This document shows, piece by piece, positions 1-64,000 of a stretch of DNA of 64,000 nucleotides. Under the pieces are notes generated by a model. The model was given only the letters and a program-made list of their open reading frames with translations. It did not search any database and had not been told where the DNA came from. Source of the stretch: Candidatus Babeliales bacterium (lineage in GTDB: Bacteria > Babelota > Babeliae > Babelales > JANWKD01). The position numbers and the translations under genes were made by a program. Location of the stretch: the NCBI GenBank assembly GCA_963701665.1, contig OY969622.1, positions 992,001-1,056,000 on the forward strand. The letters run 5' to 3'. The first letter of the stretch is position 1, and the number at the start of each line of letters is the position of its first letter.

Positions 1-218
1 TTGCTCTGTATACCATGGGCGAACAACAATTCAAAATCGTATTAGTCGATATTCTTGAAGATAAAGATGGTGTTCAATTACTCTGCTTTGAAATATTTTC
101 GATTGTTAATGGACAAGACATACTCATGTCAAAACCTATGTTCAAAAAACGAAAAGACTCATCGGCAACCTTAACCTTAGGGACTGATGAATATTCAATG
201 ACCTTAGAAATTCGTTAA
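1..218 (+). CDS. C-terminal part of a hypothetical protein running in from the window edge
   Basis: Frame is open from the window start to TAA at 218; no recognisable motif. Confidence 0.5.
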   Translation, partial: ALYTMGEQQFKIVLVDILEDKDGVQLLCFEIFSIVNGQDILMSKPMFKKRKDSSATLTLGTDEYSMTLEIR

Positions 219-250
219 CAGTACTCTGTGCTTTGAAAGTCTCTCAACAA

Positions 251-520
251 TTAGTTGTCTTCACAACATGAGCCTGATGCGCCCGGAAATGGCTCAGAAG
301 AACACATACATAAACAATAAAGAGGAAGACAACAGTGTAGATAGCAAGTTTCTTCACAACACGATGTCTCGCGGCTCAAGCGAGAACTGGTTGGCGGCCT
401 TGGCCATACCATAGAATTTTGAGGTGGTTTAGCAAAAGGAGTTTCCTCATCTTCCATAGCATTCAATAACGTGCATAGTATCCCCATACTTATCATAACC
501 ATAGTTTTTTTCATGCTCAC
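251..520 (-). CDS. Small exported Cys-rich protein
   Basis: Signal-peptide-like N-terminus ending LLNA-MEDEE; C-terminal SCCEETCYLHCCLPLYCLCMC; GGGGTGAG upstream of the start. Confidence 0.6.
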   Translation of the reverse strand: MSMKKTMVMISMGILCTLLNAMEDEETPFAKPPQNSMVWPRPPTSSRLSRETSCCEETCYLHCCLPLYCLCMCSSEPFPGASGSCCEDN

Positions 521-590
521 CCCTTTTTTTTAAAGCTTATCCAAAAATTCAATCAACATTCAACACACGAGAAAAATATGCCTAGGAAAA

Positions 591-760
591 GACGTCATTC
601 TGAGACAACGAAGTTGTCGTAGGAATCCAGTCTAATAAGATTTTTCATTTTAAAGACTGGATCCCTACGTTCCGCCTTCGTTAAAACTTCGGCGGACAGG
701 CCGCTTCTTACGGATCCTGCGAAGCCTTGGCGAAGTAGGACGGCTCCTCAGGATGACGCC
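591..760. repeat. Composite palindromic REP/RPE-like element with nested small hairpins
   Basis: Outer stem GACGTCATTCTGAG...CTCAGGATGACGCC, inner ATCCAGTC/GACTGGAT; nested CCGCCTTCGTTAAAACTTCGGCGG and TCCTGCGAAGCCTTGGCGAAGTAGGA units. Confidence 0.8.
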
Positions 761-890
761 TCTGTTTCAAATAATAATCTCCAAATTTTGTATCCAATCG
801 ATTATTAAAATACAAAATTCACAATTCAGAATTTTCTAACTTTAAGATAAGCTCTTATATGTTACAAAACTATCAATCCACAAAAAACAT

Positions 891-1931
891 TTGATCATGA
901 GAAAAAATATGTATGTTAGCTTTGTCGGGGGAAAATCGGGGGGCCATGTGCTTCCCTGCATTGCAAAAGCACAAGAAATAATTGCACACAATCCAACAAC
1001 AAAAATACTTTTTTTTACCAGTCGCTCATCATTGGATAAAAAAATTATCGAGAACTTCACCTGTATTGAGCAAACAGTATTTTTGCCGATGCAGGCTATG
1101 GTGCTAAAAAAGTGGTGGCGAATGCCGCAGTATGCAGTACAATTTCTGCGCTCGTTTTTTATAAGTATTGTTGTTCTTCACCAGTATAAACCACAGACGC
1201 TTATAAGTATGGGCGGCATCATTTCAATACCCGTTTGCATTGCAGCTAAGCTGCTTGGCATTCCCATCATGTTACAAGAATTAAATGTTATTCCTGGAAA
1301 AGCAATCAAAGCGCTCGCACCACTCGCAACAGAAATTAGCGTGTGCTTTCAAGAAACGCGCGCCTATTTTGCTCCGCGCGCATGCATTAAACGCGCGTAT
1401 CCACTGCGTTTCAAACCCTCGCTCGCCCATATAACAAAAAAGCAAGCGTGTGCACATCTTGGTTTGCGCGATGATATTCCCATCCTCATGATTATTGGCG
1501 GTTCGCAAGGATCGGTATTTTTAAATACCCTTATTAAGCGTTGGCTTGCAGCAAAACCGAGCACGACGCCATTACAAGTTATTCATCAATTGGGCGATTC
1601 AACATTAAACGAGTGGCAAGCATTGTATGCAGCGCATGGCATTCCTGCACTCGTTTTTTCTTTTAATCACGCGATCGAGTACTGTTATGCTGCGAGCGAT
1701 CTTGTGCTTTGCCGTGCGGGTGCAGGCACCTTATTTGAATTATTGTTTTTCCAAAAAAAATGTATCACCATTCCTCTTGAAACAACGGAAAATAATCATC
1801 AACTTTTCAATGCACAAGCTTTTGTGCATGAATATCCTCATATGATACGCATGTTCCGTCAGCAAGAATTGCACGATATAACATCATTTTCTCAGCATCT
1901 GATTACCGATCTTAGACAGGCCAATCAGTAG
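891..1931 (+). CDS. murG: Lipid II N-acetylglucosaminyltransferase MurG
   Basis: GGKSGGHVLP, GGSQGS, RAGAGT and HQLFNA motifs of GT28 MurG; true start may be a few codons later. Confidence 0.92.
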   Translation: MIMRKNMYVSFVGGKSGGHVLPCIAKAQEIIAHNPTTKILFFTSRSSLDKKIIENFTCIEQTVFLPMQAMVLKKWWRMPQYAVQFLRSFFISIVVLHQYKPQTLISMGGIISIPVCIAAKLLGIPIMLQELNVIPGKAIKALAPLATEISVCFQETRAYFAPRACIKRAYPLRFKPSLAHITKKQACAHLGLRDDIPILMIIGGSQGSVFLNTLIKRWLAAKPSTTPLQVIHQLGDSTLNEWQALYAAHGIPALVFSFNHAIEYCYAASDLVLCRAGAGTLFELLFFQKKCITIPLETTENNHQLFNAQAFVHEYPHMIRMFRQQELHDITSFSQHLITDLRQANQ

Positions 1932-3774
1932 GTTTTTGTCCTGCAAATAAAATATAATCATTGCTGCCACCTTGATAGAGTAAAGGATAATTTTCAATAC
2001 TCACTGCTGGCCCTGATACAAACAAATCAAATCCATGTTGTCCTGTAATACTGAGTGTTTTACCATCTTTCTCAAAAAAACCTGGGGCCCCATATTGTTG
2101 TATCATAGTCATAATTTCTTGTGTGACGCCGGCTTTATTTTTTGAATAGTTCTTCATCCAACCGAGCACTTTCTGATTGAGCGTTTTGGCAAAGGCATCA
2201 AGATCTTCTGTCGCCTTCACCTTTTCAGTATCAATAAATGAGCCGAGCAAACCACTGACTTGATCTACGCGAATTAACGCTGGCGGTACAACGTAATAAT
2301 ACGGCCCAAAACCAAGCCCCCGTGGACTAAAATAATCCACCAGCACTACAACACCTTGTACGCCAGAGCCTTTTGTATCATCAATGATACCCAGTTGATT
2401 TGGTGGAATAGTAGTAAGCACAGTCTTTTCATCAAACCTAGGTATATTGATAGTTGGTTCAATAGCTTCTTTTCCTATAACACCATCACTTAGACGTTTA
2501 AGAAATGCTTTTGCTTTTGCATCATCATTAGTAAGTACAAAAACAACAAACAATGCTGATTTTTTTTCTGAAACCTGTGGCCGTATAATATTGAAGGTCG
2601 CAACATCGCTACCTTTTATTTTTTGTTGGTACGTAGAATCATGGGTAATATAGGAAATCCACATCTGCCCTTCAGGCTCATATGGCTCATCAGTATTTTT
2701 TGGATTCAGCTTTTTATATTGGTCAGACGATTGATACCACACGTGACATTCAAGAGGATTAATATCGCGCACAACATTTTTGGTAGAGTCTTTGCCAACT
2801 GTTTGCGTATAATTGCCGATCCCTAATCCTTGCATGCCGGCATCAAGTCCTTGGCTGCCTTGAAATACTTCGTAAGTATATAACATCGGGTCAGCTGGAA
2901 CATAGGTAGGGGCCTTGTTGGGATCTTTGCTTGGTGCTTGTTGCATACCACAAATAGCGAGTGGCGTTAATGGTAATGAAACGAATGGTTTACCATTTTG
3001 CAAAAATGTTAATGAACGTTTTTCACTGCTATCCTTTGCAGGTCGTATAGAATTTTTGACCCAACTATCAGAGCTGAGCAAACTAAAGGTATCAGGTTCG
3101 AGGGTTACAACATAGGTAACGCCATTTTTCATGTATTGCAATGAAACTGCTTGCGTTGCAGAATTCAAGAACACACCATTAAATTCTGGTGTTGTTGTTT
3201 TAATACCAAGATACTCCACTTTAGGGATTGTTCGATCACTATACGCACGATAATGATAAATATTTTTTGCATCGGGGTAGGCTATATTTTTTCGAAAGAG
3301 AGAATTCCAATTTACGGGATAGGGCGGCTTACCACTTGAACTATATGATTCATATAAGAATTTATTATTGACATCCCATTGCACGGCAAATTTGAAATAA
3401 AGATCCATATGCCAGAGTGGGCCATTTTCTTGACCACCTATATTTCCATACGGGTCAACCTTAAAAGCACGCGTTATATCACCATCAATTTCTATCCCAA
3501 CAAATTTTTTGACATCTTCTATCGCTGCATTCATGGGCCCTGGGGAATCATTCCAAAACATAATTGAGTAGACGCAACCAGCTTGTAAACATTTACCCGA
3601 AAATGATTCTGCAATACCAGTACCAAAATTTACGGCATAATCTTTCACGGTGCCCCATGCATCAGTAAATGCACCCGTTAATTCATCTACATCATCGGCG
3701 TATGCACTCGTGATGCTTAAAAAGATAAGACTGCATAGCCATATGCGCAGATACCCTACGAAATTTCCCTTCAT
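1912..3774 (-). CDS. Exported hypothetical protein, 620 aa
   Basis: Long ORF with AGGAG RBS and signal peptide ending AYA-DD; overlaps the murG stop convergently. Confidence 0.75.
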   Translation of the reverse strand: MKGNFVGYLRIWLCSLIFLSITSAYADDVDELTGAFTDAWGTVKDYAVNFGTGIAESFSGKCLQAGCVYSIMFWNDSPGPMNAAIEDVKKFVGIEIDGDITRAFKVDPYGNIGGQENGPLWHMDLYFKFAVQWDVNNKFLYESYSSSGKPPYPVNWNSLFRKNIAYPDAKNIYHYRAYSDRTIPKVEYLGIKTTTPEFNGVFLNSATQAVSLQYMKNGVTYVVTLEPDTFSLLSSDSWVKNSIRPAKDSSEKRSLTFLQNGKPFVSLPLTPLAICGMQQAPSKDPNKAPTYVPADPMLYTYEVFQGSQGLDAGMQGLGIGNYTQTVGKDSTKNVVRDINPLECHVWYQSSDQYKKLNPKNTDEPYEPEGQMWISYITHDSTYQQKIKGSDVATFNIIRPQVSEKKSALFVVFVLTNDDAKAKAFLKRLSDGVIGKEAIEPTINIPRFDEKTVLTTIPPNQLGIIDDTKGSGVQGVVVLVDYFSPRGLGFGPYYYVVPPALIRVDQVSGLLGSFIDTEKVKATEDLDAFAKTLNQKVLGWMKNYSKNKAGVTQEIMTMIQQYGAPGFFEKDGKTLSITGQHGFDLFVSGPAVSIENYPLLYQGGSNDYILFAGQKPTDWPV

Positions 3775-3802
3775 ACACTCTCCTCTTCTTGATTCTTTTT
3801 TT

Positions 3803-3989
3803 AACGCAAATTCGATGAGCTACTATCGCAGGAATGCATATTGAAACAAAATTGTCATTGCGAGCGTAAGCGTGGCAATCCAATTATAAAATTAGTTCCT
3901 TTAAGGATTTAATTAAAGTTTGGATCCCCACGTCGCTTCGCTCCTCGGGAAGACACTCTTGTTCATTGTGTGTTTCATCGAATTCGCAT
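3803..3989. repeat. Palindromic repeat (core 3853-3955) inside imperfect terminal inverted repeats; MITE-like
   Basis: Core TGTCATTGCGAG...CTCGGGAAGACA; ends ACGCAAATTCGATGA / TCATCGAATTCGCAT. Confidence 0.75.
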
Positions 3990-4059
3990 CCTTTTTTAAA
4001 GTTCTTTGAAAAAAAGCATACAAGAATGATTGATCAACGTGCAATTACTTTAACAAATG

Positions 4060-5937
4060 TCACATTAAAATAGTTAGTGCATTACGATCTGTAGGATCAG
4101 CAAGAATTTTTCCCGTTTTTGCGTGAATGCAATATTCTTTGAGCGAAGGATCATAAGAGAATTTTTTCTTTTGATGCTTAAGTGATAAATAAAGATTCTT
4201 CCAAATAGGAAACGCAGTTGATACCGCATACACATTAGAACCTAATGATTCATTTTCATCACAACTCAGATAAAGCCCCGTCGTCAAATCGGGCGTGGAA
4301 CCCATGAACCAACAGATGCGCGAATCGTTCGTTGTTCCGGTTTTGCCGATCGCCTCACTGGCGATCCACTCGCCTGGTTTTCTTTTGCGCGCGCGTTCTA
4401 GCCCAAGACTTAAGACTTTAGTAATTTGTCCACTCACGCGCGGGTGTAATGCAATTTCTTGATGCGCATGCGCAGTAAAAATTTTGTGACCCCATTCATC
4501 TTTAATCCAGGTAACATAATGCGGTTCAATGTAGATGCCATTATTAGCGTACACATTAAACATACCTACTGCCTCTTTCACGGTGCCATCAACACATCCC
4601 AACGCAAGTGAAGGGTAGCGCGGCAGTGGCGATTTAATGCCAAACTTACGCGCCAACGTAATGACTTTATCAAATCCTAGAGATAATAACGTTTTTATTA
4701 AAATAATATTATTGGAATAAGCCAGAGCACGAGCGAGCGTCATTTCACCCAAAAAGGTACGGTCATGATTTCTTGGTTGCCAGGTACTGATTTGTAATGG
4801 CTCATCGATGTCCGTTTGCGCTAAGGTTGCGCCACTTTCAATGGCAGCGGCAAATATAATTGGTTTAAAAATCGAACCCATTTGTTTATGGGCTTGTAGT
4901 GCACGATTAAATTTCGATGTTTCGAAATCGTAACCGCCGATCAATGCTTTGATGTGACCGGTTTTAACTTCCATTGAAATCATACCACCATCAATACGCG
5001 GCGTTTGTTTACGCAACTCCTCAATTTGCTCTTTAAATGATCGATTGGCTGCATTCTGAATTTCACGGCTGAGCGTTGTTTGAATTACATAGCCACCGGT
5101 ATATAACCTTTTTTTTCCCACAATATCTTCGGCCATAAGTCTGATTGTTTCTTTTAAATGCGGAGCACAACAATCTTCTTCATGCGCACGTAAGCCTAAA
5201 GGACGAGTTTTCGCTTCTTCATATTCTTCTTGAGAAATTAATTTTTGCTGTAGCATAGAATGCAACACGATGTTACGTCGTTTTTGCGCAGAAAGTGGAT
5301 AGGTTAGCGGGCAATAGTGAGAAGGATTTTTTACAATACCCGCTAATAATGCCGCCTGATCCAACGTAATATGAGCAGCAGATGTTGCCCAAAAACGCTG
5401 ACATGCCGCCTCAACACCATAAATGCCGCAACCAAAAAAAACCTGGTTAAGATAGGTTTCTAAAATGTGTTCTTTGCTAAATTGTTGTTCAACCACAAGT
5501 GCTAAAAATTGATCTTTAATTTTTCGCATGAAAGTGCGTTTTGAATCGGTAAAGAGTAGCTTGACCAATTGCTGCGTTATGGTACTCGCTCCTTGCACAA
5601 TCTTTCCATGATACATGTTTATTAATAAAGAACGGATAATACCTTTGAGAGAAATACCTTGATGATGAAAAAATGCATGATCTTCTGCCGCTATAAAAGC
5701 ATTCATGACGTATGGTGACATATGTTTAATGGAAATCGGCGTTCTCTTATCAAAAGAAAAACGCGCCCACTCATTGCCTTGATCATCAAGGACTATTGTT
5801 GGCTTTCCCGGATTATAATGTTCAAGCACACTCAAATCAATGACGGTGTTATGCACAAAAAAGAAAATCGTACTTGCGCAACAAGCACTTATTAAAATAA
5901 GTATGATGAAAACATAGCGGGCAATGGTTGTTACCAT
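4060..5937 (-). CDS. Class A penicillin-binding protein (PBP1A family, transglycosylase + transpeptidase)
   Basis: N-terminal TM; AAEDHAF, QGASTITQQLVK and RKIKD transglycosylase motifs; SIFK, SNN and KTG transpeptidase motifs. Confidence 0.93.
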   Translation of the reverse strand: MVTTIARYVFIILILISACCASTIFFFVHNTVIDLSVLEHYNPGKPTIVLDDQGNEWARFSFDKRTPISIKHMSPYVMNAFIAAEDHAFFHHQGISLKGIIRSLLINMYHGKIVQGASTITQQLVKLLFTDSKRTFMRKIKDQFLALVVEQQFSKEHILETYLNQVFFGCGIYGVEAACQRFWATSAAHITLDQAALLAGIVKNPSHYCPLTYPLSAQKRRNIVLHSMLQQKLISQEEYEEAKTRPLGLRAHEEDCCAPHLKETIRLMAEDIVGKKRLYTGGYVIQTTLSREIQNAANRSFKEQIEELRKQTPRIDGGMISMEVKTGHIKALIGGYDFETSKFNRALQAHKQMGSIFKPIIFAAAIESGATLAQTDIDEPLQISTWQPRNHDRTFLGEMTLARALAYSNNIILIKTLLSLGFDKVITLARKFGIKSPLPRYPSLALGCVDGTVKEAVGMFNVYANNGIYIEPHYVTWIKDEWGHKIFTAHAHQEIALHPRVSGQITKVLSLGLERARKRKPGEWIASEAIGKTGTTNDSRICWFMGSTPDLTTGLYLSCDENESLGSNVYAVSTAFPIWKNLYLSLKHQKKKFSYDPSLKEYCIHAKTGKILADPTDRNALTILM

Positions 5938-5958
5938 AAAATATATATAAAAAAGATA

Positions 5959-5978
5959 AGGGTCGCTTATGCGACCCT
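5959..5978. terminator. Hairpin downstream of the 6041-6298 gene, possible terminator
   Basis: AGGGTCGC-TTAT-GCGACCCT perfect stem; T-rich tail on the minus strand. Confidence 0.5.
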
Positions 5979-6040
5979 AGTAGTATTTATTGCATGACTG
6001 TTGTTAAGCCTGACAGTCACTTACTGCCTAACTTAATTTA

Positions 6041-6298
6041 TTATACTAACTTATTTTCTTGTTCGTCCTCAAAACCTAAGAAAGCTCTAACAGATGGGCA
6101 TTTCAATGCGGCATACACACCAATTCCAGCAGCAACAGTCAACCCAAGAGCAATTCTATGTTTTACACAGAATGTTTTTGCTTGTGCATAGTACGCTGAA
6201 ATTTTAGATGGAGCAGCTGGTGCAGTTTCATTGCCGTACATATTTACGCCAGTAAACAACAATGCACTTAATGTTGTAATAAAAATTTGTTTTTTCAT
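6041..6298 (-). CDS. Small exported or membrane protein
   Basis: AGGAG RBS before MKKQIF; signal peptide plus a second hydrophobic helix. Confidence 0.65.
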   Translation of the reverse strand: MKKQIFITTLSALLFTGVNMYGNETAPAAPSKISAYYAQAKTFCVKHRIALGLTVAAGIGVYAALKCPSVRAFLGFEDEQENKLV

Positions 6299-6422
6299 TG
6301 AATATGAACTCCTAACATGAAATGTATCAAACTTAACAACTGTGGTAAAATGTACTTGAATAATATTATTTGTCAATATAAGATAGAGTACGTTTTGAAA
6401 CAATGCCCAAATAAAAAACGCT

Positions 6423-6875
6423 GTGAATCATATAATTACACATTTTGTCTTACTGTTTTTCTTTCTTGATGTAACACTTATTGGTTTTTTTAAATACCAA
6501 TGTGTCCACATGCTTTTGAGTTTATATTGTGCATCGCGCATAGTAGCTGAACGTATGCTCTTTGATGAAATATTGCTCATAATTCTTTTCTTAATTGAAC
6601 AATGTTTACTTGATGATATGTTTGGGGTGCATCTTATCTATGTTTTACCCCTCATGGCATGCATCAACCTCCTTCAACCATTTTTTCGCCTAGATTTAGC
6701 CATACTTCCCTGCGCCTCGTTTATTTTTTTATTCTGCGCTCGCACCCTCTTTACCCATGGGTTTACAGGGATAAATACCTATATCTTTTATGAACTTTGT
6801 GCTAATATAGGTATTATACTGCTGTTCTTGAAATATATAGTTAAAGGTAGACTAGACAATCGCTTGTGCGCTTAG
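6423..6875 (+). CDS. Small polytopic membrane protein (MreD-like size and hydrophobicity; identity not established)
   Basis: 150 aa, almost entirely hydrophobic; last 38 nt overlap rnpB. Confidence 0.5.
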   Translation: MNHIITHFVLLFFFLDVTLIGFFKYQCVHMLLSLYCASRIVAERMLFDEILLIILFLIEQCLLDDMFGVHLIYVLPLMACINLLQPFFRLDLAILPCASFIFLFCARTLFTHGFTGINTYIFYELCANIGIILLFLKYIVKGRLDNRLCA

Positions 6876-7200
6876 CACAGGAGGAAAGTCCGGACTCCAA
6901 ACGAGCTAAGTACCTTAAAAGACTCCGGTCAATTAAGGGGGATGCAAATCCATGGATAGTGCCACAGAAAATAACCGCCGTTTACTCACGTAATCGGTAA
7001 GGCTGAAAACGGGTGGTAAGAGCGCACGCGTTATCATAGTAATATGATAATGGGGTAAACCCTACTTGGAGCAAGACAAAATAGGCATGTTCGGTTGTTC
7101 GTTCCGGTTTAAACATGCGGGTATGTCGCCTAGATAAATGATTGTCATTTTTATTGTTCGCTTTAAAAAACAGAATCCGGCTTATTGTCTACCTTAACTA
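6838..7200 (+). ncRNA. rnpB: RNase P RNA (bacterial type A-like, apparently lacking P18)
   Basis: GAGGAAAGTCCGG, AGTGCCACAGAAA, GGTAAACCC, GAGCAAG and ACAGAATCCGGCTTA conserved boxes; P1 TAGTTAAAGGTAGAC/GTCTACCTTAACTA; P2 GACAATC/GATTGTC. Confidence 0.96.
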
Positions 7201-7212
7201 GCTGAGTTACTA

Positions 7213-7914
7213 ATGAATGCAAAAAAACTATTATGGCTACTTCCATTCCTCTGTTTTTTACTGACCTATGCCATTCTCCATAAAATTTTTACAAAACCAC
7301 CATTTCTAACACCATCTGTTGTTGGAAAACAACTTCCCGAAGCCTTGAGTATTCTCTCGCAGCATACGCTCAACACGCGATTATGTGCACTCACCGAAAA
7401 TAATGATGTCCCTGAAGGCACGGTTCTCAATCAACATCCACTCGCCCATAACTCCATTCGCCCGCATCAAACGGTTTTTCTCACCATTTCAAAACGACAA
7501 GAAAGAATGTTAGCGCCCGATCTTGCCCATCTTTCGCGCGAGGTTATTGCAACATTGTTTGAACAACATGGCATCAGTGCTAAGTGGTACGAACTTTCCA
7601 GTCCTCTACCACGCCATCATTGTATTGCGCAAATTCCCCATGCTCATGAATTGCTCGAAGAAGATAAAAGAATGATTGTATATGTTTCGTCAGGTGAACA
7701 AAAACCGGTCATATTGCCCTCGTTCAAAGGTTTGTGCGTTGACGAGGTTATGCAGTTTTTAGAAAGTCACGGCATCAAAACAACTATCTTTCATGCAAAA
7801 GCTATGGGTCAAAACCACATATGTTCATCATGCACGGTGCTTGAACAAAAACCATTGGCTGGTTCATTTATTGATTTACAAAAACCTCTGACGGTATATT
7901 TATATGTACAATGA
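7213..7914 (+). CDS. Membrane-anchored PASTA-domain protein
   Basis: N-terminal TM, then three PASTA-like repeats (PSVVGK...GTVLNQHP; PDL...IAQIP; PSFKG...VLEQKP). Confidence 0.8.
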   Translation: MNAKKLLWLLPFLCFLLTYAILHKIFTKPPFLTPSVVGKQLPEALSILSQHTLNTRLCALTENNDVPEGTVLNQHPLAHNSIRPHQTVFLTISKRQERMLAPDLAHLSREVIATLFEQHGISAKWYELSSPLPRHHCIAQIPHAHELLEEDKRMIVYVSSGEQKPVILPSFKGLCVDEVMQFLESHGIKTTIFHAKAMGQNHICSSCTVLEQKPLAGSFIDLQKPLTVYLYVQ

Positions 7915-7969
7915 GTCATATGTCTCAAAAATTATCGCTTAAGAGCAATCAATTTCTATAGGGGAGTTC

Positions 7970-8866
7970 ATGAAAATAAGTATCAAAAATTATTTTGTTA
8001 TTCTGTTATTGTACTCGTCACTTTCATTCAGCATGGAACAACCTGAACGAGCGTTAACACGTGAACTTGCTCAATTAAGAAATGCATTAAATACTTTGGA
8101 ACAAAAACTTAAACTTACAAAACAAGGTCCTCAAGAAGAATTCTTAGATGCTGCTTCTTTAGAACGATTACCCGATGAAGTAATCCTACTGATTATTGAT
8201 GAAAGAATACCTCACCATTTTGAAAATGCTCAACAAATAATTAACACAATAAATAGTATGTTATCATTTGTTAATACGAGTAAAAGATTCAAGGAACAAT
8301 TTGAAAATTATGTAAAAACAAAACTTAGTAGAGCATTACAAGCAAGTAAGGAAATTTCTGTAAAACCTAAATATCCAGGCTTTGCGGAACATTTAGAAAG
8401 AAATCCAATTTTAAAAGAACAACAGAAAATAATAAATGAAGCGTTATTGCTAGCATTCCAAGCAAATAATCTACCTGCTTTAAGAATACTTCTTGAAAAT
8501 GGTGCCAATGTTGATACAGAATATATAGAGGGCTTACAAAACCTTACGTTACTTATGATAGCTCTTGCACAACAAAATATAGCCAAAGTAAACTTTTTAC
8601 TTTCCTTTGTTAATGAGAAAAATGGAAATGCGATTCTTAATCATCGAACGATCAACTCTGATGAAACCCCGCTTCAAATTGCGATAGAGAATAATTTCGT
8701 AGAAGGTATCGAAGCATTATTTAAAGCAGCTCTAAAAAATTATGTAAGAGAACTGGACCCTAACTTAACACCGAATCGAATACAACAGATTCACGGGCTT
8801 CTTTGGCCAAAATTAATGGAATTTTATAATAAATATAATGTTCGCGTAATGAGGTATTGGACCTAG
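7970..8866 (+). CDS. Exported ankyrin-repeat protein with F-box-like motif
   Basis: Signal ending SFS-MEQ; SLERLPDEVILLII; LLENGANVD, TLLMIA and ETPLQIA ankyrin motifs. Confidence 0.75.
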   Translation: MKISIKNYFVILLLYSSLSFSMEQPERALTRELAQLRNALNTLEQKLKLTKQGPQEEFLDAASLERLPDEVILLIIDERIPHHFENAQQIINTINSMLSFVNTSKRFKEQFENYVKTKLSRALQASKEISVKPKYPGFAEHLERNPILKEQQKIINEALLLAFQANNLPALRILLENGANVDTEYIEGLQNLTLLMIALAQQNIAKVNFLLSFVNEKNGNAILNHRTINSDETPLQIAIENNFVEGIEALFKAALKNYVRELDPNLTPNRIQQIHGLLWPKLMEFYNKYNVRVMRYWT

Positions 8867-9831
8867 AAAATTTCTTTAAAAAACGATTCTCTGGATTTAT
8901 TTCCAAAAACTACCTGATACAAACCTTGCAATAATGGTAACTTCAATTGTCTTCGCTCACACAATTGTTGAATGGCTTTGAGGGTCGTAACACTTTCTGG
9001 CACGGCGTGCATGGAAGCAAGTATCGCATCTAATTTTTCACCAGCACCTAAGCGATGCCCAACGGTTCTATTCCGGCTTCTACCGTACGCCGTTAATACA
9101 AGATCTCCAATACCCGCAAAAGAATCCACCGTTTCTTTCTTCCCGCCGAGTGCATCAACCGCATACTTTAATTCTTTGAAAGCGTACGTTAGCACTGCAG
9201 CTTGCGTTGATTCGCTGTAACGAGCGCCATCCAGCATGCCAATCAATAATGCTATGCAATTTTTTAAGGCACCACATATTTGTAAACCGAGCACATCATC
9301 ACAAGCAACAAGATGCAAACTATCGTTTTTTAACAGGTTTATAACTTCAGCTGTTATCTTCGCATCAGAACCTGCACAATTTACGACAATCTTTTGTTGT
9401 GCAACAATATCGTGCGCATAACTCGGGCCTGAGATAACGACTTTCTTTGTTTCACGAGAATAGACATCATCAATGATTCCAGAAGGAAATAATAACGAAT
9501 CTTCTTCTATGCCTTTACTCAGTATCACCCAAACATGTTCTTCATGGTTGCTGCTTTTTACCTGTTGCGCAACAGAACGCAAAAATTTTGTTGGAATTGC
9601 TTCAAAAATATATGAACTATTTTGTATTGCGAGCGCAATATCATGAAAGGGTGTAATTGATTCGGGGATTTTTACGCCTTTACATGCATAACTATTCTCT
9701 CGTTTTTCTTTGATGTGGCGATACACTTCCTGATCGTAACACCACCATTGTACCGTGTGCCCATTGCGCGCGAGTACTAAAGCGAGTGCCGTACCAAAAG
9801 CACCCTCGCCAAGAACCGTAACGATGCTCAT
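8863..9831 (-). CDS. gpsA: NAD(P)H-dependent glycerol-3-phosphate dehydrogenase
   Basis: VLGEGAFGTALA, LSKGIE, ISGPSYA, GALKN, GIGDLVLT and SRN motifs. Confidence 0.93.
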   Translation of the reverse strand: MSIVTVLGEGAFGTALALVLARNGHTVQWWCYDQEVYRHIKEKRENSYACKGVKIPESITPFHDIALAIQNSSYIFEAIPTKFLRSVAQQVKSSNHEEHVWVILSKGIEEDSLLFPSGIIDDVYSRETKKVVISGPSYAHDIVAQQKIVVNCAGSDAKITAEVINLLKNDSLHLVACDDVLGLQICGALKNCIALLIGMLDGARYSESTQAAVLTYAFKELKYAVDALGGKKETVDSFAGIGDLVLTAYGRSRNRTVGHRLGAGEKLDAILASMHAVPESVTTLKAIQQLCERRQLKLPLLQGLYQVVFGNKSRESFFKEIF

Positions 9832-10526
9832 GAGCCCATATTCCTTTGAATGCGCTTAAATTCTGAAAGGGCTCCTGCTAAATCTTGTTCGGTTATTTCT
9901 GGCCACAAGCAATCAAGAAAACATAATTCACTATAGGCCGCTTGAAAGAGCAAAAAATTACTCAATCGTTTTGTGCCGCCCGTGCGAATAATAAGTTCCG
10001 GTTCAGGAATATTCCCCATCCATAAATATTTTTTGAATATTTCTTCGGTGAAATCTTCAAGGGCAAGAAGGCCATTTTTAATATGTGTAATCATCTTTTT
10101 AACAGCACCAAAAATTTCCTGCTGGCCACCATAACAGAATAGTAAATTGAGATTTAAGGCTGAGCAATCTCGCGTTTTTTCTTCAACCGTTGCAATAGTT
10201 GCACGAATTACTTCGGGAAATAACGTTTCATCCCCAATAAAACGGATATGCACTCCTTGCTCAATAAATTTTGCTAAATTTTCTGTCAGTACCGTTATCA
10301 AAAGGGAAAAAAGATGAGATACCTCTTGTTCTGACCGCTTAAAGTTTTCAATCGAGAATGTATACAGTGATACATATTTAATATTATTATCCAATGCAAA
10401 CTGTATAACTCTTTTTACGGATTCAGCACCTTGGTTATGGCCAAACCAGGGCGTAAGTCCTTGCTTTTTTGCCCAACGGCGATTGCCATCCATGATGCAG
10501 GCGAGATGTTGTATCATGCTACTCAT
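9828..10526 (-). CDS. uppS: Undecaprenyl diphosphate synthase
   Basis: HLACIMDGNRRWA, YTFSIENFKR, IIRTGGTKRLSNFLL. Confidence 0.96.
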   Translation of the reverse strand: MSSMIQHLACIMDGNRRWAKKQGLTPWFGHNQGAESVKRVIQFALDNNIKYVSLYTFSIENFKRSEQEVSHLFSLLITVLTENLAKFIEQGVHIRFIGDETLFPEVIRATIATVEEKTRDCSALNLNLLFCYGGQQEIFGAVKKMITHIKNGLLALEDFTEEIFKKYLWMGNIPEPELIIRTGGTKRLSNFLLFQAAYSELCFLDCLWPEITEQDLAGALSEFKRIQRNMGS

Positions 10527-10542
10527 TTTCCTTTGAAGCTAA

Positions 10543-11211
10543 TTATGCAAAAAGATAATCACGAGTTTTTTCAAGCACAGAACGAGTGCAGTATTTTTTC
10601 ATCATAGAGAAGGTCTGACAATTGAGTGTATAAAAAAGAAGCATTGCACTCGCATGGAATAAACGCTCGACTGCTACAATGGGCAGCAAGGCATACCAAT
10701 AGGCGGGTACGGTAGGCAACCAATATAACCACAACACTGAACCAACAGCGTGGGCTATAAAGGTACTGCCAAATGCTTTTGAAAGCGCGGTTTCAGGAAC
10801 AAAATACAAGGCTACGGGAATCAGCCAATATAAAGTATATAAAGGTACCTGCATACCGATTGGGTGAGCAACAAACAGCATCATACAGATCACGGGCAGA
10901 TACAGCCGTATCATCTTTGATGAGGATGCCCAGTATGCTGATGCAAAGAGTGTAGGAATGTGGTATGCTAGAGGAGTAAACAGACCGACGCCTGTTATTG
11001 AAAACGTCACTAACCTTCTTACTAAGAATAAGATCAACCCAAGAAAACCAAGCGGATTTGCTCCCATGACGGGCCCTACAATGCTGATACCAGAAAAGTA
11101 GAACGAATAACCAAAGAAGTGATGTAATCGTATAAATCGAACTAATTCACACACTCCATACATGGCTATAGCCTGTGCAACGGCACTAAATCGTTTATTA
11201 ATCATAGTCAT
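10543..11211 (-). CDS. Integral membrane protein of unknown function
   Basis: Six to seven hydrophobic segments; co-oriented with uppS. Confidence 0.7.
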   Translation of the reverse strand: MTMINKRFSAVAQAIAMYGVCELVRFIRLHHFFGYSFYFSGISIVGPVMGANPLGFLGLILFLVRRLVTFSITGVGLFTPLAYHIPTLFASAYWASSSKMIRLYLPVICMMLFVAHPIGMQVPLYTLYWLIPVALYFVPETALSKAFGSTFIAHAVGSVLWLYWLPTVPAYWYALLPIVAVERLFHASAMLLFYTLNCQTFSMMKKYCTRSVLEKTRDYLFA

Positions 11212-11295
11212 AACCTTTACACTAAGTAGTAAGGGGAATTTTTGTTCATCATACCACCATTACTGGTCTTGAACAATAGGAAAGAAAGGAATTTA

Positions 11296-11967
11296 ATGTA
11301 TTACAAAGCTATTATTTTCGATATGGATGGTACCATTATTGATACCTCTCATATCTGGCGCCAAGCAACAAAAGATTTAATCACGAAGCACGGGATTGAT
11401 TTCGATCATGAAGCTCATGAAGATCTTCACGCAAAACTTCATGGCCTTGGCATGAAAGAAAGTTGTTCAATTATTAAGAACCACTTTAACCTTAATGCCT
11501 CCATTGATGTTCTTATGCAAGAAAAATCTCAAATTGCTGCAGCGTTATACAAAAATAACATCACTTTTGTTGATGGATTTCAAGAATTTCATCAACGAGT
11601 AAAACAAGCACAGCTAAAAACCGGTATAGCAACCAACGCTGATGATGTTACCTTACATATCACCAAAACTACTTTGAATCTTGAACAATTCTTTGGTGAA
11701 CATATTTATAGTATTGCGCATGTAAACTATGTGTGTAAACCAGATCCAGCTGTTTATCTTCATGCTGCAGCAAAACTGGCAGTTGCACCGCAAGAATGTA
11801 TCGCTATTGAAGATTCTGCTCACGGTATTGAAGCGGCAAAAAAAGCGGGCATATTCTGCATAGGCATTAATACCGGAAAAAACAGGGCAAACATTGCCGG
11901 CAGTGATTTGATTATTGAGTCATATAATGAACTTGAACTAAGTAAGCTTCTGGTAAAATTATCATAA
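11296..11967 (+). CDS. HAD-superfamily phosphatase (beta-PGM/CbbY-like)
   Basis: IFDMDGT, ATN, KPDP and IEDS..GIEAA motifs; AAGGA RBS before ATG 11296. Confidence 0.9.
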   Translation: MYYKAIIFDMDGTIIDTSHIWRQATKDLITKHGIDFDHEAHEDLHAKLHGLGMKESCSIIKNHFNLNASIDVLMQEKSQIAAALYKNNITFVDGFQEFHQRVKQAQLKTGIATNADDVTLHITKTTLNLEQFFGEHIYSIAHVNYVCKPDPAVYLHAAAKLAVAPQECIAIEDSAHGIEAAKKAGIFCIGINTGKNRANIAGSDLIIESYNELELSKLLVKLS

Positions 11968-11969
11968 CG

Positions 11970-13052
11970 TTATTCGATTACTTCTGATATATCAACAATT
12001 TCCTGAAATCCTTGTTCGTTAGAATCTTTATCTTCTGCTAGTTGGGCAAGGTCATCATACAATTTATTTTTTTGGGATGTGATAACTTGTATTATGTCCT
12101 CTACTTTTTTCTGGTCATCACTGGAATATGTATGTTGTTTATAGAATTCTCGGCCAGGTTCGCCTCGCCATTCTTTAACTATATAAGGCAAACACAAACA
12201 ACCCATTCCTCCACATACAAAGGTGCTAATTCCACCGATAATAGCTATCGCTACTCCAAGATTTTCATCAACCAGACATGCCACTGCGGTACCGACACCT
12301 ATACTGCAGCACCCACATAGACAACAAAGACAGCCTGGAACACGGGCACAAGAACAATTTTCTTCAGCCTCATAGCTTTCAAGACGCTTTTTAAAATATT
12401 CCAATATTCCTATTCGTATAGCATAAAAATCAGAACGAGTAATCGCTACTTTGGAACCAGCGCTTAATTCGTTCCATTTTGTTGGCGTTCTTTTGGAGAA
12501 TTTTTTTAATTTTTTTTCTATTAAAACACGATCAAGAAGATCCGTATTTGCCGTATAATCATTGCGCCTCAAAAATGGAATGCCACTGGGACCTACCATT
12601 AGTTGATTTAAGGAGCGTACATCTTTAGAAAAGGAATATAATTTATTTGATTCTGACCCATATTGAGTATGTTCAAAAAAATGTATCATTTGATAACCAA
12701 ACTTTTCTGATGTAGGATCATCACGATGTTCACAAAGATGCTTTACAAATGCTGTTTCTACTTTTGCAAAAACTTTATCACTTGGATAAAAGCTATTAAG
12801 TCTTATTAAATAGTTAAGTCCTCTATTATTTCCAGGCAAAAAATCAAAAATCATTTCCTTTACTTCATTAGGCATTTCTGCAAGCGTTATGGTATCGATT
12901 GATACATCACTATAGCCTAGGTAATTTTTCAGCTTTGCTAGCAAACCGGTTTGTTCTGTCGGTTCCTCTTGTTCCTCCATTGAATATATATAAGCTGTGC
13001 TAGCCAACACGATGCTAAGCATCATTCCTGTTATTATATTTTTAAAGATCAT
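11970..13052 (-). CDS. Exported protein with F-box-like motif and Cys-rich hydrophobic hairpin (paralogue 1 of 3)
   Basis: Signal ending IYS-MEE; TLAEMPNEVKEMIFDFL; CLCCLCGCC-containing two-helix segment; similar to the next two genes. Confidence 0.7.
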   Translation of the reverse strand: MIFKNIITGMMLSIVLASTAYIYSMEEQEEPTEQTGLLAKLKNYLGYSDVSIDTITLAEMPNEVKEMIFDFLPGNNRGLNYLIRLNSFYPSDKVFAKVETAFVKHLCEHRDDPTSEKFGYQMIHFFEHTQYGSESNKLYSFSKDVRSLNQLMVGPSGIPFLRRNDYTANTDLLDRVLIEKKLKKFSKRTPTKWNELSAGSKVAITRSDFYAIRIGILEYFKKRLESYEAEENCSCARVPGCLCCLCGCCSIGVGTAVACLVDENLGVAIAIIGGISTFVCGGMGCLCLPYIVKEWRGEPGREFYKQHTYSSDDQKKVEDIIQVITSQKNKLYDDLAQLAEDKDSNEQGFQEIVDISEVIE

Positions 13053-13073
13053 GATTATTCTTTTTGAGAGTAG

Positions 13074-13130
13074 ATTATTGAATCGTATAACGAACTTGAA
13101 TTAACAAAGCTGCTGGTAAAGTTATCGTAA
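13074..13130 (+). pseudogene. Orphan copy of the last 18 codons of the HAD phosphatase gene
   Basis: Translates IIESYNELELTKLLVKLS* versus IIESYNELELSKLLVKLS* at 11911-11967. Confidence 0.85.
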
Positions 13131-13132
13131 CG

Positions 13133-13969
13133 CTATTCAATAACCTCAACTTCCCCTTCGATTTTAAGATAATTTAAATTCGTTTGAGCTTGGTTAATTG
13201 ACTGTACTATGGTGAGTATTTTTCCATCCACTTGTTTCTCAAAAATATTGCGACTCTTTCGATCGATCTCAGCGCATCGTTGTGCCATATCTTCACAAAA
13301 AAGACATGAAACTCCCCCGAGACCTATTTCCAGAAGACCCGTAGCTAACACCCATGCTCCTGTTAGCGGATCGAATAAAGCTAATAGGGGAACAGCTGCA
13401 ACTGTCTGGGAACATCCACACAGACAACAAGAACCTCCAATAGCAGTGTTCAACAAGCAGGTCGCCTCACTGTGATAACTCTCGATTCTTTTTTCAAAAT
13501 AATTGAGTATTTTCGCGCGAAGCGTATAAAAATGAGAACGCGTGAGTTCTTTCTGGGTGCCCGCGCTTAATTGCTGCCATTTTTTTGGCGTTGCGATACA
13601 AAATGTAGTTAACTGATTTTCTATTGCCCTCTCATCCAGATCATCAACGCTTACTACATAATCATGAAACCTCAAGCAAGGAATGTCAGGAGATGGTATT
13701 AATTCATGTAAGGAACCTACATCATCAAAAATACTATTTATGTCCTCTTTGGATAAATTTTTAAATTTTTCCGTTATGTGACAGGGCAATGTTTTTACTA
13801 ACTTATCATTGTCTGCACAAGAAAATTTTTCTCTTAATAGTTCGATATTTTCAAGATACACATCACTTTCAAGATGCTCATCATGCTCATCTTTTTCCAT
13901 CGAATATACATAAGATGCAATCAACATCATGCTAAGCATCGTTACTTTTGTTATAGCTTTGCATATCAT
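13133..13969 (-). CDS. Exported protein with Cys-rich hydrophobic hairpin (paralogue 2)
   Basis: Signal ending VYS-MEK; shares DV.SL..LI, LSAG...TRS.FY..R..IL.YF.KR.ESY and terminal EVIE with paralogue 1. Confidence 0.7.
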   Translation of the reverse strand: MICKAITKVTMLSMMLIASYVYSMEKDEHDEHLESDVYLENIELLREKFSCADNDKLVKTLPCHITEKFKNLSKEDINSIFDDVGSLHELIPSPDIPCLRFHDYVVSVDDLDERAIENQLTTFCIATPKKWQQLSAGTQKELTRSHFYTLRAKILNYFEKRIESYHSEATCLLNTAIGGSCCLCGCSQTVAAVPLLALFDPLTGAWVLATGLLEIGLGGVSCLFCEDMAQRCAEIDRKSRNIFEKQVDGKILTIVQSINQAQTNLNYLKIEGEVEVIE

Positions 13970-13993
13970 AATTATCCTTTTGAATTTGAAGAA

Positions 13994-14845
13994 TTACTCT
14001 CGAAGATCATTGTCGCCATTTTCCCGATAATGGTAATCGCCATCACTATTTTGATGTAGAAGACTACTTATTTTTGTTTGGCATTCTCCAAACTTTTTTA
14101 TTATCTCTTTGATCTTCTTTGAATCATGCTGTTCATCATCCGACTTATTACAATAGTCACAGTATTTACATTGTAAAAATAGATCTTCCTCTGCACAATT
14201 ACGTACGGCACAAGAATAACTTGCACCCATAGAGCCGAGAGCTAGCAATGTTATACCTAAACCCACCAATGTTGCTGGATGGGATGCGCTACATCCTGCC
14301 GTAGTTATCCCCAATCCACTTGTACCAAGACCAGTACATGGCAAACAAGCTGGATGTAGAATCGATTCAACCCGATAACTTCTAACGCGTTGTTTATACT
14401 CTTCCAATACTGCTCCCCTCACGGTATAAACATCATAATGAGATAGTATTCTTTGAGTATATGGCTTTAGAACATTCCGTAATGTTGAACTGTTGTCATA
14501 AAAAATATTTAATGCTCGTTCTATTTCTTCTTGGTTAAGATCATCGGTATTCGCTGTCATATTTCGCCATGCAAACCAAGGAAGATCAGGATGTGGTATC
14601 ACGGAATCTAATAATGAAACATCATTAAAAATAATGGCTCTGTCACTTTCTTGTATACAGTCTAATCTTAGCATTAAATCATCGGATAGCGGTAATATTT
14701 CGTCATCAGTATTTTTTCCACAACAAAAATATTCTTTTGGATATTTTAACAATCTAAGTGCTTCGGGTTGATTATCATCCATCGAATACAGATGAACATT
14801 AGCCAACAGCACAATAGTTAGGACTGCGATTATATTTTTGAACAT
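13994..14845 (-). CDS. Exported protein with Cys-rich hydrophobic hairpin (paralogue 3)
   Basis: Likely start MFKNII (TAATG overlap with the upstream stop); signal ending LYS-MDD; DVSLLD, TANTDDL and KQRVRSY match the paralogues. Confidence 0.7.
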   Translation of the reverse strand: MFKNIIAVLTIVLLANVHLYSMDDNQPEALRLLKYPKEYFCCGKNTDDEILPLSDDLMLRLDCIQESDRAIIFNDVSLLDSVIPHPDLPWFAWRNMTANTDDLNQEEIERALNIFYDNSSTLRNVLKPYTQRILSHYDVYTVRGAVLEEYKQRVRSYRVESILHPACLPCTGLGTSGLGITTAGCSASHPATLVGLGITLLALGSMGASYSCAVRNCAEEDLFLQCKYCDYCNKSDDEQHDSKKIKEIIKKFGECQTKISSLLHQNSDGDYHYRENGDNDLRE

Positions 14846-15165
14846 TATGATTGCCTTTTTGATTGGAACCAGTTTTTTATTCCTATACATACATAGGTAT
14901 ATCCTACATTCAGTGCTGCATCAATTGTTTCATCAACTCCCCGCGCCAATCTAAGAAGATTATATGAAGCGGTAAGGGCTGGTGTCAGCTCAGAGAAATA
15001 TTCATCCTCAGACGTATGATGTTCTGATAAAATATTTTCAATATCCGTTGCATGTTCTGATGTACAAATTTGTTCTGGAGATAGAATCTTTGCAACTTCC
15101 ATCGCGTGTGAGGAAAGTTGAAAAAACAAAAAAGTAGTATAAAAAAAAGAAGATTGTTTTTTCAT
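14845..15165 (-). CDS. Small exported hypothetical protein
   Basis: Signal ending SHA-MEV; stop overlaps the next start. Confidence 0.6.
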   Translation of the reverse strand: MKKQSSFFYTTFLFFQLSSHAMEVAKILSPEQICTSEHATDIENILSEHHTSEDEYFSELTPALTASYNLLRLARGVDETIDAALNVGYTYVCIGIKNWFQSKRQS

Positions 15166-15255
15166 AGGAGCGCGTTCCTGAAACTTTTTAAAAGCTTGTC
15201 TTTATGATGATTACTTAGGTACATTTTTTACCACAAGTTCCAAGAAAGGCAATCA

Positions 15256-16440
15256 ATGGTTATAAAAAAGGATAGTATATATTTTTTCTTTATCTGCATT
15301 TTTATCATTTCTCATACATCTTTACATGCTCATGAAAATACGGTACCTGAAAAGCAATGGACAGTGGTGGGAGCAGGCCCTGCTGGCATTATTGTAATAA
15401 GTATGTTGCTCGAATTGGGAATCAACGCACACGATATTGCATGGATCGATCCTGATTTTAGTGTTGGACGATTAGGTAAATATTATAAAACAGTGCCGGG
15501 CAACAGCGAAACGCGCGACTTCATTGAATTTCTTAATGGCTGCAGCATATTTCATTATTGCGATGAAGCGAGCGTTGCAGCGATCAACTCGTATGGCTGC
15601 GAAGATGAATATCCATTAAGTATTATTATTGAACCTTTGCAAACAATCACTAATTATATATGCACGCACGTAACGGCCCACCGCTCGACTATGACGGCAC
15701 TCGAATTCATTGAGAACGAGTGGCACGTTGGCACAGCAGAAAATTCTTTTACTTCGCATAATGTTATTTTAGCAACCGGCGCGTGTCCAAAAGCATTATC
15801 ATACGAGGGCCCTCAACCAATCTCACTTGATAGTGCACTCGACAAGGCTACGTTGGCAACACTCGTTTGCCCAGATGATACGATCGCTGTTGTTGGCGGT
15901 TCGCACTCAGCAATTTTACTGTTGAAATATTTATCAGAACTTCCTGTTAAACAGGTCATCAATTTTTATAAAAAACCGTTGTGCTACAGTTATGAAAAAG
16001 ATGGTATTTATTATAATGCAACTGATGGACTCAAAGGCACTGCCGCACGCTGGGCAAAAAATGTATTAGAAAAAAATCCTCCAGCTAATGTAAAGCGCGT
16101 TTTGAACACACCAGAAGGGCAGGCATTATGGTTGCCACATTGTACAAAAATTATCTATGCCATTGGGTATGAACGCTCAGCATTGCCTTCAATTAGCACA
16201 CTCCCTCATTGCTATGATAGTTATGATGCTCACACGGGCATCATTGGTCCACGACTTTTTGGCATTGGTATCGCATTTCCTGAACAATACACTGATCTAG
16301 CTGGATCTCAACAATTAGGAATAGGGCTCATTGATTTTATGCAATACGCTCAGTATATTGTACCTTCATGGCTTGATTATTCATCCGCACACGTGCAACG
16401 CAGAAATAATCGAACCATTTTTGCATTAATTCCATGGTAA
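15256..16440 (+). CDS. FAD/NAD(P)-binding oxidoreductase with N-terminal signal-like segment
   Basis: VVGAGPAG, ILATG, VVGGSHSA and AIGY flavoprotein motifs. Confidence 0.8.
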   Translation: MVIKKDSIYFFFICIFIISHTSLHAHENTVPEKQWTVVGAGPAGIIVISMLLELGINAHDIAWIDPDFSVGRLGKYYKTVPGNSETRDFIEFLNGCSIFHYCDEASVAAINSYGCEDEYPLSIIIEPLQTITNYICTHVTAHRSTMTALEFIENEWHVGTAENSFTSHNVILATGACPKALSYEGPQPISLDSALDKATLATLVCPDDTIAVVGGSHSAILLLKYLSELPVKQVINFYKKPLCYSYEKDGIYYNATDGLKGTAARWAKNVLEKNPPANVKRVLNTPEGQALWLPHCTKIIYAIGYERSALPSISTLPHCYDSYDAHTGIIGPRLFGIGIAFPEQYTDLAGSQQLGIGLIDFMQYAQYIVPSWLDYSSAHVQRRNNRTIFALIPW

Positions 16441-16481
16441 TTCTATACTTTCAAAATATAGTAGGATGAACACAATTTTTA

Positions 16482-17378
16482 ATGAGAATTAATAAAAAAA
16501 TGAGCGTAGTAGTTACCCGATTTTCTTTTTTAATACCATTTCTTTTTATTCTTGCGATCTATAGTGAACAAGGAATCACCGATAGCCTTATCGAGGCACA
16601 ACTTGGCGGCCCCAATCCTATTTTTAGCATTGGTCATAACATTCAAAAAAAAGGCCATGGATTTGTCCGCTGTTTTGCCTACCGTATAAAAGAAAGTGAA
16701 AAGCAGTCTTCATTCGTCACGCATAACGGCCTTTACTATGGCATTACAGATACCTTAACCGTTAATATACGAATACCCGGCATAAGATACGCAAAGTCAC
16801 CTCCTTTAAAAACTTCAGGCGTTGGCAATGTACATTTGCAAGCGGAATGGGCATTTTACAACCATTATGAAAGCGGCAGTTTAACTCAAGCCACCGTACT
16901 TGCAACCGTACGCATTCCTAGTTCGGATATACAGGTGCAAACAATTGACACAGCACGCTCACCAAATTTTTTGGTCGGAGCTACCACGAGTCATTGGACT
17001 GATATATGGCATCTTTATACTGATGCTGCAGTTAACCTAATGACTACGCATAAACATTTTAAATTAGGAAATCAATTTTACTATAATTTAGGATTGGGCC
17101 GCATCGTTTATTCTAAACCATTAAGTCGTGGCGGCATTCTCTATGTTGAACTGATGATGGATATTAATGGCCTTTACACACGGCCTAATACCCTCTATCA
17201 CAAGCAAGATTTATCAACTGGTAGCATCGTTACCTATTTAGGACCTTGCTTTCGGTTTTCACTTCCTTATCTTGTTTTAGTAGGCGGTATGCAATATCCG
17301 ATCTCTCAGACCTACCGGGACCCTGCAACTATTCGTTCACATTATAAATTGGGACTTGGTGGAGCTTTTGTGTTTTAA
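16482..17378 (+). CDS. Probable outer-membrane beta-barrel protein
   Basis: Signal-like N-terminus, alternating beta-strand pattern, GVGNVHLQAEW motif, C-terminal Phe. Confidence 0.55.
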   Translation: MRINKKMSVVVTRFSFLIPFLFILAIYSEQGITDSLIEAQLGGPNPIFSIGHNIQKKGHGFVRCFAYRIKESEKQSSFVTHNGLYYGITDTLTVNIRIPGIRYAKSPPLKTSGVGNVHLQAEWAFYNHYESGSLTQATVLATVRIPSSDIQVQTIDTARSPNFLVGATTSHWTDIWHLYTDAAVNLMTTHKHFKLGNQFYYNLGLGRIVYSKPLSRGGILYVELMMDINGLYTRPNTLYHKQDLSTGSIVTYLGPCFRFSLPYLVLVGGMQYPISQTYRDPATIRSHYKLGLGGAFVF

Positions 17379-17435
17379 AAAGGTAAATTTAATAAATTAA
17401 ATTTGGCAGCGCAAAGGTAGCATCGAAAACAGAAT

Positions 17436-17682
17436 TGTCATTGCGATCCTACTTCGCCCTACGAGCTTCGAAGGAGCTGGCAACCTGTTCTACGAAGTTT
17501 TAACGAAGTAGAATCCAGATAATAAAATTAGTTCCTTTAAGGAATTATTAAATTTTGGATTACCACGTCGCTTCGCTCCTCGTAATGACATACTGGCGCG
17601 CATATTCGTCATTCCGAGCGTTAGCGTGGGAATCCAGTAATAAAATTTTCCTTATAGGAACGGCTAAAGCCTCGGGATGACA
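17436..17682. repeat. Tandem pair of palindromic REP/RPE-like elements with nested hairpins
   Basis: TGTCATTGCGA...TCGTAATGACA then GTCATTCCGAG...CTCGGGATGAC; near-identical reverse complement at 60979-61236. Confidence 0.85.
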
Positions 17683-20364
17683 TTATTCCAAATTATATTC
17701 TTTACATCGACGATTAATTGAAGAACGATTCACGCCCAAGAATGCTGCGATTTTGTTTTGATTTTTAAATTTATGCCACAACGCATGCATGATGGTGCGA
17801 TCTTTGAGTGCCTTTTTGCCAAGCTTAGCAGCTTGCATAAGCAATGGATCAGTAACAGCATGATTGGCATCAACTTCCACGGAATGTTCAACCTTAATTT
17901 TTTTTGATTTTTGCACTAAGAGTTGTTGAATTTTTGCTTTAAACTCTGCCAAACTCATAGGCCTATCATCAATAAGATTATTTTTTTCACGCTGGGTCAA
18001 TTCAAGCAGGTTTTTAAACGTAGGCGTACGCAATGCTTGTTGTGTAAAACCATCAACTAACTCATCCATTTCATGCCCTGCAAGCGATGCTAACGATGGC
18101 ATGCTCAAGGTTGTTTTTTGTAATTCATTGTATAAACATTGTGAGAAGCGCCCTTCTTGTACTAATGATTCTACATTATGATGCGTTGAAACAATGATGC
18201 GAACATCACTCATAATGCGCTGATCACCTTTATAGATCGTAAAGTAGCCATACTTAATGAATTCCGCCAATTTTTCTTGAAGCACCGTATCAAGAAAATG
18301 AATATTTTGTATAAATAAGGTACCAATCGAATTCAATTGCTCTAGCAGTGATGGCTTTCGTGCAAATCCTAAGAGCGGGTTGATGCCAAAGAGTTGCATC
18401 GCCACATCGGTATTCTTGTGTGCCTGAAGCGTAAGAACTTCTAATTTTTCGCGCAAACTAATGTGATGAATAATATCCACCGTCGGAAGTAAGTCAGCAT
18501 CGGGCATCTGCAACAATAATGCTTTTTTACTGAGTGCAGTTTTGAGTAACTGTATTTTGAAATTGAGTAGTTGAGATCCTGAACTTGGAATTAACTGATT
18601 AATAAGTTGTCCTGATTTTGTTGTCTCTAAATAGAGCAAATAATCCCATTCAGATGGATTAGCTAAAAGATCAATCTGTTTTTTAATCATATCGGCAATT
18701 TCAGGATAGTAGACGGTAACAATAACTTGCGAGTGTTCAAGACTCGGAATCGCCGCTAAAACGAGAGAATTCCCATTGGCATCAGTACCAAATATTTGCT
18801 GTGACGATTTATAATGTTCAACTTGTTCAACGAGCTTCTTGCACGCTTTTGAAATTGGATGCCCAAAATGCGTATTGAGATCAACGCCGATAAGCTCTTG
18901 TGCTGCTTGGTTGCCAAAAGTAAATCGTCTGTTTTTATAAAATATGATACCGATTTTGCGCTGCCCACTCGAGCGCAAAAATGAACGTACGCTTTCTTTA
19001 TATTGATTAATTTCTTGATGTTTATGGAACAGCTCTTCGCGCAGTTCTTTCTCCTGAGCAATGAGCAACGTAAGGTTACGATTTTGCAGTAAGTGAATAA
19101 TGTTACTGATGTAACTACCAAATACGACCATTTCATCGCGCTCGATATTACTAAAAAATTCGTGCGCTCGTCCTTCGCGATCGACAATTACGTACGCAAT
19201 GAGTGTCGCGTGCTGATAAACAGGCAAAAATAATGCCGCCTTAATACGTTCAAGAAATTGTATGATATGATGATTGCGTGCATCTTCTTGATAAAAATTA
19301 TTGAAAACAATTTCATCATAGATAAAAATTTTATGCTCCTTGAGCATACGCAAAGCTTCATGCCCTTCGCTCAAGAACCGTTCAACGATCATTTCTCGTT
19401 CAGATAATTCTGCTTTGGGTTCAGATTTTTGTTGTGTTGCAGTACGAATGTATAATGCCGTATGATCAGCTTTCACCTTAAATGCATCTTTGAAAAAAAG
19501 TTGCGTCAAAATGCCAAGTTCAGCGAGTGATGTTGTATGGCTTAATTTTTCAAGAACATTTTTAAAATCATCAATAAAATTAAATTTCTTTGTTGATTGC
19601 ACATGATTTTGGAAATTCAAGAAACGTAACCCCATTACTTTACGCATTGCATAATAAATCGCCATGGTTAAAAGCAACGATGCAATGCTAGTAGCTGCAT
19701 AAAAATAGGTATTCGTTGCCACCAACACACAATGCATAAGCTCAACAAAAATATACGGAGCAATCAGATATTTAACGAAGAGCGTGAGCTGTTTTTTCAA
19801 AATTTTTGAAAAAACCGGTTTATTTAAGCGTTGTATCACAAAAAAGAGCGTAGGAAGTATTAAGAAGGATACTAAATAAACAATGCTAATCTCCATTACA
19901 TAAAACTCAAATGGAGATCTATTGAGAACATTATTGAATTCAAAAATTGCTAAATAAAAGAAAAATATTATAAAAAGGCTATTTACCCCGAGTAAAAACT
20001 TTTGCCATAGCGTAATCGTAAATTCTTTTTCAGAAAGGCTTTGTATAAAAAAACTTAATGATTGAAATTGAATAATGTTGAATGCCCATGCTATGCGAAT
20101 AAAGAACAGAACGATACGATAATCTAATATAAATGCACCCAGCTCTCTTAATAATTTCACGAGCCACACAACATCGCCAATTGCACTACTGCATAAGAGA
20201 ACTAATAAACACCATAAAGGTGTTTTCATAGATTGCTGCCTTAATGCTTTAAGGCTTAAAAAAAATAAAAAATAAATTTTTACGGAAGATGCGATACATT
20301 CTACAAATACAAGAAATTCAGGACTCTTAATAAAAAGATATAGTTGTTCTAGTAAGAAGATCAT
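17683..20364 (-). CDS. Membrane-bound regulator: multi-TM sensor, GAF/PAS-like region, degenerate sigma54-activator AAA domain, Fis-type HTH
   Basis: About 7 N-terminal TMs; QLFG, GTLFIQNI..L...LQ.KL, DVRII.ST, GRF...LY and MPSL motifs; C-terminal NQNKIAAFLGVNRSSINRR. Confidence 0.75.
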   Translation of the reverse strand: MIFLLEQLYLFIKSPEFLVFVECIASSVKIYFLFFLSLKALRQQSMKTPLWCLLVLLCSSAIGDVVWLVKLLRELGAFILDYRIVLFFIRIAWAFNIIQFQSLSFFIQSLSEKEFTITLWQKFLLGVNSLFIIFFFYLAIFEFNNVLNRSPFEFYVMEISIVYLVSFLILPTLFFVIQRLNKPVFSKILKKQLTLFVKYLIAPYIFVELMHCVLVATNTYFYAATSIASLLLTMAIYYAMRKVMGLRFLNFQNHVQSTKKFNFIDDFKNVLEKLSHTTSLAELGILTQLFFKDAFKVKADHTALYIRTATQQKSEPKAELSEREMIVERFLSEGHEALRMLKEHKIFIYDEIVFNNFYQEDARNHHIIQFLERIKAALFLPVYQHATLIAYVIVDREGRAHEFFSNIERDEMVVFGSYISNIIHLLQNRNLTLLIAQEKELREELFHKHQEINQYKESVRSFLRSSGQRKIGIIFYKNRRFTFGNQAAQELIGVDLNTHFGHPISKACKKLVEQVEHYKSSQQIFGTDANGNSLVLAAIPSLEHSQVIVTVYYPEIADMIKKQIDLLANPSEWDYLLYLETTKSGQLINQLIPSSGSQLLNFKIQLLKTALSKKALLLQMPDADLLPTVDIIHHISLREKLEVLTLQAHKNTDVAMQLFGINPLLGFARKPSLLEQLNSIGTLFIQNIHFLDTVLQEKLAEFIKYGYFTIYKGDQRIMSDVRIIVSTHHNVESLVQEGRFSQCLYNELQKTTLSMPSLASLAGHEMDELVDGFTQQALRTPTFKNLLELTQREKNNLIDDRPMSLAEFKAKIQQLLVQKSKKIKVEHSVEVDANHAVTDPLLMQAAKLGKKALKDRTIMHALWHKFKNQNKIAAFLGVNRSSINRRCKEYNLE

Positions 20365-20652
20365 AAAACCTTGCCAGATACTATAGGAATAATTATACTA
20401 CTCAACAGTTGGATAAAATAATTGTGCTTCATAAGGTAACAAATCATGATAAAAAGTAAAAAAATTGTAGCTTTTTTTCAATTTTTGAAGAAACTCGTTC
20501 CAGTACTTTTAATTTTAATATCACGACGCATACCACCTTGGGATTAAATACTAATTAGTTCAAAGACTAGCAAATAAAAAATATTGCCACAAACAAGAAT
20601 TAATTAGGTTTATCGGCTCGTTTATATAAGCTAATACAGCGTATTAGCTTTC

Positions 20653-21837
20653 TTGTATTATTTTAATGTCTTTAATCTTCTAGGAATAAGCCTCGTGGTT
20701 TGCATCATTAAGAAGTGTTCGGTTGTATTTTTATTATTATATAATTTCCCCTCCTATTGCGCTGAAAATAAGCCCAATACTGATCCTCTTGAAAAATTAG
20801 ATGAGTTACTTGCTCGAATCCCTACCGACGAATTTCTTCAACATATCACTGACCAAGAAAAGCGTAAGTTTCTTAAAGCTCTTTTTGAGTACAATAAAGA
20901 CACCGAAAATAGCCCAAAAAACTCAGAAGGCTCTTATCATTTTGAACCCCGACAGCCAGCCCCATTAACTAATGAACAAAAAACAATCCCTATTCATGAA
21001 AGAATTAAGAAGAAATTTATTGGCGATCTTCCCGGTAGAATTAATGATTTAATTTTCTATTTTAGCAATCAGGAGCTATGTCTAAAAAATAACAAATCAA
21101 TCTACAATAGAATTTTGCTTCATGGGCAACCTGGCACAGGAAAATCTCATCTGGTAAAAGTACTTGCTGAAGAATTACAAGTCCCCTATTTTTATTTTCC
21201 TGCCTCATTTTTTGCTGATAAATACATTGGCGAAACCTCGAAAAAAATTCGTGCCGCATTTGCTTGCGCAAAGAACCTCAAAAAACCTGTTATTATTTTT
21301 ATTGATGAGATAGATGGGCTTGCATCTAAAAGAAAAGATAATACACATGACGAACAACGTGCATCATTAGTAACGCTTTTAACTGAAATGCAAGATCTAC
21401 AGCAAAATAAAAATATTTTTATTTTCGTTGCGACTAATGATCTTAAAGCATTAGATCCAGCCATAAAAGATCGCTTTGCAGGCTCAATATGCGAAATTAA
21501 ACCTCTCACCTTAGAAGAAAGAGCCGCAATGTTTAAAAAAGCATTTAAAGAACATGGAATTACAATTGAAGATAATTTTGCAAAAAGGCTAGCTGAAGTT
21601 ACTAATACAACAACCAAGGATGAAGAAACAAAAAATAAAATTTTAAATTTTTCCAACAGAGACATTGAAAGTATAGCAACAACTGTTGCTTTTCGCCAAT
21701 TTGCAGAATGCCATAAAGATAAAGCGAATTGCAATAAACACCTCTGTCATTATGCTCGTAAGGTAATTGATGAAACAGGCAAAAAAGCTTCATTCACAAC
21801 ATTTCATATTAACTATGAGTTTTGTGAAGGAATTTAA
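20653..21837 (+). CDS. AAA+ ATPase (classical clade) with signal-peptide-like N-terminus; first gene of toxin-like locus 1
   Basis: GQPGTGKS Walker A, DKYIG pore loop, IFIDEID Walker B, ATND, DPAIKDRF, FSNRDI; start possibly GTG at 20695. Confidence 0.85.
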   Translation: MYYFNVFNLLGISLVVCIIKKCSVVFLLLYNFPSYCAENKPNTDPLEKLDELLARIPTDEFLQHITDQEKRKFLKALFEYNKDTENSPKNSEGSYHFEPRQPAPLTNEQKTIPIHERIKKKFIGDLPGRINDLIFYFSNQELCLKNNKSIYNRILLHGQPGTGKSHLVKVLAEELQVPYFYFPASFFADKYIGETSKKIRAAFACAKNLKKPVIIFIDEIDGLASKRKDNTHDEQRASLVTLLTEMQDLQQNKNIFIFVATNDLKALDPAIKDRFAGSICEIKPLTLEERAAMFKKAFKEHGITIEDNFAKRLAEVTNTTTKDEETKNKILNFSNRDIESIATTVAFRQFAECHKDKANCNKHLCHYARKVIDETGKKASFTTFHINYEFCEGI

Positions 21838-24577
21838 AACAAGCATTAAAATTTTATTCAATATATTTCTTCTTTTTTATTCGTTGAATAATTGGGCAAT
21901 GGATCAAAAGATTGAGCCATATTCATCATTTGAAGATTGGGGCTCTTCGGATGATTCGTCTAGCTCTTCGGATTCATCTAGCTCTAACGATGTTATTGCC
22001 ATTTCAAAATCATCAACAGAAACGGATGAATCATCTTACAAAGAATATATCCGCGAGTTCTATGAAAGCTCATCATATCAATATGTAGATTATGATGAAG
22101 AACATGCCTCGACGACAAACTCCCAAGCCCATTCCAACTCAAAATCAGATAGCCATACTGCTTCCAGCCAATCACATGCAATCCCAGTAATAGCATATCC
22201 AACCAATCAGCACCCTTCTTTTTCATCAAATAAAGAATCAACACGACACGCCAGAATGAGTCACCTCAATAATTCAGTAGGTACTTTCAGACGACGTTCA
22301 CAATATTATGCAGACAGAGATCTGGCTGTAAAAAGATACTTAGGCGTTCGCAATCAACTTAATGCAGAAGATCAAGAAAAATTTGCACATGAAAATAAAA
22401 ATCTTCATAAGCTTGCTATGAAACACCTTGAATATGAAAATCGTCCTTCTACTGGAGAACGAATAAAACAAGGATTTAAAGCACTAGGAGAAAATATATC
22501 AAGTACGAAGCAACGTATTGGTAGTTGGTGGCAAGGCTCGAGCAATAATAATGAAAACCAAAAGCACCAATCAACTACAAACGATTATAAAAGTGCCACT
22601 GCAGAACAAAATCGCAATGCACGATATAACGATTATAAGAACGCAAGCTTTGAACAACAAGGAAGTCTTAGCAAAAGACGGCGCGAGCAAGATTATAACA
22701 ATAGCATTCAAGAACAATTAAAGTTCATAGAAGAAGAGCCAACTAAAGATCTTAGATCTAGTGATAAAAGTCAAAATAAGCCTTTAACTAAACAAGAGCC
22801 TGAATTTCTGCAAGAACAAGCTCTTGGTGAAAAAGAACTTGAACAAAAAGCAGCCCAAGATCAGTTACGTTATGAAAAAGAGATTGAAAGACTCAATGAA
22901 AAATTTGAAATTGAACAATCTCAACACAGACTTGATGAAATAGGAAAATTAATCAAGTCTTTTGCTGAACGTCCTACCAATGAACTGCCTAAAATTGATG
23001 CGCCTAACTCCAGGCAAGACGTTTCTGATTATTACCTGGATGATTTAGATGATTTCTCATTCTCTGAAAATAACCAAGACGATCCATTCACGCATAAAGA
23101 ATGCGCTCTCGGACAAGATGAAAATTGGACTAAATCAAAGAATGTCAGCACTGAAGCATTATCTTCGGTCGTAAAAGATTTTGAAAAATCTGCTGTTGAT
23201 TTTCTAACAACTGGCCGACATGAATCAAAACATATTGACCCTAAAATAGTTAATGAAATTATTAATGATCCTGCAACACCAAAGAATATTGTTAAACTTT
23301 TAGAACACAATAATAGTTTACAAAACAGCACAAATAATAAAGAACTACGCGATTTATCAATCACCACAACTGAGCTTCTTGTTTATGCTGAAACTCTATC
23401 AAGAAAAATAGCTGAAGATGTTTATAAGACGTCTCAAGAAGAAGCAAGGTTAAATAATGCCATCAAAGATAAAATTATTGATGTTGCCACCAACATTGGA
23501 GAATATATTGACATTGCGCTAGAAGAATTAAAAGCAAGACGTAATGAAAATATTGAACGGCCAATTGAAGCAATTAAATCAAGTGTAGAAGCGGCAGGTC
23601 ATGTAGCCATGGAATGCGGTAAATTAGCTGTTTTACTTATCCCAACAGAACACATGCCTCTTTTAAAAAATCTATCTCCAGAAGATTCTTCAACGTTAGA
23701 AAAAAAATCTCTTGAAGAGATGAGTAAAATAATCCATACAGTTGAACAAAATTTTTCTGAATTTAAAAATCTTCCTCCACAAGAACAATTCAGATCTGCT
23801 GTACGAACTGTTCTCAACGCTGCCTCGCTGATTCTTGTAGCCAAAACTTGTTCGCAAGTACTAGCAACTTTACGAACAAGCGCCGCTCATGTAAATGATT
23901 TGAAAGGTGTTGCAACAACAGCTGAAGAAATGGCTACTCTTGAATCATCAGCTCAATTAATATCCCAAGAGCAAAAATTGGTTCACGCTGTTGAACAAGC
24001 TATTGAAAATAACCTCACGCAAGCATCTGAGCATATACCGGGAGCACCAAAATTTAATCAAAAAGATGCTTTAGCTAAAGAATTTGCAGAATCAGAAACA
24101 GGGAAAAAAATTGGCGCTAGACTAGAAAAATCTGCTTCTGAGAAAGCAAAACCTTCGGGCTCATCGGGTAACGCATCTCATTCTGCGGTGGAAGTAGAAA
24201 CTCCGGAAGCCATTAAGAATTTTAACCCTGCAAACCAAAATGCGATTAAAGAATTTCCCAAAGATCTTATTAAAAACTATAAAGACCATATTTTTTCAAA
24301 AAATCATAGAAGAGATGGAATTTTAAGGTTAGGAGCAAATGAATCTGAAATTATAAACAAAATTACGGATATAATATTAGAAACAGATCAGGTGGGATTA
24401 ATTAAACCAGCAGAGAAAAATGTCATTCTTACTGTTATTCAGGGTAAAGATGTTATTATTAGGGCTACATTAAATGAATCTGGTAAAATAATTAGTATGA
24501 ATGGTTATCTAAATACTTCTTCTACTATTCCAAGTAATGGTAATGTAGTTAGGTATATTTCGGAAAAATATAAATGA
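21815..24577 (+). CDS. Large exported protein with putative C-terminal toxin domain (BECR-RNase/Ntox35-like)
   Basis: Signal ending NWA-MDQ; low-complexity and coiled-coil body; linker then a ~100-aa tip DHIFSKNH...IQGKDVIIRATLNESGKIISMNGY; ATGA overlap with the next gene. Confidence 0.6.
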   Translation: MSFVKEFKTSIKILFNIFLLFYSLNNWAMDQKIEPYSSFEDWGSSDDSSSSSDSSSSNDVIAISKSSTETDESSYKEYIREFYESSSYQYVDYDEEHASTTNSQAHSNSKSDSHTASSQSHAIPVIAYPTNQHPSFSSNKESTRHARMSHLNNSVGTFRRRSQYYADRDLAVKRYLGVRNQLNAEDQEKFAHENKNLHKLAMKHLEYENRPSTGERIKQGFKALGENISSTKQRIGSWWQGSSNNNENQKHQSTTNDYKSATAEQNRNARYNDYKNASFEQQGSLSKRRREQDYNNSIQEQLKFIEEEPTKDLRSSDKSQNKPLTKQEPEFLQEQALGEKELEQKAAQDQLRYEKEIERLNEKFEIEQSQHRLDEIGKLIKSFAERPTNELPKIDAPNSRQDVSDYYLDDLDDFSFSENNQDDPFTHKECALGQDENWTKSKNVSTEALSSVVKDFEKSAVDFLTTGRHESKHIDPKIVNEIINDPATPKNIVKLLEHNNSLQNSTNNKELRDLSITTTELLVYAETLSRKIAEDVYKTSQEEARLNNAIKDKIIDVATNIGEYIDIALEELKARRNENIERPIEAIKSSVEAAGHVAMECGKLAVLLIPTEHMPLLKNLSPEDSSTLEKKSLEEMSKIIHTVEQNFSEFKNLPPQEQFRSAVRTVLNAASLILVAKTCSQVLATLRTSAAHVNDLKGVATTAEEMATLESSAQLISQEQKLVHAVEQAIENNLTQASEHIPGAPKFNQKDALAKEFAESETGKKIGARLEKSASEKAKPSGSSGNASHSAVEVETPEAIKNFNPANQNAIKEFPKDLIKNYKDHIFSKNHRRDGILRLGANESEIINKITDIILETDQVGLIKPAEKNVILTVIQGKDVIIRATLNESGKIISMNGYLNTSSTIPSNGNVVRYISEKYK

Positions 24578-25296
24578 ATAAAAATTTATTATTAAAAAAT
24601 ATTAATAAACAAATAGATCAATATAGAAAAAATAACTATGACATGACAACATTCAGTAATATACGAAAAACTTTTGATGAATATTTACATGTTCACCCAA
24701 AAGATACGGAAATTTGGCTGAGTTATGCTTTATGCATGTATAAATTAGCCGAAGGCAGTGATTATCCTGAAGAATGCTTAAGGAAAATATTAGAATACGA
24801 TCAAGACAATCTCTATGCTATAATGTTACTTGTCTATATTAATGCACACGATTCGTATATTAGTGACCAGCTTTTTAAACAGTTATGCAACTTAAAAAGC
24901 AATGACAATCAAATATTATCGATGATAGAATATGAAAAAATTTGGTACTATAAAGATGTTGAAAATTATGAAAGAGTATTAACTGATTCTGTTCAATTAT
25001 ATGATAAACATGTTTGGAATAATGTTAAATTGGGATATATTTATTTAGAAAAAGGAGAGATCAAAATAGGACAAGAATTAATATTAAAGGGGTTAAAAAA
25101 TGTTCAACTTGTTTATGATGATGATACTGTATATGACGAATTAAGTATCGAAGAATATTTTAACGAAACGATTAAAGGAATTCACTTAACAGATATCAAT
25201 TACAATTCTATTATTGATTCATTAGACCCAAATTATCTTAAGCCCATTATGGATTTGATTAATAGACATCTTGCTCGCAATTCATCTCAAGAATAA
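24574..25296 (+). CDS. TPR-like helical protein, candidate cognate immunity protein (copy A)
   Basis: Coupled to the toxin-like gene; no signal peptide; TPR-like pattern; paralogues downstream. Confidence 0.6.
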   Translation: MNKNLLLKNINKQIDQYRKNNYDMTTFSNIRKTFDEYLHVHPKDTEIWLSYALCMYKLAEGSDYPEECLRKILEYDQDNLYAIMLLVYINAHDSYISDQLFKQLCNLKSNDNQILSMIEYEKIWYYKDVENYERVLTDSVQLYDKHVWNNVKLGYIYLEKGEIKIGQELILKGLKNVQLVYDDDTVYDELSIEEYFNETIKGIHLTDINYNSIIDSLDPNYLKPIMDLINRHLARNSSQE

Positions 25297-26296
25297 TTTA
25301 AGAAAATGGGCTTATGCTGCTTCATACATCACTTTTACTATGTTAATTCATAAAGAATATTCTCAATATTTATATTTAATGATTAATAATTTTCCTATCA
25401 AATTACGCAACTATACCTTCGAATATCCTATTCCAATAAGAGTATGTGTTAAAAATTATGATAAATTCGAAGAAGTATTGGGTGATACAAAATATTTATA
25501 CATTAGTAAGGGCAGTCTTTCAGATACAACTGAATTAGTTGTCGATGATTATTCAAAAAAACTACTAATGTTACAAGTAATAGCCTCGAACCAAATTACC
25601 TTTCATGACCTTGATTTCGATATCGATAGTTATTTAAGCTATAATTCTTACATAGCCATAAATATTACAAATGATTCTTTTGAAAAATGGGAAAAATATC
25701 TTCCTGCATTAGATACCCAACCAAAAATACATGTTTTTAATAGCCTTATTGTATTAATAATAGATGAAAATAAATGCCCCGCTTATATGTTTTCAGAAAA
25801 TAATAAATTTGGCGTTATAACCAATAAAGACTTAAACATTGCGGCCTTTTTTATAAACAATATTACTGAAAAAGATAAAAAAATCATCAAAGAACATGCA
25901 AACTATCTTAATTCACCAAATCAAGAAAGTGCATTTCCCTTTAACAAATGCAAAACAACAATTATGGAACATAAAAATTATTTAATAAAAAAAATTATAG
26001 AGCTTGAAAATGTCAATTTATGGGATGTTATTTATTATGGTCTTGAACGAAAATTAATCAATAATAATTTTGTAATAGAATCTGCTATTGCTATGTTAGA
26101 GCATAATAAAACATCTGATAATATTACTCTTGAAATAGCAAGCCTGCTTAATCATGAATTAGAAAAAGTATCTATTTTACTCAACGAAAAAGTAAATAAA
26201 GATGAAGTTATGATTAATAAAGGACCTTTTTATAATAAAATTTGGTTATATCTTTCAGTTGCTTCAGATATGTGTGCAGCAAAAATTATCAAATAA
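25271..26296 (+). CDS. Hypothetical two-domain protein; C-terminal part DUF2247-like, immunity-type
   Basis: W.VIYYGL..KLI...FVI...A...LEIASL...KIWLYLS pattern; start uncertain. Confidence 0.5.
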   Translation: MLAIHLKNNLRKWAYAASYITFTMLIHKEYSQYLYLMINNFPIKLRNYTFEYPIPIRVCVKNYDKFEEVLGDTKYLYISKGSLSDTTELVVDDYSKKLLMLQVIASNQITFHDLDFDIDSYLSYNSYIAINITNDSFEKWEKYLPALDTQPKIHVFNSLIVLIIDENKCPAYMFSENNKFGVITNKDLNIAAFFINNITEKDKKIIKEHANYLNSPNQESAFPFNKCKTTIMEHKNYLIKKIIELENVNLWDVIYYGLERKLINNNFVIESAIAMLEHNKTSDNITLEIASLLNHELEKVSILLNEKVNKDEVMINKGPFYNKIWLYLSVASDMCAAKIIK

Positions 26297-26317
26297 AAAG
26301 AAATATTTTTATCAGAT

Positions 26318-27037
26318 ATGATAAACAAAGATCTATTGCTAAAAAATATAAGCTTACAAATGGATCAACATAAGAAAAATAATTATGACTTAACAACATT
26401 TATCACCATACAGAAAAGCTTTGATCAATATTTAAACCTTCATCCTTACGATACGGAAATTTGGCTAAAATATGCATTATGCATGTATGATTTAGCCGAA
26501 GGAAGTGATTATCCTGAAGAGTGCTTAAGAAAAATCTTAGAATATGATCAAAATAATCTCTCTGCTACGATGCTTTTAGTTTACATTAATGCGCATGATT
26601 CCCATATTAGTGATCAGCTTTTTAGGCAATTATGCGCCTTAAAAAGCGATGATAATGAAATACTATCAATGATTGAATATGAAAAAATTTGGTACTATAA
26701 AGATGATGAAAATTATGAGAAAGTATTAGTTAATTCGGTTAGATTGTGCAACAAACATGTTTGGAATAATGTTAATTTAGGAAGATTGTATATTACTAAG
26801 GGAGAATTTAAAAAAGGTCAAGAGCTAATATTAAAAGGATTAGAGAATATTAAGCTTATTTATAATAATGATACCATATACGATGAACTAAGCGTAGAAG
26901 AATACTTTAATGAAACAATCAAGGGAATTCATTTAAGTAGATCAAATTATAATTGTATTATTGGTTCATTAGATCCAAACTATTATAAACCAATCATGGA
27001 TCTAATTAACAAACATCTTAACCAATCCAAAGACTAA
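26318..27037 (+). CDS. TPR-like immunity paralogue (copy B)
   Basis: Aligns end to end with 24574-25296 (LAEGSDYPEECLRKILEYDQ, EEYFNETIKGIHL). Confidence 0.65.
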   Translation: MINKDLLLKNISLQMDQHKKNNYDLTTFITIQKSFDQYLNLHPYDTEIWLKYALCMYDLAEGSDYPEECLRKILEYDQNNLSATMLLVYINAHDSHISDQLFRQLCALKSDDNEILSMIEYEKIWYYKDDENYEKVLVNSVRLCNKHVWNNVNLGRLYITKGEFKKGQELILKGLENIKLIYNNDTIYDELSVEEYFNETIKGIHLSRSNYNCIIGSLDPNYYKPIMDLINKHLNQSKD

Positions 27038-27101
27038 TTTCTGATCTATAAAAAAAGAAAGCAGATCAGTTAGCATAAAAATCATCAAGGACTTTTTCAT
27101 A

Positions 27102-27830
27102 ATGAACAAAGATCCATTGTTAAAGAATATAAACTTACAAATGAAGCAATATAAAAAAAGCAATTATAATCCCTCTATATTTTTTAATATTCAAAAAACA
27201 TTTGATGAATATTTAAACGTCTATCCTAAAGATACGGACGTTTGGCTAAGTTATGCATTATGTATGTATAAATTGGCTGAAGGTGAAGATCTTGCCGAAA
27301 ATTGTTTAAAAAAGATATATGAATATGACAAAAGCAATGTTTATGCAACTATGTTGCATGCATATATAGCTGCTCATGATTCTCATATTGATGATGAATT
27401 ATTTGAAAAATTATGTAATGTAAAAACACACAACCTTGAATTACAATCAATGATTGAATATTTAAAAAGTTATTATTATTTCTTGAAAAATGATACCTTG
27501 AATGAAAAGGTATTACAAAATTCTGTTGCATTATGCGATAAACATGTTTGGAACCTTGTCAATTTAGGTAGAATTTATATAAAAAAAGGCGATTACAAAG
27601 AAGGGCAAAGATTAATCAAAAAAGCCCTATCGAACATCGAATATACTTATGATGAACATCCAATTGAAGATCAGTTAGATCTTAATGAGTATTTTAATGA
27701 AACTATTAAAGGAATTCACTTAACAGATAGTAACTACAATTCTATTATTGATTCACTTGATCCAGACTACCTTAAGCCAATCATGGATTTGATCAACAAA
27801 CATATGAATCTACCAAAAGATGAATTTTAA
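27102..27830 (+). CDS. TPR-like immunity paralogue (copy C)
   Basis: Aligns end to end with copies A and B; AAGGA RBS. Confidence 0.65.
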   Translation: MNKDPLLKNINLQMKQYKKSNYNPSIFFNIQKTFDEYLNVYPKDTDVWLSYALCMYKLAEGEDLAENCLKKIYEYDKSNVYATMLHAYIAAHDSHIDDELFEKLCNVKTHNLELQSMIEYLKSYYYFLKNDTLNEKVLQNSVALCDKHVWNLVNLGRIYIKKGDYKEGQRLIKKALSNIEYTYDEHPIEDQLDLNEYFNETIKGIHLTDSNYNSIIDSLDPDYLKPIMDLINKHMNLPKDEF

Positions 27831-27881
27831 ATAATGCATTAAAAAAATGAACGAGCAATATAAAGAAAAACTTAGATTTTT

Positions 27882-28430
27882 ATGCTGGTTTGCAAACAAG
27901 GCATAGATGAAAATAACACTGACCCAATTGATATCAACGTTGCTACTAATGACGATATGAAAAATAAAACAGAATGTAATCAATCTTTTTTTTCACATTC
28001 TGATTGTTTTAAGCGAAAATTGCATCAATATTTTAAAGGATACTTTATTGGAGGATTCGATTTTCGTTTATATGAAAATGACAACTTAATTATAAAAAAT
28101 AAGGATCATTTAATAAAAAAGATAACAGAACTCGAGAATGTTGATCCTTTGAAAGTCATTTATTATGGATTAACCTGAGAATTTATTAATTATCAATTTG
28201 TGCTAGAATATTGTTATTCGCTTATCGAAAAGACAAACCGTACACATCAATTTATCCTTGATATTGCTGCACTTTTCCAAGAAAACGACTTATATAATCT
28301 CCCCAAAAAGATTGCTGCAGAAATTACCCTTCCTCAAGATGTTGCAATTGATAGGGACCAATATTACGGGAAAATCTGGGCTTATCTTTCAGCTGCGGCT
28401 GAAATATGCTCAGAAAAAATTACTAAATAA
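27882..28430 (+). pseudogene. Interrupted paralogue of the C-terminal domain of 25271-26296
   Basis: LIKKITELENV..VIYYGLT*EFINYQFV...KIWAYLS; in-frame TGA at 28176-28178 aligns with CGA(Arg) in the intact copy. Confidence 0.7.
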
Positions 28431-28558
28431 GCATTCCCTCCCCCCCTAAAAATACTACCTGAACTAATTTTATTTTAAAAAAGGCCTGACAAACAGTCTC
28501 ACTTTAGGTTATACTAATAATCATTGAGGTACTAAAACCCCTGAATTGATTAGTTTTT

Positions 28559-29839
28559 ATGAAAAAGAAGCTTTATTCTATTATTCTATTTTTTCTAATG
28601 ACTTCTGCCTTCCCTGTAATGGCAGAAGGAACGGATCGGCCAAGATCTGACCAGGAAGAAACCTGGCTAACCATTATTATACATGGGATCTTGAATGCCA
28701 AGCCGCATATTTCTATTTCTAATATCATCCTGGTCCTTCGAGATCAACTTGAAAATACGATTTATGCCCACACCATTGATATTACGCGAAATGATCCCTT
28801 CTTTTATCAATATCACCCTATGCAAAAGCCAGGTTTACAAAAAATAGATTTTAATGATATCGGACCAGGCAAAGCAGCCACGGCATTTGCTCGGCTTTAT
28901 GATGAAATGAGTGCCCTAAACCAGAAAAAGCCGGTCAAAAACGTATATTATACCTTTGGTTGGACCGGCATATTAGGCATGAACGTACGTATCCTGGATG
29001 CCCAAATCTTTTATGACCAGCTGTTAACAGAGATCAATGCCTATAAAGCACAGGGCATTAATCCTAAAATTCGGATTATAGGCTACAGTCACGGCGCTCA
29101 TATTGCCCTCCATTTAGGAACTATTCATAAGCAACGCGCGCAAGAAAATTTACTTGATCCTATTGATCAAATAGTTTTATTGGGGCTACCTATTGTATGT
29201 GATATGGATTATTTGGTTCATAGTCCCTTATTTAAAAAGATTTATAACCTCTATTCGACTGGCGATAGGGTACAAATTGCTGATTTTATGTCCTATCAGA
29301 AGTTCTTATCATATCGAACCTTCAACGAACGCCCTACCTTTGAGGTCCCTGATAATCTTACGCAAGTCCAATTGCGCTGGAAACGGCTTGCACGCACAAG
29401 AAAAAAATATACCTATCCCTATTATCCAAAATGGCTTATTCGTAATTCTGATCCAGGACATAGTGAACTTTTTTCATTTGGCTGGATTTATAATTACCGA
29501 CAATATGTACCATTTTATCCAATGCCTATATGCTGCTATGTTGGTTACTTTTTGAATGCGGTTGAAAATAGCGATCTTAATGCAAACCATCTCTGTCTTG
29601 AAGTTCATCCTTTTGCTGAGACTATGTCGCTCAAAGCACAAACGGCAAGAAATGCATTAAACATGCCGTTCCTCACCTTTGAACAACAACAACATTTTGT
29701 GGATGTAACTAATTCATTTAGACCGGTGAATTTCAATCTCGCACTATTCAATGAACGTACGGCGCAGACAATTGAATTAGCAAAACAACGATTTGAAGAA
29801 CAAAATGCATGTCATTCTTTAGTTAAAACCTGCGAGTGA
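28559..29839 (+). CDS. Exported alpha/beta-hydrolase-like protein
   Basis: Signal peptide; IIIHG, FGWTG, IIGYSHGA nucleophile elbow, NLYS.GD.VQ, PGH. Confidence 0.7.
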   Translation: MKKKLYSIILFFLMTSAFPVMAEGTDRPRSDQEETWLTIIIHGILNAKPHISISNIILVLRDQLENTIYAHTIDITRNDPFFYQYHPMQKPGLQKIDFNDIGPGKAATAFARLYDEMSALNQKKPVKNVYYTFGWTGILGMNVRILDAQIFYDQLLTEINAYKAQGINPKIRIIGYSHGAHIALHLGTIHKQRAQENLLDPIDQIVLLGLPIVCDMDYLVHSPLFKKIYNLYSTGDRVQIADFMSYQKFLSYRTFNERPTFEVPDNLTQVQLRWKRLARTRKKYTYPYYPKWLIRNSDPGHSELFSFGWIYNYRQYVPFYPMPICCYVGYFLNAVENSDLNANHLCLEVHPFAETMSLKAQTARNALNMPFLTFEQQQHFVDVTNSFRPVNFNLALFNERTAQTIELAKQRFEEQNACHSLVKTCE

Positions 29840-30648
29840 TTCTCAAGAAGTTTTAGTATTGCTTGGTTACCTTTTCTATCCGCCAACTCACGCGGAGTAG
29901 CATATTCTTCAACATAATAGCCATTCATGCCTCGTTTATTTGAATAGGCAAAGCGTTGATCCGGATTTGCCCCATGAGCTAATAATATTTGTACTAAACC
30001 GGTATTTTCTTTTTCTATTCCTAACGCCAAACCTGTATATTCATCACCTAGAAAATTTCGATAGTATACCGCGTTAACATCTTCTCCATGGTTAAGACAA
30101 TATACTACCGTCTTTATATCCGGTATTGAAAGAGCATCTTGCAAAAACTCTCCTTTGGCACCTTGCACAAGAAAGTATGCATAATAAAACCGTGCCATAC
30201 AGGGATATCTGTATACATAGGAATCTTTTACATTGCCAGGTTTGTGAATGGCATGTGAAAAGGTCTGATTAGGAACCTTGGTAGTTGGATATAGCAATTT
30301 CTTAATAATTTCTTCCGGATAGAACCAAGGCATATTACTTTTTTTATATTTTTCGATTAATTTTTTTCGTATCGGTTTAGAGCTCGGCAAAAACTCAGAA
30401 AAAAATTGATAAGTTTCTTTATCAATATATCGAACCTTCGTGAGTGATAAAGCTGCCTCCTCTATATCCTTTGATTCATCGATGGTTATAACGATAATCT
30501 TTTCGAGTATTTCTGAAGGTAGTATATGTACAAAAGAATAGCCTAATCTTTTGGGATCTTCTTTCCATTCTTCCATCGAGTATGAGCACCAAGAAAATAA
30601 TAAGAACATGCAAGTAACTATTTTTTTATAAGCGGAACCTGTAAACAT
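29812..30648 (-). CDS. Exported ankyrin-repeat protein with F-box-like motif
   Basis: Signal ending SYS-MEE; ILPSEILEKII; LNHGEDVNA, LLAHGANPD, TPRELA. Confidence 0.75.
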   Translation of the reverse strand: MFTGSAYKKIVTCMFLLFSWCSYSMEEWKEDPKRLGYSFVHILPSEILEKIIVITIDESKDIEEAALSLTKVRYIDKETYQFFSEFLPSSKPIRKKLIEKYKKSNMPWFYPEEIIKKLLYPTTKVPNQTFSHAIHKPGNVKDSYVYRYPCMARFYYAYFLVQGAKGEFLQDALSIPDIKTVVYCLNHGEDVNAVYYRNFLGDEYTGLALGIEKENTGLVQILLAHGANPDQRFAYSNKRGMNGYYVEEYATPRELADRKGNQAILKLLENHSQVLTKE

Positions 30649-30690
30649 AAAAGGCCTTTTTGATTAACCATTAAATTTATAAAGAAAATA

Positions 30691-30779
30691 TTTAATGAAC
30701 GGCATAGACCGTTGAATTAGCAAAGCAAAGGTATGAAGAATAAAATGCATGTCATTCTTTGGCTAAGGCTCGTGAATGA
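30691..30779 (+). pseudogene. Decayed copy of the 3' end of the hydrolase gene 28559-29839
   Basis: A*TVELAKQRYEE*NACHSLAKARE* versus AQTIELAKQRFEEQNACHSLVKTCE*. Confidence 0.75.
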
Positions 30780-31579
30780 TTCTCAAGAAGTTCTATTATT
30801 TCTTGGTTACCTTTTCTATGCGCTAATTCACATGGCGTCATGTAATATTCAATGACATGACCTCCTATGCCTTCTTTCCTTTTTCGTTTAAGTTTCTTAT
30901 TGGGATCTGCATTACAAGCTAATAATTTTTTTACTAAATCAACATTATCGAAATCAATGGCCTTCGTTAACGGTGTCCATTGCTGATCCATCTTATTATT
31001 GTGCCAATATACACAAAGTATATTAGCATTCGCCCCATGATTGAGACAAAATACCGCTGTTTTTGAATCATTTTTTTCATTAGCTATTTCAAAAAAGTTA
31101 TTTTTATTATCATCGCGTACATAAGGATAAAAGAAACGAGCAATATTTGGAGAATGCTGCCGATATGCTGCTTGCGCAAGATTAATAACCATCGATAAAG
31201 TACTCGTAGGGCATAAAAACTTTGTAGCGAGGTTACTTGCAAGTTTGGGCAAATAAAGATCTCTTTCTAGTTTCTTCACGAGCTTTTTTTGTATTTCATT
31301 TGAAAATGCTTCCTGCGCCAAGGAACTTTTTATAGCATTAGATGTTTCCCGGTCGACATATTCGAAGGATTTTAATGATTTAAAAGCAATGTCGCTAGTT
31401 TCAGATTCATCAACAAGCGCCAAAACAACTTTTTCTAATATTTCTGGCGGCAAAATTTGCGCAAATGAACAATTTAATGTGCCCGGATTTTCTTTTCCCC
31501 ATTCTTCCATAGAATATGAACACCAGAAAAACAAAAAAAGAAAATATATTGATAATTTTTTATGATAAAACGTAATCAT
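30752..31579 (-). CDS. Exported ankyrin-repeat protein, tandem paralogue of 29812-30648
   Basis: WCSYSMEEW shared; ILPPEILEKVV; TPLTKAI, NADPN, TPCELA. Confidence 0.75.
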   Translation of the reverse strand: MITFYHKKLSIYFLFLFFWCSYSMEEWGKENPGTLNCSFAQILPPEILEKVVLALVDESETSDIAFKSLKSFEYVDRETSNAIKSSLAQEAFSNEIQKKLVKKLERDLYLPKLASNLATKFLCPTSTLSMVINLAQAAYRQHSPNIARFFYPYVRDDNKNNFFEIANEKNDSKTAVFCLNHGANANILCVYWHNNKMDQQWTPLTKAIDFDNVDLVKKLLACNADPNKKLKRKRKEGIGGHVIEYYMTPCELAHRKGNQEIIELLENHSRALAKE

Positions 31580-31690
31580 AGCGAGGTCCCTAAAGAAATT
31601 GAATATTTATTAGATTTATTATGAATTATAATACTAGTTTTTAGAAAAATCAAGTACCTACGCTATTTTTTTGCATCGAACAAGAATGTA

Positions 31691-32473
31691 TTACGAACGC
31701 ACGCGTTCCCAAATATGCAAGAGATCTTCCATATTCATCTGTTGCGCGCGCAACAAAATATATTTTTCAGGAATTTTTGAAAGATCAATTTGAGATTGCG
31801 CGAGATTATTTTTGAGCGTACGCCTCGGTTGACGAAAACACAGTTTTATGAATTTCCAAAAATGTTCTTCATCAGGGATTGGCGTCATAATTTTTTTTGG
31901 TTTGAAATGTACTAAGCGTGAATAAACTTTCGGCGGCGGTAAAAAAGCGCCAGGAGAAATTTTCTGCAAAAGTTTCAGTTCAAAATAGTGTTGAAAAAAC
32001 AATGAAGGATAGCCATAGCCCCTGCCACTTTTTTTAACGAGCTTTTGTGCCACCTCTTCTTGGATCATGATCACGCCTTCTTGCAGCAAATCGCGGTTAC
32101 GTTGCAAAAGATGCAAAATAGGAAAGGTAATTAAATAAGGAAGATTTGCTAATAAAATCCACGGTTTATATGGTTCAAAGCGTGAAAAATCAACATCAAG
32201 AATATTTTCCCGAAACATGCTCATGCGCTCGTCAGGATAGGTTTTTTGCACATATTCAGCCCATTGCGGATCAATTTCAAAAACCCACAAACGCGCGATA
32301 TCTTGTTTTAAAATCGAGCGCGTTAAAAAACCATCGCCACAGCCGATTTCAAATACGGAACTGCGCTCGTTTAAATCAACGGCAGCAATCATCTCATCAA
32401 TGATTGATTGCTGCCGTAAAAAATGTTGACCGAACTGTTTTTTAAGCGGAATGCCCGCGGTGTATACTGTCAT
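31691..32473 (-). CDS. rsmA: 16S rRNA m6,6A dimethyltransferase RsmA/KsgA
   Basis: KKQFGQHFL, EIGCGDG, ANLPY, MIQEEVA, FLPPPKVYS. Confidence 0.95.
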   Translation of the reverse strand: MTVYTAGIPLKKQFGQHFLRQQSIIDEMIAAVDLNERSSVFEIGCGDGFLTRSILKQDIARLWVFEIDPQWAEYVQKTYPDERMSMFRENILDVDFSRFEPYKPWILLANLPYLITFPILHLLQRNRDLLQEGVIMIQEEVAQKLVKKSGRGYGYPSLFFQHYFELKLLQKISPGAFLPPPKVYSRLVHFKPKKIMTPIPDEEHFWKFIKLCFRQPRRTLKNNLAQSQIDLSKIPEKYILLRAQQMNMEDLLHIWERVRS

Positions 32474-32488
32474 AGAGAATGCGTGCGC

Positions 32489-33538
32489 CTATTTCATAAG
32501 TGCTTCACGGAAGAAATCTAATTCATCAAGCACGCGTCCAACGCCTTTGACAACACATTGTAATGGATCTTCTGCCACGCGCACGGGTAATTTAGTTTCT
32601 TTTGAAATGAGATCACCAAGACCGCGCAAGAGCGAACCGCCACCCGCCATGACAATACCTTTATCCACCAAATCAGAGGAAAGTTCCGGCGGCGTATTTT
32701 CAAGTGCCACGCGCACGACATCAACAATGTTAGCGATCGTTTCAAGTAATGATTCGTTCACTTCAGTGCTTGTCAAACACACGGTTTTTGGAATACCGGT
32801 TACTAGATCGCGTCCTTTGACATCCATTTTTTCAATTTTTGAATCACACATCACGGTGCCGATGCTAATTTTTATTTGTTCTGCCGTACGTTCACCAATG
32901 AGCAAATTATATTTACGTTTTACATATTGCACGATTGCGCGATCCATTTCATCGCCACCGACGCGCACCGATCTGCAGAAAACCACATCTTTTAAACTAA
33001 TAACAGCAACTTCTGTGGTGCCACCGCCGATATCAACGATCATGCTGCCTGAAGGATCTTCAACACGCAACCCTGCACCGATGGCTGCCGCCATTGGCTC
33101 CATAATGGTATAGACTTCGCGCGCACCTGCTTGTTTAGCCGCGTCTTCAATAGCACGACGCTCGACTTGCGTAATACCCGAGGGCACGCCAACAATAATG
33201 CGAGGGCGAATCCACGTACGTCTATTATCATTGACCGCGCGGATGAAATACCGCAGCATACTTTCGGTCAAATCAAAATTTGCAATAACGCCATCACGCA
33301 TAGGGCGACATGCGACAATACTTTCTGGTGTTTTACCAAGCATTTTTTTTGCTTCTTTTCCTGCAGCAAGCACTTGGTTGGTATTTGCTTTTACGGCAAC
33401 TACTGATGGTTCATCAAGCACGATACCTCGATTGCGCACATATACTAACGTGTTTGCGGTTCCTAGATCAATAGCAATATCATTTGAAAGAAAGCTAAAA
33501 ATCTTTTTAGCGGGAAAAAATGAGAACGGTCTTTTCAT
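32489..33538 (-). CDS. mreB: Rod shape-determining protein MreB
   Basis: IDLGTANT, EPSVVA, EPMAAAIGAG, DIGGGTTEVA, AGGGSLL. Confidence 0.98.
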   Translation of the reverse strand: MKRPFSFFPAKKIFSFLSNDIAIDLGTANTLVYVRNRGIVLDEPSVVAVKANTNQVLAAGKEAKKMLGKTPESIVACRPMRDGVIANFDLTESMLRYFIRAVNDNRRTWIRPRIIVGVPSGITQVERRAIEDAAKQAGAREVYTIMEPMAAAIGAGLRVEDPSGSMIVDIGGGTTEVAVISLKDVVFCRSVRVGGDEMDRAIVQYVKRKYNLLIGERTAEQIKISIGTVMCDSKIEKMDVKGRDLVTGIPKTVCLTSTEVNESLLETIANIVDVVRVALENTPPELSSDLVDKGIVMAGGGSLLRGLGDLISKETKLPVRVAEDPLQCVVKGVGRVLDELDFFREALMK

Positions 33539-33555
33539 ACACGGTACCTATTTTT

Positions 33556-34851
33556 TTAGTAGAGTAACTCTAATCCTAATGCAACACGGTTTGTTTTACT
33601 TGCGCGCTTAGCGATTAATAATTTCGTAGGTATATCCCATTTAAATGAAAAAATTGGAGGATAATCATAGGGATCGCGCACTTTTGAAAAATCATAATAC
33701 ACATTCACGGTAAAATATTCAGCATTCCAGCGTGAACGTTTTATCACCTGACTTAATGTCGCAGGAGGGAGACTCGGCGGTTTATTAACTTGTTTCCACA
33801 CATCATTTTCGTGGAAAATTAAGGTGTATTGTGCTTGTACACCAAGGCCATCACGGATACCACTTAAAATTGCGTACGGCGCAACGACGGAAGTAAATCC
33901 TGGATCAATACGGACAGATCCTTGTGTTGCCGCATAGAGTTGTTGTTCATTGGCAATCGGCAACCGTTCTTGCTTTGTTCTTTCAAAGCGTTGATTAAAC
34001 CGAACGTATAAACCAACAATCCAATCTTCTTTCAACTCAATTTCTACATCACCAGCAACATAGACACCCCAAAAACCATCGCCACCAAATGGGATAGATG
34101 CAGGATTAAGAATCTCGCGTGTTAATCCGGAAGGAATGAGTGCACCAATGCTGATACCGGCATCAATGCGTTTTAATTTATACAAATAATCCCAAATATT
34201 GCCCATGCGTAGATAGAGATCAATGTCAGAAAAGCCCGCACGGCTGAAGGTAGGCGCAAGCAACCCTACTTCTTGATTCATAAATCTACGCGCTTGATCT
34301 AAACGTATTTGCTCATCAGGCGTAATCATAAAATCTGTAATGGTTTTAGGCGACAAGAAGAAATCGTTCTTAGAAAATAAATGCATGAAGAAACAGCTGA
34401 ACCCGCCAGAAAAATAGCGCCAAATATGCTGATCATATTGCAACGCAAAACCTTCAGAAGCAATTTTACCATTCATACGGAATATAACATCTTGTCCCTG
34501 AAAGCGCATAAGTGCTGGTGTATTAAGTGGATCAGGTAAGCCTAAAAGATTTATTGCTGCTTCCATAGCCCCTAGATTATAATCACCAAAAACCTCAAAC
34601 AAGCCTATTTCTGGATTATCTTCACCTTTTGCGAATGCTTCATTGGCAGTCATGATAAAAAGATCACCAAATAACCCTGATGTTTGCTTTAAACAAGGGC
34701 CACACGGCGAGTTACGGAGCGAACACGTACGCGAAAAAGTACGACGCAACAAGGGCAAAAAGCGATTATCATACACCATGCCCAACACGTTTGTTGTGCA
34801 CATAAAAAAGAAGAGAGCAATAACGAGTGAGCGAAGTTTGATCATATACAA
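33556..34851 (-). CDS. Exported hypothetical protein, probable outer-membrane beta-barrel
   Basis: Signal peptide; beta-strand-rich C-terminal half ending in an aromatic residue (ALGLELLY). Confidence 0.6.
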   Translation of the reverse strand: MYMIKLRSLVIALFFFMCTTNVLGMVYDNRFLPLLRRTFSRTCSLRNSPCGPCLKQTSGLFGDLFIMTANEAFAKGEDNPEIGLFEVFGDYNLGAMEAAINLLGLPDPLNTPALMRFQGQDVIFRMNGKIASEGFALQYDQHIWRYFSGGFSCFFMHLFSKNDFFLSPKTITDFMITPDEQIRLDQARRFMNQEVGLLAPTFSRAGFSDIDLYLRMGNIWDYLYKLKRIDAGISIGALIPSGLTREILNPASIPFGGDGFWGVYVAGDVEIELKEDWIVGLYVRFNQRFERTKQERLPIANEQQLYAATQGSVRIDPGFTSVVAPYAILSGIRDGLGVQAQYTLIFHENDVWKQVNKPPSLPPATLSQVIKRSRWNAEYFTVNVYYDFSKVRDPYDYPPIFSFKWDIPTKLLIAKRASKTNRVALGLELLY

Positions 34852-34876
34852 AAAGACCTTTTTAAATTCCTATTTA

Positions 34877-35040
34877 TGCACGAGTCATATAACTGGCCGT
34901 GCCAGCCCAGTCTTCGCTTGCAATGGAATGCCTTCGAAGAGAAATTGAGCTTCGACGGGCAATCTACGCATCATTCTCCTTAAAGAAAACTGGCGAAGCC
35001 AATCGTAGCCAAATATCACATCAAAGCTTCTCCCCATGCA
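34877..35040 (-). ncRNA. Rod-shaped structured RNA, 6S RNA (SsrS) candidate
   Basis: Nested helices on the minus strand: TGCATGGG/CTCGTGCA, ATGTGA/TTATAT, TGGC/GCCA, CCAGTTTTC/GAAGACTGG, TGCC/GGCA, TCGAAG/CTTCGA, with internal bubbles; G-U pairs fix the strand. Confidence 0.55.
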
Positions 35041-35049
35041 GGCGTAGAT

Positions 35050-35142
35050 TGGAGGAGAGAGAGGGATTCGAACCCCCGATTCCATTATACATGAAATAAC
35101 CGCTTTCGAGGCGGCCGCTTTAGACCGCTCAGCCATCTCTCC
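35050..35142 (-). tRNA. tRNA-Ser, anticodon CGA, encoded CCA
   Basis: Acceptor GGAGAGA/TCTCTCC, anticodon arm GCCGC-CTCGAAA-GCGGT, long variable arm, GGTTCGAATCC T-loop. Confidence 0.95.
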
Positions 35143-35209
35143 ATGTACAGTGTTCTATTCATCTAATAATAAAGGATTCTGCTTTTTTGAGAAGTTTTTC
35201 CCAACAAAA

Positions 35210-35239
35210 TTGACAACCTGCCGAAAGCTCGACTATGCT
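35210..35239 (+). promoter_or_regulatory. Possible sigma70 promoter for glmU-sbcD
   Basis: TTGACA-18 nt-TATGCT upstream of the glmU RBS. Confidence 0.4.
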
Positions 35240-35276
35240 ACGTCAGGCAAAAGAGACATTAAGTAAAGGAGATTCC

Positions 35277-36740
35277 ATGCTAGAAAAGAATCTGCAAGCA
35301 GTACTTTTAGCGGGAGGTCGTTCAACACGATTCAAAACGGGAAAAACAAAATTACTTGAAAGAATTTGCGGCCAAGAAATGGTTCTTTATGCAACCTCTC
35401 TCCTTGAGCATTTAGGTTTGCCTACGACGGTTCTTATCGGTTATGAAGGCAATGCCGTTAAAGAGTGCATCATCCAAAGACATGGCTCAGCACTCAATTT
35501 TGCCGTGCAAGAAGAACAAAAAGGAACCGGCCATGCACTCTTATGCACCCAAAAACAGTGGCAGCATGATCATATCCTGGTCATGAATGGTGATATGCCA
35601 CTCATCACCGAAAATACTCTAGAACAATTAGTGCAGAAACATTGTGAACATAAGGCAAGCATTACGTTTGTGACTGCGCACAATGCTGATCCGTCAGTGA
35701 CTGGCTACGGCAGAGTGGTACAGGAAGATCACAAAGTACGCATCATTGAACCAAAAGAATTTCATGGCGATACTCATGAACATTGCTGCGTCAATGCAGG
35801 CATTTATTTAATTAAAAGAGATTTTTTAGAAAATAGCATTCATACGTTACAAGCAAATAACAGCGCGCAAGAATTTTATTTAACGGATTTAATAAAAATC
35901 GCCAGCGATGCACAGCTCACCATCAAAACGGTGCCGGTGGCATTTGATGAAATTCGAGGCGTTAATGATTTTAAAGAACTGTGGACCGTTGAACAAATAA
36001 AACGCTCGGAACTCATTTCTAAATGGATGGCGTCAGGCGTACGCTTTCATGCAGCACAAAATGTACACATAGATGTGAATGTCACGATCGGCGCTGGATC
36101 CTATATAGGTAATGGCGTTCACATTATTAATAATTCACACGTGGGGCAACATTGCATCATCGAGTGTTTCTCTGTCATCAGTAACACACACATTGGCAAT
36201 CATACCACCATCCGCGCGCATTCTGTTGTGTATGATTCCACCATTGGCGATCAATGTTCAGTTGGTCCTTTTGCTCATATTGAAAAAGATTCTCGCCTTG
36301 AAGCGCACGCCGTAATTGGCAATTTTGTTCACGTCAAAAAAAGTACTCTCGGCTCACACTCAAAAGCAAAACATCTTGCGTATCTTGGTGATACTAACAT
36401 CGGTGAGCAGGTGAATATCGGCGCAGGCACTATCACATGCAATTATGACGGCGTTCACAAACATACCACGACCATTGAAGATAATTGTTTTATCGGCAGC
36501 AACAATACCCTCGTTGCACCCGTTGCCATTGGCAAAAATAGTTATACTGCAGCAGGATCGGTTATTACCAACAACGTTCCGCAGGGAGCGCTCGCAATCG
36601 GACGCGCGCGCCAAGTCAATAAAGAAGGATACGCGCGCACGTTACATGAAAAATTAACGCACGCGCAAAATGAAGCTGATATTCCTTTTATTGGTGCACT
36701 CAAAACAACTGACCCCTCAAGTTTTACTGAAGGAACATGA
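35277..36740 (+). CDS. glmU: Bifunctional UDP-GlcNAc pyrophosphorylase / GlcN-1-P acetyltransferase
   Basis: LAGGRSTRF, QKGTGHA, GYGRV, EFYLTD, hexapeptide repeats, HLAYLGD, NIGAGTITCNYDG. Confidence 0.96.
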   Translation: MLEKNLQAVLLAGGRSTRFKTGKTKLLERICGQEMVLYATSLLEHLGLPTTVLIGYEGNAVKECIIQRHGSALNFAVQEEQKGTGHALLCTQKQWQHDHILVMNGDMPLITENTLEQLVQKHCEHKASITFVTAHNADPSVTGYGRVVQEDHKVRIIEPKEFHGDTHEHCCVNAGIYLIKRDFLENSIHTLQANNSAQEFYLTDLIKIASDAQLTIKTVPVAFDEIRGVNDFKELWTVEQIKRSELISKWMASGVRFHAAQNVHIDVNVTIGAGSYIGNGVHIINNSHVGQHCIIECFSVISNTHIGNHTTIRAHSVVYDSTIGDQCSVGPFAHIEKDSRLEAHAVIGNFVHVKKSTLGSHSKAKHLAYLGDTNIGEQVNIGAGTITCNYDGVHKHTTTIEDNCFIGSNNTLVAPVAIGKNSYTAAGSVITNNVPQGALAIGRARQVNKEGYARTLHEKLTHAQNEADIPFIGALKTTDPSSFTEGT

Positions 36741-37981
36741 TACAATTTATTCACACAGCAGACATCCATTTTGGGATGGAAAATTACGGCAAAATTGATC
36801 CCGCGACTGGCATTCACACGCGGTTGCTTGATTTTAAAAAAGCGTTAGATTTTTGTGTTGATTATGCATTAAAAAGCAACGTAGATTTCTTTCTGTTTTC
36901 TGGTGACGCCTATAAAACCATTAATCCAACACCCACCCAGCAACGATTATTGCTCAACTGTTTTTTACGGTTACAACAAGCTGGCATTCCACTCGTCATT
37001 GTAGTGGGCAATCACGATAATCCACTCAGTTTCGGTAAAGCAAATACGTTGGATATTTTTAGTGATCTGCCACTTGAAGGATTTCATGTCATTGCCAAAC
37101 CAGCTATTATTAACTTAACTACTAAAAACGGCCCCGTGCAGATTGTTGGCATTCCATGGCCAAGCCGAACCAACATTGCACTATCTTCAATGCATGCCTA
37201 TAAATCCGCCACAGCACTCACGGAACATATTGCCAGTTCAGTAAGTTCGTTAATTAGTCATTTTGCTCAGCAACTTGATCGCACCATTCCTGCTGTGCTT
37301 GCCGGGCATTTAACGGTAAGTTCCGGCATTTTTTCCGGATCGGAAAAGCGCGCAATTTATGGCAATGATCCGGTGTTGCTACCATCACAACTAGCAATCG
37401 AGCCATTTGATTATGTTGCACTCGGCCATTTGCATCGCTATCAAAATTTAAACCCCAATGGCTATCCTGCACTCGTTTATTCCGGTTCAATCGAGCGCAT
37501 CGATTTTGGCGAGCGCAAAGAAGAGAAAGGATTTTGTTCTGTTACGATTGAAAAAAAAGGTGTCACGACGCACGAATTTATCAAAACACCAGCGCGTCCT
37601 TTCATTCAGATTGAAGTGAAGCTCAAAGAACATCAGGATCAAACAGAGCAACTTCTTGATCAACTGCAACAACATGATATCAATGATGCAATCGTAAAAA
37701 TTTTGTATCATGTACCCGCGGGCAAAAAAGATACGGTGAACTTGTCACTCGTTTTACAAGCGTGCGCAAGCGCGATGCATGTTGTCAACATCACCCCCGT
37801 TCACGCGCCAGAAACGCGCGAGAAACGCTCGGTCATGAATATTTCGATGGATTTGAAAACACTCGTTTCCACGTATTTAGAAGGAAAAAATACCGCGCAA
37901 TCAGATAGCGCGCGTCTTTTGGAAAAAGCACTCGCTTTGCAACAAGAAGCGCTCAATGAAGAGTTTCAGGAAGAGAGTTGA
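36737..37981 (+). CDS. sbcD: SbcD/Mre11-family nuclease subunit
   Basis: HTADIHFG, SGD, GNHD, ALGHLH, YSGS; ATGA overlap with glmU. Confidence 0.9.
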   Translation: MIQFIHTADIHFGMENYGKIDPATGIHTRLLDFKKALDFCVDYALKSNVDFFLFSGDAYKTINPTPTQQRLLLNCFLRLQQAGIPLVIVVGNHDNPLSFGKANTLDIFSDLPLEGFHVIAKPAIINLTTKNGPVQIVGIPWPSRTNIALSSMHAYKSATALTEHIASSVSSLISHFAQQLDRTIPAVLAGHLTVSSGIFSGSEKRAIYGNDPVLLPSQLAIEPFDYVALGHLHRYQNLNPNGYPALVYSGSIERIDFGERKEEKGFCSVTIEKKGVTTHEFIKTPARPFIQIEVKLKEHQDQTEQLLDQLQQHDINDAIVKILYHVPAGKKDTVNLSLVLQACASAMHVVNITPVHAPETREKRSVMNISMDLKTLVSTYLEGKNTAQSDSARLLEKALALQQEALNEEFQEES

Positions 37982-37990
37982 GAATTATTT

Positions 37991-38194
37991 CACGCAAATC
38001 CAATGCAAATTTTACAATGAACTCAAGAATGTCTTCCCGAGGCTTTAGCCGTGGGGATCCAGAACTTTAATACATTCCTTTAATGAACTAATTTTATAAG
38101 CTGGGTTGCCACGCCACATACATGGCTCGCAATGACAATTCTGTTTTCAATGTTATCTTTGCGTAGCCACATTTAATTTATCGAATTTGCGTTA
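37991..38194. repeat. Palindromic repeat (core 38030-38137) inside imperfect terminal inverted repeats
   Basis: Core TGTCTTCCCGAG...CTCGCAATGACA; ends CACGCAAATCCAAT / ATCGAATTTGCGTT; right flank is the reverse complement of about 17392-17435. Confidence 0.75.
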
Positions 38195-38303
38195 ATTACA
38201 ATAAGCACAAGATCAATTCTTAGTGATACAAATTTGTTTTTTTAGTATAATACAACTATATATCTCATAGTATTAAAATTCTACTCAATCAAGTATTGCT
38301 TCT

Positions 38304-40457
38304 ATGATAGTGAAATTAAAACTACATCCATTACATTTAATTATAGCATTTTTCATTCCAAGCATCTTTTACGGAATGTCTGAGCCAAAAATTGCTAAGC
38401 AGCACTCGATCAAAGATTACGGAGAGTTATATTCACAACAAGGTCTTAGAAGCCTACAAGCAATTTGTTTAGGCGTTATAGCAGATAATATTAAAGATAC
38501 TATTGATACAAAAGATCCATTAAATGATAAGCCTTTAATTGAAGAAATCTTAAAGCAAGTATCAGATTACGTCCCACACTTGTTAGAGTATTGGAAGGCA
38601 CATACGCAACCAACATGGAAATTCTTAACACGAGTACCCAATAATATAGATGTAAAGTGGTACAATTCAAAATTGGCTATCTGGTTTGATTCTAAATTCG
38701 ACAAAATTGGCATTTTGCATAGAGATATTGTTAGTTATAAAGATAACCCATTTACGGGAGATTTTGACTGCATTACTGGCAGTAAAGACAATACTTGCAT
38801 TGCAATAAGCAAAAAAAATAAAATAAGAATTTTTTCAGGTAACCATCCATATGAAACTATCCATCGTTTTGAATTGCCTGATACTGATGCTGTTACATCA
38901 CTCGTTTTTTCTCCCGATAAAAATGCTCTTGTCGTAGGCAGTTCAGATGGTAGCATTTATTATATTTTTTTGAATAAACTCAGTTCCTATCCTATGTTAA
39001 CAGAAAAGCATCCTACATCATCAAGCATAAAACATCTTACTTATGCCCCAAATGGCACATACTTTATTTCAATTGACGGGAAAGGCAATGCACTCAAATG
39101 GTATTTTTCATTACATTGTCCTTTATCATCGCATCCTGTATTCCTAGATGGTCCCGTCTTCTATAGCATTATTTCTTTGGATAGTAAGTTCATTTTTTTT
39201 GATAGCTCTTTAGCGCACAAGAAAAATATACAACCCCAAGGATTCATATTCGATGTTAATGATGAAAAAATAATACTTTTTGAAAATGTAGATATTCGTG
39301 GTGTAACTCAAGGGAATAATTTTTTTGGCATCCAATATGAACATAGAGAAAAAACTGTTGCTCGTGACATGGGCAGTTATCTGGCCGCAGCTATTGAAGT
39401 GGAGCTTATTCCTTGGCTTGTAGCAATTGATGTAAAAGGAAATTTTCAAAAATTCTCGTACAATAAGAAAGTGACGACGCTAATCAGTCCGACCAATCTT
39501 TTAGATAGCATGATGTGTTGTGTCTATCAAAATCAAAAATCTTATGACACTTTTTTTTGTTGTTCAGCAAAACCAACGTTAGATCAATTATTATTCAAAC
39601 TTGCCCTAGAAGCAGCACTGAAACATAATAAAACAGCTCATACAAAATCCTTACTCTCACATTCTATATTTTCAACATTTGAACCACACACTGAACAGCA
39701 CACATTACGAGAAAGAATTGATTTGACTCTCTCCAAAGTACATCCTCCATTAGTTGCCCTCCATTTTGTTTATACGCATATCGACCAATTACTACAAACT
39801 AACAAACCGTTCGATACCGTATTGAATCCTGATATGTTAGATGGTTATGACAATAATATTTTAGAGATGATTCATTATCTTACTCAGGAAACAGTTCGTT
39901 CGTGGTTCTCAAAAAAAATAAATCAACAGACTAAATTAATACACACATTAAATAACTTTGAACTTGAAGGAACGCAATATTTGTTATCAGTTAATAGGCA
40001 GTTTGTTTTTGACACTTTTAACACTATAGTAAATGCTGCTAAAAATAATTTTAATGCGCTCAAAACAATACAAAAATCAGGTATAGAAAGAAAATTACGC
40101 ACGTTTACAACTAACACAAAAAGTATCTTGTCAACGGCGGATCATCTTGATACCTTAATTAAACTTAAGAATGAGAGTTTATTACAAGAGGGACGCTATT
40201 ATGGGGGTGAAATTTCTGATTACTACAATCTCGACATAGCAAAACATATGAAGAATTGTATATATAAATTGGAACGATCAGTACCTCCATCTTATAGAAG
40301 CATGGATGAAATTTTACCTAATACTTTATTTGGTCAAGCAGTTAAAGCGTCAGAAGATAGTATTCAAAGCTATGCATCAAGCGTAACGTCTCCTGATAAA
40401 ATGAAGATTTTTCCACGTCTTTTATACAAACATGCACATCTGCAATGCACAAAGTAA
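38304..40457 (+). CDS. Exported WD40-like protein with BC-box-like motif and helical C-terminal region
   Basis: Signal ending FYG-MSE; RSLQAICLGVI; VTSLVFSPD..LVVGSSDGSI and IKHLTYAPNGTYFISIDGKG..KW. Confidence 0.65.
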   Translation: MIVKLKLHPLHLIIAFFIPSIFYGMSEPKIAKQHSIKDYGELYSQQGLRSLQAICLGVIADNIKDTIDTKDPLNDKPLIEEILKQVSDYVPHLLEYWKAHTQPTWKFLTRVPNNIDVKWYNSKLAIWFDSKFDKIGILHRDIVSYKDNPFTGDFDCITGSKDNTCIAISKKNKIRIFSGNHPYETIHRFELPDTDAVTSLVFSPDKNALVVGSSDGSIYYIFLNKLSSYPMLTEKHPTSSSIKHLTYAPNGTYFISIDGKGNALKWYFSLHCPLSSHPVFLDGPVFYSIISLDSKFIFFDSSLAHKKNIQPQGFIFDVNDEKIILFENVDIRGVTQGNNFFGIQYEHREKTVARDMGSYLAAAIEVELIPWLVAIDVKGNFQKFSYNKKVTTLISPTNLLDSMMCCVYQNQKSYDTFFCCSAKPTLDQLLFKLALEAALKHNKTAHTKSLLSHSIFSTFEPHTEQHTLRERIDLTLSKVHPPLVALHFVYTHIDQLLQTNKPFDTVLNPDMLDGYDNNILEMIHYLTQETVRSWFSKKINQQTKLIHTLNNFELEGTQYLLSVNRQFVFDTFNTIVNAAKNNFNALKTIQKSGIERKLRTFTTNTKSILSTADHLDTLIKLKNESLLQEGRYYGGEISDYYNLDIAKHMKNCIYKLERSVPPSYRSMDEILPNTLFGQAVKASEDSIQSYASSVTSPDKMKIFPRLLYKHAHLQCTK

Positions 40458-40468
40458 ATGTAATAAAA

Positions 40469-40486
40469 AGTTTCAGGAAGAGAGTT
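40469..40486 (+). repeat. 18-bp direct repeat of the sbcD 3' end (37962-37979)
   Basis: AGTTTCAGGAAGAGAGTT identical at both positions. Confidence 0.75.
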
Positions 40487-40510
40487 CAGATTACAACCTC
40501 CACTTTCTTT

Positions 40511-40753
40511 TTAATGTATGTCTTGTTTCGTTATCAACTGAGCCTGTAGGTCAAATAATTCTTGTTCCAATTCTGTCATTTTTAGGAACGCTTTGTCCTG
40601 TTCATCAAACATTTCTTCGGATATCTCATGATTCTTGTCATCACCATTGATGGGAACTACGCCATGTCGAAAAATTAGATTTTTAAATTCTTCGACGTGG
40701 GATTCCATCCTGATTAATATTTCATTCCGTTTTTGCTCATAGGATTTGTTCAT
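40511..40753 (-). CDS. Small hypothetical protein
   Basis: 80-aa helical ORF with AGGGA RBS, co-oriented with the foldase genes. Confidence 0.5.
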   Translation of the reverse strand: MNKSYEQKRNEILIRMESHVEEFKNLIFRHGVVPINGDDKNHEISEEMFDEQDKAFLKMTELEQELFDLQAQLITKQDIH

Positions 40754-40782
40754 GTTAGGTTCCCTAAAAAGAGAAAAGTTAA

Positions 40783-41808
40783 TTATTCAACTGCTGAAAT
40801 AGAACTGAACGAACGCAATTCTTTTTTATATTCATCAATCATGTGTTGTAATTTTGGCATACGCAGCGTGTGCAAAATTTCACGATACCGTTTTTCTAGA
40901 GGGATAACGCGCGCTTCTTTTTTGTTAACTAAGCGCAGCACTTCAAAACCGCCATCGACAAGCTGTGCTGGCGCACATTCGCCACGCGCTAACTGTGTAA
41001 TATACTTTTTCTCATCGGCAATATCATTTTCTTTTAGCCAGAACGGCTCGCCCCAACGAATCGATTCAGGACTTGTTTTAACACGTTGTTCTAAATCCTG
41101 CTTTTGAGCTTCCAATGGTTGTGACGTATCAAAAGGAATGTAGGCAACTTGTAATTGATATTTTGCAGCCTTAATTTTCGGATGTGCCTCATAGTATTCT
41201 TTGATTTCATGTTCAGGCAGATAGATGCGGGACATAATTTTTTGTTCAATCATCGTATTACCCGCGCCCATTTTTTCAAATTCTTCAAGTGCACCTTGCG
41301 GGTCTAATCCTGCTTCTGCACAAATTTTATCAAAGACTTCATCAGTTAACTTATGCTGTCTTTTAATACCCTGAATATGTTTTTGTGCAAACTCAGTGAT
41401 GGGAATTTTATGTTTGAGCGCATCTTGATATATTAACTCTTTGTCAACTATCTCATCGGCAGAAGGAATTTTGCCATCAAAGCCGGGCGTCTCTAATTCG
41501 CTGCGGGTTATATAATAGCGCCGTTCAGGCCCGTCAACAATACATGAAACTTCGTTAATGAGAAAACGCTCTTCTTCTATCTGTATGTCAGCAGGCACTT
41601 CTTCTGGCACCTCTGCACTTGGTAATTGTTCTTGAATGTCTTGTTCTGCTACCTGCGCATTTGGCAGTTGTTCTTGAATTTCTTGCGCATCTTGGGGCAA
41701 TGGCTCCGTGTTTGATTGTTCATCACCCATAAGCGTTCCCATGAATAAACTAAAAACAATTGTCGTTATGAAAGAATAGCGTCTGTTTTTCATGAAATAT
41801 GCTTTCAA
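40783..41808 (-). CDS. SurA-like periplasmic chaperone / parvulin PPIase
   Basis: Signal peptide; INEV..IV.G..IT.SEL SurA-N pattern, EIKEYY, degenerate rotamase region; start probably MKNRRY. Confidence 0.6.
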   Translation of the reverse strand: MKAYFMKNRRYSFITTIVFSLFMGTLMGDEQSNTEPLPQDAQEIQEQLPNAQVAEQDIQEQLPSAEVPEEVPADIQIEEERFLINEVSCIVDGPERRYYITRSELETPGFDGKIPSADEIVDKELIYQDALKHKIPITEFAQKHIQGIKRQHKLTDEVFDKICAEAGLDPQGALEEFEKMGAGNTMIEQKIMSRIYLPEHEIKEYYEAHPKIKAAKYQLQVAYIPFDTSQPLEAQKQDLEQRVKTSPESIRWGEPFWLKENDIADEKKYITQLARGECAPAQLVDGGFEVLRLVNKKEARVIPLEKRYREILHTLRMPKLQHMIDEYKKELRSFSSISAVE

Positions 41809-41812
41809 TGCG

Positions 41813-41843
41813 CAAAGGGGAATTGCGGTACAATTCCCCTTTT
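41813..41843 (-). terminator. Intrinsic terminator-like hairpin
   Basis: AAAGGGGAATTG-CGGTA-CAATTCCCCTTT. Confidence 0.65.
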
Positions 41844-41864
41844 GTTATTGGTTATCAATGTTTT

Positions 41865-42902
41865 TTACATTGCTTTCATTGGAGCAGCAGCTCTAGTTGG
41901 CATCTCTTGTTGTGCAACCATTTCTGGTTCTGGTGCGGTTGTTTTCTTTTTGCGTTCAAAATAATCTTTGTTAACAGAAACTTTATAATCTTGCGCTAAT
42001 TTTTCTAACTCTTTATTTAATGCTTCAGCTATTTTTTGCTGTTTGAGCATATTTTCAATGCCAGCTTTTACATCTTCAAAAGGAACATACTGTGGTTCTT
42101 TTTTGCCTGTCGCTTTTACAACAGCAAATGATGTACTGTTAACTTCAATTAACTCTATTGATGGGAACTTCTTAAATTCAAGAAGTTTCTTTCTAATAGC
42201 GCCATCTACATTGAAGCTTTGATTGCCAACTTCGCCAAAATCTTTCACCGGAAGATTTGCATCTTTTGCTGCAGTTTCAAAACTTACAGCGCCATCTTTT
42301 ACTTTATCATAGAAGGCTTGCGCGGCATCTTTAGAATCGAACATCACGCCTTGCGCTGTAACGCCGCCTTGGGAAAGCATCAACTGAGGAATGCTGTTTT
42401 TGTTGTCATTATAATATTGTCTGACTTCAGCATCGGTGACTTTTACTGGATATGCTTCTTGGAAATATTTAACATTCAAACTACGACGAGCAAACTTGCG
42501 AATTTTTTCTTCATCTTTTAGGTATTCAGGTTTCTTATCAATGCCATTCTTTTCAACCCATTCAGCAAGTACGAGCTCATTTTTTAAACCATCAAAAATT
42601 TGCTCTTCTGCACCTGGCATCATTTCAAACACAGCTTTATATTGAGGTTGTGCTTCTAGAAACTCATTAATGTAATCTTCAAAATCTTTGACCGTTGCTT
42701 TAGGCGTTTTACCATCATACATAGTAATAAGTACTTCTTCATTCCCACCTTTTGGCGCACTCATCGGCATTGATGTGCTTTTATTCTCCATCTTCATGTC
42801 TGTTGCAGATTCTTTTGTCTCTTTTGATTCAAATAAACTGCATTGAGGGAGTATAGCAAGTGAGGCGAGTGCAATCATAAAGACATACTGTTGTTTTTTC
42901 AT
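41865..42902 (-). CDS. PrsA/PpiC-type foldase lipoprotein
   Basis: AAGGA RBS, lipoprotein-like signal ending LPQC, VTDAEVRQYY, SFETAAK, PFEDVK..I. Confidence 0.7.
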   Translation of the reverse strand: MKKQQYVFMIALASLAILPQCSLFESKETKESATDMKMENKSTSMPMSAPKGGNEEVLITMYDGKTPKATVKDFEDYINEFLEAQPQYKAVFEMMPGAEEQIFDGLKNELVLAEWVEKNGIDKKPEYLKDEEKIRKFARRSLNVKYFQEAYPVKVTDAEVRQYYNDNKNSIPQLMLSQGGVTAQGVMFDSKDAAQAFYDKVKDGAVSFETAAKDANLPVKDFGEVGNQSFNVDGAIRKKLLEFKKFPSIELIEVNSTSFAVVKATGKKEPQYVPFEDVKAGIENMLKQQKIAEALNKELEKLAQDYKVSVNKDYFERKKKTTAPEPEMVAQQEMPTRAAAPMKAM

Positions 42903-43142
42903 TTGTATTCCTTGTCGTGAAGGGGGGTTACTAATGTTTAATCCTTTTTTTGCTAGAGTAGCATATATCGATGTTTCTTGCAAAACTGCTGTTCGCTCAC
43001 ACAATTAGCATGCTCAAAATTTATGGTCCATTTCTTCAAATTTTAACTTCATGAAATAGTTTACTTTTTAGGCAAGTGATATTAGAATTGCTGCAATTTA
43101 TACATCAAATTTTTCTAACAATTCTAAACAATAGGATAGGCA

Positions 43143-44531
43143 ATGCAGCTTCAAACTCTTCTTAATTCCAAAAACACCGATACACCATTAGCTTTAACAT
43201 TTTTATTCCGCGCCACCTTAGTTTTCAGCTTGTGGTGTAGTGCAACATACTGCATGGAAGACCCGCTTAATGTAAAACAGAAATTACCAACAGGTTCTAA
43301 TAAAAATTCTGGTATCAAAAAAGAACTTATAGGTCTAATACAAAGTTTAAAACAGGAACAAAATGGCCTTATAGGCTCAGCTCAATTTGGTGTTGAAAGG
43401 GAAGAAGATCAAGAACCTTTAAGAAGTGAATTGGTTGAAGAACTCATTAATGAAAGCCCTCATCGAATAAAAAAACTTATTAGTGATATCAATAAAAGAC
43501 AAAATCCTGACGATTTATTTCAGAAAGCTCCTTATATGAGCAATATACATGTTTTAGTCGGTTCTCCAGGAACTGGTAAAAGCAGTCTAGCAAAGGCTAT
43601 TGCAAAAAAATGTTCTATACCTTACCTTTTTGTCGCGATTCAATTGTTATCAAATCAATATCAGCATTCTGGCTCAAGCAATCTTGCAAGTATTCTTGGC
43701 CCCTTATCAAGGAGTAAAAAGCCCGAGGTAATTATACTGGATGAGCTACAGACAATTGTCAAAAAAAGAGGTAAAGAAGATTACGATATGGAAGGCGCTC
43801 AATCATTGTGGAAATTCCTTGATACTTTTAAAAACAAAAAAAATTTATTAATCATCGCCACTGCAAATGATCTTGATATTTTACCTGATCAAGTCCGTAG
43901 TCGCATCAAAGTAGGAATACACGACATAAGTCTTCCCGATCAATCTAAAAGAGAAAAAATTATTTCTTATTATTTACATCTTTATTCGCCTTCCTTGCAA
44001 GCTGTTCCCTCACCATCTGAAATTCAGTTTTTAGGATATAAAACCAAAAAATTCACACCGCGTGACTTAGAAACCATGATACGAGCCGCATTATCCAATG
44101 CTCACGACCGTTCAGGCGATGAAATTTTAGTTCTTGATAAAAAAGACTTTGATGCCGCTATTGCACTGGTAACAAAAGATGATGAAAGATTTTCAATCTC
44201 TAAAAGAACTTACAAAATGATTAAGCCACATATAGGAACTACTATTCAAATTATGGGCCCACTAACCATACAAATAATAGTCAATAGTTTTATGCAATAT
44301 TGCGGCATGAATCAACAAGTCCTGTTTCATAACGAAAGCATAGGGTTGCAAAGAGAGGGATTAGACTTACAAAAGAAAAGCTTTGCACAACAAGAGAGAT
44401 TCCACAATGAAAACAAAAATCTCACCTTGGAACATTTCAGAACACAGCTCATATGTCAAATTGTAGGCAATATACCTGGAGCTATTTATCATTGGTATTA
44501 TGGTAGTTCCACTCAACCAAAACCCCAATAA
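43143..44531 (+). CDS. AAA+ ATPase with signal-peptide-like N-terminus and C-terminal hydrophobic/coiled-coil tail; first gene of toxin-like locus 2
   Basis: Signal ending TYC-MED; GSPGTGKS, IILDELQ, ATAND, VRSRI, FTPRDL. Confidence 0.85.
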   Translation: MQLQTLLNSKNTDTPLALTFLFRATLVFSLWCSATYCMEDPLNVKQKLPTGSNKNSGIKKELIGLIQSLKQEQNGLIGSAQFGVEREEDQEPLRSELVEELINESPHRIKKLISDINKRQNPDDLFQKAPYMSNIHVLVGSPGTGKSSLAKAIAKKCSIPYLFVAIQLLSNQYQHSGSSNLASILGPLSRSKKPEVIILDELQTIVKKRGKEDYDMEGAQSLWKFLDTFKNKKNLLIIATANDLDILPDQVRSRIKVGIHDISLPDQSKREKIISYYLHLYSPSLQAVPSPSEIQFLGYKTKKFTPRDLETMIRAALSNAHDRSGDEILVLDKKDFDAAIALVTKDDERFSISKRTYKMIKPHIGTTIQIMGPLTIQIIVNSFMQYCGMNQQVLFHNESIGLQREGLDLQKKSFAQQERFHNENKNLTLEHFRTQLICQIVGNIPGAIYHWYYGSSTQPKPQ

Positions 44532-44543
44532 CCAAAATTACTC

Positions 44544-47500
44544 TTGAATACATATTTTATGAAAACATTCAAACTATATTCTATCTTTGCCATTTTTGCG
44601 TATCTAACCTCAACTGCCATGGATAACAAAATAGTTATCCATGGACCTACTTACGATACTGATAATGAACAAAGAAAATTCATTACTCCTTTTCAACGAA
44701 ATACCGCAGCAAATTTTATTCCGCCTGAAAGAGATATTATTGCTATCCCAACATCATCCAAAATCAATACGGCACTTTCAGCAATACAGTGCATAGCATC
44801 ATTAGAACAGGCACATTTAGAACAACAATTTAATACGTGTGTTGATATATTAAGCCAAGCAAATCTTTCCGAGTCAATAAGTGCTATTTTATCTCTTGGT
44901 GATCTTCAATTTCAACGGTGCAACATACTTGATGAATCTTCTGTTGAATATCAGTATTATTTGAAAACAACAATTAATGACCTCAATTATATTCTATATG
45001 ATAAAACAGGCTCTCTTCAATTAACATCAATACCTTCTCAGCAATATGACTCTGCAAAAGTAATAACCGATGACTTTTTAAAACCATTACGGCCAGACGA
45101 TTATAAAGAAATTGTAGAAAAGCTTGCTTTGTTAAATCGACCAGGATTTGCAGAAGTTCATCAAGAACTGACACAAGGAGGTATACGGCCATACTTCCGC
45201 GCATTAGGTAGAGGAATTTCTGCATGTTTCTCTTATCAAGAATCATCTGATAGGTTGAGAAAACTCATCAATGGCAATGATGTTAGAAAAGATCTTATAA
45301 AAATTAAGGAATATGGAGAACAATTCAAATTTTTGCAAGCAAAGGCTATTGTTGAAAAATATGATAATGCTCAATCATCAAGTGATAAAAAAATAGCTGA
45401 TATTGCTCAACAACTTTATCTTGAATATATAGACAAGACATATGATCTTTTGATCGAGAGACTTCACTTAACACCATCACAAGAATTAAAACAAGAATTA
45501 CGTGACCTCATACCTTATATAGTTGAAAAACCCGCAAAAGCAGCCGAACTCTTTTATGAAAAATTAGAACAATACAAAAATAATGAAAAACAATATGGAC
45601 TTTTACAACAGCTCATCAATAAGGTTGGATTACCTAAATTTTATAGCTATGATCGTACATGTTTAAATGCTATCGAAATTCCCACTACTATTCGTGATAG
45701 CAATCACATCAAAGAACAACAAACATTATTTTCACTTGCGACATGTCCCACACATGACAAAGAAGCCCTTGCTTTAGGAATGAGATATGTTGTTAGATCA
45801 TGCCAAACCGAATCATCATTATACACTCATTATGCCAAAGCACTGCTTCATAGCGTTCAATCAAAAGATCCCGATACGAAACTTTTGAAATGTACCGATT
45901 TTACTCAAACATTTGACGTCAAAGCAAAACAGGATATGATCCGTCGAATGATTCCTGCCATCTGCAACATAACAAATGAGATTAACCAACTCAAACAGCA
46001 ACCAGGATCAGAAGAACGCATTAAGCAATTACAATCACTACGAACAACACTACATGATGCATTCCAAGCTTTGGATGATACAGCATCGAAACGAATATCA
46101 TTTAATAAGGTAATAAGTGAGGCAATACGCGAACTCAATGTACTTAATCGTTCGGAGATGATCCTCACAAAATCACAAGAAGATCTGCGTGCTTTACTGC
46201 AAAGCGTTGACCTTCTTTATACAGGAAAAACAGAAACACATAATCTTCAAGTATTGCAAAAATTACAACCTCAATCTAGCCATGCTCAACCTGATTTAAG
46301 CAAAACCTATGAGCAGTATTTGATGCGGGAGACACTTGATAATAAAGATTTATGGACTGAGGCGAATGACTCTCTGCGCAATGAGGTTATTAAGCACTAT
46401 ATAGCATCATCACAAGATGAGGCTCTCCAAGAAATAGAAACAATTATTTTAAATCGTGATACCAATTGCACCATAGCTAAAAATATTTTTACTGTTATTC
46501 AAGATAGCGCTACAATAATCGCAACTGATTTTCCTCTCAAAGAAATTGGTGATTATGCTCATGAAACGATTACTCATCCAACAGCATATTTATTAAATAT
46601 CGCAAAAGATTTTGCACAACTAGGTCATTTTCTGAAATCATTTGTTTCTGATTATGCAAAAAATAATATCGCTTCTTTAGGTGCAAGCAAAAAAGATGCT
46701 TATGAATTTAGCAAAAAATATAATGAGGCTGTTCATAAATTTGCTGAAGGCTGGAAAAACTTAAGCCTAGAGCATAAAAAGGAATTTGTAGCAAAGCTAA
46801 TCGTTGATCTTGCTGCAAATAAAGCATTAGGCATTGGCGCTAAACTTATCAGCAACATTATGGGAGACTGCATCATATCATTTGTTGATACACTTCCCCC
46901 TTCAATTTCAGGTGGCGGTGCAGTCGCTATTACACGAGATATCGCTTTAATGCCTGAACTTGTCGCAGAAGTAGCGGAAGTTATTCAAGCAGGTGGGGCA
47001 GCTGTTGGGTCAACGTCAGTGGCAGTTGGTTCAACAGGAATACAAGGTATAGTTACATTGTATGAGACAACCCCAGGTAAAAATAGCAAATCATCAAAAA
47101 TAATACCCCAAGGCTCATATGAATTGCCTATTGAAAAATTCAAAGCATATACAACGATTGTTGAAGATGGTAATCCCAAAATTATTGAAAGTACCTTTAG
47201 TACTGAAGAAGCATTAGAAATTTTGAATAATTCTTCGGAATTAAAAATGTTAAATTCTCGAATCGAAGAATTAAAGAAAGCAACACAGGATATCAGATTC
47301 GGAATTTCAGATGAGAGATTCAAAGATGTCCCAAAATTATATGAAAAAGCAATGCATCAAGCTGAACAATTATATGAAAGAGCAAGAAAAAATAATAACG
47401 ATATTCAAAAAATTGCCTACAATATTGGTATATCTGAAAAAGTAATAGAAAAAATTAAAAATCATATTTTTATTGAAGAACATATTCTCGGTCATGGCAA

Positions 47501-47708
47501 CGAACAATTTTTATCAAAATTTTTGACTGATATTGATATTGCCGAAAGTTGGGAACGACTTATAAATGGTAATTTTGTACAATCAGATTTGATTTTGTTA
47601 CAGCACGAATTAACCGAATCACTCCTGATGCAAGGAACAAAATTAAATTATGGTTCTGCTCATTATAAAATCGTAAATAAAATATTTAATTGGAATGCTA
47701 CCTTGTAA
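44544..47708 (+). CDS. Large exported protein with putative C-terminal toxin domain
   Basis: Signal ending STA-MDN; Gly/Ala-rich hydrophobic stretch then tip Y..R..DI.KIA.N.G.S..I.KIK.H.F...H...F..D..IA.SW.RL..G...D..LL.HE..E...Y..AH...NW, a pattern I recall from Rhs/MuF-type toxin C-termini. Confidence 0.65.
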   Translation: MNTYFMKTFKLYSIFAIFAYLTSTAMDNKIVIHGPTYDTDNEQRKFITPFQRNTAANFIPPERDIIAIPTSSKINTALSAIQCIASLEQAHLEQQFNTCVDILSQANLSESISAILSLGDLQFQRCNILDESSVEYQYYLKTTINDLNYILYDKTGSLQLTSIPSQQYDSAKVITDDFLKPLRPDDYKEIVEKLALLNRPGFAEVHQELTQGGIRPYFRALGRGISACFSYQESSDRLRKLINGNDVRKDLIKIKEYGEQFKFLQAKAIVEKYDNAQSSSDKKIADIAQQLYLEYIDKTYDLLIERLHLTPSQELKQELRDLIPYIVEKPAKAAELFYEKLEQYKNNEKQYGLLQQLINKVGLPKFYSYDRTCLNAIEIPTTIRDSNHIKEQQTLFSLATCPTHDKEALALGMRYVVRSCQTESSLYTHYAKALLHSVQSKDPDTKLLKCTDFTQTFDVKAKQDMIRRMIPAICNITNEINQLKQQPGSEERIKQLQSLRTTLHDAFQALDDTASKRISFNKVISEAIRELNVLNRSEMILTKSQEDLRALLQSVDLLYTGKTETHNLQVLQKLQPQSSHAQPDLSKTYEQYLMRETLDNKDLWTEANDSLRNEVIKHYIASSQDEALQEIETIILNRDTNCTIAKNIFTVIQDSATIIATDFPLKEIGDYAHETITHPTAYLLNIAKDFAQLGHFLKSFVSDYAKNNIASLGASKKDAYEFSKKYNEAVHKFAEGWKNLSLEHKKEFVAKLIVDLAANKALGIGAKLISNIMGDCIISFVDTLPPSISGGGAVAITRDIALMPELVAEVAEVIQAGGAAVGSTSVAVGSTGIQGIVTLYETTPGKNSKSSKIIPQGSYELPIEKFKAYTTIVEDGNPKIIESTFSTEEALEILNNSSELKMLNSRIEELKKATQDIRFGISDERFKDVPKLYEKAMHQAEQLYERARKNNNDIQKIAYNIGISEKVIEKIKNHIFIEEHILGHGNEQFLSKFLTDIDIAESWERLINGNFVQSDLILLQHELTESLLMQGTKLNYGSAHYKIVNKIFNWNATL

Positions 47709-47719
47709 TTGGAGTTAAT

Positions 47720-48031
47720 ATGGGAAAAGGAATAGATATCATAAAATATAAAAGCTCAAATAATATTCATTATTACTATATAGCATTTGGTGATTTAATT
47801 CCTGTGTTTTATATAGCCATTAATCCCATTAAAAATACTGTTTCATTTTTTAAAGATAATGATTTTGCTCAAGAACCAATAGGGATCATTGATTTTAACA
47901 ATCCAGATCCTTTTAAATCGATACCAAAAATTCCTGATGTACACAAAAATTATATTTTAATGACAATTACTAGGGCGCGTTTAGCGATAAACAAAGGAGA
48001 ATTTCATGATTATATCGGCTTTTCAAGTTAA
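47720..48031 (+). CDS. Small protein, candidate cognate immunity protein
   Basis: GGAG RBS, ATG 11 nt after the toxin-like stop, 103 aa, no signal peptide, very AT-rich. Confidence 0.55.
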   Translation: MGKGIDIIKYKSSNNIHYYYIAFGDLIPVFYIAINPIKNTVSFFKDNDFAQEPIGIIDFNNPDPFKSIPKIPDVHKNYILMTITRARLAINKGEFHDYIGFSS

Positions 48032-48148
48032 GTGGACCTAATTCAATACTATTTTTTAAAGATAATTCATCCAATATATTCAAAATATTCTAATGAAGAA
48101 TACACATATCTTTTTGATATACCCATTATGATTACAAAAGAGTAAACA

Positions 48149-49090
48149 ATGAAAGCACCTAAAATAATTCAACCGACAGTTAGCATAGATTGTGACTGTT
48201 GGTGCACTTCGAAACTGGCCGTTGAAAACAATAAATTTTATTTCGGTACCTTCGGTGGTACACTCAATTTTGGAGATATTAAGACTAAAAATATTATTGA
48301 AACTCCTACTAAAGAACAAATCGAATCAGTCGCAGTATATAAAGATTATGTTTTCGCCGCTGGCGACACTTTTATAGGTATGTTTGACAAAGTAACAGGT
48401 AAACTATTATATGAATTTCCCCAAGGACATTTGGGATGTATTCATGGCTTGATTACGTACAAAAATACTTTAATATCTGGATCCGATGAAATTAAAATTT
48501 GGGATTTAGAAACTAAAAAATGCTTGGCAACCTTAGAATGCTCTAGAGAATTAGTACAATCTCTTATTATAAAAGATAACTTTCTGATTTCTGGTCATGA
48601 TAAAGGAGTCATTAGAATATGGAATCTTATTTCAAAAGAATTAGTTCAAATATTGCATGAACATAGTTGGAGTGTTAAATCTCTCGCCATAAATGGTAAT
48701 ACCATCATTTCAGCCACTGGCGATCAAACAATCAAAATATGGGACTTTCATTCTGGAAAATGCCTTAATACTTTAGTTGGCCATAATACACCGATTACAT
48801 CAATTGCTCTACATAAAAATTATCTCTTTTCAAGCTCAGAAGATGCATTACTAAAAATATGGGATTTAAAACAAGGACTGTGTTTAAATAGTTTGAAATT
48901 AGATGACCAAGTTCTTCAACTCGTTGCTGATCAATATTTTTTATATACTATTTCGGACTACTCCTTTTTCCATCAATGGAGGTTAGATGATTTGATTACT
49001 CATGAACCTCTCGAAGCATTAATTCCTAAGGATTATTATGTAGAAAAATCTAGATTAACACATATTTCCTATGTATATAAAGGTGATTAA
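48149..49090 (+). CDS. WD40-repeat beta-propeller protein
   Basis: Repeated GH...LISGS.D..IKIWD units (IKIWDLE, IRIWNL, IKIWDF, LKIWDL). Confidence 0.9.
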   Translation: MKAPKIIQPTVSIDCDCWCTSKLAVENNKFYFGTFGGTLNFGDIKTKNIIETPTKEQIESVAVYKDYVFAAGDTFIGMFDKVTGKLLYEFPQGHLGCIHGLITYKNTLISGSDEIKIWDLETKKCLATLECSRELVQSLIIKDNFLISGHDKGVIRIWNLISKELVQILHEHSWSVKSLAINGNTIISATGDQTIKIWDFHSGKCLNTLVGHNTPITSIALHKNYLFSSSEDALLKIWDLKQGLCLNSLKLDDQVLQLVADQYFLYTISDYSFFHQWRLDDLITHEPLEALIPKDYYVEKSRLTHISYVYKGD

Positions 49091-49092
49091 TT

Positions 49093-49515
49093 ATGGAAAC
49101 CCAACATTATGTTACTGAAACAATTAAACCTCATACTTATCATTGGACCATAACAATCACCGCACTTATATTCTTGATAAGCTTGTTATATTTTATTTTT
49201 CAATTTTTTCCAACCTATTATCATTTACGCTTAGTTTTTAAAACAGCCGAATATAATTTTACTCTTGGCAATTATACAGAAGCAATAAAAGGATATACCC
49301 TCATTTTAAAAAATTTTAACAGCTTTAAAATGGCAAAAATAAAAAAGGTACAAGGATACTTTCCATTAGGCAAAAAACAAAAAGCGCTAAAATTACTATC
49401 TAATATGGAACTAACTCATAATGATTTAGAGTTATTAAAAAAATATATACCATTTGATTGTCAACATCATTTTCAACCAAAAACGAACATCATAGGATAT
49501 AAAGTCATATGCTAG
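49093..49515 (+). CDS. Single-TM protein with TPR-like motif
   Basis: N-terminal TM; AEYNFTLGNYTEAIKGY. Confidence 0.6.
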   Translation: METQHYVTETIKPHTYHWTITITALIFLISLLYFIFQFFPTYYHLRLVFKTAEYNFTLGNYTEAIKGYTLILKNFNSFKMAKIKKVQGYFPLGKKQKALKLLSNMELTHNDLELLKKYIPFDCQHHFQPKTNIIGYKVIC

Positions 49516-50036
49516 CACTATTAACATTTCCAGGAATAATCATTCATGAAATTGGGCATAGATTTTTCTGTGATATTCTGAATATAAAAGTTTATGAAGT
49601 CATGTATTTTAATCTTGCACGGGATATTAGTGGTCATGTTATACATGAAATAACCCAAAATGTTCATAAACAATTTCTTATTGCTATGGGTCCTCTTCTT
49701 ATTAATACTTTTTTTTGCATGTTATTCACTTTCCCCTATAGCTTGCCTAACTATTGGTTTGGAGAACAATTAGAATACTCACAATTTATAAATGCATTAT
49801 TTTTAATCATGTATTGGGTAGGATTTAGTGCTGGTGTCCATGCTTTTCCAAGCAATATAGACTTAAACAGCTTAGAAAAAACATCTAAAGAATATTATTC
49901 TGACTCTGTATTAACAAATTCTATCTTAGGAAGCTTACTTAATTTTTTTCGTATAATTGAACCAATAAAATTTTTATTGCAATTGATGTATGCTTTCTCA
50001 ATTAGTCAATTTTTACCATCATTAATATTGCCATAA
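49509..50036 (+). CDS. Membrane zinc metalloprotease-like protein (HExxH, M50-like)
   Basis: FPGIIIHEIGH, IAMGP, AFPS..D within hydrophobic segments. Confidence 0.7.
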   Translation: MLALLTFPGIIIHEIGHRFFCDILNIKVYEVMYFNLARDISGHVIHEITQNVHKQFLIAMGPLLINTFFCMLFTFPYSLPNYWFGEQLEYSQFINALFLIMYWVGFSAGVHAFPSNIDLNSLEKTSKEYYSDSVLTNSILGSLLNFFRIIEPIKFLLQLMYAFSISQFLPSLILP

Positions 50037-50127
50037 AAACAAAGCAAAAATATCGTCTCATATTTACTTTTACTAAAAAAAAGATACGATCTTAGCGATT
50101 CACAAACCATAACACAAAAGGATTACC

Positions 50128-50469
50128 ATGAAAGTCTTATTCAGCTTAAAACACACATTTCTTGTTTTAACATTTGTCTTTTTAGTACCTGCAAGCTGTT
50201 CTGCTAGGGTTCAATCACCTATTACTGTTTCTGAAAGCATCGGGTGGACTATAGCAGGCGCAGCATTGATAGCATCAGGACTTTGCATCGTTAACGAAAT
50301 ACCATTAACTTCTCTTGATGAAATTTCTTTGTCATTTCGCAATCAATTAAGTAAAGAAAATCTGAGAAAATTACACCTCGGACGTGCAATACAGGGATAT
50401 ACATTAGCTGGCGTTGGATCAATTATAAGCTTTCTTGGTGTATGTGCATTGATCACCGCCAAAAAATAG
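50128..50469 (+). CDS. Small membrane protein
   Basis: Signal peptide plus two hydrophobic helices; AAGGA RBS. Confidence 0.6.
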   Translation: MKVLFSLKHTFLVLTFVFLVPASCSARVQSPITVSESIGWTIAGAALIASGLCIVNEIPLTSLDEISLSFRNQLSKENLRKLHLGRAIQGYTLAGVGSIISFLGVCALITAKK

Positions 50470-50629
50470 ATAGTGCTATGTTCTACACAGAACAACTATT
50501 GATGCAGATTTCAACGCGAGTAGTGCCTCATCCAGCAGCTATGTTGACTATAAAAAATTAAAGGTCATGAAGAACAATATAACATTTTATACGGTTCTAA
50601 TCATGACCCTTAATGTACAACAATTAAAA

Positions 50630-51655
50630 TTACTTTAATTCACACTCTTTTACTTCAGCTTCACTAAACCTTTTAATGATGTAGGCAATTTCCTGCACAA
50701 CTTCTTCAGGCAATAAACCATAATCTTCTGCAATTTTCTCAACACGGTAACTGAGGTCCCAAAATGGGATATCCGCCCATTGCCTCTTCCATTGTCCCAT
50801 ACAAACATTTGCTTTCATCGCATCTAATTGATCACAACGATGTTTTACCCTGGTTGATGCATCACTATGTTTGTTGTTAAAGCACACATATTCAATGAAT
50901 GAATTTTCTTTTGTATGCAATCGATCTATTTCTTTTGTGACCGCTTTTTTAAAAACACTTTCAGAGGAATTTTTTTGTAAGATAAGTATTCTCTTTTTCA
51001 TAGACTCTAGTTCTTGCTCTAACTCCGATCGAGAACATTTTAATTCGTCATTACATAATTTTTCAACCTCCTCCAGCACATGATCAAGTCTGTTCTCAGC
51101 TTTCCCACACATATCTTTCACTGCCGCCCTATAAAAATCTTCAGAATTTGCTTCGTGGCTTAAAATTCTCCGATGAACATCATCAGTATTATTTTCTACA
51201 TAAGGGTGCACAGCACAATATAAAAAAAAATTCAAACGGGAACAATGATCATCTTGCGATAGCTTAGATGGTGAACCTTCTTTTAAAAAATTTATTCTAG
51301 GCGTACATGCTTTTCCAACTTTTGAGTCTTCATCGTAGAGTGTATCAAAACTACATTCTTCAACATCGTGTTTTCTTAACATTTCTTTAGCCATATGTTC
51401 TTTAGCAATAAGTGATAAAGGACGTACCGGACGCACCTTTCTTAAAGATGATTGGTTTTCTGTTTGGCTAGATTTCTCGAAATTTTCTTGTGTTTCACGA
51501 TTAGCAGATTTTTCTTCTTGTACCTGTTGCACGCCTTCAGTTTTTTCATAAGCTCTCTGCGCTGCCTTGAGCCATTTATCTGCATCATCCTGCATGGCAT
51601 TCAGCGATGTAACAAAAATAATAGTCGGCAGTATAATTTTATACATGCGTTGCAT
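50630..51655 (-). CDS. Array gene 7: shared leader fused to an unrelated non-ankyrin body
   Basis: LNA-MQDDADKWLKAAQRAYEKTEGVQQV leader, then no ankyrin motifs; start placed after the SD-like junction motif. Confidence 0.7.
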   Translation of the reverse strand: MQRMYKIILPTIIFVTSLNAMQDDADKWLKAAQRAYEKTEGVQQVQEEKSANRETQENFEKSSQTENQSSLRKVRPVRPLSLIAKEHMAKEMLRKHDVEECSFDTLYDEDSKVGKACTPRINFLKEGSPSKLSQDDHCSRLNFFLYCAVHPYVENNTDDVHRRILSHEANSEDFYRAAVKDMCGKAENRLDHVLEEVEKLCNDELKCSRSELEQELESMKKRILILQKNSSESVFKKAVTKEIDRLHTKENSFIEYVCFNNKHSDASTRVKHRCDQLDAMKANVCMGQWKRQWADIPFWDLSYRVEKIAEDYGLLPEEVVQEIAYIIKRFSEAEVKECELK

Positions 51656-52706
51656 GCTCATCCCCATTTTTTTGAAATTGTTTGAGTCGATTGTTGCGTT
51701 CTTCTTCAATTAGATAATAAATCGATTTACATGGGCCATCATGCATTTTACATTCTCGAAGATAATCCTGGGCAGTTTTGCCCTCTCTATTTTTAGTATC
51801 AAGATTTATTCCTGCTTTTAATAATGCTTGAGCCGTTCTTATCAAATTGTCACTCGAAGTAAAAAAGATAGGCGCTGGATTGGAAGCCTGCGTTGATAAA
51901 ACGTGAAGTGCTGTTTCATCACTATCATCTACAGAATTGATAGAGATATTTTGTTGTATATAGTACTCTACAAGATCAGATGAACATGAACCCCATGAGG
52001 GTCCGCCTATTGGACTCTTGATTGCGCGATGTAATAAAGTTTCATAACCATTGCATTTGCAATTAACTCTTGCACCGTGCTTAACTAACAGCTCGGCTAT
52101 TTCTCTATTTTCAGCCCAGCATAGTGAAAACATACCAGGAGTAGCTTTATTCGGGTTAGCTTTTTGTTCAAGCAAAAGTTTTAAGAGCGAAAAATCATTC
52201 GCTGCTATGGGTGCAACAAGTGCTCTCGCACGATATTCTTTTGATTTTGCGTTGGGATCGGCACCTGCACACACCCACCCACTTATTTTACAACGAGTCT
52301 TAGGATATTCTTCAAAATTACGATTATCTGTGTTATCACCTAATTGGTTATTTTTTTGTTCTTGAGATAACGAAACTGCTCTTCGAAAGTATCTTTTTCT
52401 TTTAAAATAATCACACGTTAATGGTTGACGTTGCTCAGGACATTCTGAAAACCATGTTTCATGATCATTTTCATCAAAATCGGCTTCATTATATTCTTCT
52501 TGTGTAGCATCTGTGCTTTCTCTTTGCTCAAATTTTTCAAAACTTGCTTGTGCATGGTTCTCTTCATTGACTTGCTGCACACCTTCAGTTTTTTCATACG
52601 CTCTTTGTGCTGCATTCAGCCATTCATCTGCATCATCTTGCATGGCATTTGATGATGATGCAACAAAAATCATCATCAGTATTATAATTTTATACGTGCA
52701 TTCCAT
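51639..52706 (-). CDS. Array gene 6: exported ankyrin-repeat protein (type A, mosaic)
   Basis: Leader, TWFSECP..CDYFK motif, ankyrin repeats, SPIGGPSWGSCS insert. Confidence 0.85.
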   Translation of the reverse strand: MECTYKIIILMMIFVASSSNAMQDDADEWLNAAQRAYEKTEGVQQVNEENHAQASFEKFEQRESTDATQEEYNEADFDENDHETWFSECPEQRQPLTCDYFKRKRYFRRAVSLSQEQKNNQLGDNTDNRNFEEYPKTRCKISGWVCAGADPNAKSKEYRARALVAPIAANDFSLLKLLLEQKANPNKATPGMFSLCWAENREIAELLVKHGARVNCKCNGYETLLHRAIKSPIGGPSWGSCSSDLVEYYIQQNISINSVDDSDETALHVLSTQASNPAPIFFTSSDNLIRTAQALLKAGINLDTKNREGKTAQDYLRECKMHDGPCKSIYYLIEEERNNRLKQFQKNGDEHATHV

Positions 52707-53772
52707 GATCACCACCATTTTTTTGAAATTGCTTGAGTCGATTATTACGTTCTTCTTCAATTAAATCGTAAAGTAATTTACAAGTTTCCTTGGATGATTC
52801 CTTAAAACTTTCATTCTTTTGACATTCTTGAAGCAGACCTTGGGCGCTCTTTTCCCTTATATCTTTGGCATCAATATCTATACCCGCTTTAAATAAGAGG
52901 CGTGCTTTTTTTATAAGCTCTTCATGAGAATGTGCATAACACCTCCCGGATAAAATATGGAGCGCTGTTTCACGAACAGTATTTATTGCATTAATAGGAA
53001 CCTTTTGCTGAATATAATACTCTAGAAGATCCGATCGATAATCTTGATCGGCTGATCTATGCAATAAAGTACCACCCAAACCGTCACAGCATATTTCCAA
53101 TTCTGCACCATGTTTAATTAACAATTCAGCTATCTCTTTCTTCTTTGTCCAATATAGGGGAGGCCTATTTCTACAAATTGTTTCATTTGGATTCAGTCTA
53201 TGCTCCAGTAAAATTTTTATAAGCCAATAATCATTTTGTTCGGCTGGCTCTAAAATTGTACTTAGAAAAGAATGTCTTTTGCCTTTCGTGTTGGGATCTG
53301 CACCCGCACATACCCACCCAGCAGTTTTACAGCGATTTGCAGAATATTCCCTTTCAAACGATACCTTTAACGCACAATCCTTATTTAAATCAGCAAGAAT
53401 ATCATTTTTTTGTCCTTGCGGTAACGAAACAGCTCTTTGGAAGTATCTTTTTCTTTTAAAATAATCACACGTTAATGGTTGACGTTGCTCAGGACATTCT
53501 GAAAACCACGTTGCAGGATCATTTTCATCAAAATCGGCTTCATCATATTCTTCTTGTGTAGCTTCAGGGCTTTCTGCTTGCTCGAGCTTCTCAAGCTTTT
53601 CTCGCGCTTCATGCTGAGCATCTTTTTCTTCATTTACTTGCTGCACACCTTCAGTTTTTTCATACGCTCTTTGCGCTGCCTTAAGCCATTCATCTGCATC
53701 ATCTTGCATGGCATTCAGTAATGATGCAAAAAAAATAAGCATTAGCATTATAGTTTTAGACATACATTCCAT
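52690..53772 (-). CDS. Array gene 5: exported ankyrin-repeat protein (type B)
   Basis: Leader, TLLHRSA, ETALHIL, KAGIDID. Confidence 0.85.
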   Translation of the reverse strand: MECMSKTIMLMLIFFASLLNAMQDDADEWLKAAQRAYEKTEGVQQVNEEKDAQHEAREKLEKLEQAESPEATQEEYDEADFDENDPATWFSECPEQRQPLTCDYFKRKRYFQRAVSLPQGQKNDILADLNKDCALKVSFEREYSANRCKTAGWVCAGADPNTKGKRHSFLSTILEPAEQNDYWLIKILLEHRLNPNETICRNRPPLYWTKKKEIAELLIKHGAELEICCDGLGGTLLHRSADQDYRSDLLEYYIQQKVPINAINTVRETALHILSGRCYAHSHEELIKKARLLFKAGIDIDAKDIREKSAQGLLQECQKNESFKESSKETCKLLYDLIEEERNNRLKQFQKNGGDHGMHV

Positions 53773-54832
53773 GATCACCACCATTTTTTTGCAACTGTTT
53801 GAGGCGATTGTTGCGTTCTTCTTCAATTCGATCATAAAGAAGTTTGCAATTATCATTATATTTTTTACATTCTCGAAGATAATCCTGGGCAGTTTTGCCC
53901 TCTCTATTTTTAGTATCAAGATTTATTCCTGCTTTTAATAATGCTTGAGCCGTTCTTATCAAATTGTCACTCGAAGTAAAGAAGATAGACGCTGGATTGG
54001 AAGCCTGCGTTGATAAAACGTGAAGTGCCGTATCATTATTATCATCTACAGAATTGATAGAGATATTTTGTTGTATATAATACTCTACAAGATCAGGTGA
54101 ACATGAACCCCACGAGGGTCCTCCTATTGGACTCTTGATCGCTCTATGCAATAAAGTTTTTCTCCCATCGCATCTGCAATTAACATTTGCACCATACCCG
54201 ACTAATAATTCGACCATTTCTTTATTTTCAGCCCAGCATAGTGGAGACATACCGGGGGTAGCTTTGTTCGGGTTAGCTTTTTGCACAATCAAAAGCTCTA
54301 AGAGACGAAAATCATTCGCCCCAACGGGTGCAACAAGTGCTCTCGCACGGTATTCTTTTGATTTTGAATTGGGGTCGGCACCCGTACACACCCACCCACT
54401 TATTTTACAACGAGTCTTAGGATATTCTTCAAAATTACGATTATCTGTGTTATCACCTAATTGGTTATTTTTTTGTTCTTGAGGCAACGAAACAGCCCTT
54501 TGGAAGTACCTTTTTCTTTTAAAATAATCACATGTTAATGGTTGACCTTGCTCCGGGCATTCCGAAAACCATGTCGAAGGGTCATTCTCATCAAAAGTAG
54601 CTTCATCATAGTATTCTTGTACTGCAGGACTTTCTGTTTGCTCAAATTTTTCAAAACTTGCTTGTGCTTCATGCTGAGTATCTTTTTCTTCTTTTACTTG
54701 CTGCACACCTTCAGTTTTTTCATAAGCTCTTTGTGCTGCATTGAGCCATTCATCTGCATCATCTTGCATAGCATTTAGTGATGACACAACAAAAATCATC
54801 ATCGGCATTATAGTTTTATACATGCATTCCAT
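53756..54832 (-). CDS. Array gene 4: exported ankyrin-repeat protein (type A)
   Basis: Leader, TLLHRAI, SPIGGPSWGSCS, DTALHVL. Confidence 0.85.
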   Translation of the reverse strand: MECMYKTIMPMMIFVVSSLNAMQDDADEWLNAAQRAYEKTEGVQQVKEEKDTQHEAQASFEKFEQTESPAVQEYYDEATFDENDPSTWFSECPEQGQPLTCDYFKRKRYFQRAVSLPQEQKNNQLGDNTDNRNFEEYPKTRCKISGWVCTGADPNSKSKEYRARALVAPVGANDFRLLELLIVQKANPNKATPGMSPLCWAENKEMVELLVGYGANVNCRCDGRKTLLHRAIKSPIGGPSWGSCSPDLVEYYIQQNISINSVDDNNDTALHVLSTQASNPASIFFTSSDNLIRTAQALLKAGINLDTKNREGKTAQDYLRECKKYNDNCKLLYDRIEEERNNRLKQLQKNGGDHGMYV

Positions 54833-55886
54833 GATCACCACCATTTTTTTGCAATTGTTTGATTCGATCGTTACGTTCTTCTTCAATTAAATCATAAACC
54901 AGGTTACAACGTTCAACCCATTTTTTACATTCTTGAAGCGAGTCTTGGGCAGTTTTGCCCTCTTTATCTTTAGCATCAATATCTATGCCTGCTTTAAGCA
55001 AATATTGAACTGTCTTCTTTAGATCAACATCTGAAATTAAATTTGAGGAATAATTAGCTGAAAGAGCTGAAACATGTAAGGCTGTTCTATTATTTCTATC
55101 TAGAGAATTAATAGGAATTCCCTGTTTAATATAAAAATTTATAAGACTGGGTTGGCGATCACTATTAATTGCTTCGTGTAATATAGTAGTCCCCCAAATA
55201 GTATCTTTAGATATTTTAGCGCCATATTTAATTAATAATTTTGCCATTCGTTTATTTTTAGCAAAATATGATGATGGAACAAATATTATTGTTTTATTAG
55301 GATTGGCCCCATGCTCAAGAACTATTTGAATTACTTCATAATCATCATGATCGATTGGCCTTAAAAGCACATTTCCCGCATCCACCAAATGAAACAAAGC
55401 TACACTAGTATTGGGATTACCTCCTGCACAAACCCAACCGGCAGTTTGGCATCGATTTATAGCATATTCATTATCGTCATCAGGGAATTTATAACGTTTT
55501 ATGAGATGGTGAAGTAAATCATTTTTCTTTCTTTTTGGTAATGAAACAGCCCTTTGCCAGTACCTTTTGCCTTTAAAATAATCGCAACTTAATTCCTTGC
55601 CTTGTGCAGGGCATTCTGAAAACCATGTTGAATAATCATTCTCATCAAAATTAGGTTCATCATATTCTTGTGTAGCTTCGGGGCTTTCTGTTTGCTCAAG
55701 CTTCTCAAAACTTTCTCGAGCTTCATGCCCAGCATCTTTTTCTTCTTTTACGTGCTGCACACCTTCAGTTTTTTCATATACCTTTTGTGCTGCCTTGAGC
55801 CATTCACCTGCATCATCATGCATAGCATTCAGCGATGATGCAACAAAAATAATAGTCGGCAGTATAATTTTATACATGCATTGCAT
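54816..55886 (-). CDS. Array gene 3: exported ankyrin-repeat protein (type B, divergent)
   Basis: Leader, LEHGANPN, TILHEAI, RTALHV. Confidence 0.85.
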   Translation of the reverse strand: MQCMYKIILPTIIFVASSLNAMHDDAGEWLKAAQKVYEKTEGVQHVKEEKDAGHEARESFEKLEQTESPEATQEYDEPNFDENDYSTWFSECPAQGKELSCDYFKGKRYWQRAVSLPKRKKNDLLHHLIKRYKFPDDDNEYAINRCQTAGWVCAGGNPNTSVALFHLVDAGNVLLRPIDHDDYEVIQIVLEHGANPNKTIIFVPSSYFAKNKRMAKLLIKYGAKISKDTIWGTTILHEAINSDRQPSLINFYIKQGIPINSLDRNNRTALHVSALSANYSSNLISDVDLKKTVQYLLKAGIDIDAKDKEGKTAQDSLQECKKWVERCNLVYDLIEEERNDRIKQLQKNGGDHGMHV

Positions 55887-56937
55887 GATCACCACCATTT
55901 TTTTGAAATTGTTTAAGCCGATTATTACGTGCTTCTTCAATCAAATCATAAATCGATTTACATGGGCCATCATGCATTTTACATTCTCGAAGATAATCCT
56001 GGGCAGTTTTGCCCTCTCTATTTTTAGTATCAAGATTTATTCCTGCTTTTAATAATGCCCGTGCCGTTCTTATATAATCTTCATTCGAAGCATATAGGCC
56101 AGATACGTGGTTAGACACTTGCGATGCCACAACGTGAAGTGCTGTTTCATCACTATCATCTACAGAATTGATAGAGATATTTTGTTGTATATAATACTCT
56201 ACAAGATCAGATGAACATGAACCCCATGAGGGTCCTCCTATTGGACTCTTGATCGCTCTATGCAATAAAGTTTTTCTCCCATCGCATCTGCAATTAACAG
56301 TTGCGCCGTGCTTAACTAATAATTCGGCTATTTCTCTATTTTCAGCCCAGCATAGTGAAAACATACCAGGAGTAGCTTTATTCGGGTTAGCTTTTTGTTC
56401 AAGCAAAAGTTTTAAGAGCGAAAAATCATTCGCTGCTATGGGTGCAATAAGCGCTCTCGTACCATATTCCTTCGATTTTGCATTGGGATTGGCACCTGCA
56501 CACACCCAACCGCTTATTTTACAACGAGCTTTAGGATATTCCTCCCGATGACGATTATGTATACTATTGCCTAACTGATGATTTTTTTGTTCTTGAGGTA
56601 ATGAAACAGCTCTTCGAAAGTATCTTTTTCTTTTAAAATAATCACACGTTAATGGCTGACCTTGTTCAGGACATTCTGAAAACCATGTTTCATGATCATT
56701 TTCATCAAAATCGGCTTCATTATATTCTTCTGCGGGCCTTTCTGTTTGCTCACGATTTTCAAACTTTTCTTGTGCTTCATGCTGAGTATCTTTTTCTTCT
56801 TTTACCTGCTGCATGCCTTCAGTCTTTTCATAAGCTCTTTGCGCTGCATTGAGCCATTCATCTGCATCATCTTGCATGGCATTCAGTGATACAACACAAA
56901 TCATCATCGGTATTATAATTTTATACATGCGTTCCAT
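55870..56937 (-). CDS. Array gene 2: exported ankyrin-repeat protein (type A)
   Basis: Leader, TLLHRAI, SPIGGPSWGSCS, ETALHV. Confidence 0.85.
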   Translation of the reverse strand: MERMYKIIIPMMICVVSLNAMQDDADEWLNAAQRAYEKTEGMQQVKEEKDTQHEAQEKFENREQTERPAEEYNEADFDENDHETWFSECPEQGQPLTCDYFKRKRYFRRAVSLPQEQKNHQLGNSIHNRHREEYPKARCKISGWVCAGANPNAKSKEYGTRALIAPIAANDFSLLKLLLEQKANPNKATPGMFSLCWAENREIAELLVKHGATVNCRCDGRKTLLHRAIKSPIGGPSWGSCSSDLVEYYIQQNISINSVDDSDETALHVVASQVSNHVSGLYASNEDYIRTARALLKAGINLDTKNREGKTAQDYLRECKMHDGPCKSIYDLIEEARNNRLKQFQKNGGDHAMHV

Positions 56938-57934
56938 GTTCACCACCATTTTTTTGCAGTTGTTTAAGCCGATTGTTACGTTCTTCTTCAATTAAATCAT
57001 AAAGCGCCCTGCAATTATCATTATTCTTCCTGCATTCTTGAAGCATACCTTGAGCAGTTTTTCCATCTTTATTAGCATCAATATCTATATCTATGCCTGC
57101 TTTAAATAAGAGACGTGCTTTTTTTATAACGTCTCCACGAGACTGCACCGTGCACCAATAAGATAACTCATGAAGCGCTGTTTCATTATAATGATTCAGA
57201 GAGTTTATAAAGACCTTTTGTTCGATATAATACTCTAAAAGATCAGGTAATCTTCCTTGCATTATTGCTCGATGCAATAATGTGTTACCACTTTTTGCAC
57301 CTTTCCAATTAACTTTTGCACCATGCGCAACTAATAACTCAGCTATCTCTTTGTTTTTAGCATAGGATAACGCAGGCTCACCTAGGATAATGTTTTTATT
57401 TGGTTTAGCTTTGTGCTCAAGTAAAATTTTTACAAGCCAAAAATCATCATTTTGAAGGGGATCTAACAGTGGCCTCCAGGGTCTTTTGAAACTAATGTTA
57501 GGATTAGCTCCTGCACACACCCAACCGCCTATTTTGCATCGCTGTGTAGAATATTCTGCACAACTATCATCTAACTCATTATTTTTTTGTTCTTGAGTCA
57601 AAGAAACAGCCCTTTGAAAGTACTTTTTTCTTTTAAAATAATCACACGTTAATGGTTGACCCTGTGCAGGACATTCTGTAAACCATGTTGCATGATCATT
57701 CTCATCGAAAGTAGGTTCATCATAGTCTTCTTGTGTAACTTCAGGGCTTTGCTCAAGCGTCTCAAACTTTTCTTGAGCTTCATGCCCAGCATCTTTTTCT
57801 TCTTTTACTTGCTGCACACCTTCAGTTTTTGCAAAAGCTTCATCAGCTTTTCTTAGCCATTCATCTTCATCATGCATGGCATTCAGTGATACGCTCAGCA
57901 TCATTGATACAAAAAATATATATCCCAATTTCAT
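56921..57934 (-). CDS. Array gene 1: exported ankyrin-repeat protein (type B)
   Basis: Own signal ending LNA-MHD; GNTLLHRAI, ETALHEL. Confidence 0.85.
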   Translation of the reverse strand: MKLGYIFFVSMMLSVSLNAMHDEDEWLRKADEAFAKTEGVQQVKEEKDAGHEAQEKFETLEQSPEVTQEDYDEPTFDENDHATWFTECPAQGQPLTCDYFKRKKYFQRAVSLTQEQKNNELDDSCAEYSTQRCKIGGWVCAGANPNISFKRPWRPLLDPLQNDDFWLVKILLEHKAKPNKNIILGEPALSYAKNKEIAELLVAHGAKVNWKGAKSGNTLLHRAIMQGRLPDLLEYYIEQKVFINSLNHYNETALHELSYWCTVQSRGDVIKKARLLFKAGIDIDIDANKDGKTAQGMLQECRKNNDNCRALYDLIEEERNNRLKQLQKNGGEHGTHV

Positions 57935-57951
57935 AAGAATATCTTTCTTTT

Positions 57952-59646
57952 TTAAATGTGAGATACGTAGTTTTGTGCCTTATTATGTTGTTCAATTTTT
58001 TCATGCACAATGCGATCAAGCGTATGCTCACTCATAACTTTATTTTCAGTTGCAAATGCAGCATGCTGCGCATGAATTGCTAATTTTGATATATCACGTC
58101 CTGAAAAACCTGCTGTCTTGTGTGCCATTTCTTGCAATTTTTCTTCTGAAAGATTTTCAATCTTTGCCTCTCTATCCATAACATATTTATTAAAATAGAG
58201 ATTAAGTAACTCTTTACGCCCTAGTGCATCAGGTAATCCAATAAATTCTTTTTGATCAATACGACTTATCGCTGCTGCATCTAATGCTTCTGGTCTATTC
58301 GTAGCCAAAACAAGCATGAACTTTTTGGTCTCGGTTCCGGTGTGCGTTAAGAAAGCGGTTAATAATTTTCTGGTTGATTCACTTACTTTATTTCTTGATT
58401 CTAAAAGAGCATCAGCTTCATCGATAAACAGCAAAAGTCCTTTTGGAGAATTGTCTGCCCATTTAAATAGCTTATTGAGCTCTTTAATTTTCTGATCTTC
58501 AGAAAACTGATCAAAATTTGCGCCTGAAGTAATTGCATAATCTAACCCTGATGAGCGCGCTAATTCTCGTGCCAATAATGTTTTACCAGTACCTGGAGGA
58601 CCATATACTAAAAGGTGACGATGAAATCCATCATTTTTTTGAACATGCTTTAAACCCTGTGCAAGTTCAAGAAGACGATTTTTTGTTGCCTCAGGCAAAA
58701 TAAGCTCGCTAAACGGTGCAACAGCAACAGGTTGTGGCTTGCCATAATTTATTGCAGTTTTGAATGGCGCAAGAAAACGCTGTTGTAATGTTAGGCGCGA
58801 TGTTTCAGTCACAAGAGTCGGCTTTCGCAAAAGCATTGCAACGTGATCACCAACAACTTGCGATCCTTTACGGGAAGCAAAATAGGCAAGGCTGCATCCA
58901 GCAAGGCCGAGGGTGGCGTAGGTAACTTTTTCAGGATCACTTATGAAGGTGTTAAATCCTTGTCCCCATAATTGCAATTTTTCCATCGAGTGTTTATGAA
59001 GCATAGCGGTTTTTGTAAGATCATGCTTTAAGCGTTCTGGCAATGTTTGTTGATCTAATTCTGCTTGGATTTTAGCTTCTTCGACGCGTGTTTTACGCTG
59101 TTCTCTTTCACGTTCTCTCATGCGTTGTGTTTTATAAGATTCTCCCTCTTGCATGAGTTTCCGCGCTAATGCATCCTGGCGTAGAAGAAAATCGTTTAAT
59201 TCATTACCAAAATTAAGATCAACATTTCTCCGTGTACCTGCTTTTGCTTTTATAGTATCTTTTATATATTTTTTATTTCTTTTTTGTGCTAATTGATGTT
59301 CTTCTCTCAGCAATTGCTTTCGTAATTTATGCTCTTCGGCTTGGCGCTCTTTTGCCAATTCATGTTCTTTTTGTGCTTTTGCCATTTCACTTGCCATGCC
59401 CCAACGCCCACGTACATCTTCATGATCTTTCACAAGCTTTAATTGTTCTGCTTTAGCAGCCTCAATGTCCCGTTGGAGTTTTAATTTTTCAACAGTTTGA
59501 TAAAGATCAATCTTTGAATTTGAAGGTGATTCCATATAAACAGCCGCTCGGCTCAGTGCTGTACTCAACCTTTTATCAGAATGCTGCATAGCACCGAGTG
59601 GCAATGAAAGTAAAAGTAATGGTATAAGATAGAAAGTATTCTTCAT
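57952..59646 (-). CDS. ATAD3-like AAA+ ATPase with signal peptide
   Basis: Coiled coil, GQGFNTFISDPEKV, TM, KPTLVTETSR, GPPGTGKT, SGLDYAI, LFKWA..S.KGLLLFIDEADA, FMLVLATNRPE, YFNKYV, GFSGRDI. Confidence 0.8.
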   Translation of the reverse strand: MKNTFYLIPLLLLSLPLGAMQHSDKRLSTALSRAAVYMESPSNSKIDLYQTVEKLKLQRDIEAAKAEQLKLVKDHEDVRGRWGMASEMAKAQKEHELAKERQAEEHKLRKQLLREEHQLAQKRNKKYIKDTIKAKAGTRRNVDLNFGNELNDFLLRQDALARKLMQEGESYKTQRMREREREQRKTRVEEAKIQAELDQQTLPERLKHDLTKTAMLHKHSMEKLQLWGQGFNTFISDPEKVTYATLGLAGCSLAYFASRKGSQVVGDHVAMLLRKPTLVTETSRLTLQQRFLAPFKTAINYGKPQPVAVAPFSELILPEATKNRLLELAQGLKHVQKNDGFHRHLLVYGPPGTGKTLLARELARSSGLDYAITSGANFDQFSEDQKIKELNKLFKWADNSPKGLLLFIDEADALLESRNKVSESTRKLLTAFLTHTGTETKKFMLVLATNRPEALDAAAISRIDQKEFIGLPDALGRKELLNLYFNKYVMDREAKIENLSEEKLQEMAHKTAGFSGRDISKLAIHAQHAAFATENKVMSEHTLDRIVHEKIEQHNKAQNYVSHI

Positions 59647-59664
59647 AAAAAAGTCCCTTTATAA

Positions 59665-60675
59665 TTAATTATTGTGTTCTTTGTGTTTGTTAATCTTTTT
59701 TGCTTCATGCAGACGCTCTTTAAAACGCTCTTTTCTCGTGTAACAGGATGGATGAGAATCAAAGAGTGAAGTTGTTGCTTTTTGCACTTCTTCACGAATC
59801 TCTTTTTTTTCTTTTTTGTTTGCTAAAAAAATGGATGGCGCCATTGCCTCTTCATATCTTTTTTGATCTCTTTTGAAATGATGAATGGCAGCTTGTAAAA
59901 TTTTAGGGTTATCGACAACAACGTTATCATCGGCACGTTGCTCAATATATCTTTGACATCCCATTAACAGCATCAGATTTCCGTACCCTTTTGCAACACC
60001 AAGCGGTAACGCAAGAAGATTTCTGATCCATCGTCTAGTTGGTTTAAAAGGTTTTTTGCAAAAATAATAAAGACCTTCGGTACATAGAGGGATAGCCAAC
60101 CCTAGCGCAAGTTTCTGCTTTGTATCGCAATAATAAACATGATTTGCTTCGTGTCTGTAGATAAATTTCTGTTCAGCTAACTCTTTGTTACGTTGTTTCT
60201 TGGTATAATAATTTTTTCTGGTCCTATTCTTTTCTAAGACTCCCTCCAATTTTGAGGTCACTTCTTTAGTATTTTGATCAAGGTAACTATGTACAAATAC
60301 TGTATTATCAGTGGAACTGGAACCACCTATTCCGGCATCACCTTTGGGCAAAAGAAATCGTTTAATTCTAACACCTTCAGGATTTGCAATATTCTGTATA
60401 GCAAGCTGCTCTCTAATAAACTGTTTGGCATCCTCAGTAGGTTCACCATACTTATCAATATCCCCGTGTAGTTCAGACCATAAGAGGGTTGACTTAGCTG
60501 CAGGAAATCCAGTTGGGGCAAATGCACAGCCATAATGAGCACAGGTTAACGCTGCAGTCCCGATAGTTGCTCCGACCGCTAAACTCCTTTTAAAGAGTGA
60601 TTTTTTCTCCATAGAAAAGGCGCAAGGCGTCATCAATACCATAGCTATAAATAAGCTCATTCCATAACTTTTCAT
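59665..60675 (-). CDS. Exported M48-like zinc metallopeptidase
   Basis: Signal ending AFS-MEK; HEANH, EQRADD, HPS...R. Confidence 0.65.
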   Translation of the reverse strand: MKSYGMSLFIAMVLMTPCAFSMEKKSLFKRSLAVGATIGTAALTCAHYGCAFAPTGFPAAKSTLLWSELHGDIDKYGEPTEDAKQFIREQLAIQNIANPEGVRIKRFLLPKGDAGIGGSSSTDNTVFVHSYLDQNTKEVTSKLEGVLEKNRTRKNYYTKKQRNKELAEQKFIYRHEANHVYYCDTKQKLALGLAIPLCTEGLYYFCKKPFKPTRRWIRNLLALPLGVAKGYGNLMLLMGCQRYIEQRADDNVVVDNPKILQAAIHHFKRDQKRYEEAMAPSIFLANKKEKKEIREEVQKATTSLFDSHPSCYTRKERFKERLHEAKKINKHKEHNN

Positions 60676-60924
60676 AAATCCCCTAATAGCCTATTGCTTT
60701 CTATTTGAAACAAAGGTATATTTTTAAAAATTGCTACAATAATACCTTATAGCAGGTTAATTTCTATAATACCATATAATTTCATTTTGACAAGTCCAGG
60801 GAGAATATAGAGACAATATATTTACTTTTGGCTATTTTTTTTATGGCAAAAGGCCTAAAAACACCTTGGAATAAGAAAAGAGCGATTATGGGGTAAAAAG
60901 GCTAAGATTGTCCAAGAACCTACT

Positions 60925-61322
60925 TAACGTGAATTCAATAAGAAAACTTGAAATTAAATGTGAATAATAGCCCAAAGACGTCTTCCCGAGGCCTGCGATC
61001 CAGATAATAAAATTAATTCATTAAGGAAAATTTTATTATTGGATTCCCACGCTAACGCTCGGAATGACGAATATGCGCCAGTATGTCATCCCGAGAAGCG
61101 AAGCGACGTGGGGATCCAAACTTTAATTAATTCCTTAAGGATTTATAAATTATCTGGGTTCTACTTTGCTAAAGCTTCGTAGAACAGGTTGCCAGCTCCT
61201 TCGAAGCTCGTAGAGCGAAGTAGGATCGCAATGACACCTTTACCGTCAATCAACTTTATTAAATTGCTATATTCTTCTTTTAAATAACAAAAATTATCGT
61301 TGCTTAAATCGAACTCACGTTA
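60925..61322. repeat. Tandem palindromic elements (core 60979-61236) inside terminal inverted repeats; MITE-like
   Basis: Ends TAACGTGAATTCAAT / ATCGAACTCACGTTA; core is the reverse complement of 17436-17682. Confidence 0.8.
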
Positions 61323-61323
61323 T

Positions 61324-61989
61324 TTAAGTACGGCACAGAACAACTGCAGTTATTGAGGCAGGTTTCAACGCTAATAATGTCTTTGCAGCAGCTTTCAGTG
61401 TTGAACCTGTCGTCATAAGATCATCCACCAGTAAAAGATGCTTCCCTTCAAACTGATGCCCATCATGATCACGTAATGTAAAGGCGTTGGTAACGTTTTC
61501 TTTACGTTCAGCGGTAGAAAGAACCGATTGAAAAACCGTATATTTTTTGCGTCGTAATAGTTCAATCATCGGTTTTTTGCTTTTCTTTGCTAGTTCTTTG
61601 GCCATCATCGTTGCTTGATTATAACCTCGATACGCAAAGCGACGCCAATGCAATGGGATAGGAATAATATAATCACACGGCACGTGTGAAACGTTCGTCA
61701 GTTCCCAAATCAATTGTCCCATATAATGACTTGCTAATGAATCGAACCTGCTTTTTGCCAAGATAAGTGATTTCAGTGGCTCTTCATACGCACTCGCTGC
61801 GTAGGCTGTCATTGCCACAGAAGGCGTTATGGCAATTTTAGCTGACACAATTGGCCTTATTAAGGTCCGGCATTGCGGGCACAAAATGGTAGGTTCATCG
61901 AGCCATTTCTTACAATGAACACAAAACGAGGGCGTAAAAAAATACCGCAATCCATGAAACGCGGTTTTGAAAAAATTGTTAAAGGGCAC
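61324..61989 (-). CDS. comF: ComF-family protein (zinc-finger + PRTase-like)
   Basis: CxxC...CxxC, IPIPLH..R...RGYNQA, LLVDDLMTTGSTL. Confidence 0.9.
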   Translation of the reverse strand: MPFNNFFKTAFHGLRYFFTPSFCVHCKKWLDEPTILCPQCRTLIRPIVSAKIAITPSVAMTAYAASAYEEPLKSLILAKSRFDSLASHYMGQLIWELTNVSHVPCDYIIPIPLHWRRFAYRGYNQATMMAKELAKKSKKPMIELLRRKKYTVFQSVLSTAERKENVTNAFTLRDHDGHQFEGKHLLLVDDLMTTGSTLKAAAKTLLALKPASITAVVLCRT

Positions 61990-62449
61990 TGTAAACCTTT
62001 ACCCCATACAGCATAAGATGCATGCAGATGTTACTCAAAAATCCTGCAACAAGGTCATCTGCCATAATGCCAAAAGCACCGGGTAACTTTTCTGCATACC
62101 CAATGATGCTGAACTTAAAAATATCGAAAATTCTAAAAAGCACAAAAGCCAGCGCCCATGCCCACCATAAAGCTGGCAGCGCAAAACAAGCGAGTGCACA
62201 GCCAAAAACCTCATCAATAACAATTTCAGAAGGATCCTTTTGGCTAAATTGCGCGCGACATAAATAAATAAACGCGCAACTTATGCAAGTGCCAATGCCG
62301 ATAACGAGTGCGTACCATGAAAGTGGCAGCGCGCGCGCCAATAAAAAAGCGAACGGCAGCGTTACTAATGAAGCGCACGTTCCTGAAGCTGGCAAATAGC
62401 CAATAGGGCCGAGTGTCAGGAGAGGTTTGAGCATTGCACATTTATTCAT
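61979..62449 (-). CDS. pgpA: Phosphatidylglycerophosphatase A
   Basis: GYLPASGT, DPSEIVIDEVFG, FRIFDIFK, GIMADDLVAG. Confidence 0.92.
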   Translation of the reverse strand: MNKCAMLKPLLTLGPIGYLPASGTCASLVTLPFAFLLARALPLSWYALVIGIGTCISCAFIYLCRAQFSQKDPSEIVIDEVFGCALACFALPALWWAWALAFVLFRIFDIFKFSIIGYAEKLPGAFGIMADDLVAGFLSNICMHLMLYGVKVYSAL

Positions 62450-62903
62450 GGCGTAATCCCTCGAGCATAATAAAAAAAATACCTACCACGATTGCAACAT
62501 CGGCAACATTAAACACAGGAAAAGTCCACCCGCGCCAAGACACGATAATAAAATCAATAACGCCGGCATGCACAAAACGATCAATCACATTGGAAATAGC
62601 TCCGCCCAAAACGGCACATTCTGCAACTATTGCATGCCCTTCGCCATAACGTTGATACGTGTGATATAAAAAACCGCCAATAAAACAGGTAATAACAAAT
62701 GTAATAAAAAAGAAAAATGCGGTATGTTCTGAATGGAACATGCCCCATGAGATACCGCGATTCATATGTACTTGTAATGAAAGAAATGAGGTCAGTGTAT
62801 ACTGTGCATCAGTACTATAAAAATAAAGTTTAGTCAGTTGATCGAGCGCAATAATACATGAGACAAGAGATAGATACCATAAAGCATAACGATCACGACT
62901 CAT
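62442..62903 (-). CDS. lspA: Lipoprotein signal peptidase II
   Basis: DQLTK, NRGISWG, GAISNVIDR, VIDFI, FPVFNVAD. Confidence 0.95.
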   Translation of the reverse strand: MSRDRYALWYLSLVSCIIALDQLTKLYFYSTDAQYTLTSFLSLQVHMNRGISWGMFHSEHTAFFFFITFVITCFIGGFLYHTYQRYGEGHAIVAECAVLGGAISNVIDRFVHAGVIDFIIVSWRGWTFPVFNVADVAIVVGIFFIMLEGLRHE

Positions 62904-64000
62904 CGAATAGTTGCCCCAAGTTTTTTCACCATATTTGTGACCATCTCAGACACAGCATCCACTTCTTCACTCACGAGCGTTTTTTCCTGACTTGCCAGCG
63001 AGAAACGCATCGTTACTGAACGAACATCATGCCATTCCTTTTTTTGGAAGTAATCAATAAGTTCAACGGAAGTAATAAGTGGTGATACATCCTTGATGCG
63101 ACGTTCTAAATCACTCACGGTAATAGTAAGCGGAATTAACATGCTAATATCACGCCACGAATCTTGATATTTGTGGAGTGGTTTGAACAAAGCAACTTTT
63201 GAGGACAGTTCAAGCAACATATCGCCATCAAGTTCTAACACAAATGCCGATCCTTCAACGGCTTTATGTAAAAATGCTGGATATGCCATGCCAGCATACC
63301 CTAGAAGCTTACCATCGATTTCAAGACGCGCGGTCTGATAAGGATGAAACCACGGCGCGTGTTTATCGGATTTTTGCCACGCGACATCTAAAGCGAGTGC
63401 ACTAAATAGTTGCGCGCACAATTCTTTTTTTTCAAAAAAATTAATCTCTTTCTTTGCATCAAAAAAAATTGCTGCAAAAGATGTTTTTTCTTGTAGTTTA
63501 TGATCCGATTCTCGATGCCAAATTTTGTTAATCTCAAAAAAGTTAAAGGCGTCCTTATGCGTCGCATTTGTGTGTACATTTTTAATAAGATTGGGCACCA
63601 AACTGGTAACCAGCCGGAACATCGTATGAGAAACGGGATTTTTGATAGCAACGGTATCGCCTGGATCCCAAGAAAGGAGTTTCAAAAATTCTTCATCATA
63701 CACAGCATAATTTCTCGTTTCATGCGCACGCCCTGCATATGCCATATATTCTTTGATAGCATTTATGCGCTCAAAACGCAGTAAATTAGCCGGATTACTT
63801 GGTAAACGAGGCAATTGATGCGCAATAGCATCATAGCCAAAAAAGCGGCCAATCTCTTCGACAATATCCTGTTTATTAAGAACATCTTTTGTGCTTCTGA
63901 AACTCGGCACTTGAAGAACGTACGCCGTTTGACCGTCGCGCGTTTCTTTTTTTACGCCAAATGATAAACGCGTGAGCGTTGATGCCACAAACTGTTCATC
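62900..64000 (-). CDS. pheT: Phenylalanyl-tRNA synthetase beta subunit, C-terminal part (starts beyond the window)
   Basis: VPSFR..D....DIVEEIGRFFGYD B5 motif, NP...LVTSLVPNL, FHPYQTA, RDISML...KTL..EEV anticodon-binding domain. Confidence 0.93.
   Translation of the reverse strand, partial: DEQFVASTLTRLSFGVKKETRDGQTAYVLQVPSFRSTKDVLNKQDIVEEIGRFFGYDAIAHQLPRLPSNPANLLRFERINAIKEYMAYAGRAHETRNYAVYDEEFLKLLSWDPGDTVAIKNPVSHTMFRLVTSLVPNLIKNVHTNATHKDAFNFFEINKIWHRESDHKLQEKTSFAAIFFDAKKEINFFEKKELCAQLFSALALDVAWQKSDKHAPWFHPYQTARLEIDGKLLGYAGMAYPAFLHKAVEGSAFVLELDGDMLLELSSKVALFKPLHKYQDSWRDISMLIPLTITVSDLERRIKDVSPLITSVELIDYFQKKEWHDVRSVTMRFSLASQEKTLVSEEVDAVSEMVTNMVKKLGATIR

What the first reader, a model, noticed from the sequence alone, without database searches (positions are those of the whole stretch)
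43143..48031. Locus 2: same AAA+ / toxin / immunity architecture with a different HExxE...H tip
Seen: a second signal-bearing AAA+ (TYC-MED) lies 12 nt upstream of a 1054-aa exported protein. Its last ~115 aa (about 47355-47708) carry KIK.H.F...H, IA.SW.RL..G, LL.HE..E and Y..AH..NW, and a 103-aa gene with its own RBS starts 11 nt later. I recall this tip pattern from C-termini of Rhs/phage MuF-type toxins; its activity is unknown to me. The two AAA proteins are clearly diverged from each other, so this is a recurring module and not a recent copy. Inference: each toxin has its own cognate ATPase.
Basis: partly seen in the sequence, partly recalled or inferred. Interest (0 to 1): 0.82.

Follow-up and report, generated by a model that had tools for sequence, protein, structure and literature searches.

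The report
Dependentiae toxin-immunity cassette with AAA+ partner
This is a bacterial "polymorphic toxin" gene with its antidote gene, carrying an uncatalogued but widespread toxin tip, and it sits behind an unusual exported-looking AAA+ ATPase whose link to such toxins has not been described.

Summary
An AAA+ gene (43143-44531) lies 12 nt before a 1054-aa signal-bearing protein (44544-47708). A 103-aa gene with a GGAG ribosome-binding site starts 11 nt after it (47720-48031).

The last ~117 aa are a real, widespread domain: 1421 clusters at 50% identity match it. It ends within 15 residues of the C-terminus in 135 of the 150 best matches. Its carriers are unrelated: MuF and minor-capsid phage proteins, LXG, WXG100, PT-TG, PT-HINT, a hemagglutinin-repeat protein, and many Dependentiae signal-peptide proteins.

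No Pfam, NCBIfam or PDB sequence match was found. The AlphaFold model is confident (pLDDT 96.4) but has no structural relative.

An IMM2-family gene lies directly downstream in 16 of 24 tip loci in other Dependentiae genomes, sometimes as tandem arrays. Small downstream genes in Firmicutes phages and plasmids look distantly related.

In a same-genus genome the syntenic locus keeps the carrier but holds a different tip and immunity gene. The cassette has 27-28% GC, against 35% for the carrier.

The AAA+ link is recurrent but not obligatory. It holds for 3 of 3 toxin loci in this genome and 9 of 24 tip loci elsewhere. The same AAA+ type also precedes an ankyrin protein. Its role is untested.

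Verdict: a new variant of a polymorphic toxin system.

The parts
43143..44531 (+). AAA+ ATPase gene (462 aa), classical AAA clade. It has a signal-peptide-like N-terminus and a hydrophobic, Q/H-rich C-terminal region.
   Evidence: Pfam AAA E 1.7e-24. Closest solved sequences are Cdc48/p97 D2, VAT, NSF, Rix7, Msp1 and FtsH. Walker A is GSPGTGKS and the pore-loop region reads SNQYQHSG.
43143..43253 (+). N-terminal hydrophobic segment of the AAA+, ending ...SATYC just before Met-Glu-Asp.
   Evidence: Read from the sequence. Hydrophobic segment at residues 16-32. The same junction type occurs in the other AAA and toxin genes and was noted in earlier finding e1-2087300.
43551..43913 (+). AAA domain core (residues 137-257).
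   Evidence: Pfam PF00004 envelope.
44544..47708 (+). Polymorphic-toxin carrier protein (1054 aa from TTG 44544, 1049 aa from ATG 44559). Public gene calling starts it at the internal ATG, giving 1029 aa.
   Evidence: P0002 is the window's own product called from MDNK.... No Pfam family matches the whole protein.
44544..44618 (+). Signal-peptide-like N-terminus ending ...LTSTA | MDNK.
   Evidence: Read from the sequence. Not tested with a dedicated signal-peptide predictor.
45882..47129 (+). Conserved pre-toxin carrier module (residues ~447-862). It ends in a Gly-rich hydrophobic stretch, ...VGSTSVAVGSTGIQGIVTLYE, after which the paralogue and orthologue diverge.
   Evidence: 28% identity to the 793-aa toxin at C1:577158-579539. 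53% identity to the same-genus toxin in L096. Alignment of the junction.
47100..47708 (+). Variable C-terminal cassette (residues ~853-1054), with low GC.
   Evidence: GC is 0.284, against 0.349 for the rest of the gene and 0.373 for the genome. The point of divergence is seen.
47355..47705 (+). Toxin tip core domain (117 aa), with motifs K.H.F...H, W.RL, D..L..HE..E and H....NW.
   Evidence: AlphaFold2 pLDDT 96.4. No relative found in Pfam, NCBIfam, PHROGs or PDB.
47711..47714 (+). GGAG ribosome-binding site, 5 nt before the immunity ATG.
   Evidence: Read from the sequence.
47720..48031 (+). Candidate immunity gene (103 aa, no signal peptide).
   Evidence: Family members lie directly downstream of the tip in 16 of 24 other Dependentiae loci. 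AlphaFold2 pLDDT 90.3: five-stranded sheet plus a C-terminal helix. GC 0.269.

Best explanation
Locus 2 is a three-gene module of a Dependentiae (Babeliales) parasite: an AAA+ gene, a toxin gene and an immunity gene.

The 1054-aa protein is a Sec-signal polymorphic toxin. It has a fast-evolving N-terminal part, a conserved pre-toxin module ending in a Gly-rich ...STGIQ... junction, and an exchangeable ~200-aa C-terminal cassette. The cassette core (last 117 aa) is an uncatalogued toxin domain shared with phage MuF, T7SS (LXG/WXG100), PT-TG, PT-HINT and hemagglutinin-repeat toxins. The 103-aa cytoplasmic protein encoded 11 nt downstream is its cognate immunity protein. Tip and immunity gene move together as a low-GC cassette.

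Shown here: domain mobility, position at the C-terminus, a conserved downstream partner, immunity arrays, and cassette replacement at a syntenic locus.

Inferred:
- The tip is an enzyme acting on a cytoplasmic target. Its invariant His, Glu and Asp residues (H37, H43, D78, H84, E85, E88, H103) suggest a metal-dependent hydrolase, possibly a nuclease. I put that activity at about 35%.
- The immunity protein blocks the tip by binding it.
- The toxin leaves the cell by Sec and then by one of the two secretin systems encoded in the genome.
- The upstream AAA+ (pore-loop aromatic kept, Walker A and B intact) is a substrate-threading partner for the protein encoded after it, acting on the carrier part and not on the tip. 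I put that functional coupling at about 50%.
For: Spread and position of the tip:
- 1421 clusters at E<=1e-3 and 485 at E<=1e-10.
- In the 150 best matches the domain ends <=15 aa from the C-terminus in 135, and <=30 aa in 145. Protein lengths run from 82 to 6656 aa.

Carriers:
- 30 of the 95 scanned proteins carry MuF, minor capsid 2, VG15, LXG, WXG100, PT-TG or PT-HINT domains. 65 carry no such domain.
- tblastn finds the tip in 16 phage records and 6 plasmid records. These include CDMH1 gp4, Streptococcus prophages, a Priestia PT-TG protein and a Rhizobium hemagglutinin-repeat protein.

Distribution within the phylum:
- The tip is patchy: 25 of 261 genomes, and 0 of the 4 other genomes of the window's own family.
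- Carriers of the tip mostly share no BLAST similarity with each other.

Immunity:
- An IMM2-family ORF lies 1-18 nt downstream in 16 of 26 loci, counting the window's own, and in 16 of 24 loci with longer flanks.
- Tandem arrays of 4, 3 and 2 copies occur in L042, L048 and L051.
- All 11 phage and plasmid loci examined have a 75-109-aa ORF at the same place.
- CDMH1 gp5 hits the Dependentiae immunity profile at E 1.4e-6.
- A profile-profile comparison gives probability 83% and P 8.7e-6 over the C-terminal 30 columns.

Cassette swap in the same-genus genome G110:
- The flanking genes are orthologous (PPIase 72% identical, HEIGH membrane protein 45%).
- The G110 toxin keeps the pre-toxin module (53% identity) but ends in the tip type of the third G000 locus, followed by a DUF2247-like immunity gene.
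- GC drops from 0.349 to 0.284 and 0.269 at the junction.

Sister loci:
- Locus 1's tip matches Ntox35 (23.9 bits, cut-off 23.6).

AAA+ linkage:
- G000 has four AAA+ genes of this type. Each lies directly upstream of a signal-bearing protein: three toxins and one ankyrin protein.
- 9 of 24 other tip loci, from six further genera, have an AAA directly upstream.
- Of 33 AAA ORFs in 29 further loci, 24 have a same-strand ORF within -120 to +300 nt. 21 of these are not AAA genes.
- The AAA domain resembles threading unfoldases.

Export route:
- The genome encodes two secretins and two T2SSE-type ATPases, and no T6SS sheath protein was found.
Against: No toxicity or neutralisation data exist for any family member that I could find. 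The fold has no solved relative, so the activity is guessed from conserved residues alone.

8 of 24 tip loci lack an IMM2-family gene. Seven of those have a different small ORF in its place, and its relation to IMM2 was not tested.

The cross-phylum immunity homology rests on a 30-column match and one HMM hit in a tiny database.

The AAA+ is absent upstream in 15 of 24 tip loci. It also precedes a non-toxin (ankyrin) gene. The closest relative of AAA2 in G110 (50% identity) has no same-strand downstream gene.

The N-termini of the AAA proteins look like ordinary Sec signals with a positive n-region. That would place an ATPase in the ATP-free periplasm, unless it goes on into the host or is also made from the internal Met.

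My crude hydrophobicity score for signal peptides does not discriminate: 55-63% of all long ORFs pass it.

Related genomes are not independent counts.
Confidence: 0.8

Rival explanations
1. The AAA+ is an independent secreted effector acting on host proteins or membranes in the ATP-containing host cytosol. It sits next to toxins only because both lie in hypervariable islands of secreted-protein genes. There is no cognate relationship.
For: The AAA proteins carry Sec-type signals, and many have C-terminal hydrophobic tails. One precedes an ankyrin protein. The AAA2 relative in G110 stands alone. 15 of 24 tip toxins lack an upstream AAA. AAA genes also occur in tandem.
Against: The spacing is tight and same-strand (12 nt here; -16 to +106 nt in 8 other loci). 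All four AAA genes of this type in G000 are followed directly by a signal-bearing protein gene, in a genome I estimate (not counted here) to hold about 1200 genes. The AAA3a-TOX3 pair is conserved between G000 and G110.
Confidence: 0.3
2. The toxin is aimed at the protist host, not at rival bacteria. The immunity protein only protects the producer before export.
For: The organism belongs to an obligately host-associated phylum (names). Passages of Zhang et al. 2012 (PMC3482391) describe toxin-like effectors of amoeba symbionts used against hosts.
Against: Those host-directed effectors are described there as lacking immunity genes. Here immunity genes are conserved and amplified into arrays of 2-4 copies, next to a stand-alone tip gene in L042. 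That is the pattern of inter-bacterial conflict. The same tip rides on MuF, LXG and hemagglutinin-repeat carriers of free-living bacteria.
Confidence: 0.2
3. The tip is not a toxin. It would be a structural or regulatory domain, for example an HTH-like nucleic-acid binder of phage head proteins, and the small downstream gene would be an assembly partner.
For: The first three helices give weak, non-significant similarities to sigma factors and HTH repressors. The most common recognisable carriers are phage head proteins. No activity is known.
Against: The tip also occurs at the end of LXG, WXG100, PT-TG, PT-HINT and hemagglutinin-repeat proteins, which are dedicated toxin carriers. Tandem arrays of the partner gene occur. 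The cassette is replaced by other toxin/immunity pairs at the same locus. Invariant His, Glu and Asp residues fit a catalytic site.
Confidence: 0.06

Closest known systems
MuF polymorphic toxins of temperate phages (Jamet et al. 2017, PMC5576092; passages read)
   Same: The same C-terminal domain ends 20 MuF or minor-capsid-2 proteins among the 95 carriers scanned and occurs in 16 phage records. A small gene follows directly. The paper reports that 89.4% of MuF toxin genes are followed by such an ORF.
   Different: TOX2 has no MuF domain and no phage context. Delivery is by a Sec signal, not by capsid packaging. The paper's list of known toxin domains does not, in the passages I read, name this one. 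Its 'Ct_MAD' domain is described for Proteobacteria phages, and I could not compare it with the tip because its profile is in supplements I did not open.
Classical polymorphic toxin systems with Sec-only ('T2SS class') export, PT-TG and LXG toxins (Zhang et al. 2012, PMC3482391; passages read)
   Same: Variable C-terminal tip after a conserved pre-toxin junction, immunity gene immediately downstream, polyimmunity arrays, and tips shared across secretion systems.
   Different: The tip and the immunity family match no Pfam model, including the Ntox/Tox/Imm models derived from that study. The pre-toxin module does not match PT-TG at E<=10. A linked, signal-bearing AAA+ is not part of the described Sec-class systems. 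A search of that paper for 'AAA+' found nothing; one passage mentions a 'recycling AAA + ATP[ase]' for T6SS and PVC only.
Accessory AAA+ ATPases of toxin delivery machines: ClpV (T6SS), Pvc15 (PVC; PMC11495950, abstract seen) and EccA (T7SS; weak NCBIfam hit E 7e-4)
   Same: An AAA+ is genetically tied to toxin or effector genes. According to that abstract, Pvc15 recognises N-terminal signals of payloads.
   Different: By my recollection, those ATPases are cytoplasmic, lack signal peptides and are encoded once per apparatus. Here there is one small single-ring-type AAA per cargo gene, each with a Sec-like N-terminus and often a hydrophobic C-terminal tail, and no injection apparatus genes were seen nearby.
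Membrane-anchored classical-clade AAA proteins (Msp1/ATAD1, FtsH, Cdc48 D2)
   Same: They are the best solved sequence relatives of the AAA domain (E 1e-23 to 1e-11). The pore-loop aromatic is retained. The layout is an N-terminal hydrophobic segment followed by one AAA domain.
   Different: There is no protease domain. The N-terminal segment looks like a cleavable signal rather than an anchor, and the C-terminal Q/H-rich region with a hydrophobic tail is specific to this group. Orthology was not shown.

Membership tests
Polymorphic toxin system (sensu Zhang et al. 2012) | The same C-terminal toxin domain occurs on unrelated N-terminal carriers or secretion modes | tested here: met
   MuF, minor capsid 2, VG15, LXG, WXG100, PT-TG and PT-HINT in 30 of 95 carriers. 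Hemagglutinin-repeat protein. Dependentiae carriers are mutually dissimilar.
Polymorphic toxin system (sensu Zhang et al. 2012) | Small cognate immunity gene immediately downstream, conserved with the tip | tested here: met
   16 of 24 other Dependentiae loci. Arrays of 2-4 copies. Distant relatives behind phage and plasmid copies.
Polymorphic toxin system (sensu Zhang et al. 2012) | Different tips on the same carrier, with cassette replacement at one locus | tested here: met
   TOX2 and TOX3 share residues 447-862 but not the tip. The syntenic G110 locus has another tip and immunity gene. GC drops at the junction.
Polymorphic toxin system (sensu Zhang et al. 2012) | The tip is toxic and is neutralised by the downstream protein | not testable with these tools
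   Needs expression and rescue assays.
MuF toxin family | N-terminal MuF domain (PF04233 or PF06152) in a prophage head module | tested here: not met
   No Pfam family matches the 1054-aa protein. The neighbours are PPIases, WD40 genes and a membrane protein.
PT-TG pre-toxin domain (PF14449) | Match to the Pfam model just before the tip | tested here: not met
   No PT-TG hit at E<=10 for residues 433-879 or 701-879. The ...STGIQ... junction only resembles it by eye.
Zincin-type metallopeptidase toxins (HExxH) | HExxH motif and zincin fold | tested here: not met
   The motif is H-E-L-T-E, with invariant H84, E85 and E88. No zincin appears among the fold matches, but the fold search is inconclusive as a negative.
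Any curated toxin domain (Pfam Ntox/Tox families, NCBIfam, PHROGs) | Profile match of the tip | tested here: not met
   Pfam gives 0 families at E<=10. NCBIfam gives 0. PHROGs gives only a weak hit to an unknown-function family, E 0.0088.
Classical AAA ATPase (PF00004) | Walker A, Walker B and pore-loop aromatic; profile match over the cut-off | tested here: met
   87.2 bits against a cut-off of 21.2. GSPGTGKS and QYQHSG are present. VIILDE is read from the sequence.
Known immunity families (Pfam Imm*, SUKH, DUF2247) | Profile match of the 103-aa protein or its relatives | tested here: not met
   IMM2 gives 0 families. Among 16 family members there are only single weak hits, such as Imm6 at E 0.028 in 1 of 16. 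The fold search best is Z 5.8, which is inconclusive.

The most novel reading that the evidence does not exclude
Dependentiae may have a per-cargo delivery accessory. Each large secreted toxin or effector gene is preceded by its own Sec-signal-bearing, classical-clade AAA+ unfoldase. This AAA+ would be exported with the cargo and use ATP outside the producer, in the host cytosol or at a rival's membrane, to strip the immunity protein or thread the toxin across a membrane. Alternatively, a cytoplasmic isoform made from the conserved internal Met would feed the toxin to Sec. In addition, the tip would be a new enzyme fold used by phage, T7SS, contact-dependent and Sec-dependent toxins alike.
Probability: 0.2. 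Interest if true: 0.85.

Novelty: new variant of a known kind. Interest (0 to 1): 0.62.

Why it matters
It defines a large toxin domain family and its immunity family that are absent from the Pfam, NCBIfam and PHROGs copies searched and have no solved relative in PDB. The toxin domain covers 1421 clusters at 50% identity, has a confident model with no solved relative, and has a short list of candidate catalytic residues. Both are ready for a simple toxicity and rescue test.

It shows that obligately host-associated Dependentiae run classical, cassette-swapping toxin/immunity warfare. A full-text search for 'Dependentiae' together with 'polymorphic toxin' found 0 papers.

It also raises a concrete puzzle: why do ATP-dependent unfoldases with export signals sit one per cargo in front of secreted toxins and effectors? 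Answering that could reveal a new step in toxin delivery, or a new class of secreted AAA+ effectors.

Tried and rejected
- **Complex prediction.** The tip plus the immunity protein, both as alignments, gave no verdict (score 0.02). I draw nothing from it.
- **Expression data.** A search of public runs listed no RNA holder. Only four DNA metagenome runs held 5-8% of the sampled words.
- **The search for related loci.** Alignments A1 and A2 were not accepted because they had no sufficiently conserved 7-10-column stretch. I used the genome search and tblastn of phage and plasmid records instead.
- **Word-indexed protein searches.** The search with the tip for longer proteins found only 3 proteins, one being the window's own. 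The search with the immunity alignment found only Dependentiae-like proteins. Both are limited by the word index.
- **Fold searches, tip.** No Foldseek PDB match at E<=0.001. VIA wide best Z 4.3. No BFVD match.
- **Fold searches, immunity protein.** No Foldseek match. Best Z 5.8, to an integron cassette protein, within noise.
- **ESM Atlas.** Only 'hypothetical protein' clusters, plus a weak lead (0.83) to clusters partly carrying Pyocin_S. Not followed up.
- **Candidate identities considered and dropped.** Ntox28 (motif [DN]HxxE), Tox-HTH (motif RxxY) and Imm6/YwqJ deaminase. The motifs do not fit and no Pfam hit supports them. Ct_MAD of Jamet et al. could not be compared.
- **Promoter and terminator scan.** Promoter-like sites were not above the shuffled expectation, and no terminator was found.
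- **Signal-peptide control.** A hydrophobicity score for the genes downstream of AAA genes proved non-discriminating. A better control on the 'Met-first' junction was not run (see steps_to_tell).
- **Co-phylogeny.** A co-phylogeny of AAA and toxin N-termini was not attempted. The N-terminal regions are not alignable across genera, and the similar pairs come from the same genera.

Full report
**What is there.**
The window is G000:C1:992001-1056000 of a single-contig 1.34-Mb genome with 37% GC.

The coordinates of the finding are correct.
- 43143-44531 encodes a 462-aa protein with a Pfam AAA domain (E 1.7e-24, residues 137-257).
- Its stop is followed after 12 nt by TTG 44544, with ATG 44559 five codons later, opening a 1054-aa frame that ends at 47708.
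- 11 nt further on, behind GGAG, ATG 47720 opens a 103-aa gene.
- Both larger proteins begin with a hydrophobic segment that ends just before Met plus an acidic residue (…SATYC|MED, …LTSTA|MDN). I saw it again in the other AAA and toxin genes.
- Public gene calling starts the toxin at that internal Met (P0002, 1029 aa).

**The tip is a real, mobile domain.**
An exhaustive phmmer search with the last 117 aa against 1.84 billion representatives gave 1421 clusters at E<=1e-3 and 485 at E<=1e-10.
- A profile built from 32 short members locates the domain in all 150 listed proteins. It ends within 15 residues of the C-terminus in 135 of them and within 30 in 145.
- Protein lengths spread widely: 39 are under 200 aa, 57 are 200-500, 44 are 500-1000 and 10 are 1000 aa or more.
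All are intact in the window's copy.

Of the 95 carriers of 250 aa or more that I scanned with Pfam (38, 57):
- 15 have Phage_Mu_F (one below the cut-off);
- 5 have Phage_min_cap2;
- 2 have VG15;
- 2 have LXG;
- 1 has WXG100;
- 3 have PT-TG;
- 2 have PT-HINT (one below the cut-off);
- 65 have no informative family, and many of these start with Dependentiae-style signal peptides;
- none has an Rhs domain.

tblastn adds 16 phage records (13 Streptococcus, Clostridium phage CDMH1 filed twice, 1 Staphylococcus) and 6 plasmid records. The plasmid hits include a Priestia 'pre-toxin TG' protein and a Rhizobium 'hemagglutinin repeat-containing protein'.

The predicted refuting case, a tip found only in full-length orthologues, is excluded.

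**The tip is uncatalogued and has no known fold.**
- Pfam gives nothing even at E<=10. NCBIfam gives nothing. PHROGs gives only a weak hit to an unknown-function family. PDB sequence searches with the single sequence and with the profile give only coiled-coil or designed-protein noise.
- AlphaFold2 with the 32-row alignment gives pLDDT 96.4 and pTM 0.89: seven helices plus a beta-hairpin at residues 43-54.
- Foldseek against PDB and BFVD finds nothing at E<=0.001. The all-against-all VIA search peaks at Z 4.3, below what unrelated models typically reach.
- ESM Atlas neighbours are all 'hypothetical protein'.
- In the passages I read of Zhang et al. 2012 and Jamet et al. 2017, no listed domain fits the motif.
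- The activity is therefore inferred only. The cluster of invariant His, Glu and Asp residues suggests a metal-dependent hydrolase. The cytoplasmic immunity protein, and the tip's use by phage-capsid, T7SS and hemagglutinin-repeat carriers, suggest a cytoplasmic target. I put 'nuclease or other metal-dependent hydrolase' at about 35%.

**The downstream gene is the conserved partner.**
The tip occurs in 25 of 261 genomes held for the phylum (19 of 145 genera) and in none of the 4 other genomes of the window's own family.
- In 26 loci with a strong tip match, a ~100-aa same-strand ORF starts -44 to +18 nt from the toxin stop in almost all.
- phmmer with the window's 103-aa protein finds 16 of these ORFs at E<=6e-5.
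- A profile built from them finds family members in 16 of the 26 loci, counting the window's own.
- With longer flanks, 16 of 24 loci outside G000 have a family member.
- Tandem arrays occur: four copies behind a stand-alone 139-aa tip gene (L042), three copies (L048) and two copies (L051).
- Eight of the 24 loci lack a family member. Seven of those have a different 93-114-aa ORF at that position, which I did not analyse further.

Outside the phylum, all 11 phage and plasmid loci examined have a 75-109-aa ORF overlapping or within 13 nt of the toxin stop.
- CDMH1 gp5 hits the Dependentiae immunity profile at E 1.4e-6, in a database of 12 sequences.
- hhalign of ten Firmicutes ORFs against the Dependentiae alignment gives 83% probability and P 8.7e-6 over the C-terminal helix and its '…FPE…' tail.
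- I read this as suggestive of one very divergent immunity family travelling with the tip.

The immunity model is confident (pLDDT 90.3): a five-stranded sheet plus a helix. It has no clear structural relative and no Pfam family.

**Cassette exchange is directly visible.**
Within G000, TOX2 residues 447-862 are 28% identical to a 793-aa toxin at C1:577158-579539. That toxin ends in another tip and is followed by a DUF2247-type immunity gene.

In the same-genus genome G110 the locus is syntenic.
- The divergent PPIase neighbour is 72% identical and the downstream HEIGH-motif membrane protein is 45% identical.
- Between these flanks lie an AAA gene (31% identical to AAA2), a 1096-aa toxin, and a DUF2247-like gene.
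- The toxin's N-terminal part is 24% identical to TOX2 and its pre-toxin module is 53% identical. Its tip is of the TOX3 type.
- All four aligned toxins diverge right after a Gly-rich '…VGS..VA..(S/T)(T/A)G(I/A)Q…' stretch.

In the window, GC falls there from 0.349 in the carrier to 0.284 in the cassette and 0.269 in the immunity gene. The genome average is 0.373.

Locus 1 of the window behaves alike. Its tip matches Ntox35 marginally (23.9 bits against a cut-off of 23.6). It is followed by three TPR-like paralogues and an ORF containing a DUF2247 match, with GC 0.264.

Taken together these are the defining behaviours of a polymorphic toxin system. What is missing is any toxicity test.

**The AAA+.**
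G000 has four AAA genes of this type. The other AAA hits in the genome are FtsH, Lon and similar. Each of the four lies directly upstream, on the same strand, of a signal-bearing protein gene: TOX1, TOX2, TOX3 and a 557-aa ankyrin-repeat protein.

Among the 24 tip loci of other genomes:
- 8 have an AAA immediately upstream, with gaps of -16 to +106 nt. L036 has two in tandem.
- A ninth (L031) has an AAA in front of a toxin broken into three ORFs.
- One (L050) has two divergent AAA genes.
- The rest have unrelated neighbours, or their contigs end.
- The nine positive loci come from six genera, seven with G000, so they are not nine independent events.

AAA2-like genes occur in 58 of 261 genomes at E<=1e-15, with up to six per genome. 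Of 33 AAA ORFs in 29 further loci, 24 have a same-strand ORF within -120 to +300 nt. Of those 24, 21 are not AAA genes, and most run off the 1.5-kb flank. My hydrophobicity score for their N-termini does not discriminate, so I claim only by eye that many show the signal-plus-Met junction.

The AAA domain is closest to Cdc48/p97 D2, VAT, NSF, Rix7, Msp1/ATAD1 and FtsH. It keeps Walker A, Walker B (read from the sequence) and an aromatic pore-loop residue: KYIGE in AAA1, QYQHSG in AAA2 and EYINSG in AAA3b. This fits a substrate-threading enzyme.

Nearly all of these AAA proteins have a Sec-like N-terminus with a positive n-region, and many have a hydrophobic C-terminal tail. This is the puzzle: an ATPase exported to the periplasm would have no ATP. 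I see three possibilities.
- It travels on with its cargo into the host cytosol.
- A cytoplasmic isoform is also made from the conserved internal Met.
- The adjacency is not functional.

One stray observation bears on the second possibility. The G110 orthologue of AAA3a keeps the signal-like segment in frame but has ATT where the start codon should be, so its first ATG, GTG or TTG is the post-signal Met.

The AAA diverges as fast as the toxin N-terminus (31% and 24%, against 72% for the flanking PPIase). It also stays with the carrier when the tip changes (AAA3a-TOX3 in G000 and G110). If it is cognate to anything, it is therefore cognate to the carrier part, not to the tip. I put real functional coupling at about 50%.

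**Export.**
The genome encodes two large secretins and two T2SSE-type ATPases, and no T6SS sheath protein was found (genome completeness 93.6%). Sec followed by a secretin system is therefore an available route. This is inference.

**Comparison and novelty.**
The toxin/immunity part is a member of the known kind 'polymorphic toxin system'. It shares its tip with MuF, LXG/WXG100, PT-TG, PT-HINT and hemagglutinin-repeat toxins. It is not a member of any of those carrier families. Neither its tip nor its immunity family is in Pfam, NCBIfam or PDB.

Three things go beyond the known pattern.
- A widespread toxin domain with a confident but unmatched fold.
- Classical cassette-swapping toxin/immunity loci in Dependentiae. 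A full-text search for 'Dependentiae' plus 'polymorphic toxin' returned 0 papers. A search for 'Dependentiae', 'AAA', 'signal peptide' and 'effector' returned nothing relevant in the 12 titles and abstracts listed.
- The recurrent one-per-cargo, signal-bearing AAA+. Known AAA+ partners of toxin delivery (ClpV, Pvc15, EccA) belong to injection or T7 machines and, by my recollection, lack signal peptides.

I therefore rate it a new variant of a known kind, with interest 0.62.

Supplements of PMC5576092 (the Ct_MAD profile and domain tables) and Additional File 1 of PMC3482391 were not opened. They could name this tip.

Noticed in passing
window 20653-27830: Locus 1: AAA (394 aa), then a 936-aa toxin whose tip matches Pfam Ntox35 marginally (23.9 bits against 23.6). 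It is followed by three TPR-like paralogues (63-75% identical) interrupted by a 341-aa ORF with a DUF2247 match. This looks like a mixed polyimmunity array with very low GC (0.264).
   Followed up: partly
G000:C1:575513-583228 (outside the window): A third module: AAA (538 aa), then a 793-aa toxin sharing the TOX2 pre-toxin module but with another uncatalogued tip, then a 174-aa DUF2247-type immunity gene, then a second AAA (416 aa, 36% identical to AAA2), then a 557-aa signal-bearing ankyrin-repeat protein.
   Followed up: partly
L097 3275-3364 (G110:C3): The orthologue of AAA3a keeps a signal-peptide-like segment in frame upstream of its first ATG, but ATT stands where the start codon is expected. 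This could be a non-canonical start, a sequencing error, or a hint that the post-signal Met is itself used as a start.
   Followed up: no
window 43143-43260, 44544-44625, 20653-20760; C1:575513, 577158, 580274, 581555: Every AAA and cargo gene of these modules shows the 'small residue | Met-acidic/polar' junction after the hydrophobic N-terminal segment. This matches earlier finding e1-2087300.
   Followed up: partly
L042 344-2161 (G242:C1): A stand-alone 139-aa tip gene followed by four tandem immunity paralogues. This is a carrier-less toxin cassette with a homogeneous polyimmunity array.
   Followed up: no
L011, L012, L017, L018, L020, L022, L030: In seven tip loci the downstream 93-114-aa ORF is not recognised by the IMM2-family profile. 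It may be a second immunity family for the same tip.
   Followed up: no
window 49509-50036: A 175-aa membrane protein with a HEIGH motif and no Pfam family. It is conserved (45% identity) at the same side of the toxin locus in the same-genus genome, so it marks the edge of the variable region.
   Followed up: partly
window 38304-40457 and 48149-49090: Two WD40-repeat proteins flank the locus. The second lies between the immunity gene and the conserved HEIGH gene, and no ORF of 150 aa or more occupies that interval in G110.
   Followed up: no
P0003 (394 aa): By eye, its N-terminus resembles the pre-toxin module of the third G000 toxin (…DYL..TVSNPQDY.LKTVEGYKSVAG…), while its C-terminus is this finding's tip (56% identity). 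This would be another carrier/tip recombinant.
   Followed up: no
AAA proteins in L049, L051, L097, L036, and window 44300-44531: Many of the cargo-linked AAA proteins end in a Q/H/N-rich coil followed by a hydrophobic, Gly-rich tail, resembling a tail anchor or glycine zipper. No family is known for it.
   Followed up: no

Follow-up and report, generated by a model that had tools for sequence, protein, structure and literature searches.

The gene at positions 57952..59646 (minus strand) of the window, i.e., of the whole 64,000-nucleotide stretch of Candidatus Babeliales DNA that was analysed, raises the question of whether ATAD3 has a genuine counterpart in bacteria and, if so, where such a protein comes from and on which side of the parasite's envelope it works. 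The literature searched places ATAD3 in eukaryotes and their mitochondria, and its molecular mechanism and origin are unsettled. According to the accessible text of one source, ATAD3 occurs in animals, plants and protists and is absent from yeast, bacteria not being mentioned there (PMC3790746). No description of a bacterial ATAD3 family was found in the literature (mostly titles and abstracts, without supplements), nor was any joint treatment of ATAD3 and Dependentiae; the papers found on ATAD3 and horizontal gene transfer or prokaryotic phylogeny were, by title or abstract, not about bacterial homologues, and the only work found on ATAD3_N/DUF3523/PF12037 concerned a nematode protein. Among the 15 of 49 papers listed for ATAD3 together with names of Dependentiae, those that contain ATAD3 share with the organism names only the string "TM6", and their titles deal with human disease or C. 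elegans. In the PDB, no ATAD3 was present among the best 60 sequence matches.

The ORF has an ATG start, encodes 564 aa plus a stop codon, and carries the Pfam combination ATAD3_N plus AAA. The initial annotation had described it as an ATAD3 homologue bearing an effector leader, and proposed either a host-derived gene or a bacterial relative informative about ATAD3 origin. Its boundaries of the ORF were exact, and the motif strings that it quoted are all present in the translation, in the stated order. The phylum to which it referred, Dependentiae, was also correct, as loci of the same GTDB phylum and order are identical to sequences labelled candidate division TM6.

In the AlphaFold2 model, helices spanning residues 46–138, 145–235 and 238–274 are followed by a confident AAA fold. 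The first two long helices make up the N-terminal coiled-coil domain (residues 46–235; 58942..59511, minus strand), which has block pLDDT values of about 60–88 and falls within the match to Pfam ATAD3_N (PF12037; residues 62–279; 58810..59463, minus strand; up to profile position 264 of 265). In a MAFFT alignment, residues from about 26 to 46 (LSTALSRAAVYMES...) fall under the eukaryotic N-terminal consensus FD-x-x-ALER-x-AKA; the pLDDT of these residues is below 50, and the first 39 positions of the Pfam profile are not covered by the match. The coiled coil is followed by a moderately hydrophobic, Gly/Ala/Thr-rich putative membrane segment (residues 241–259; 58870..58926, minus strand), which is the best 19-mer before Walker A and is helical in the model. 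It is preceded by acidic or neutral residues and followed by basic ones (SRKG...LLRK). Its composition and hydrophobicity match those of the eukaryotic ATAD3 counterpart, both summing to about +6 kcal/mol on a hydrophobicity scale. Next comes the membrane-proximal motif KPTLVTETSR (residues 275–284; 58795..58824, minus strand), for which the family consensus is LGKPxLVRETSR.

The remainder of the protein is an AAA+ ATPase module with lid (residues about 310–564; 57955..58719, minus strand), within which residues 345–470 match Pfam AAA (PF00004; E-value, 1.3e-25). The module has a pLDDT above 90, and its nearest solved folds are FtsH, p97 D1, Ycf2-FtsHi and i-AAA. Walker A (GPPGTGKT, 349–356), Walker B (D409/E410), sensor-1 (N450), R462 and sensor-2 (R517) were located, and these landmark residues are invariant or nearly so in an alignment of 58 sequences.

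The ATAD3_N match of the window protein reaches 27.7 bits (curated cut-off, 25; E-value, 2.1e-6), and its clade-mates reach 42–47 bits. It is the one match to this profile in the whole 1,337,192-bp genome, while none of the 14 control genomes gave any. In a search of 5.8 billion proteins, every one of the best 120 matches listed combines PF12037 with PF00004, and all of the named proteins among the matches listed are eukaryotic ATAD3 (30–41% identity, some spanning 93–95% of the query). The similarity to ATAD3 beyond the AAA core that the initial annotation had recognised thus holds. The single central membrane segment of the ATAD3 type, the KPTLVTETSR motif after it and the Trp of LFxWA (W396) are all found in the window protein, and eight residues (P276, S283, K355, W396, D409, E410, N450 and R462) are invariant in the eukaryotic and Dependentiae members of the 58-sequence alignment. 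For another family member, L012 of group B, the next matches after its Dependentiae relatives are eukaryotic ATAD3 and not other bacterial AAA proteins. In one of the quick trees, 78 family rows are split from seven outgroup AAA-domain rows at 99 SH-aLRT. By these comparisons, the window gene encodes a bona fide bacterial ATAD3-family protein.

Compared with eukaryotic ATAD3 (here animal ATAD3A/B, C. elegans ATAD-3, and plant and protist ATAD3), the window protein has the same domain order (coiled coil, Gly/Ala-rich membrane segment, KPxLVRETSR and AAA+ with the LFxWA Trp), conserved catalytic residues and the same predicted orientation to an energised membrane, with the coiled coil outside and the ATPase inside. 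It differs in its predicted Sec-type leader, whereas the eukaryotic N-terminus is leaderless and often Pro/Gly-rich. It also lacks the eukaryotic GGD-x-x-P-L/M-G loop, has one residue more between Walker A and the Trp, and, being bacterial, stands outside the eukaryotic clade.

The leader depends on the choice of the start codon. A Shine-Dalgarno-like AAGGGA (59654..59659, minus strand) lies 7 nt upstream of the ATG, and Met1, together with the leader, is therefore favoured as the true start; Met21, unlike Met1, is not preceded by such a site. Residues 1–20 (59587..59646, minus strand) were assigned by inspection as a predicted Sec-type signal peptide, which ends in LGA before Met21-Gln at the presumed cleavage site. 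The most hydrophobic N-terminal stretch is a 19-mer of residues 3–21, and P0002, a relative with 91% identity to the window protein, retains the leader apart from conservative substitutions. A predicted export-type leader, as the initial annotation had proposed, is present. Its junction fits a genome-wide rule, in which a small residue is followed by Met and a polar residue: among 524 ORFs carrying a hydrophobic stretch at the N-terminus, 149 show this pattern, whereas control windows taken from these proteins show it in 7 cases. The "effector leader" is, by this pattern, a predicted generic signal peptide of its genome.

The gene also belongs to a wider family. PF12037 matches were found in 13 of the 261 genomes of the phylum (above the cut-off in six), and a family profile of the membrane-proximal region has matches in 103 of the 261, with up to six per genome. 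By GTDB family, this profile matched 34/35 (f17), 11/12 (f18), 16/41 (f2) and 20/80 (f21) genomes. In the window's own genome, which holds 21 Pfam AAA matches, the target was the only one matched among 10 candidate stretches scored. A hydrophobic leader, judged by inspection, is present at the start of 39 of the 42 extracted family ORFs; two of the other three are cut by a contig or locus end, and the third is L005. The predicted layout of the family is a leader, a variable coiled-coil domain, one Gly/Ala-rich membrane segment, the KPxLVRETSR motif and an AAA+ ATPase, and its most complete ATAD3_N match is that of the window clade. By these counts, the family is large, paralogous and phylum-wide in Dependentiae, and the window gene is no lone host-derived gene. 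Such a family could offer a simpler system for structure, topology and ATPase work on the ATAD3 type.

Members of group B have a conserved upstream membrane-protein gene as partner in 12 of 24 loci, and this adjoining partner gene of many family members provides a second handle on function. The group-B partner profile has no match in the window's genome, and the gene upstream of the window gene was rejected as a divergent copy of the partner family (hhalign probability, 0.2%). The search for relatives by a 5-sequence alignment covers one motif variant and is not a full census of other phyla; a single-protein pattern search of the genome contigs gave 82 pattern matches, none of which was confirmed. 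Some family records are labelled "uncultured Pseudomonadota" or "Epsilonproteobacteria bacterium", and two of the "Pseudomonadota" records correspond to genomes G133 and G138, placed by GTDB in the window's phylum.

In the mechanism proposed here, the Sec leader would export the coiled-coil domain of roughly 215 residues into the periplasm, and the central segment would then stop transfer and anchor the protein in the inner membrane of the parasite; both cleavage and stop-transfer are inferred. The charges around the segment and the modelled helices ahead of the confident AAA fold speak for such a topology. The AAA+ module, catalytically intact by its residues, would remain cytoplasmic and form a ring, an assembly assumed from homology, and ATP hydrolysis inside the cell would power action on partners or lipids beyond the inner membrane, either periplasmic or at the outer membrane. 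In mitochondrial ATAD3, the coiled coil is in the intermembrane space and the ATPase is in the matrix, and the envelope-spanning orientation predicted for the window protein would be the same as in mitochondrial ATAD3 and FtsH. The reading as a whole, i.e., a bacterial ATAD3-family member anchored in the inner membrane with a cytoplasmic ATPase, anciently related to eukaryotic ATAD3 and present here as an accessory, host-linked copy, is favoured with moderate confidence.

FtsH, the top structural match of the window protein (Foldseek E-value, 6.8e-18) and encoded by a separate gene in the window's genome, shares with it a classic-clade AAA module and the predicted placing of one domain in the periplasm and of the ATPase in the cytoplasm. 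When the window protein is aligned to FtsH, the loop that follows Walker A shows no eukaryote-specific gap. The window protein differs in lacking the M41 protease domain, in its predicted periplasmic domain (a coiled coil, small and globular in FtsH), and in its second region of homology, which is shorter than that of FtsH and has a single Arg. AAA proteins of the meiotic clade also have a short second region of homology, and an outgroup nearer than FtsH may therefore exist.

The main rival of the inner-membrane-anchor model is that the protein is a secreted or vesicle-delivered effector, which, after Sec export, would leave through type II secretins or in outer-membrane vesicles, insert in host mitochondrial membranes, mimic or co-assemble with ATAD3 and remodel the organelle. 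On balance this is rather unlikely. Seven tandem leader-bearing paralogs (50630..57934, minus strand) lie directly downstream, the first of them starting 17 nt past the stop codon of the ATAD3-like gene; ankyrin Pfam matches were found in four of the five paralogs scanned, the exception (50630–51709) having none at E ≤ 1e-5. Upstream lies a co-directional gene of 336 aa (59665..60675, minus strand; stop codon at 59665–59667) that carries a leader, an HEANH (HExxH) motif and two hydrophobic stretches. Its match to Peptidase_M48 is sub-threshold (E-value, 0.042; 14.1 bits against a cut-off of 20.3; profile positions 124–184 of 186); it looks like a divergent M48-type metalloprotease, with an inferred role, and may be co-transcribed with the ATAD3-like gene across the 18-nt gap. 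In the same-genus genome G110, the paralog block, the ATAD3-like gene and the upstream gene are replaced by other genes between conserved flanks, so that the block differs between two species of the genus. Since the genes for exported proteins around the window copy form a block that varies between species, this copy probably has an accessory role connected with the host, not a housekeeping one. A position at the head of a seven-paralog array in a variable island is, moreover, the setting expected of a secreted host-interaction factor, which speaks against the anchored model.

The protein itself and its genome give further grounds for secretion. The leader, judged by inspection, is hydrophobic and has a genome-typical junction. 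The membrane segment is weakly hydrophobic, and, being only moderately so, it might pass through SecYEG. The genome encodes two secretins, so that proteins can leave the cell by Sec followed by type II secretion; a VirB4-type system was not found in it. In an energy parasite in the host cytoplasm, ATP may be present in the periplasm, and an exported ATPase is not absurd given this possibility and the four ATP/ADP translocases encoded. That the most complete ATAD3_N match of the family is in the window clade also counts for an effector. In addition, one Dependentiae isolate is reported to reorganise the host mitochondrion, to carry signal peptides on 44% of its CDS and to be seen with outer-membrane vesicles (Deeg et al. 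2019, PMC6561590).

Against such an effector, a protein with a leader, an internal membrane segment and basic residues on the C-terminal side of that segment is predicted to stay in the inner membrane, and a soluble effector would have no further membrane segment, whereas a conserved, though only moderately hydrophobic, segment with a basic flank after it lies at residues 241–259. The near-universal presence of the family in some Dependentiae families (f17 and f18) and the pairing with a membrane-protein gene in group B better suit a resident machine. Unlike a recently taken host mimic, the window protein has no near relative among the eukaryotic ATAD3 proteins sampled, and its leader is the generic one. 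The family points to an envelope-spanning ATPase, or else an effector directed at mitochondria, in energy parasites whose phylum appears not to make its own lipids and of which one isolate wraps itself in host mitochondria (PMC6561590).

A partial parallel is the leader-bearing AAA-Ulp1 fusion family of Babela massiliensis, likewise a Dependentiae-specific expansion of AAA ATPases with (atypical) signal peptides, for which the authors consider secretion into the host probable (Pagnier et al. 2015, PMC4378268). As described in the accessible text of that report, it combines AAA with a permuted desumoylase-like peptidase, which sets it apart from the window family, and the description mentions neither ATAD3_N nor a membrane segment nor a KPxLVRETSR motif.

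A host origin of the gene, with a protist ATAD3 recently captured by the window lineage and the leader added later, is quite improbable. It draws on the best named matches listed, which include protist (alveolate) and other eukaryotic ATAD3, and on the patchy distribution in the window's own family, where the gene is present in G000 and G111 but was not found, with three different queries, in G110 (same genus, 95% complete) or in G108 and G109 (same family). The trees, however, do not show the nesting within protist ATAD3 that the initial annotation had named as support for transfer: eukaryotic ATAD3 forms one clade without the window protein (100/100 in the careful 80-row tree, 71/82 once two long rows were added, and an SH-aLRT of 99 in both quick trees). 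Among the named eukaryotes, Amoebozoa, Discoba, Metamonada, Rhizaria and fungi have no row in these trees. A clade of Dependentiae with alveolates, the best-match group, is rejected (AU p 0.026), and the window clade falls in a group of 12 rows (96/84) with leader-bearing proteins of other Dependentiae and of metagenomes. The occurrence of the family in 103 genomes of the phylum and the low identity to eukaryotic proteins among the matches listed also argue against recent capture.

A further character is the Walker A-to-Trp spacing, which is 38 and accompanied by the GGD-x-x-P-L/M-G loop in 42 of 43 named eukaryotic proteins, the 43rd being not scorable. The window protein has SGANFDQF in place of the loop and a spacing of 39, as do, for the spacing, all seven named TM6/Babeliales proteins and 28 of the 42 genome ORFs (38 was found in none of the 42); the FtsH outgroup also aligns at length 39. 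Because Dependentiae members themselves show spacings of 33 to 43, this character carries moderate weight. In two other Dependentiae proteins, L073 and L077, the loop is eukaryote-like (GGDV/GGNV); they match eukaryotic proteins best and adjoin the eukaryotic clade, and it follows that more than one exchange may have happened. Taken together, the Dependentiae family and eukaryotic ATAD3 are related anciently and not through recent host capture, in line with the second proposal of the initial annotation, that of a bacterial relative informative about ATAD3 origin.

Monophyly of the Dependentiae members is not rejected (AU p 0.29), so the ancient transfer may have run in either direction. Each of the four maximum-likelihood trees has its root among Dependentiae lineages, with the eukaryotes nested as one clade. 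It is conceivable, if rather doubtful, that eukaryotic ATAD3 descends from an envelope ATPase of the Dependentiae type, a stem eukaryote having taken the gene from an intracellular parasite and re-targeted the product to the mitochondrial inner membrane with its orientation kept. The weak backbone of the tree and the unrejected monophyly of Dependentiae count against this scenario, and long-branch attraction to the outgroup would yield the same root picture. In the mirror reading, ATAD3 may have passed from a eukaryote, at the stem or very early, to a Babeliales ancestor, which put it to use in its own envelope. A bacterial family of the same architecture and predicted orientation makes the origin of ATAD3 a dated, testable question.

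That the protein is a generic bacterial AAA ATPase, with an ATAD3 likeness made up of coiled-coil composition and the shared AAA core, is hardly credible: the ATAD3_N score is just 2.7 bits over the cut-off of a largely coiled-coil profile, no NCBIfam model reaches its cut-off, and the solved-structure matches span the AAA module only, but the close relatives score far higher on ATAD3_N, the membrane segment, the KPxLVRETSR motif and Trp396 are common to all eukaryotic members, the best matches listed are all of the ATAD3 type, and the family is well split from the outgroup AAA domains.

Other leader-bearing AAA proteins of the same genome were considered as specific relatives and rejected, as they gave E-values of 1e-8 to 1e-11 and at least equal scores against FtsH. 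Mitofilin (PF09731) was not found in the genome, and no RNA sequencing run is listed for this DNA. In the ESM Atlas, the best clusters for the window protein are eukaryotic ATAD3, and one AAA-only bacterial cluster scored 0.97 (commonest label, Bdellovibrionota, with a phylum known for only six of its members). The DNA reaches shares of at most 0.13, in soil and freshwater metagenomes.

The minus-strand ORF at window positions 57952–59646 encodes a protein of 564 aa from an ATG start, and all of the motif strings that the initial annotation had quoted from it are present in the order given there. An AAGGGA Shine–Dalgarno-like site lies 7 nt 5' of Met1, the stop of the upstream gene is found 18 nt ahead of Met1, and no Shine–Dalgarno-like site was read in the sequence before Met21; thus, the hydrophobic N-terminal leader, a putative Sec signal peptide, belongs to the protein. 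Pfam AAA (PF00004) matches residues 345–470 (E-value, 1.3 × 10−25), while Pfam ATAD3_N (PF12037) aligns residues 62–279 with positions 40–264 of its 265-position profile (E-value, 2.1 × 10−6) and scores 27.7 bits against a curated cut-off of 25. The NCBIfam search returned no model at or above its cut-off. PDB sequence matches were confined to the AAA module (Cdc48/p97, VAT, and AFG2; E-value, ~5 × 10−38), with no ATAD3 chain among the best 60.

In a search of 5.8 billion proteins with the window protein, each of the 120 best matches listed carried both PF12037 and PF00004. The named ones among these 120 are all eukaryotic ATAD3 proteins (30–41% identity) from alveolates, nematodes, arthropods, plants, and green algae; two unnamed proteins, P0002 (91% identity) and P0003 (47%), are closer, the former being encoded on a 1.32-Mb contig. 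One unnamed match group of high coverage was assigned to eukaryotes because its cluster includes a record labelled Perkinsus sp. Eukaryotic and bacterial members align on the Gly/Ala-rich membrane segment and the LGKPxLVRETSR motif, with P276 and S283 invariant. Trp396 is likewise common to both groups, as are the residues needed for catalysis (K355, D409, E410, N450, and R462), all of which the window protein has. The homology to ATAD3 put forward in the initial annotation is upheld by the ATAD3_N score and by these matches, and the protein represents a branch of the ATAD3 family that is bacterial, carries a leader, and extends across the phylum.

An AlphaFold2 model built from a 58-sequence alignment (mean pLDDT, 84.6) comprises two very long helices (residues 46–138 and 145–235), a third helix (238–274) in which the membrane segment lies, and an AAA fold predicted with confidence; its closest solved folds are FtsH, p97 D1, Ycf2-FtsHi, and i-AAA protease. 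Sec would export the coiled coil, residues 241–259, which are followed by basic residues on their C-terminal side, would act as a stop-transfer segment, and the AAA ring would stay in the cytoplasm. The resulting envelope-spanning orientation would be the same as in mitochondrial ATAD3 and in FtsH. The hydrophobicity of the membrane segment is only moderate, as is that of its counterpart in eukaryotic ATAD3; less probably, therefore, the protein may be exported in full and act as an effector, an alternative kept in play by the variable, ankyrin-rich gene context. The leader itself had been taken for a special effector signal, a view that is not sustained by the window's own genome (G000). There, a strongly hydrophobic 10-mer is found near the N-terminus of 524 out of 957 long ORFs, and, by a rough count, 149 of these 524 have a small-residue–Met–polar junction just past the hydrophobic stretch, versus 7 when a control window was taken from the same proteins. 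The LGA-Met-Gln junction of the window protein thus marks an ordinary export signal of this genome; many leaders of the family in other genomes end in a junction of the same type. For the envelope-spanning machine, a part in lipid or protein traffic between the two membranes is a matter of speculation, which draws on the contact-site roles reported for ATAD3 and on a report that one Dependentiae isolate lacks lipid synthesis (PMC6561590).

Separated from the ATAD3-like gene by 18 nt, the next gene upstream (59665–60675, minus strand) codes for a leader-bearing protein of 336 aa. This protein has a HEANH (HExxH) motif and two hydrophobic stretches, and its C-terminal part matches Peptidase_M48 weakly, below the cut-off (E-value, 0.042); these features suggest a divergent membrane metalloprotease. 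Downstream, seven tandem leader-bearing paralogs occupy positions 50630–57934 on the same strand, the first of them beginning 17 nt past the ATAD3-like gene, and four of the five paralogs scanned have ankyrin Pfam matches. As listed, the paralog ORFs open at upstream TTG codons and therefore overlap by ~70 nt; translation probably starts at the later ATGs that precede the leader. No minus-strand terminator-like site was found between the M48-like gene, the ATAD3-like gene, and the paralogs, which is weak evidence for their co-transcription. Further upstream lie pheT, lspA, pgpA, and a phosphoribosyltransferase gene. The same-genus genome G110 keeps this flank as well as the far one (homologues of window 44559–50466), yet the ~10.9-kb block between them (50466–61327) is replaced in G110 by ~6.3 kb of different leader-bearing genes, including one for an 894-aa AAA protein, so that the leader-bearing gene sets of the two species are entirely different (L083, G110:C6:550000–569900). 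The ATAD3-like family was not found with three different queries in G110 or in the same-family genomes G108 and G109. The window's genome encodes two secretins and four ATP/ADP translocases; VirB4 was not found in it.

Across the phylum, Dependentiae (TM6), PF12037 has matches in 13 of 261 genomes (above the cut-off in 6) and in none of 14 control genomes. A family profile based on 15 members and covering their membrane-proximal region (E-value ≤ 1 × 10−5) detects the family in 103 of the 261 genomes and in 75 of 189 high-quality ones, with up to six matches per genome; by GTDB family, the counts are 34/35 (f17), 11/12 (f18), 16/41 (f2), and 20/80 (f21). In G000, a single contig of 1,337,192 bp with 21 Pfam AAA matches, this profile picks out only the ATAD3-like gene among the 10 candidate stretches scored; the gene is present in one copy. 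When 185,579 prokaryotic species were scanned for a single motif variant, 17 stretches were obtained, of which nine were confirmed, each from TM6, from Babeliales, or from a MAG with a vague label. By inspection, 39 of 42 distinct extracted ORFs of the family start with a hydrophobic leader; two of the other three are cut by a sequence end and the third is L005. The leader is mostly absent from eukaryotic members (a mechanical count gave 21 of 162 eukaryote-type rows versus 63 of 88 other rows, the latter still including about 10 eukaryote-type rows missed by the sorting pattern). A query from group B, a large Dependentiae subgroup distinct from the window clade, matches proteins named by NCBI as 'AAA family ATPase [Candidatus Dependentiae / Babeliales bacterium]', followed by eukaryotic ATAD3; thus, automatic annotation has touched the family. 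Literature searches found no description of a bacterial ATAD3-like family.

Four trees (all LG+C20 PMSF) were computed without named Amoebozoa, Discoba, Metamonada, Rhizaria, or fungi. Eukaryotes formed one clade in a quick tree of 79 rows (support, 99), with the window clade nearest to them; in a careful tree of 80 rows, with four long rows omitted (100/100), where group B (35 rows) was their sister (92/88); in a careful tree of 84 rows, long rows included (71/82; 72% of bootstrap trees), the backbone of which is a polytomy; and in a quick tree of 85 rows with seven outgroup AAA domains (99; whole family, 99), where the window group was their sister (90). The sister group of eukaryotes therefore changes from tree to tree. 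The window protein falls in a Dependentiae/metagenome clade in every tree (12 rows, 96/84 in the 84-row tree) and never within plants, animals, or alveolates. In AU tests on the 80-row set, a single clade of the 49 Dependentiae and environmental rows was not rejected (cost, 3.65 lnL; p = 0.29), whereas a clade of the same rows plus 11 alveolate-clade rows was (11.9 lnL; p = 0.026). A GGD-x-x-P-L/M-G loop with a Walker A-to-Trp spacing of 38 occurs in 42 of 43 named eukaryotic proteins, the 43rd not being scorable; one stramenopile entered, in this count only. A spacing of 39 is found in the window protein, in all seven named TM6/Babeliales proteins, and in 28 of 42 Dependentiae genome ORFs, and the FtsH outgroup aligns at this length. 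None of the 42 ORFs has a spacing of 38, although the character is only moderately strong, since spacings range from 33 to 43 in Dependentiae. Read from the sequences, it agrees with the trees and AU tests, and together they indicate that the relationship to eukaryotic ATAD3 is deep, which preserves the suggested bearing on ATAD3 origin. The host derivation also proposed is disfavoured, at least as a recent acquisition from one of the host groups sampled; either direction of transfer is compatible with the data.

Two divergent, leader-bearing Dependentiae proteins, L073:970–3249 (plus strand, 760 aa) and L077:1549–2922 (minus strand, 458 aa), have GGDV/GGNV loops and best matches to eukaryotic ATAD3, and lie on long branches beside the eukaryotic clade (91/94, unstarred); neither matches Pfam ATAD3_N at E-value ≤ 1 × 10−3. 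They may stem from exchanges of their own, or may be the closest relatives that eukaryotic ATAD3 has among bacteria, and more than one exchange is thus possible.

Of 24 loci examined outside the window, 12 have a conserved gene directly upstream of the group-B gene on the same strand (L015:1002–3158, L016:1180–3000, L017:1058–2557, L018:1833–3371, L019:1228–2616, L020:1660–3045, L021:2508–3497, L022:1933–3339, L067:265–1740, L072:176–1633, L074:494–1819 and 3719–4966, and L079:71–1666). Its leader-bearing product (330–720 aa) has a conserved C-terminal region ending in a hydrophobic helix; five copies scanned matched no Pfam family at E-value ≤ 0.01. No copy is present in the window's genome; the 336-aa protein encoded there upstream of the ATAD3-like gene was considered as a homologue but is unrelated to this family.

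Several unnamed proteins of 1,200–2,100 aa from the representative library (P0121, P0122, P0124–P0126, and others) contain four to six tandem AAA stretches, each 30–34% identical to the window protein; the P0121 match starts at the membrane-proximal motif (query 266–528). Other leader-bearing AAA ATPases of the genome (window 43143–44531 and 20635–21834, both plus strand; G000:C1:575504–577126 and 580265–581521) are distant from the ATAD3-like protein and consist of a leader, an AAA domain, and hydrophobic helices at the C-terminus; cleavage of the leader would place the ATPase domain outside the cytoplasm. The FtsH of this genome, encoded outside the window (G000:C1:814181–816883, minus strand; 897 aa from the first Met), differs from the usual layout in that the HExxH protease domain is preceded by two AAA modules in tandem rather than by one.
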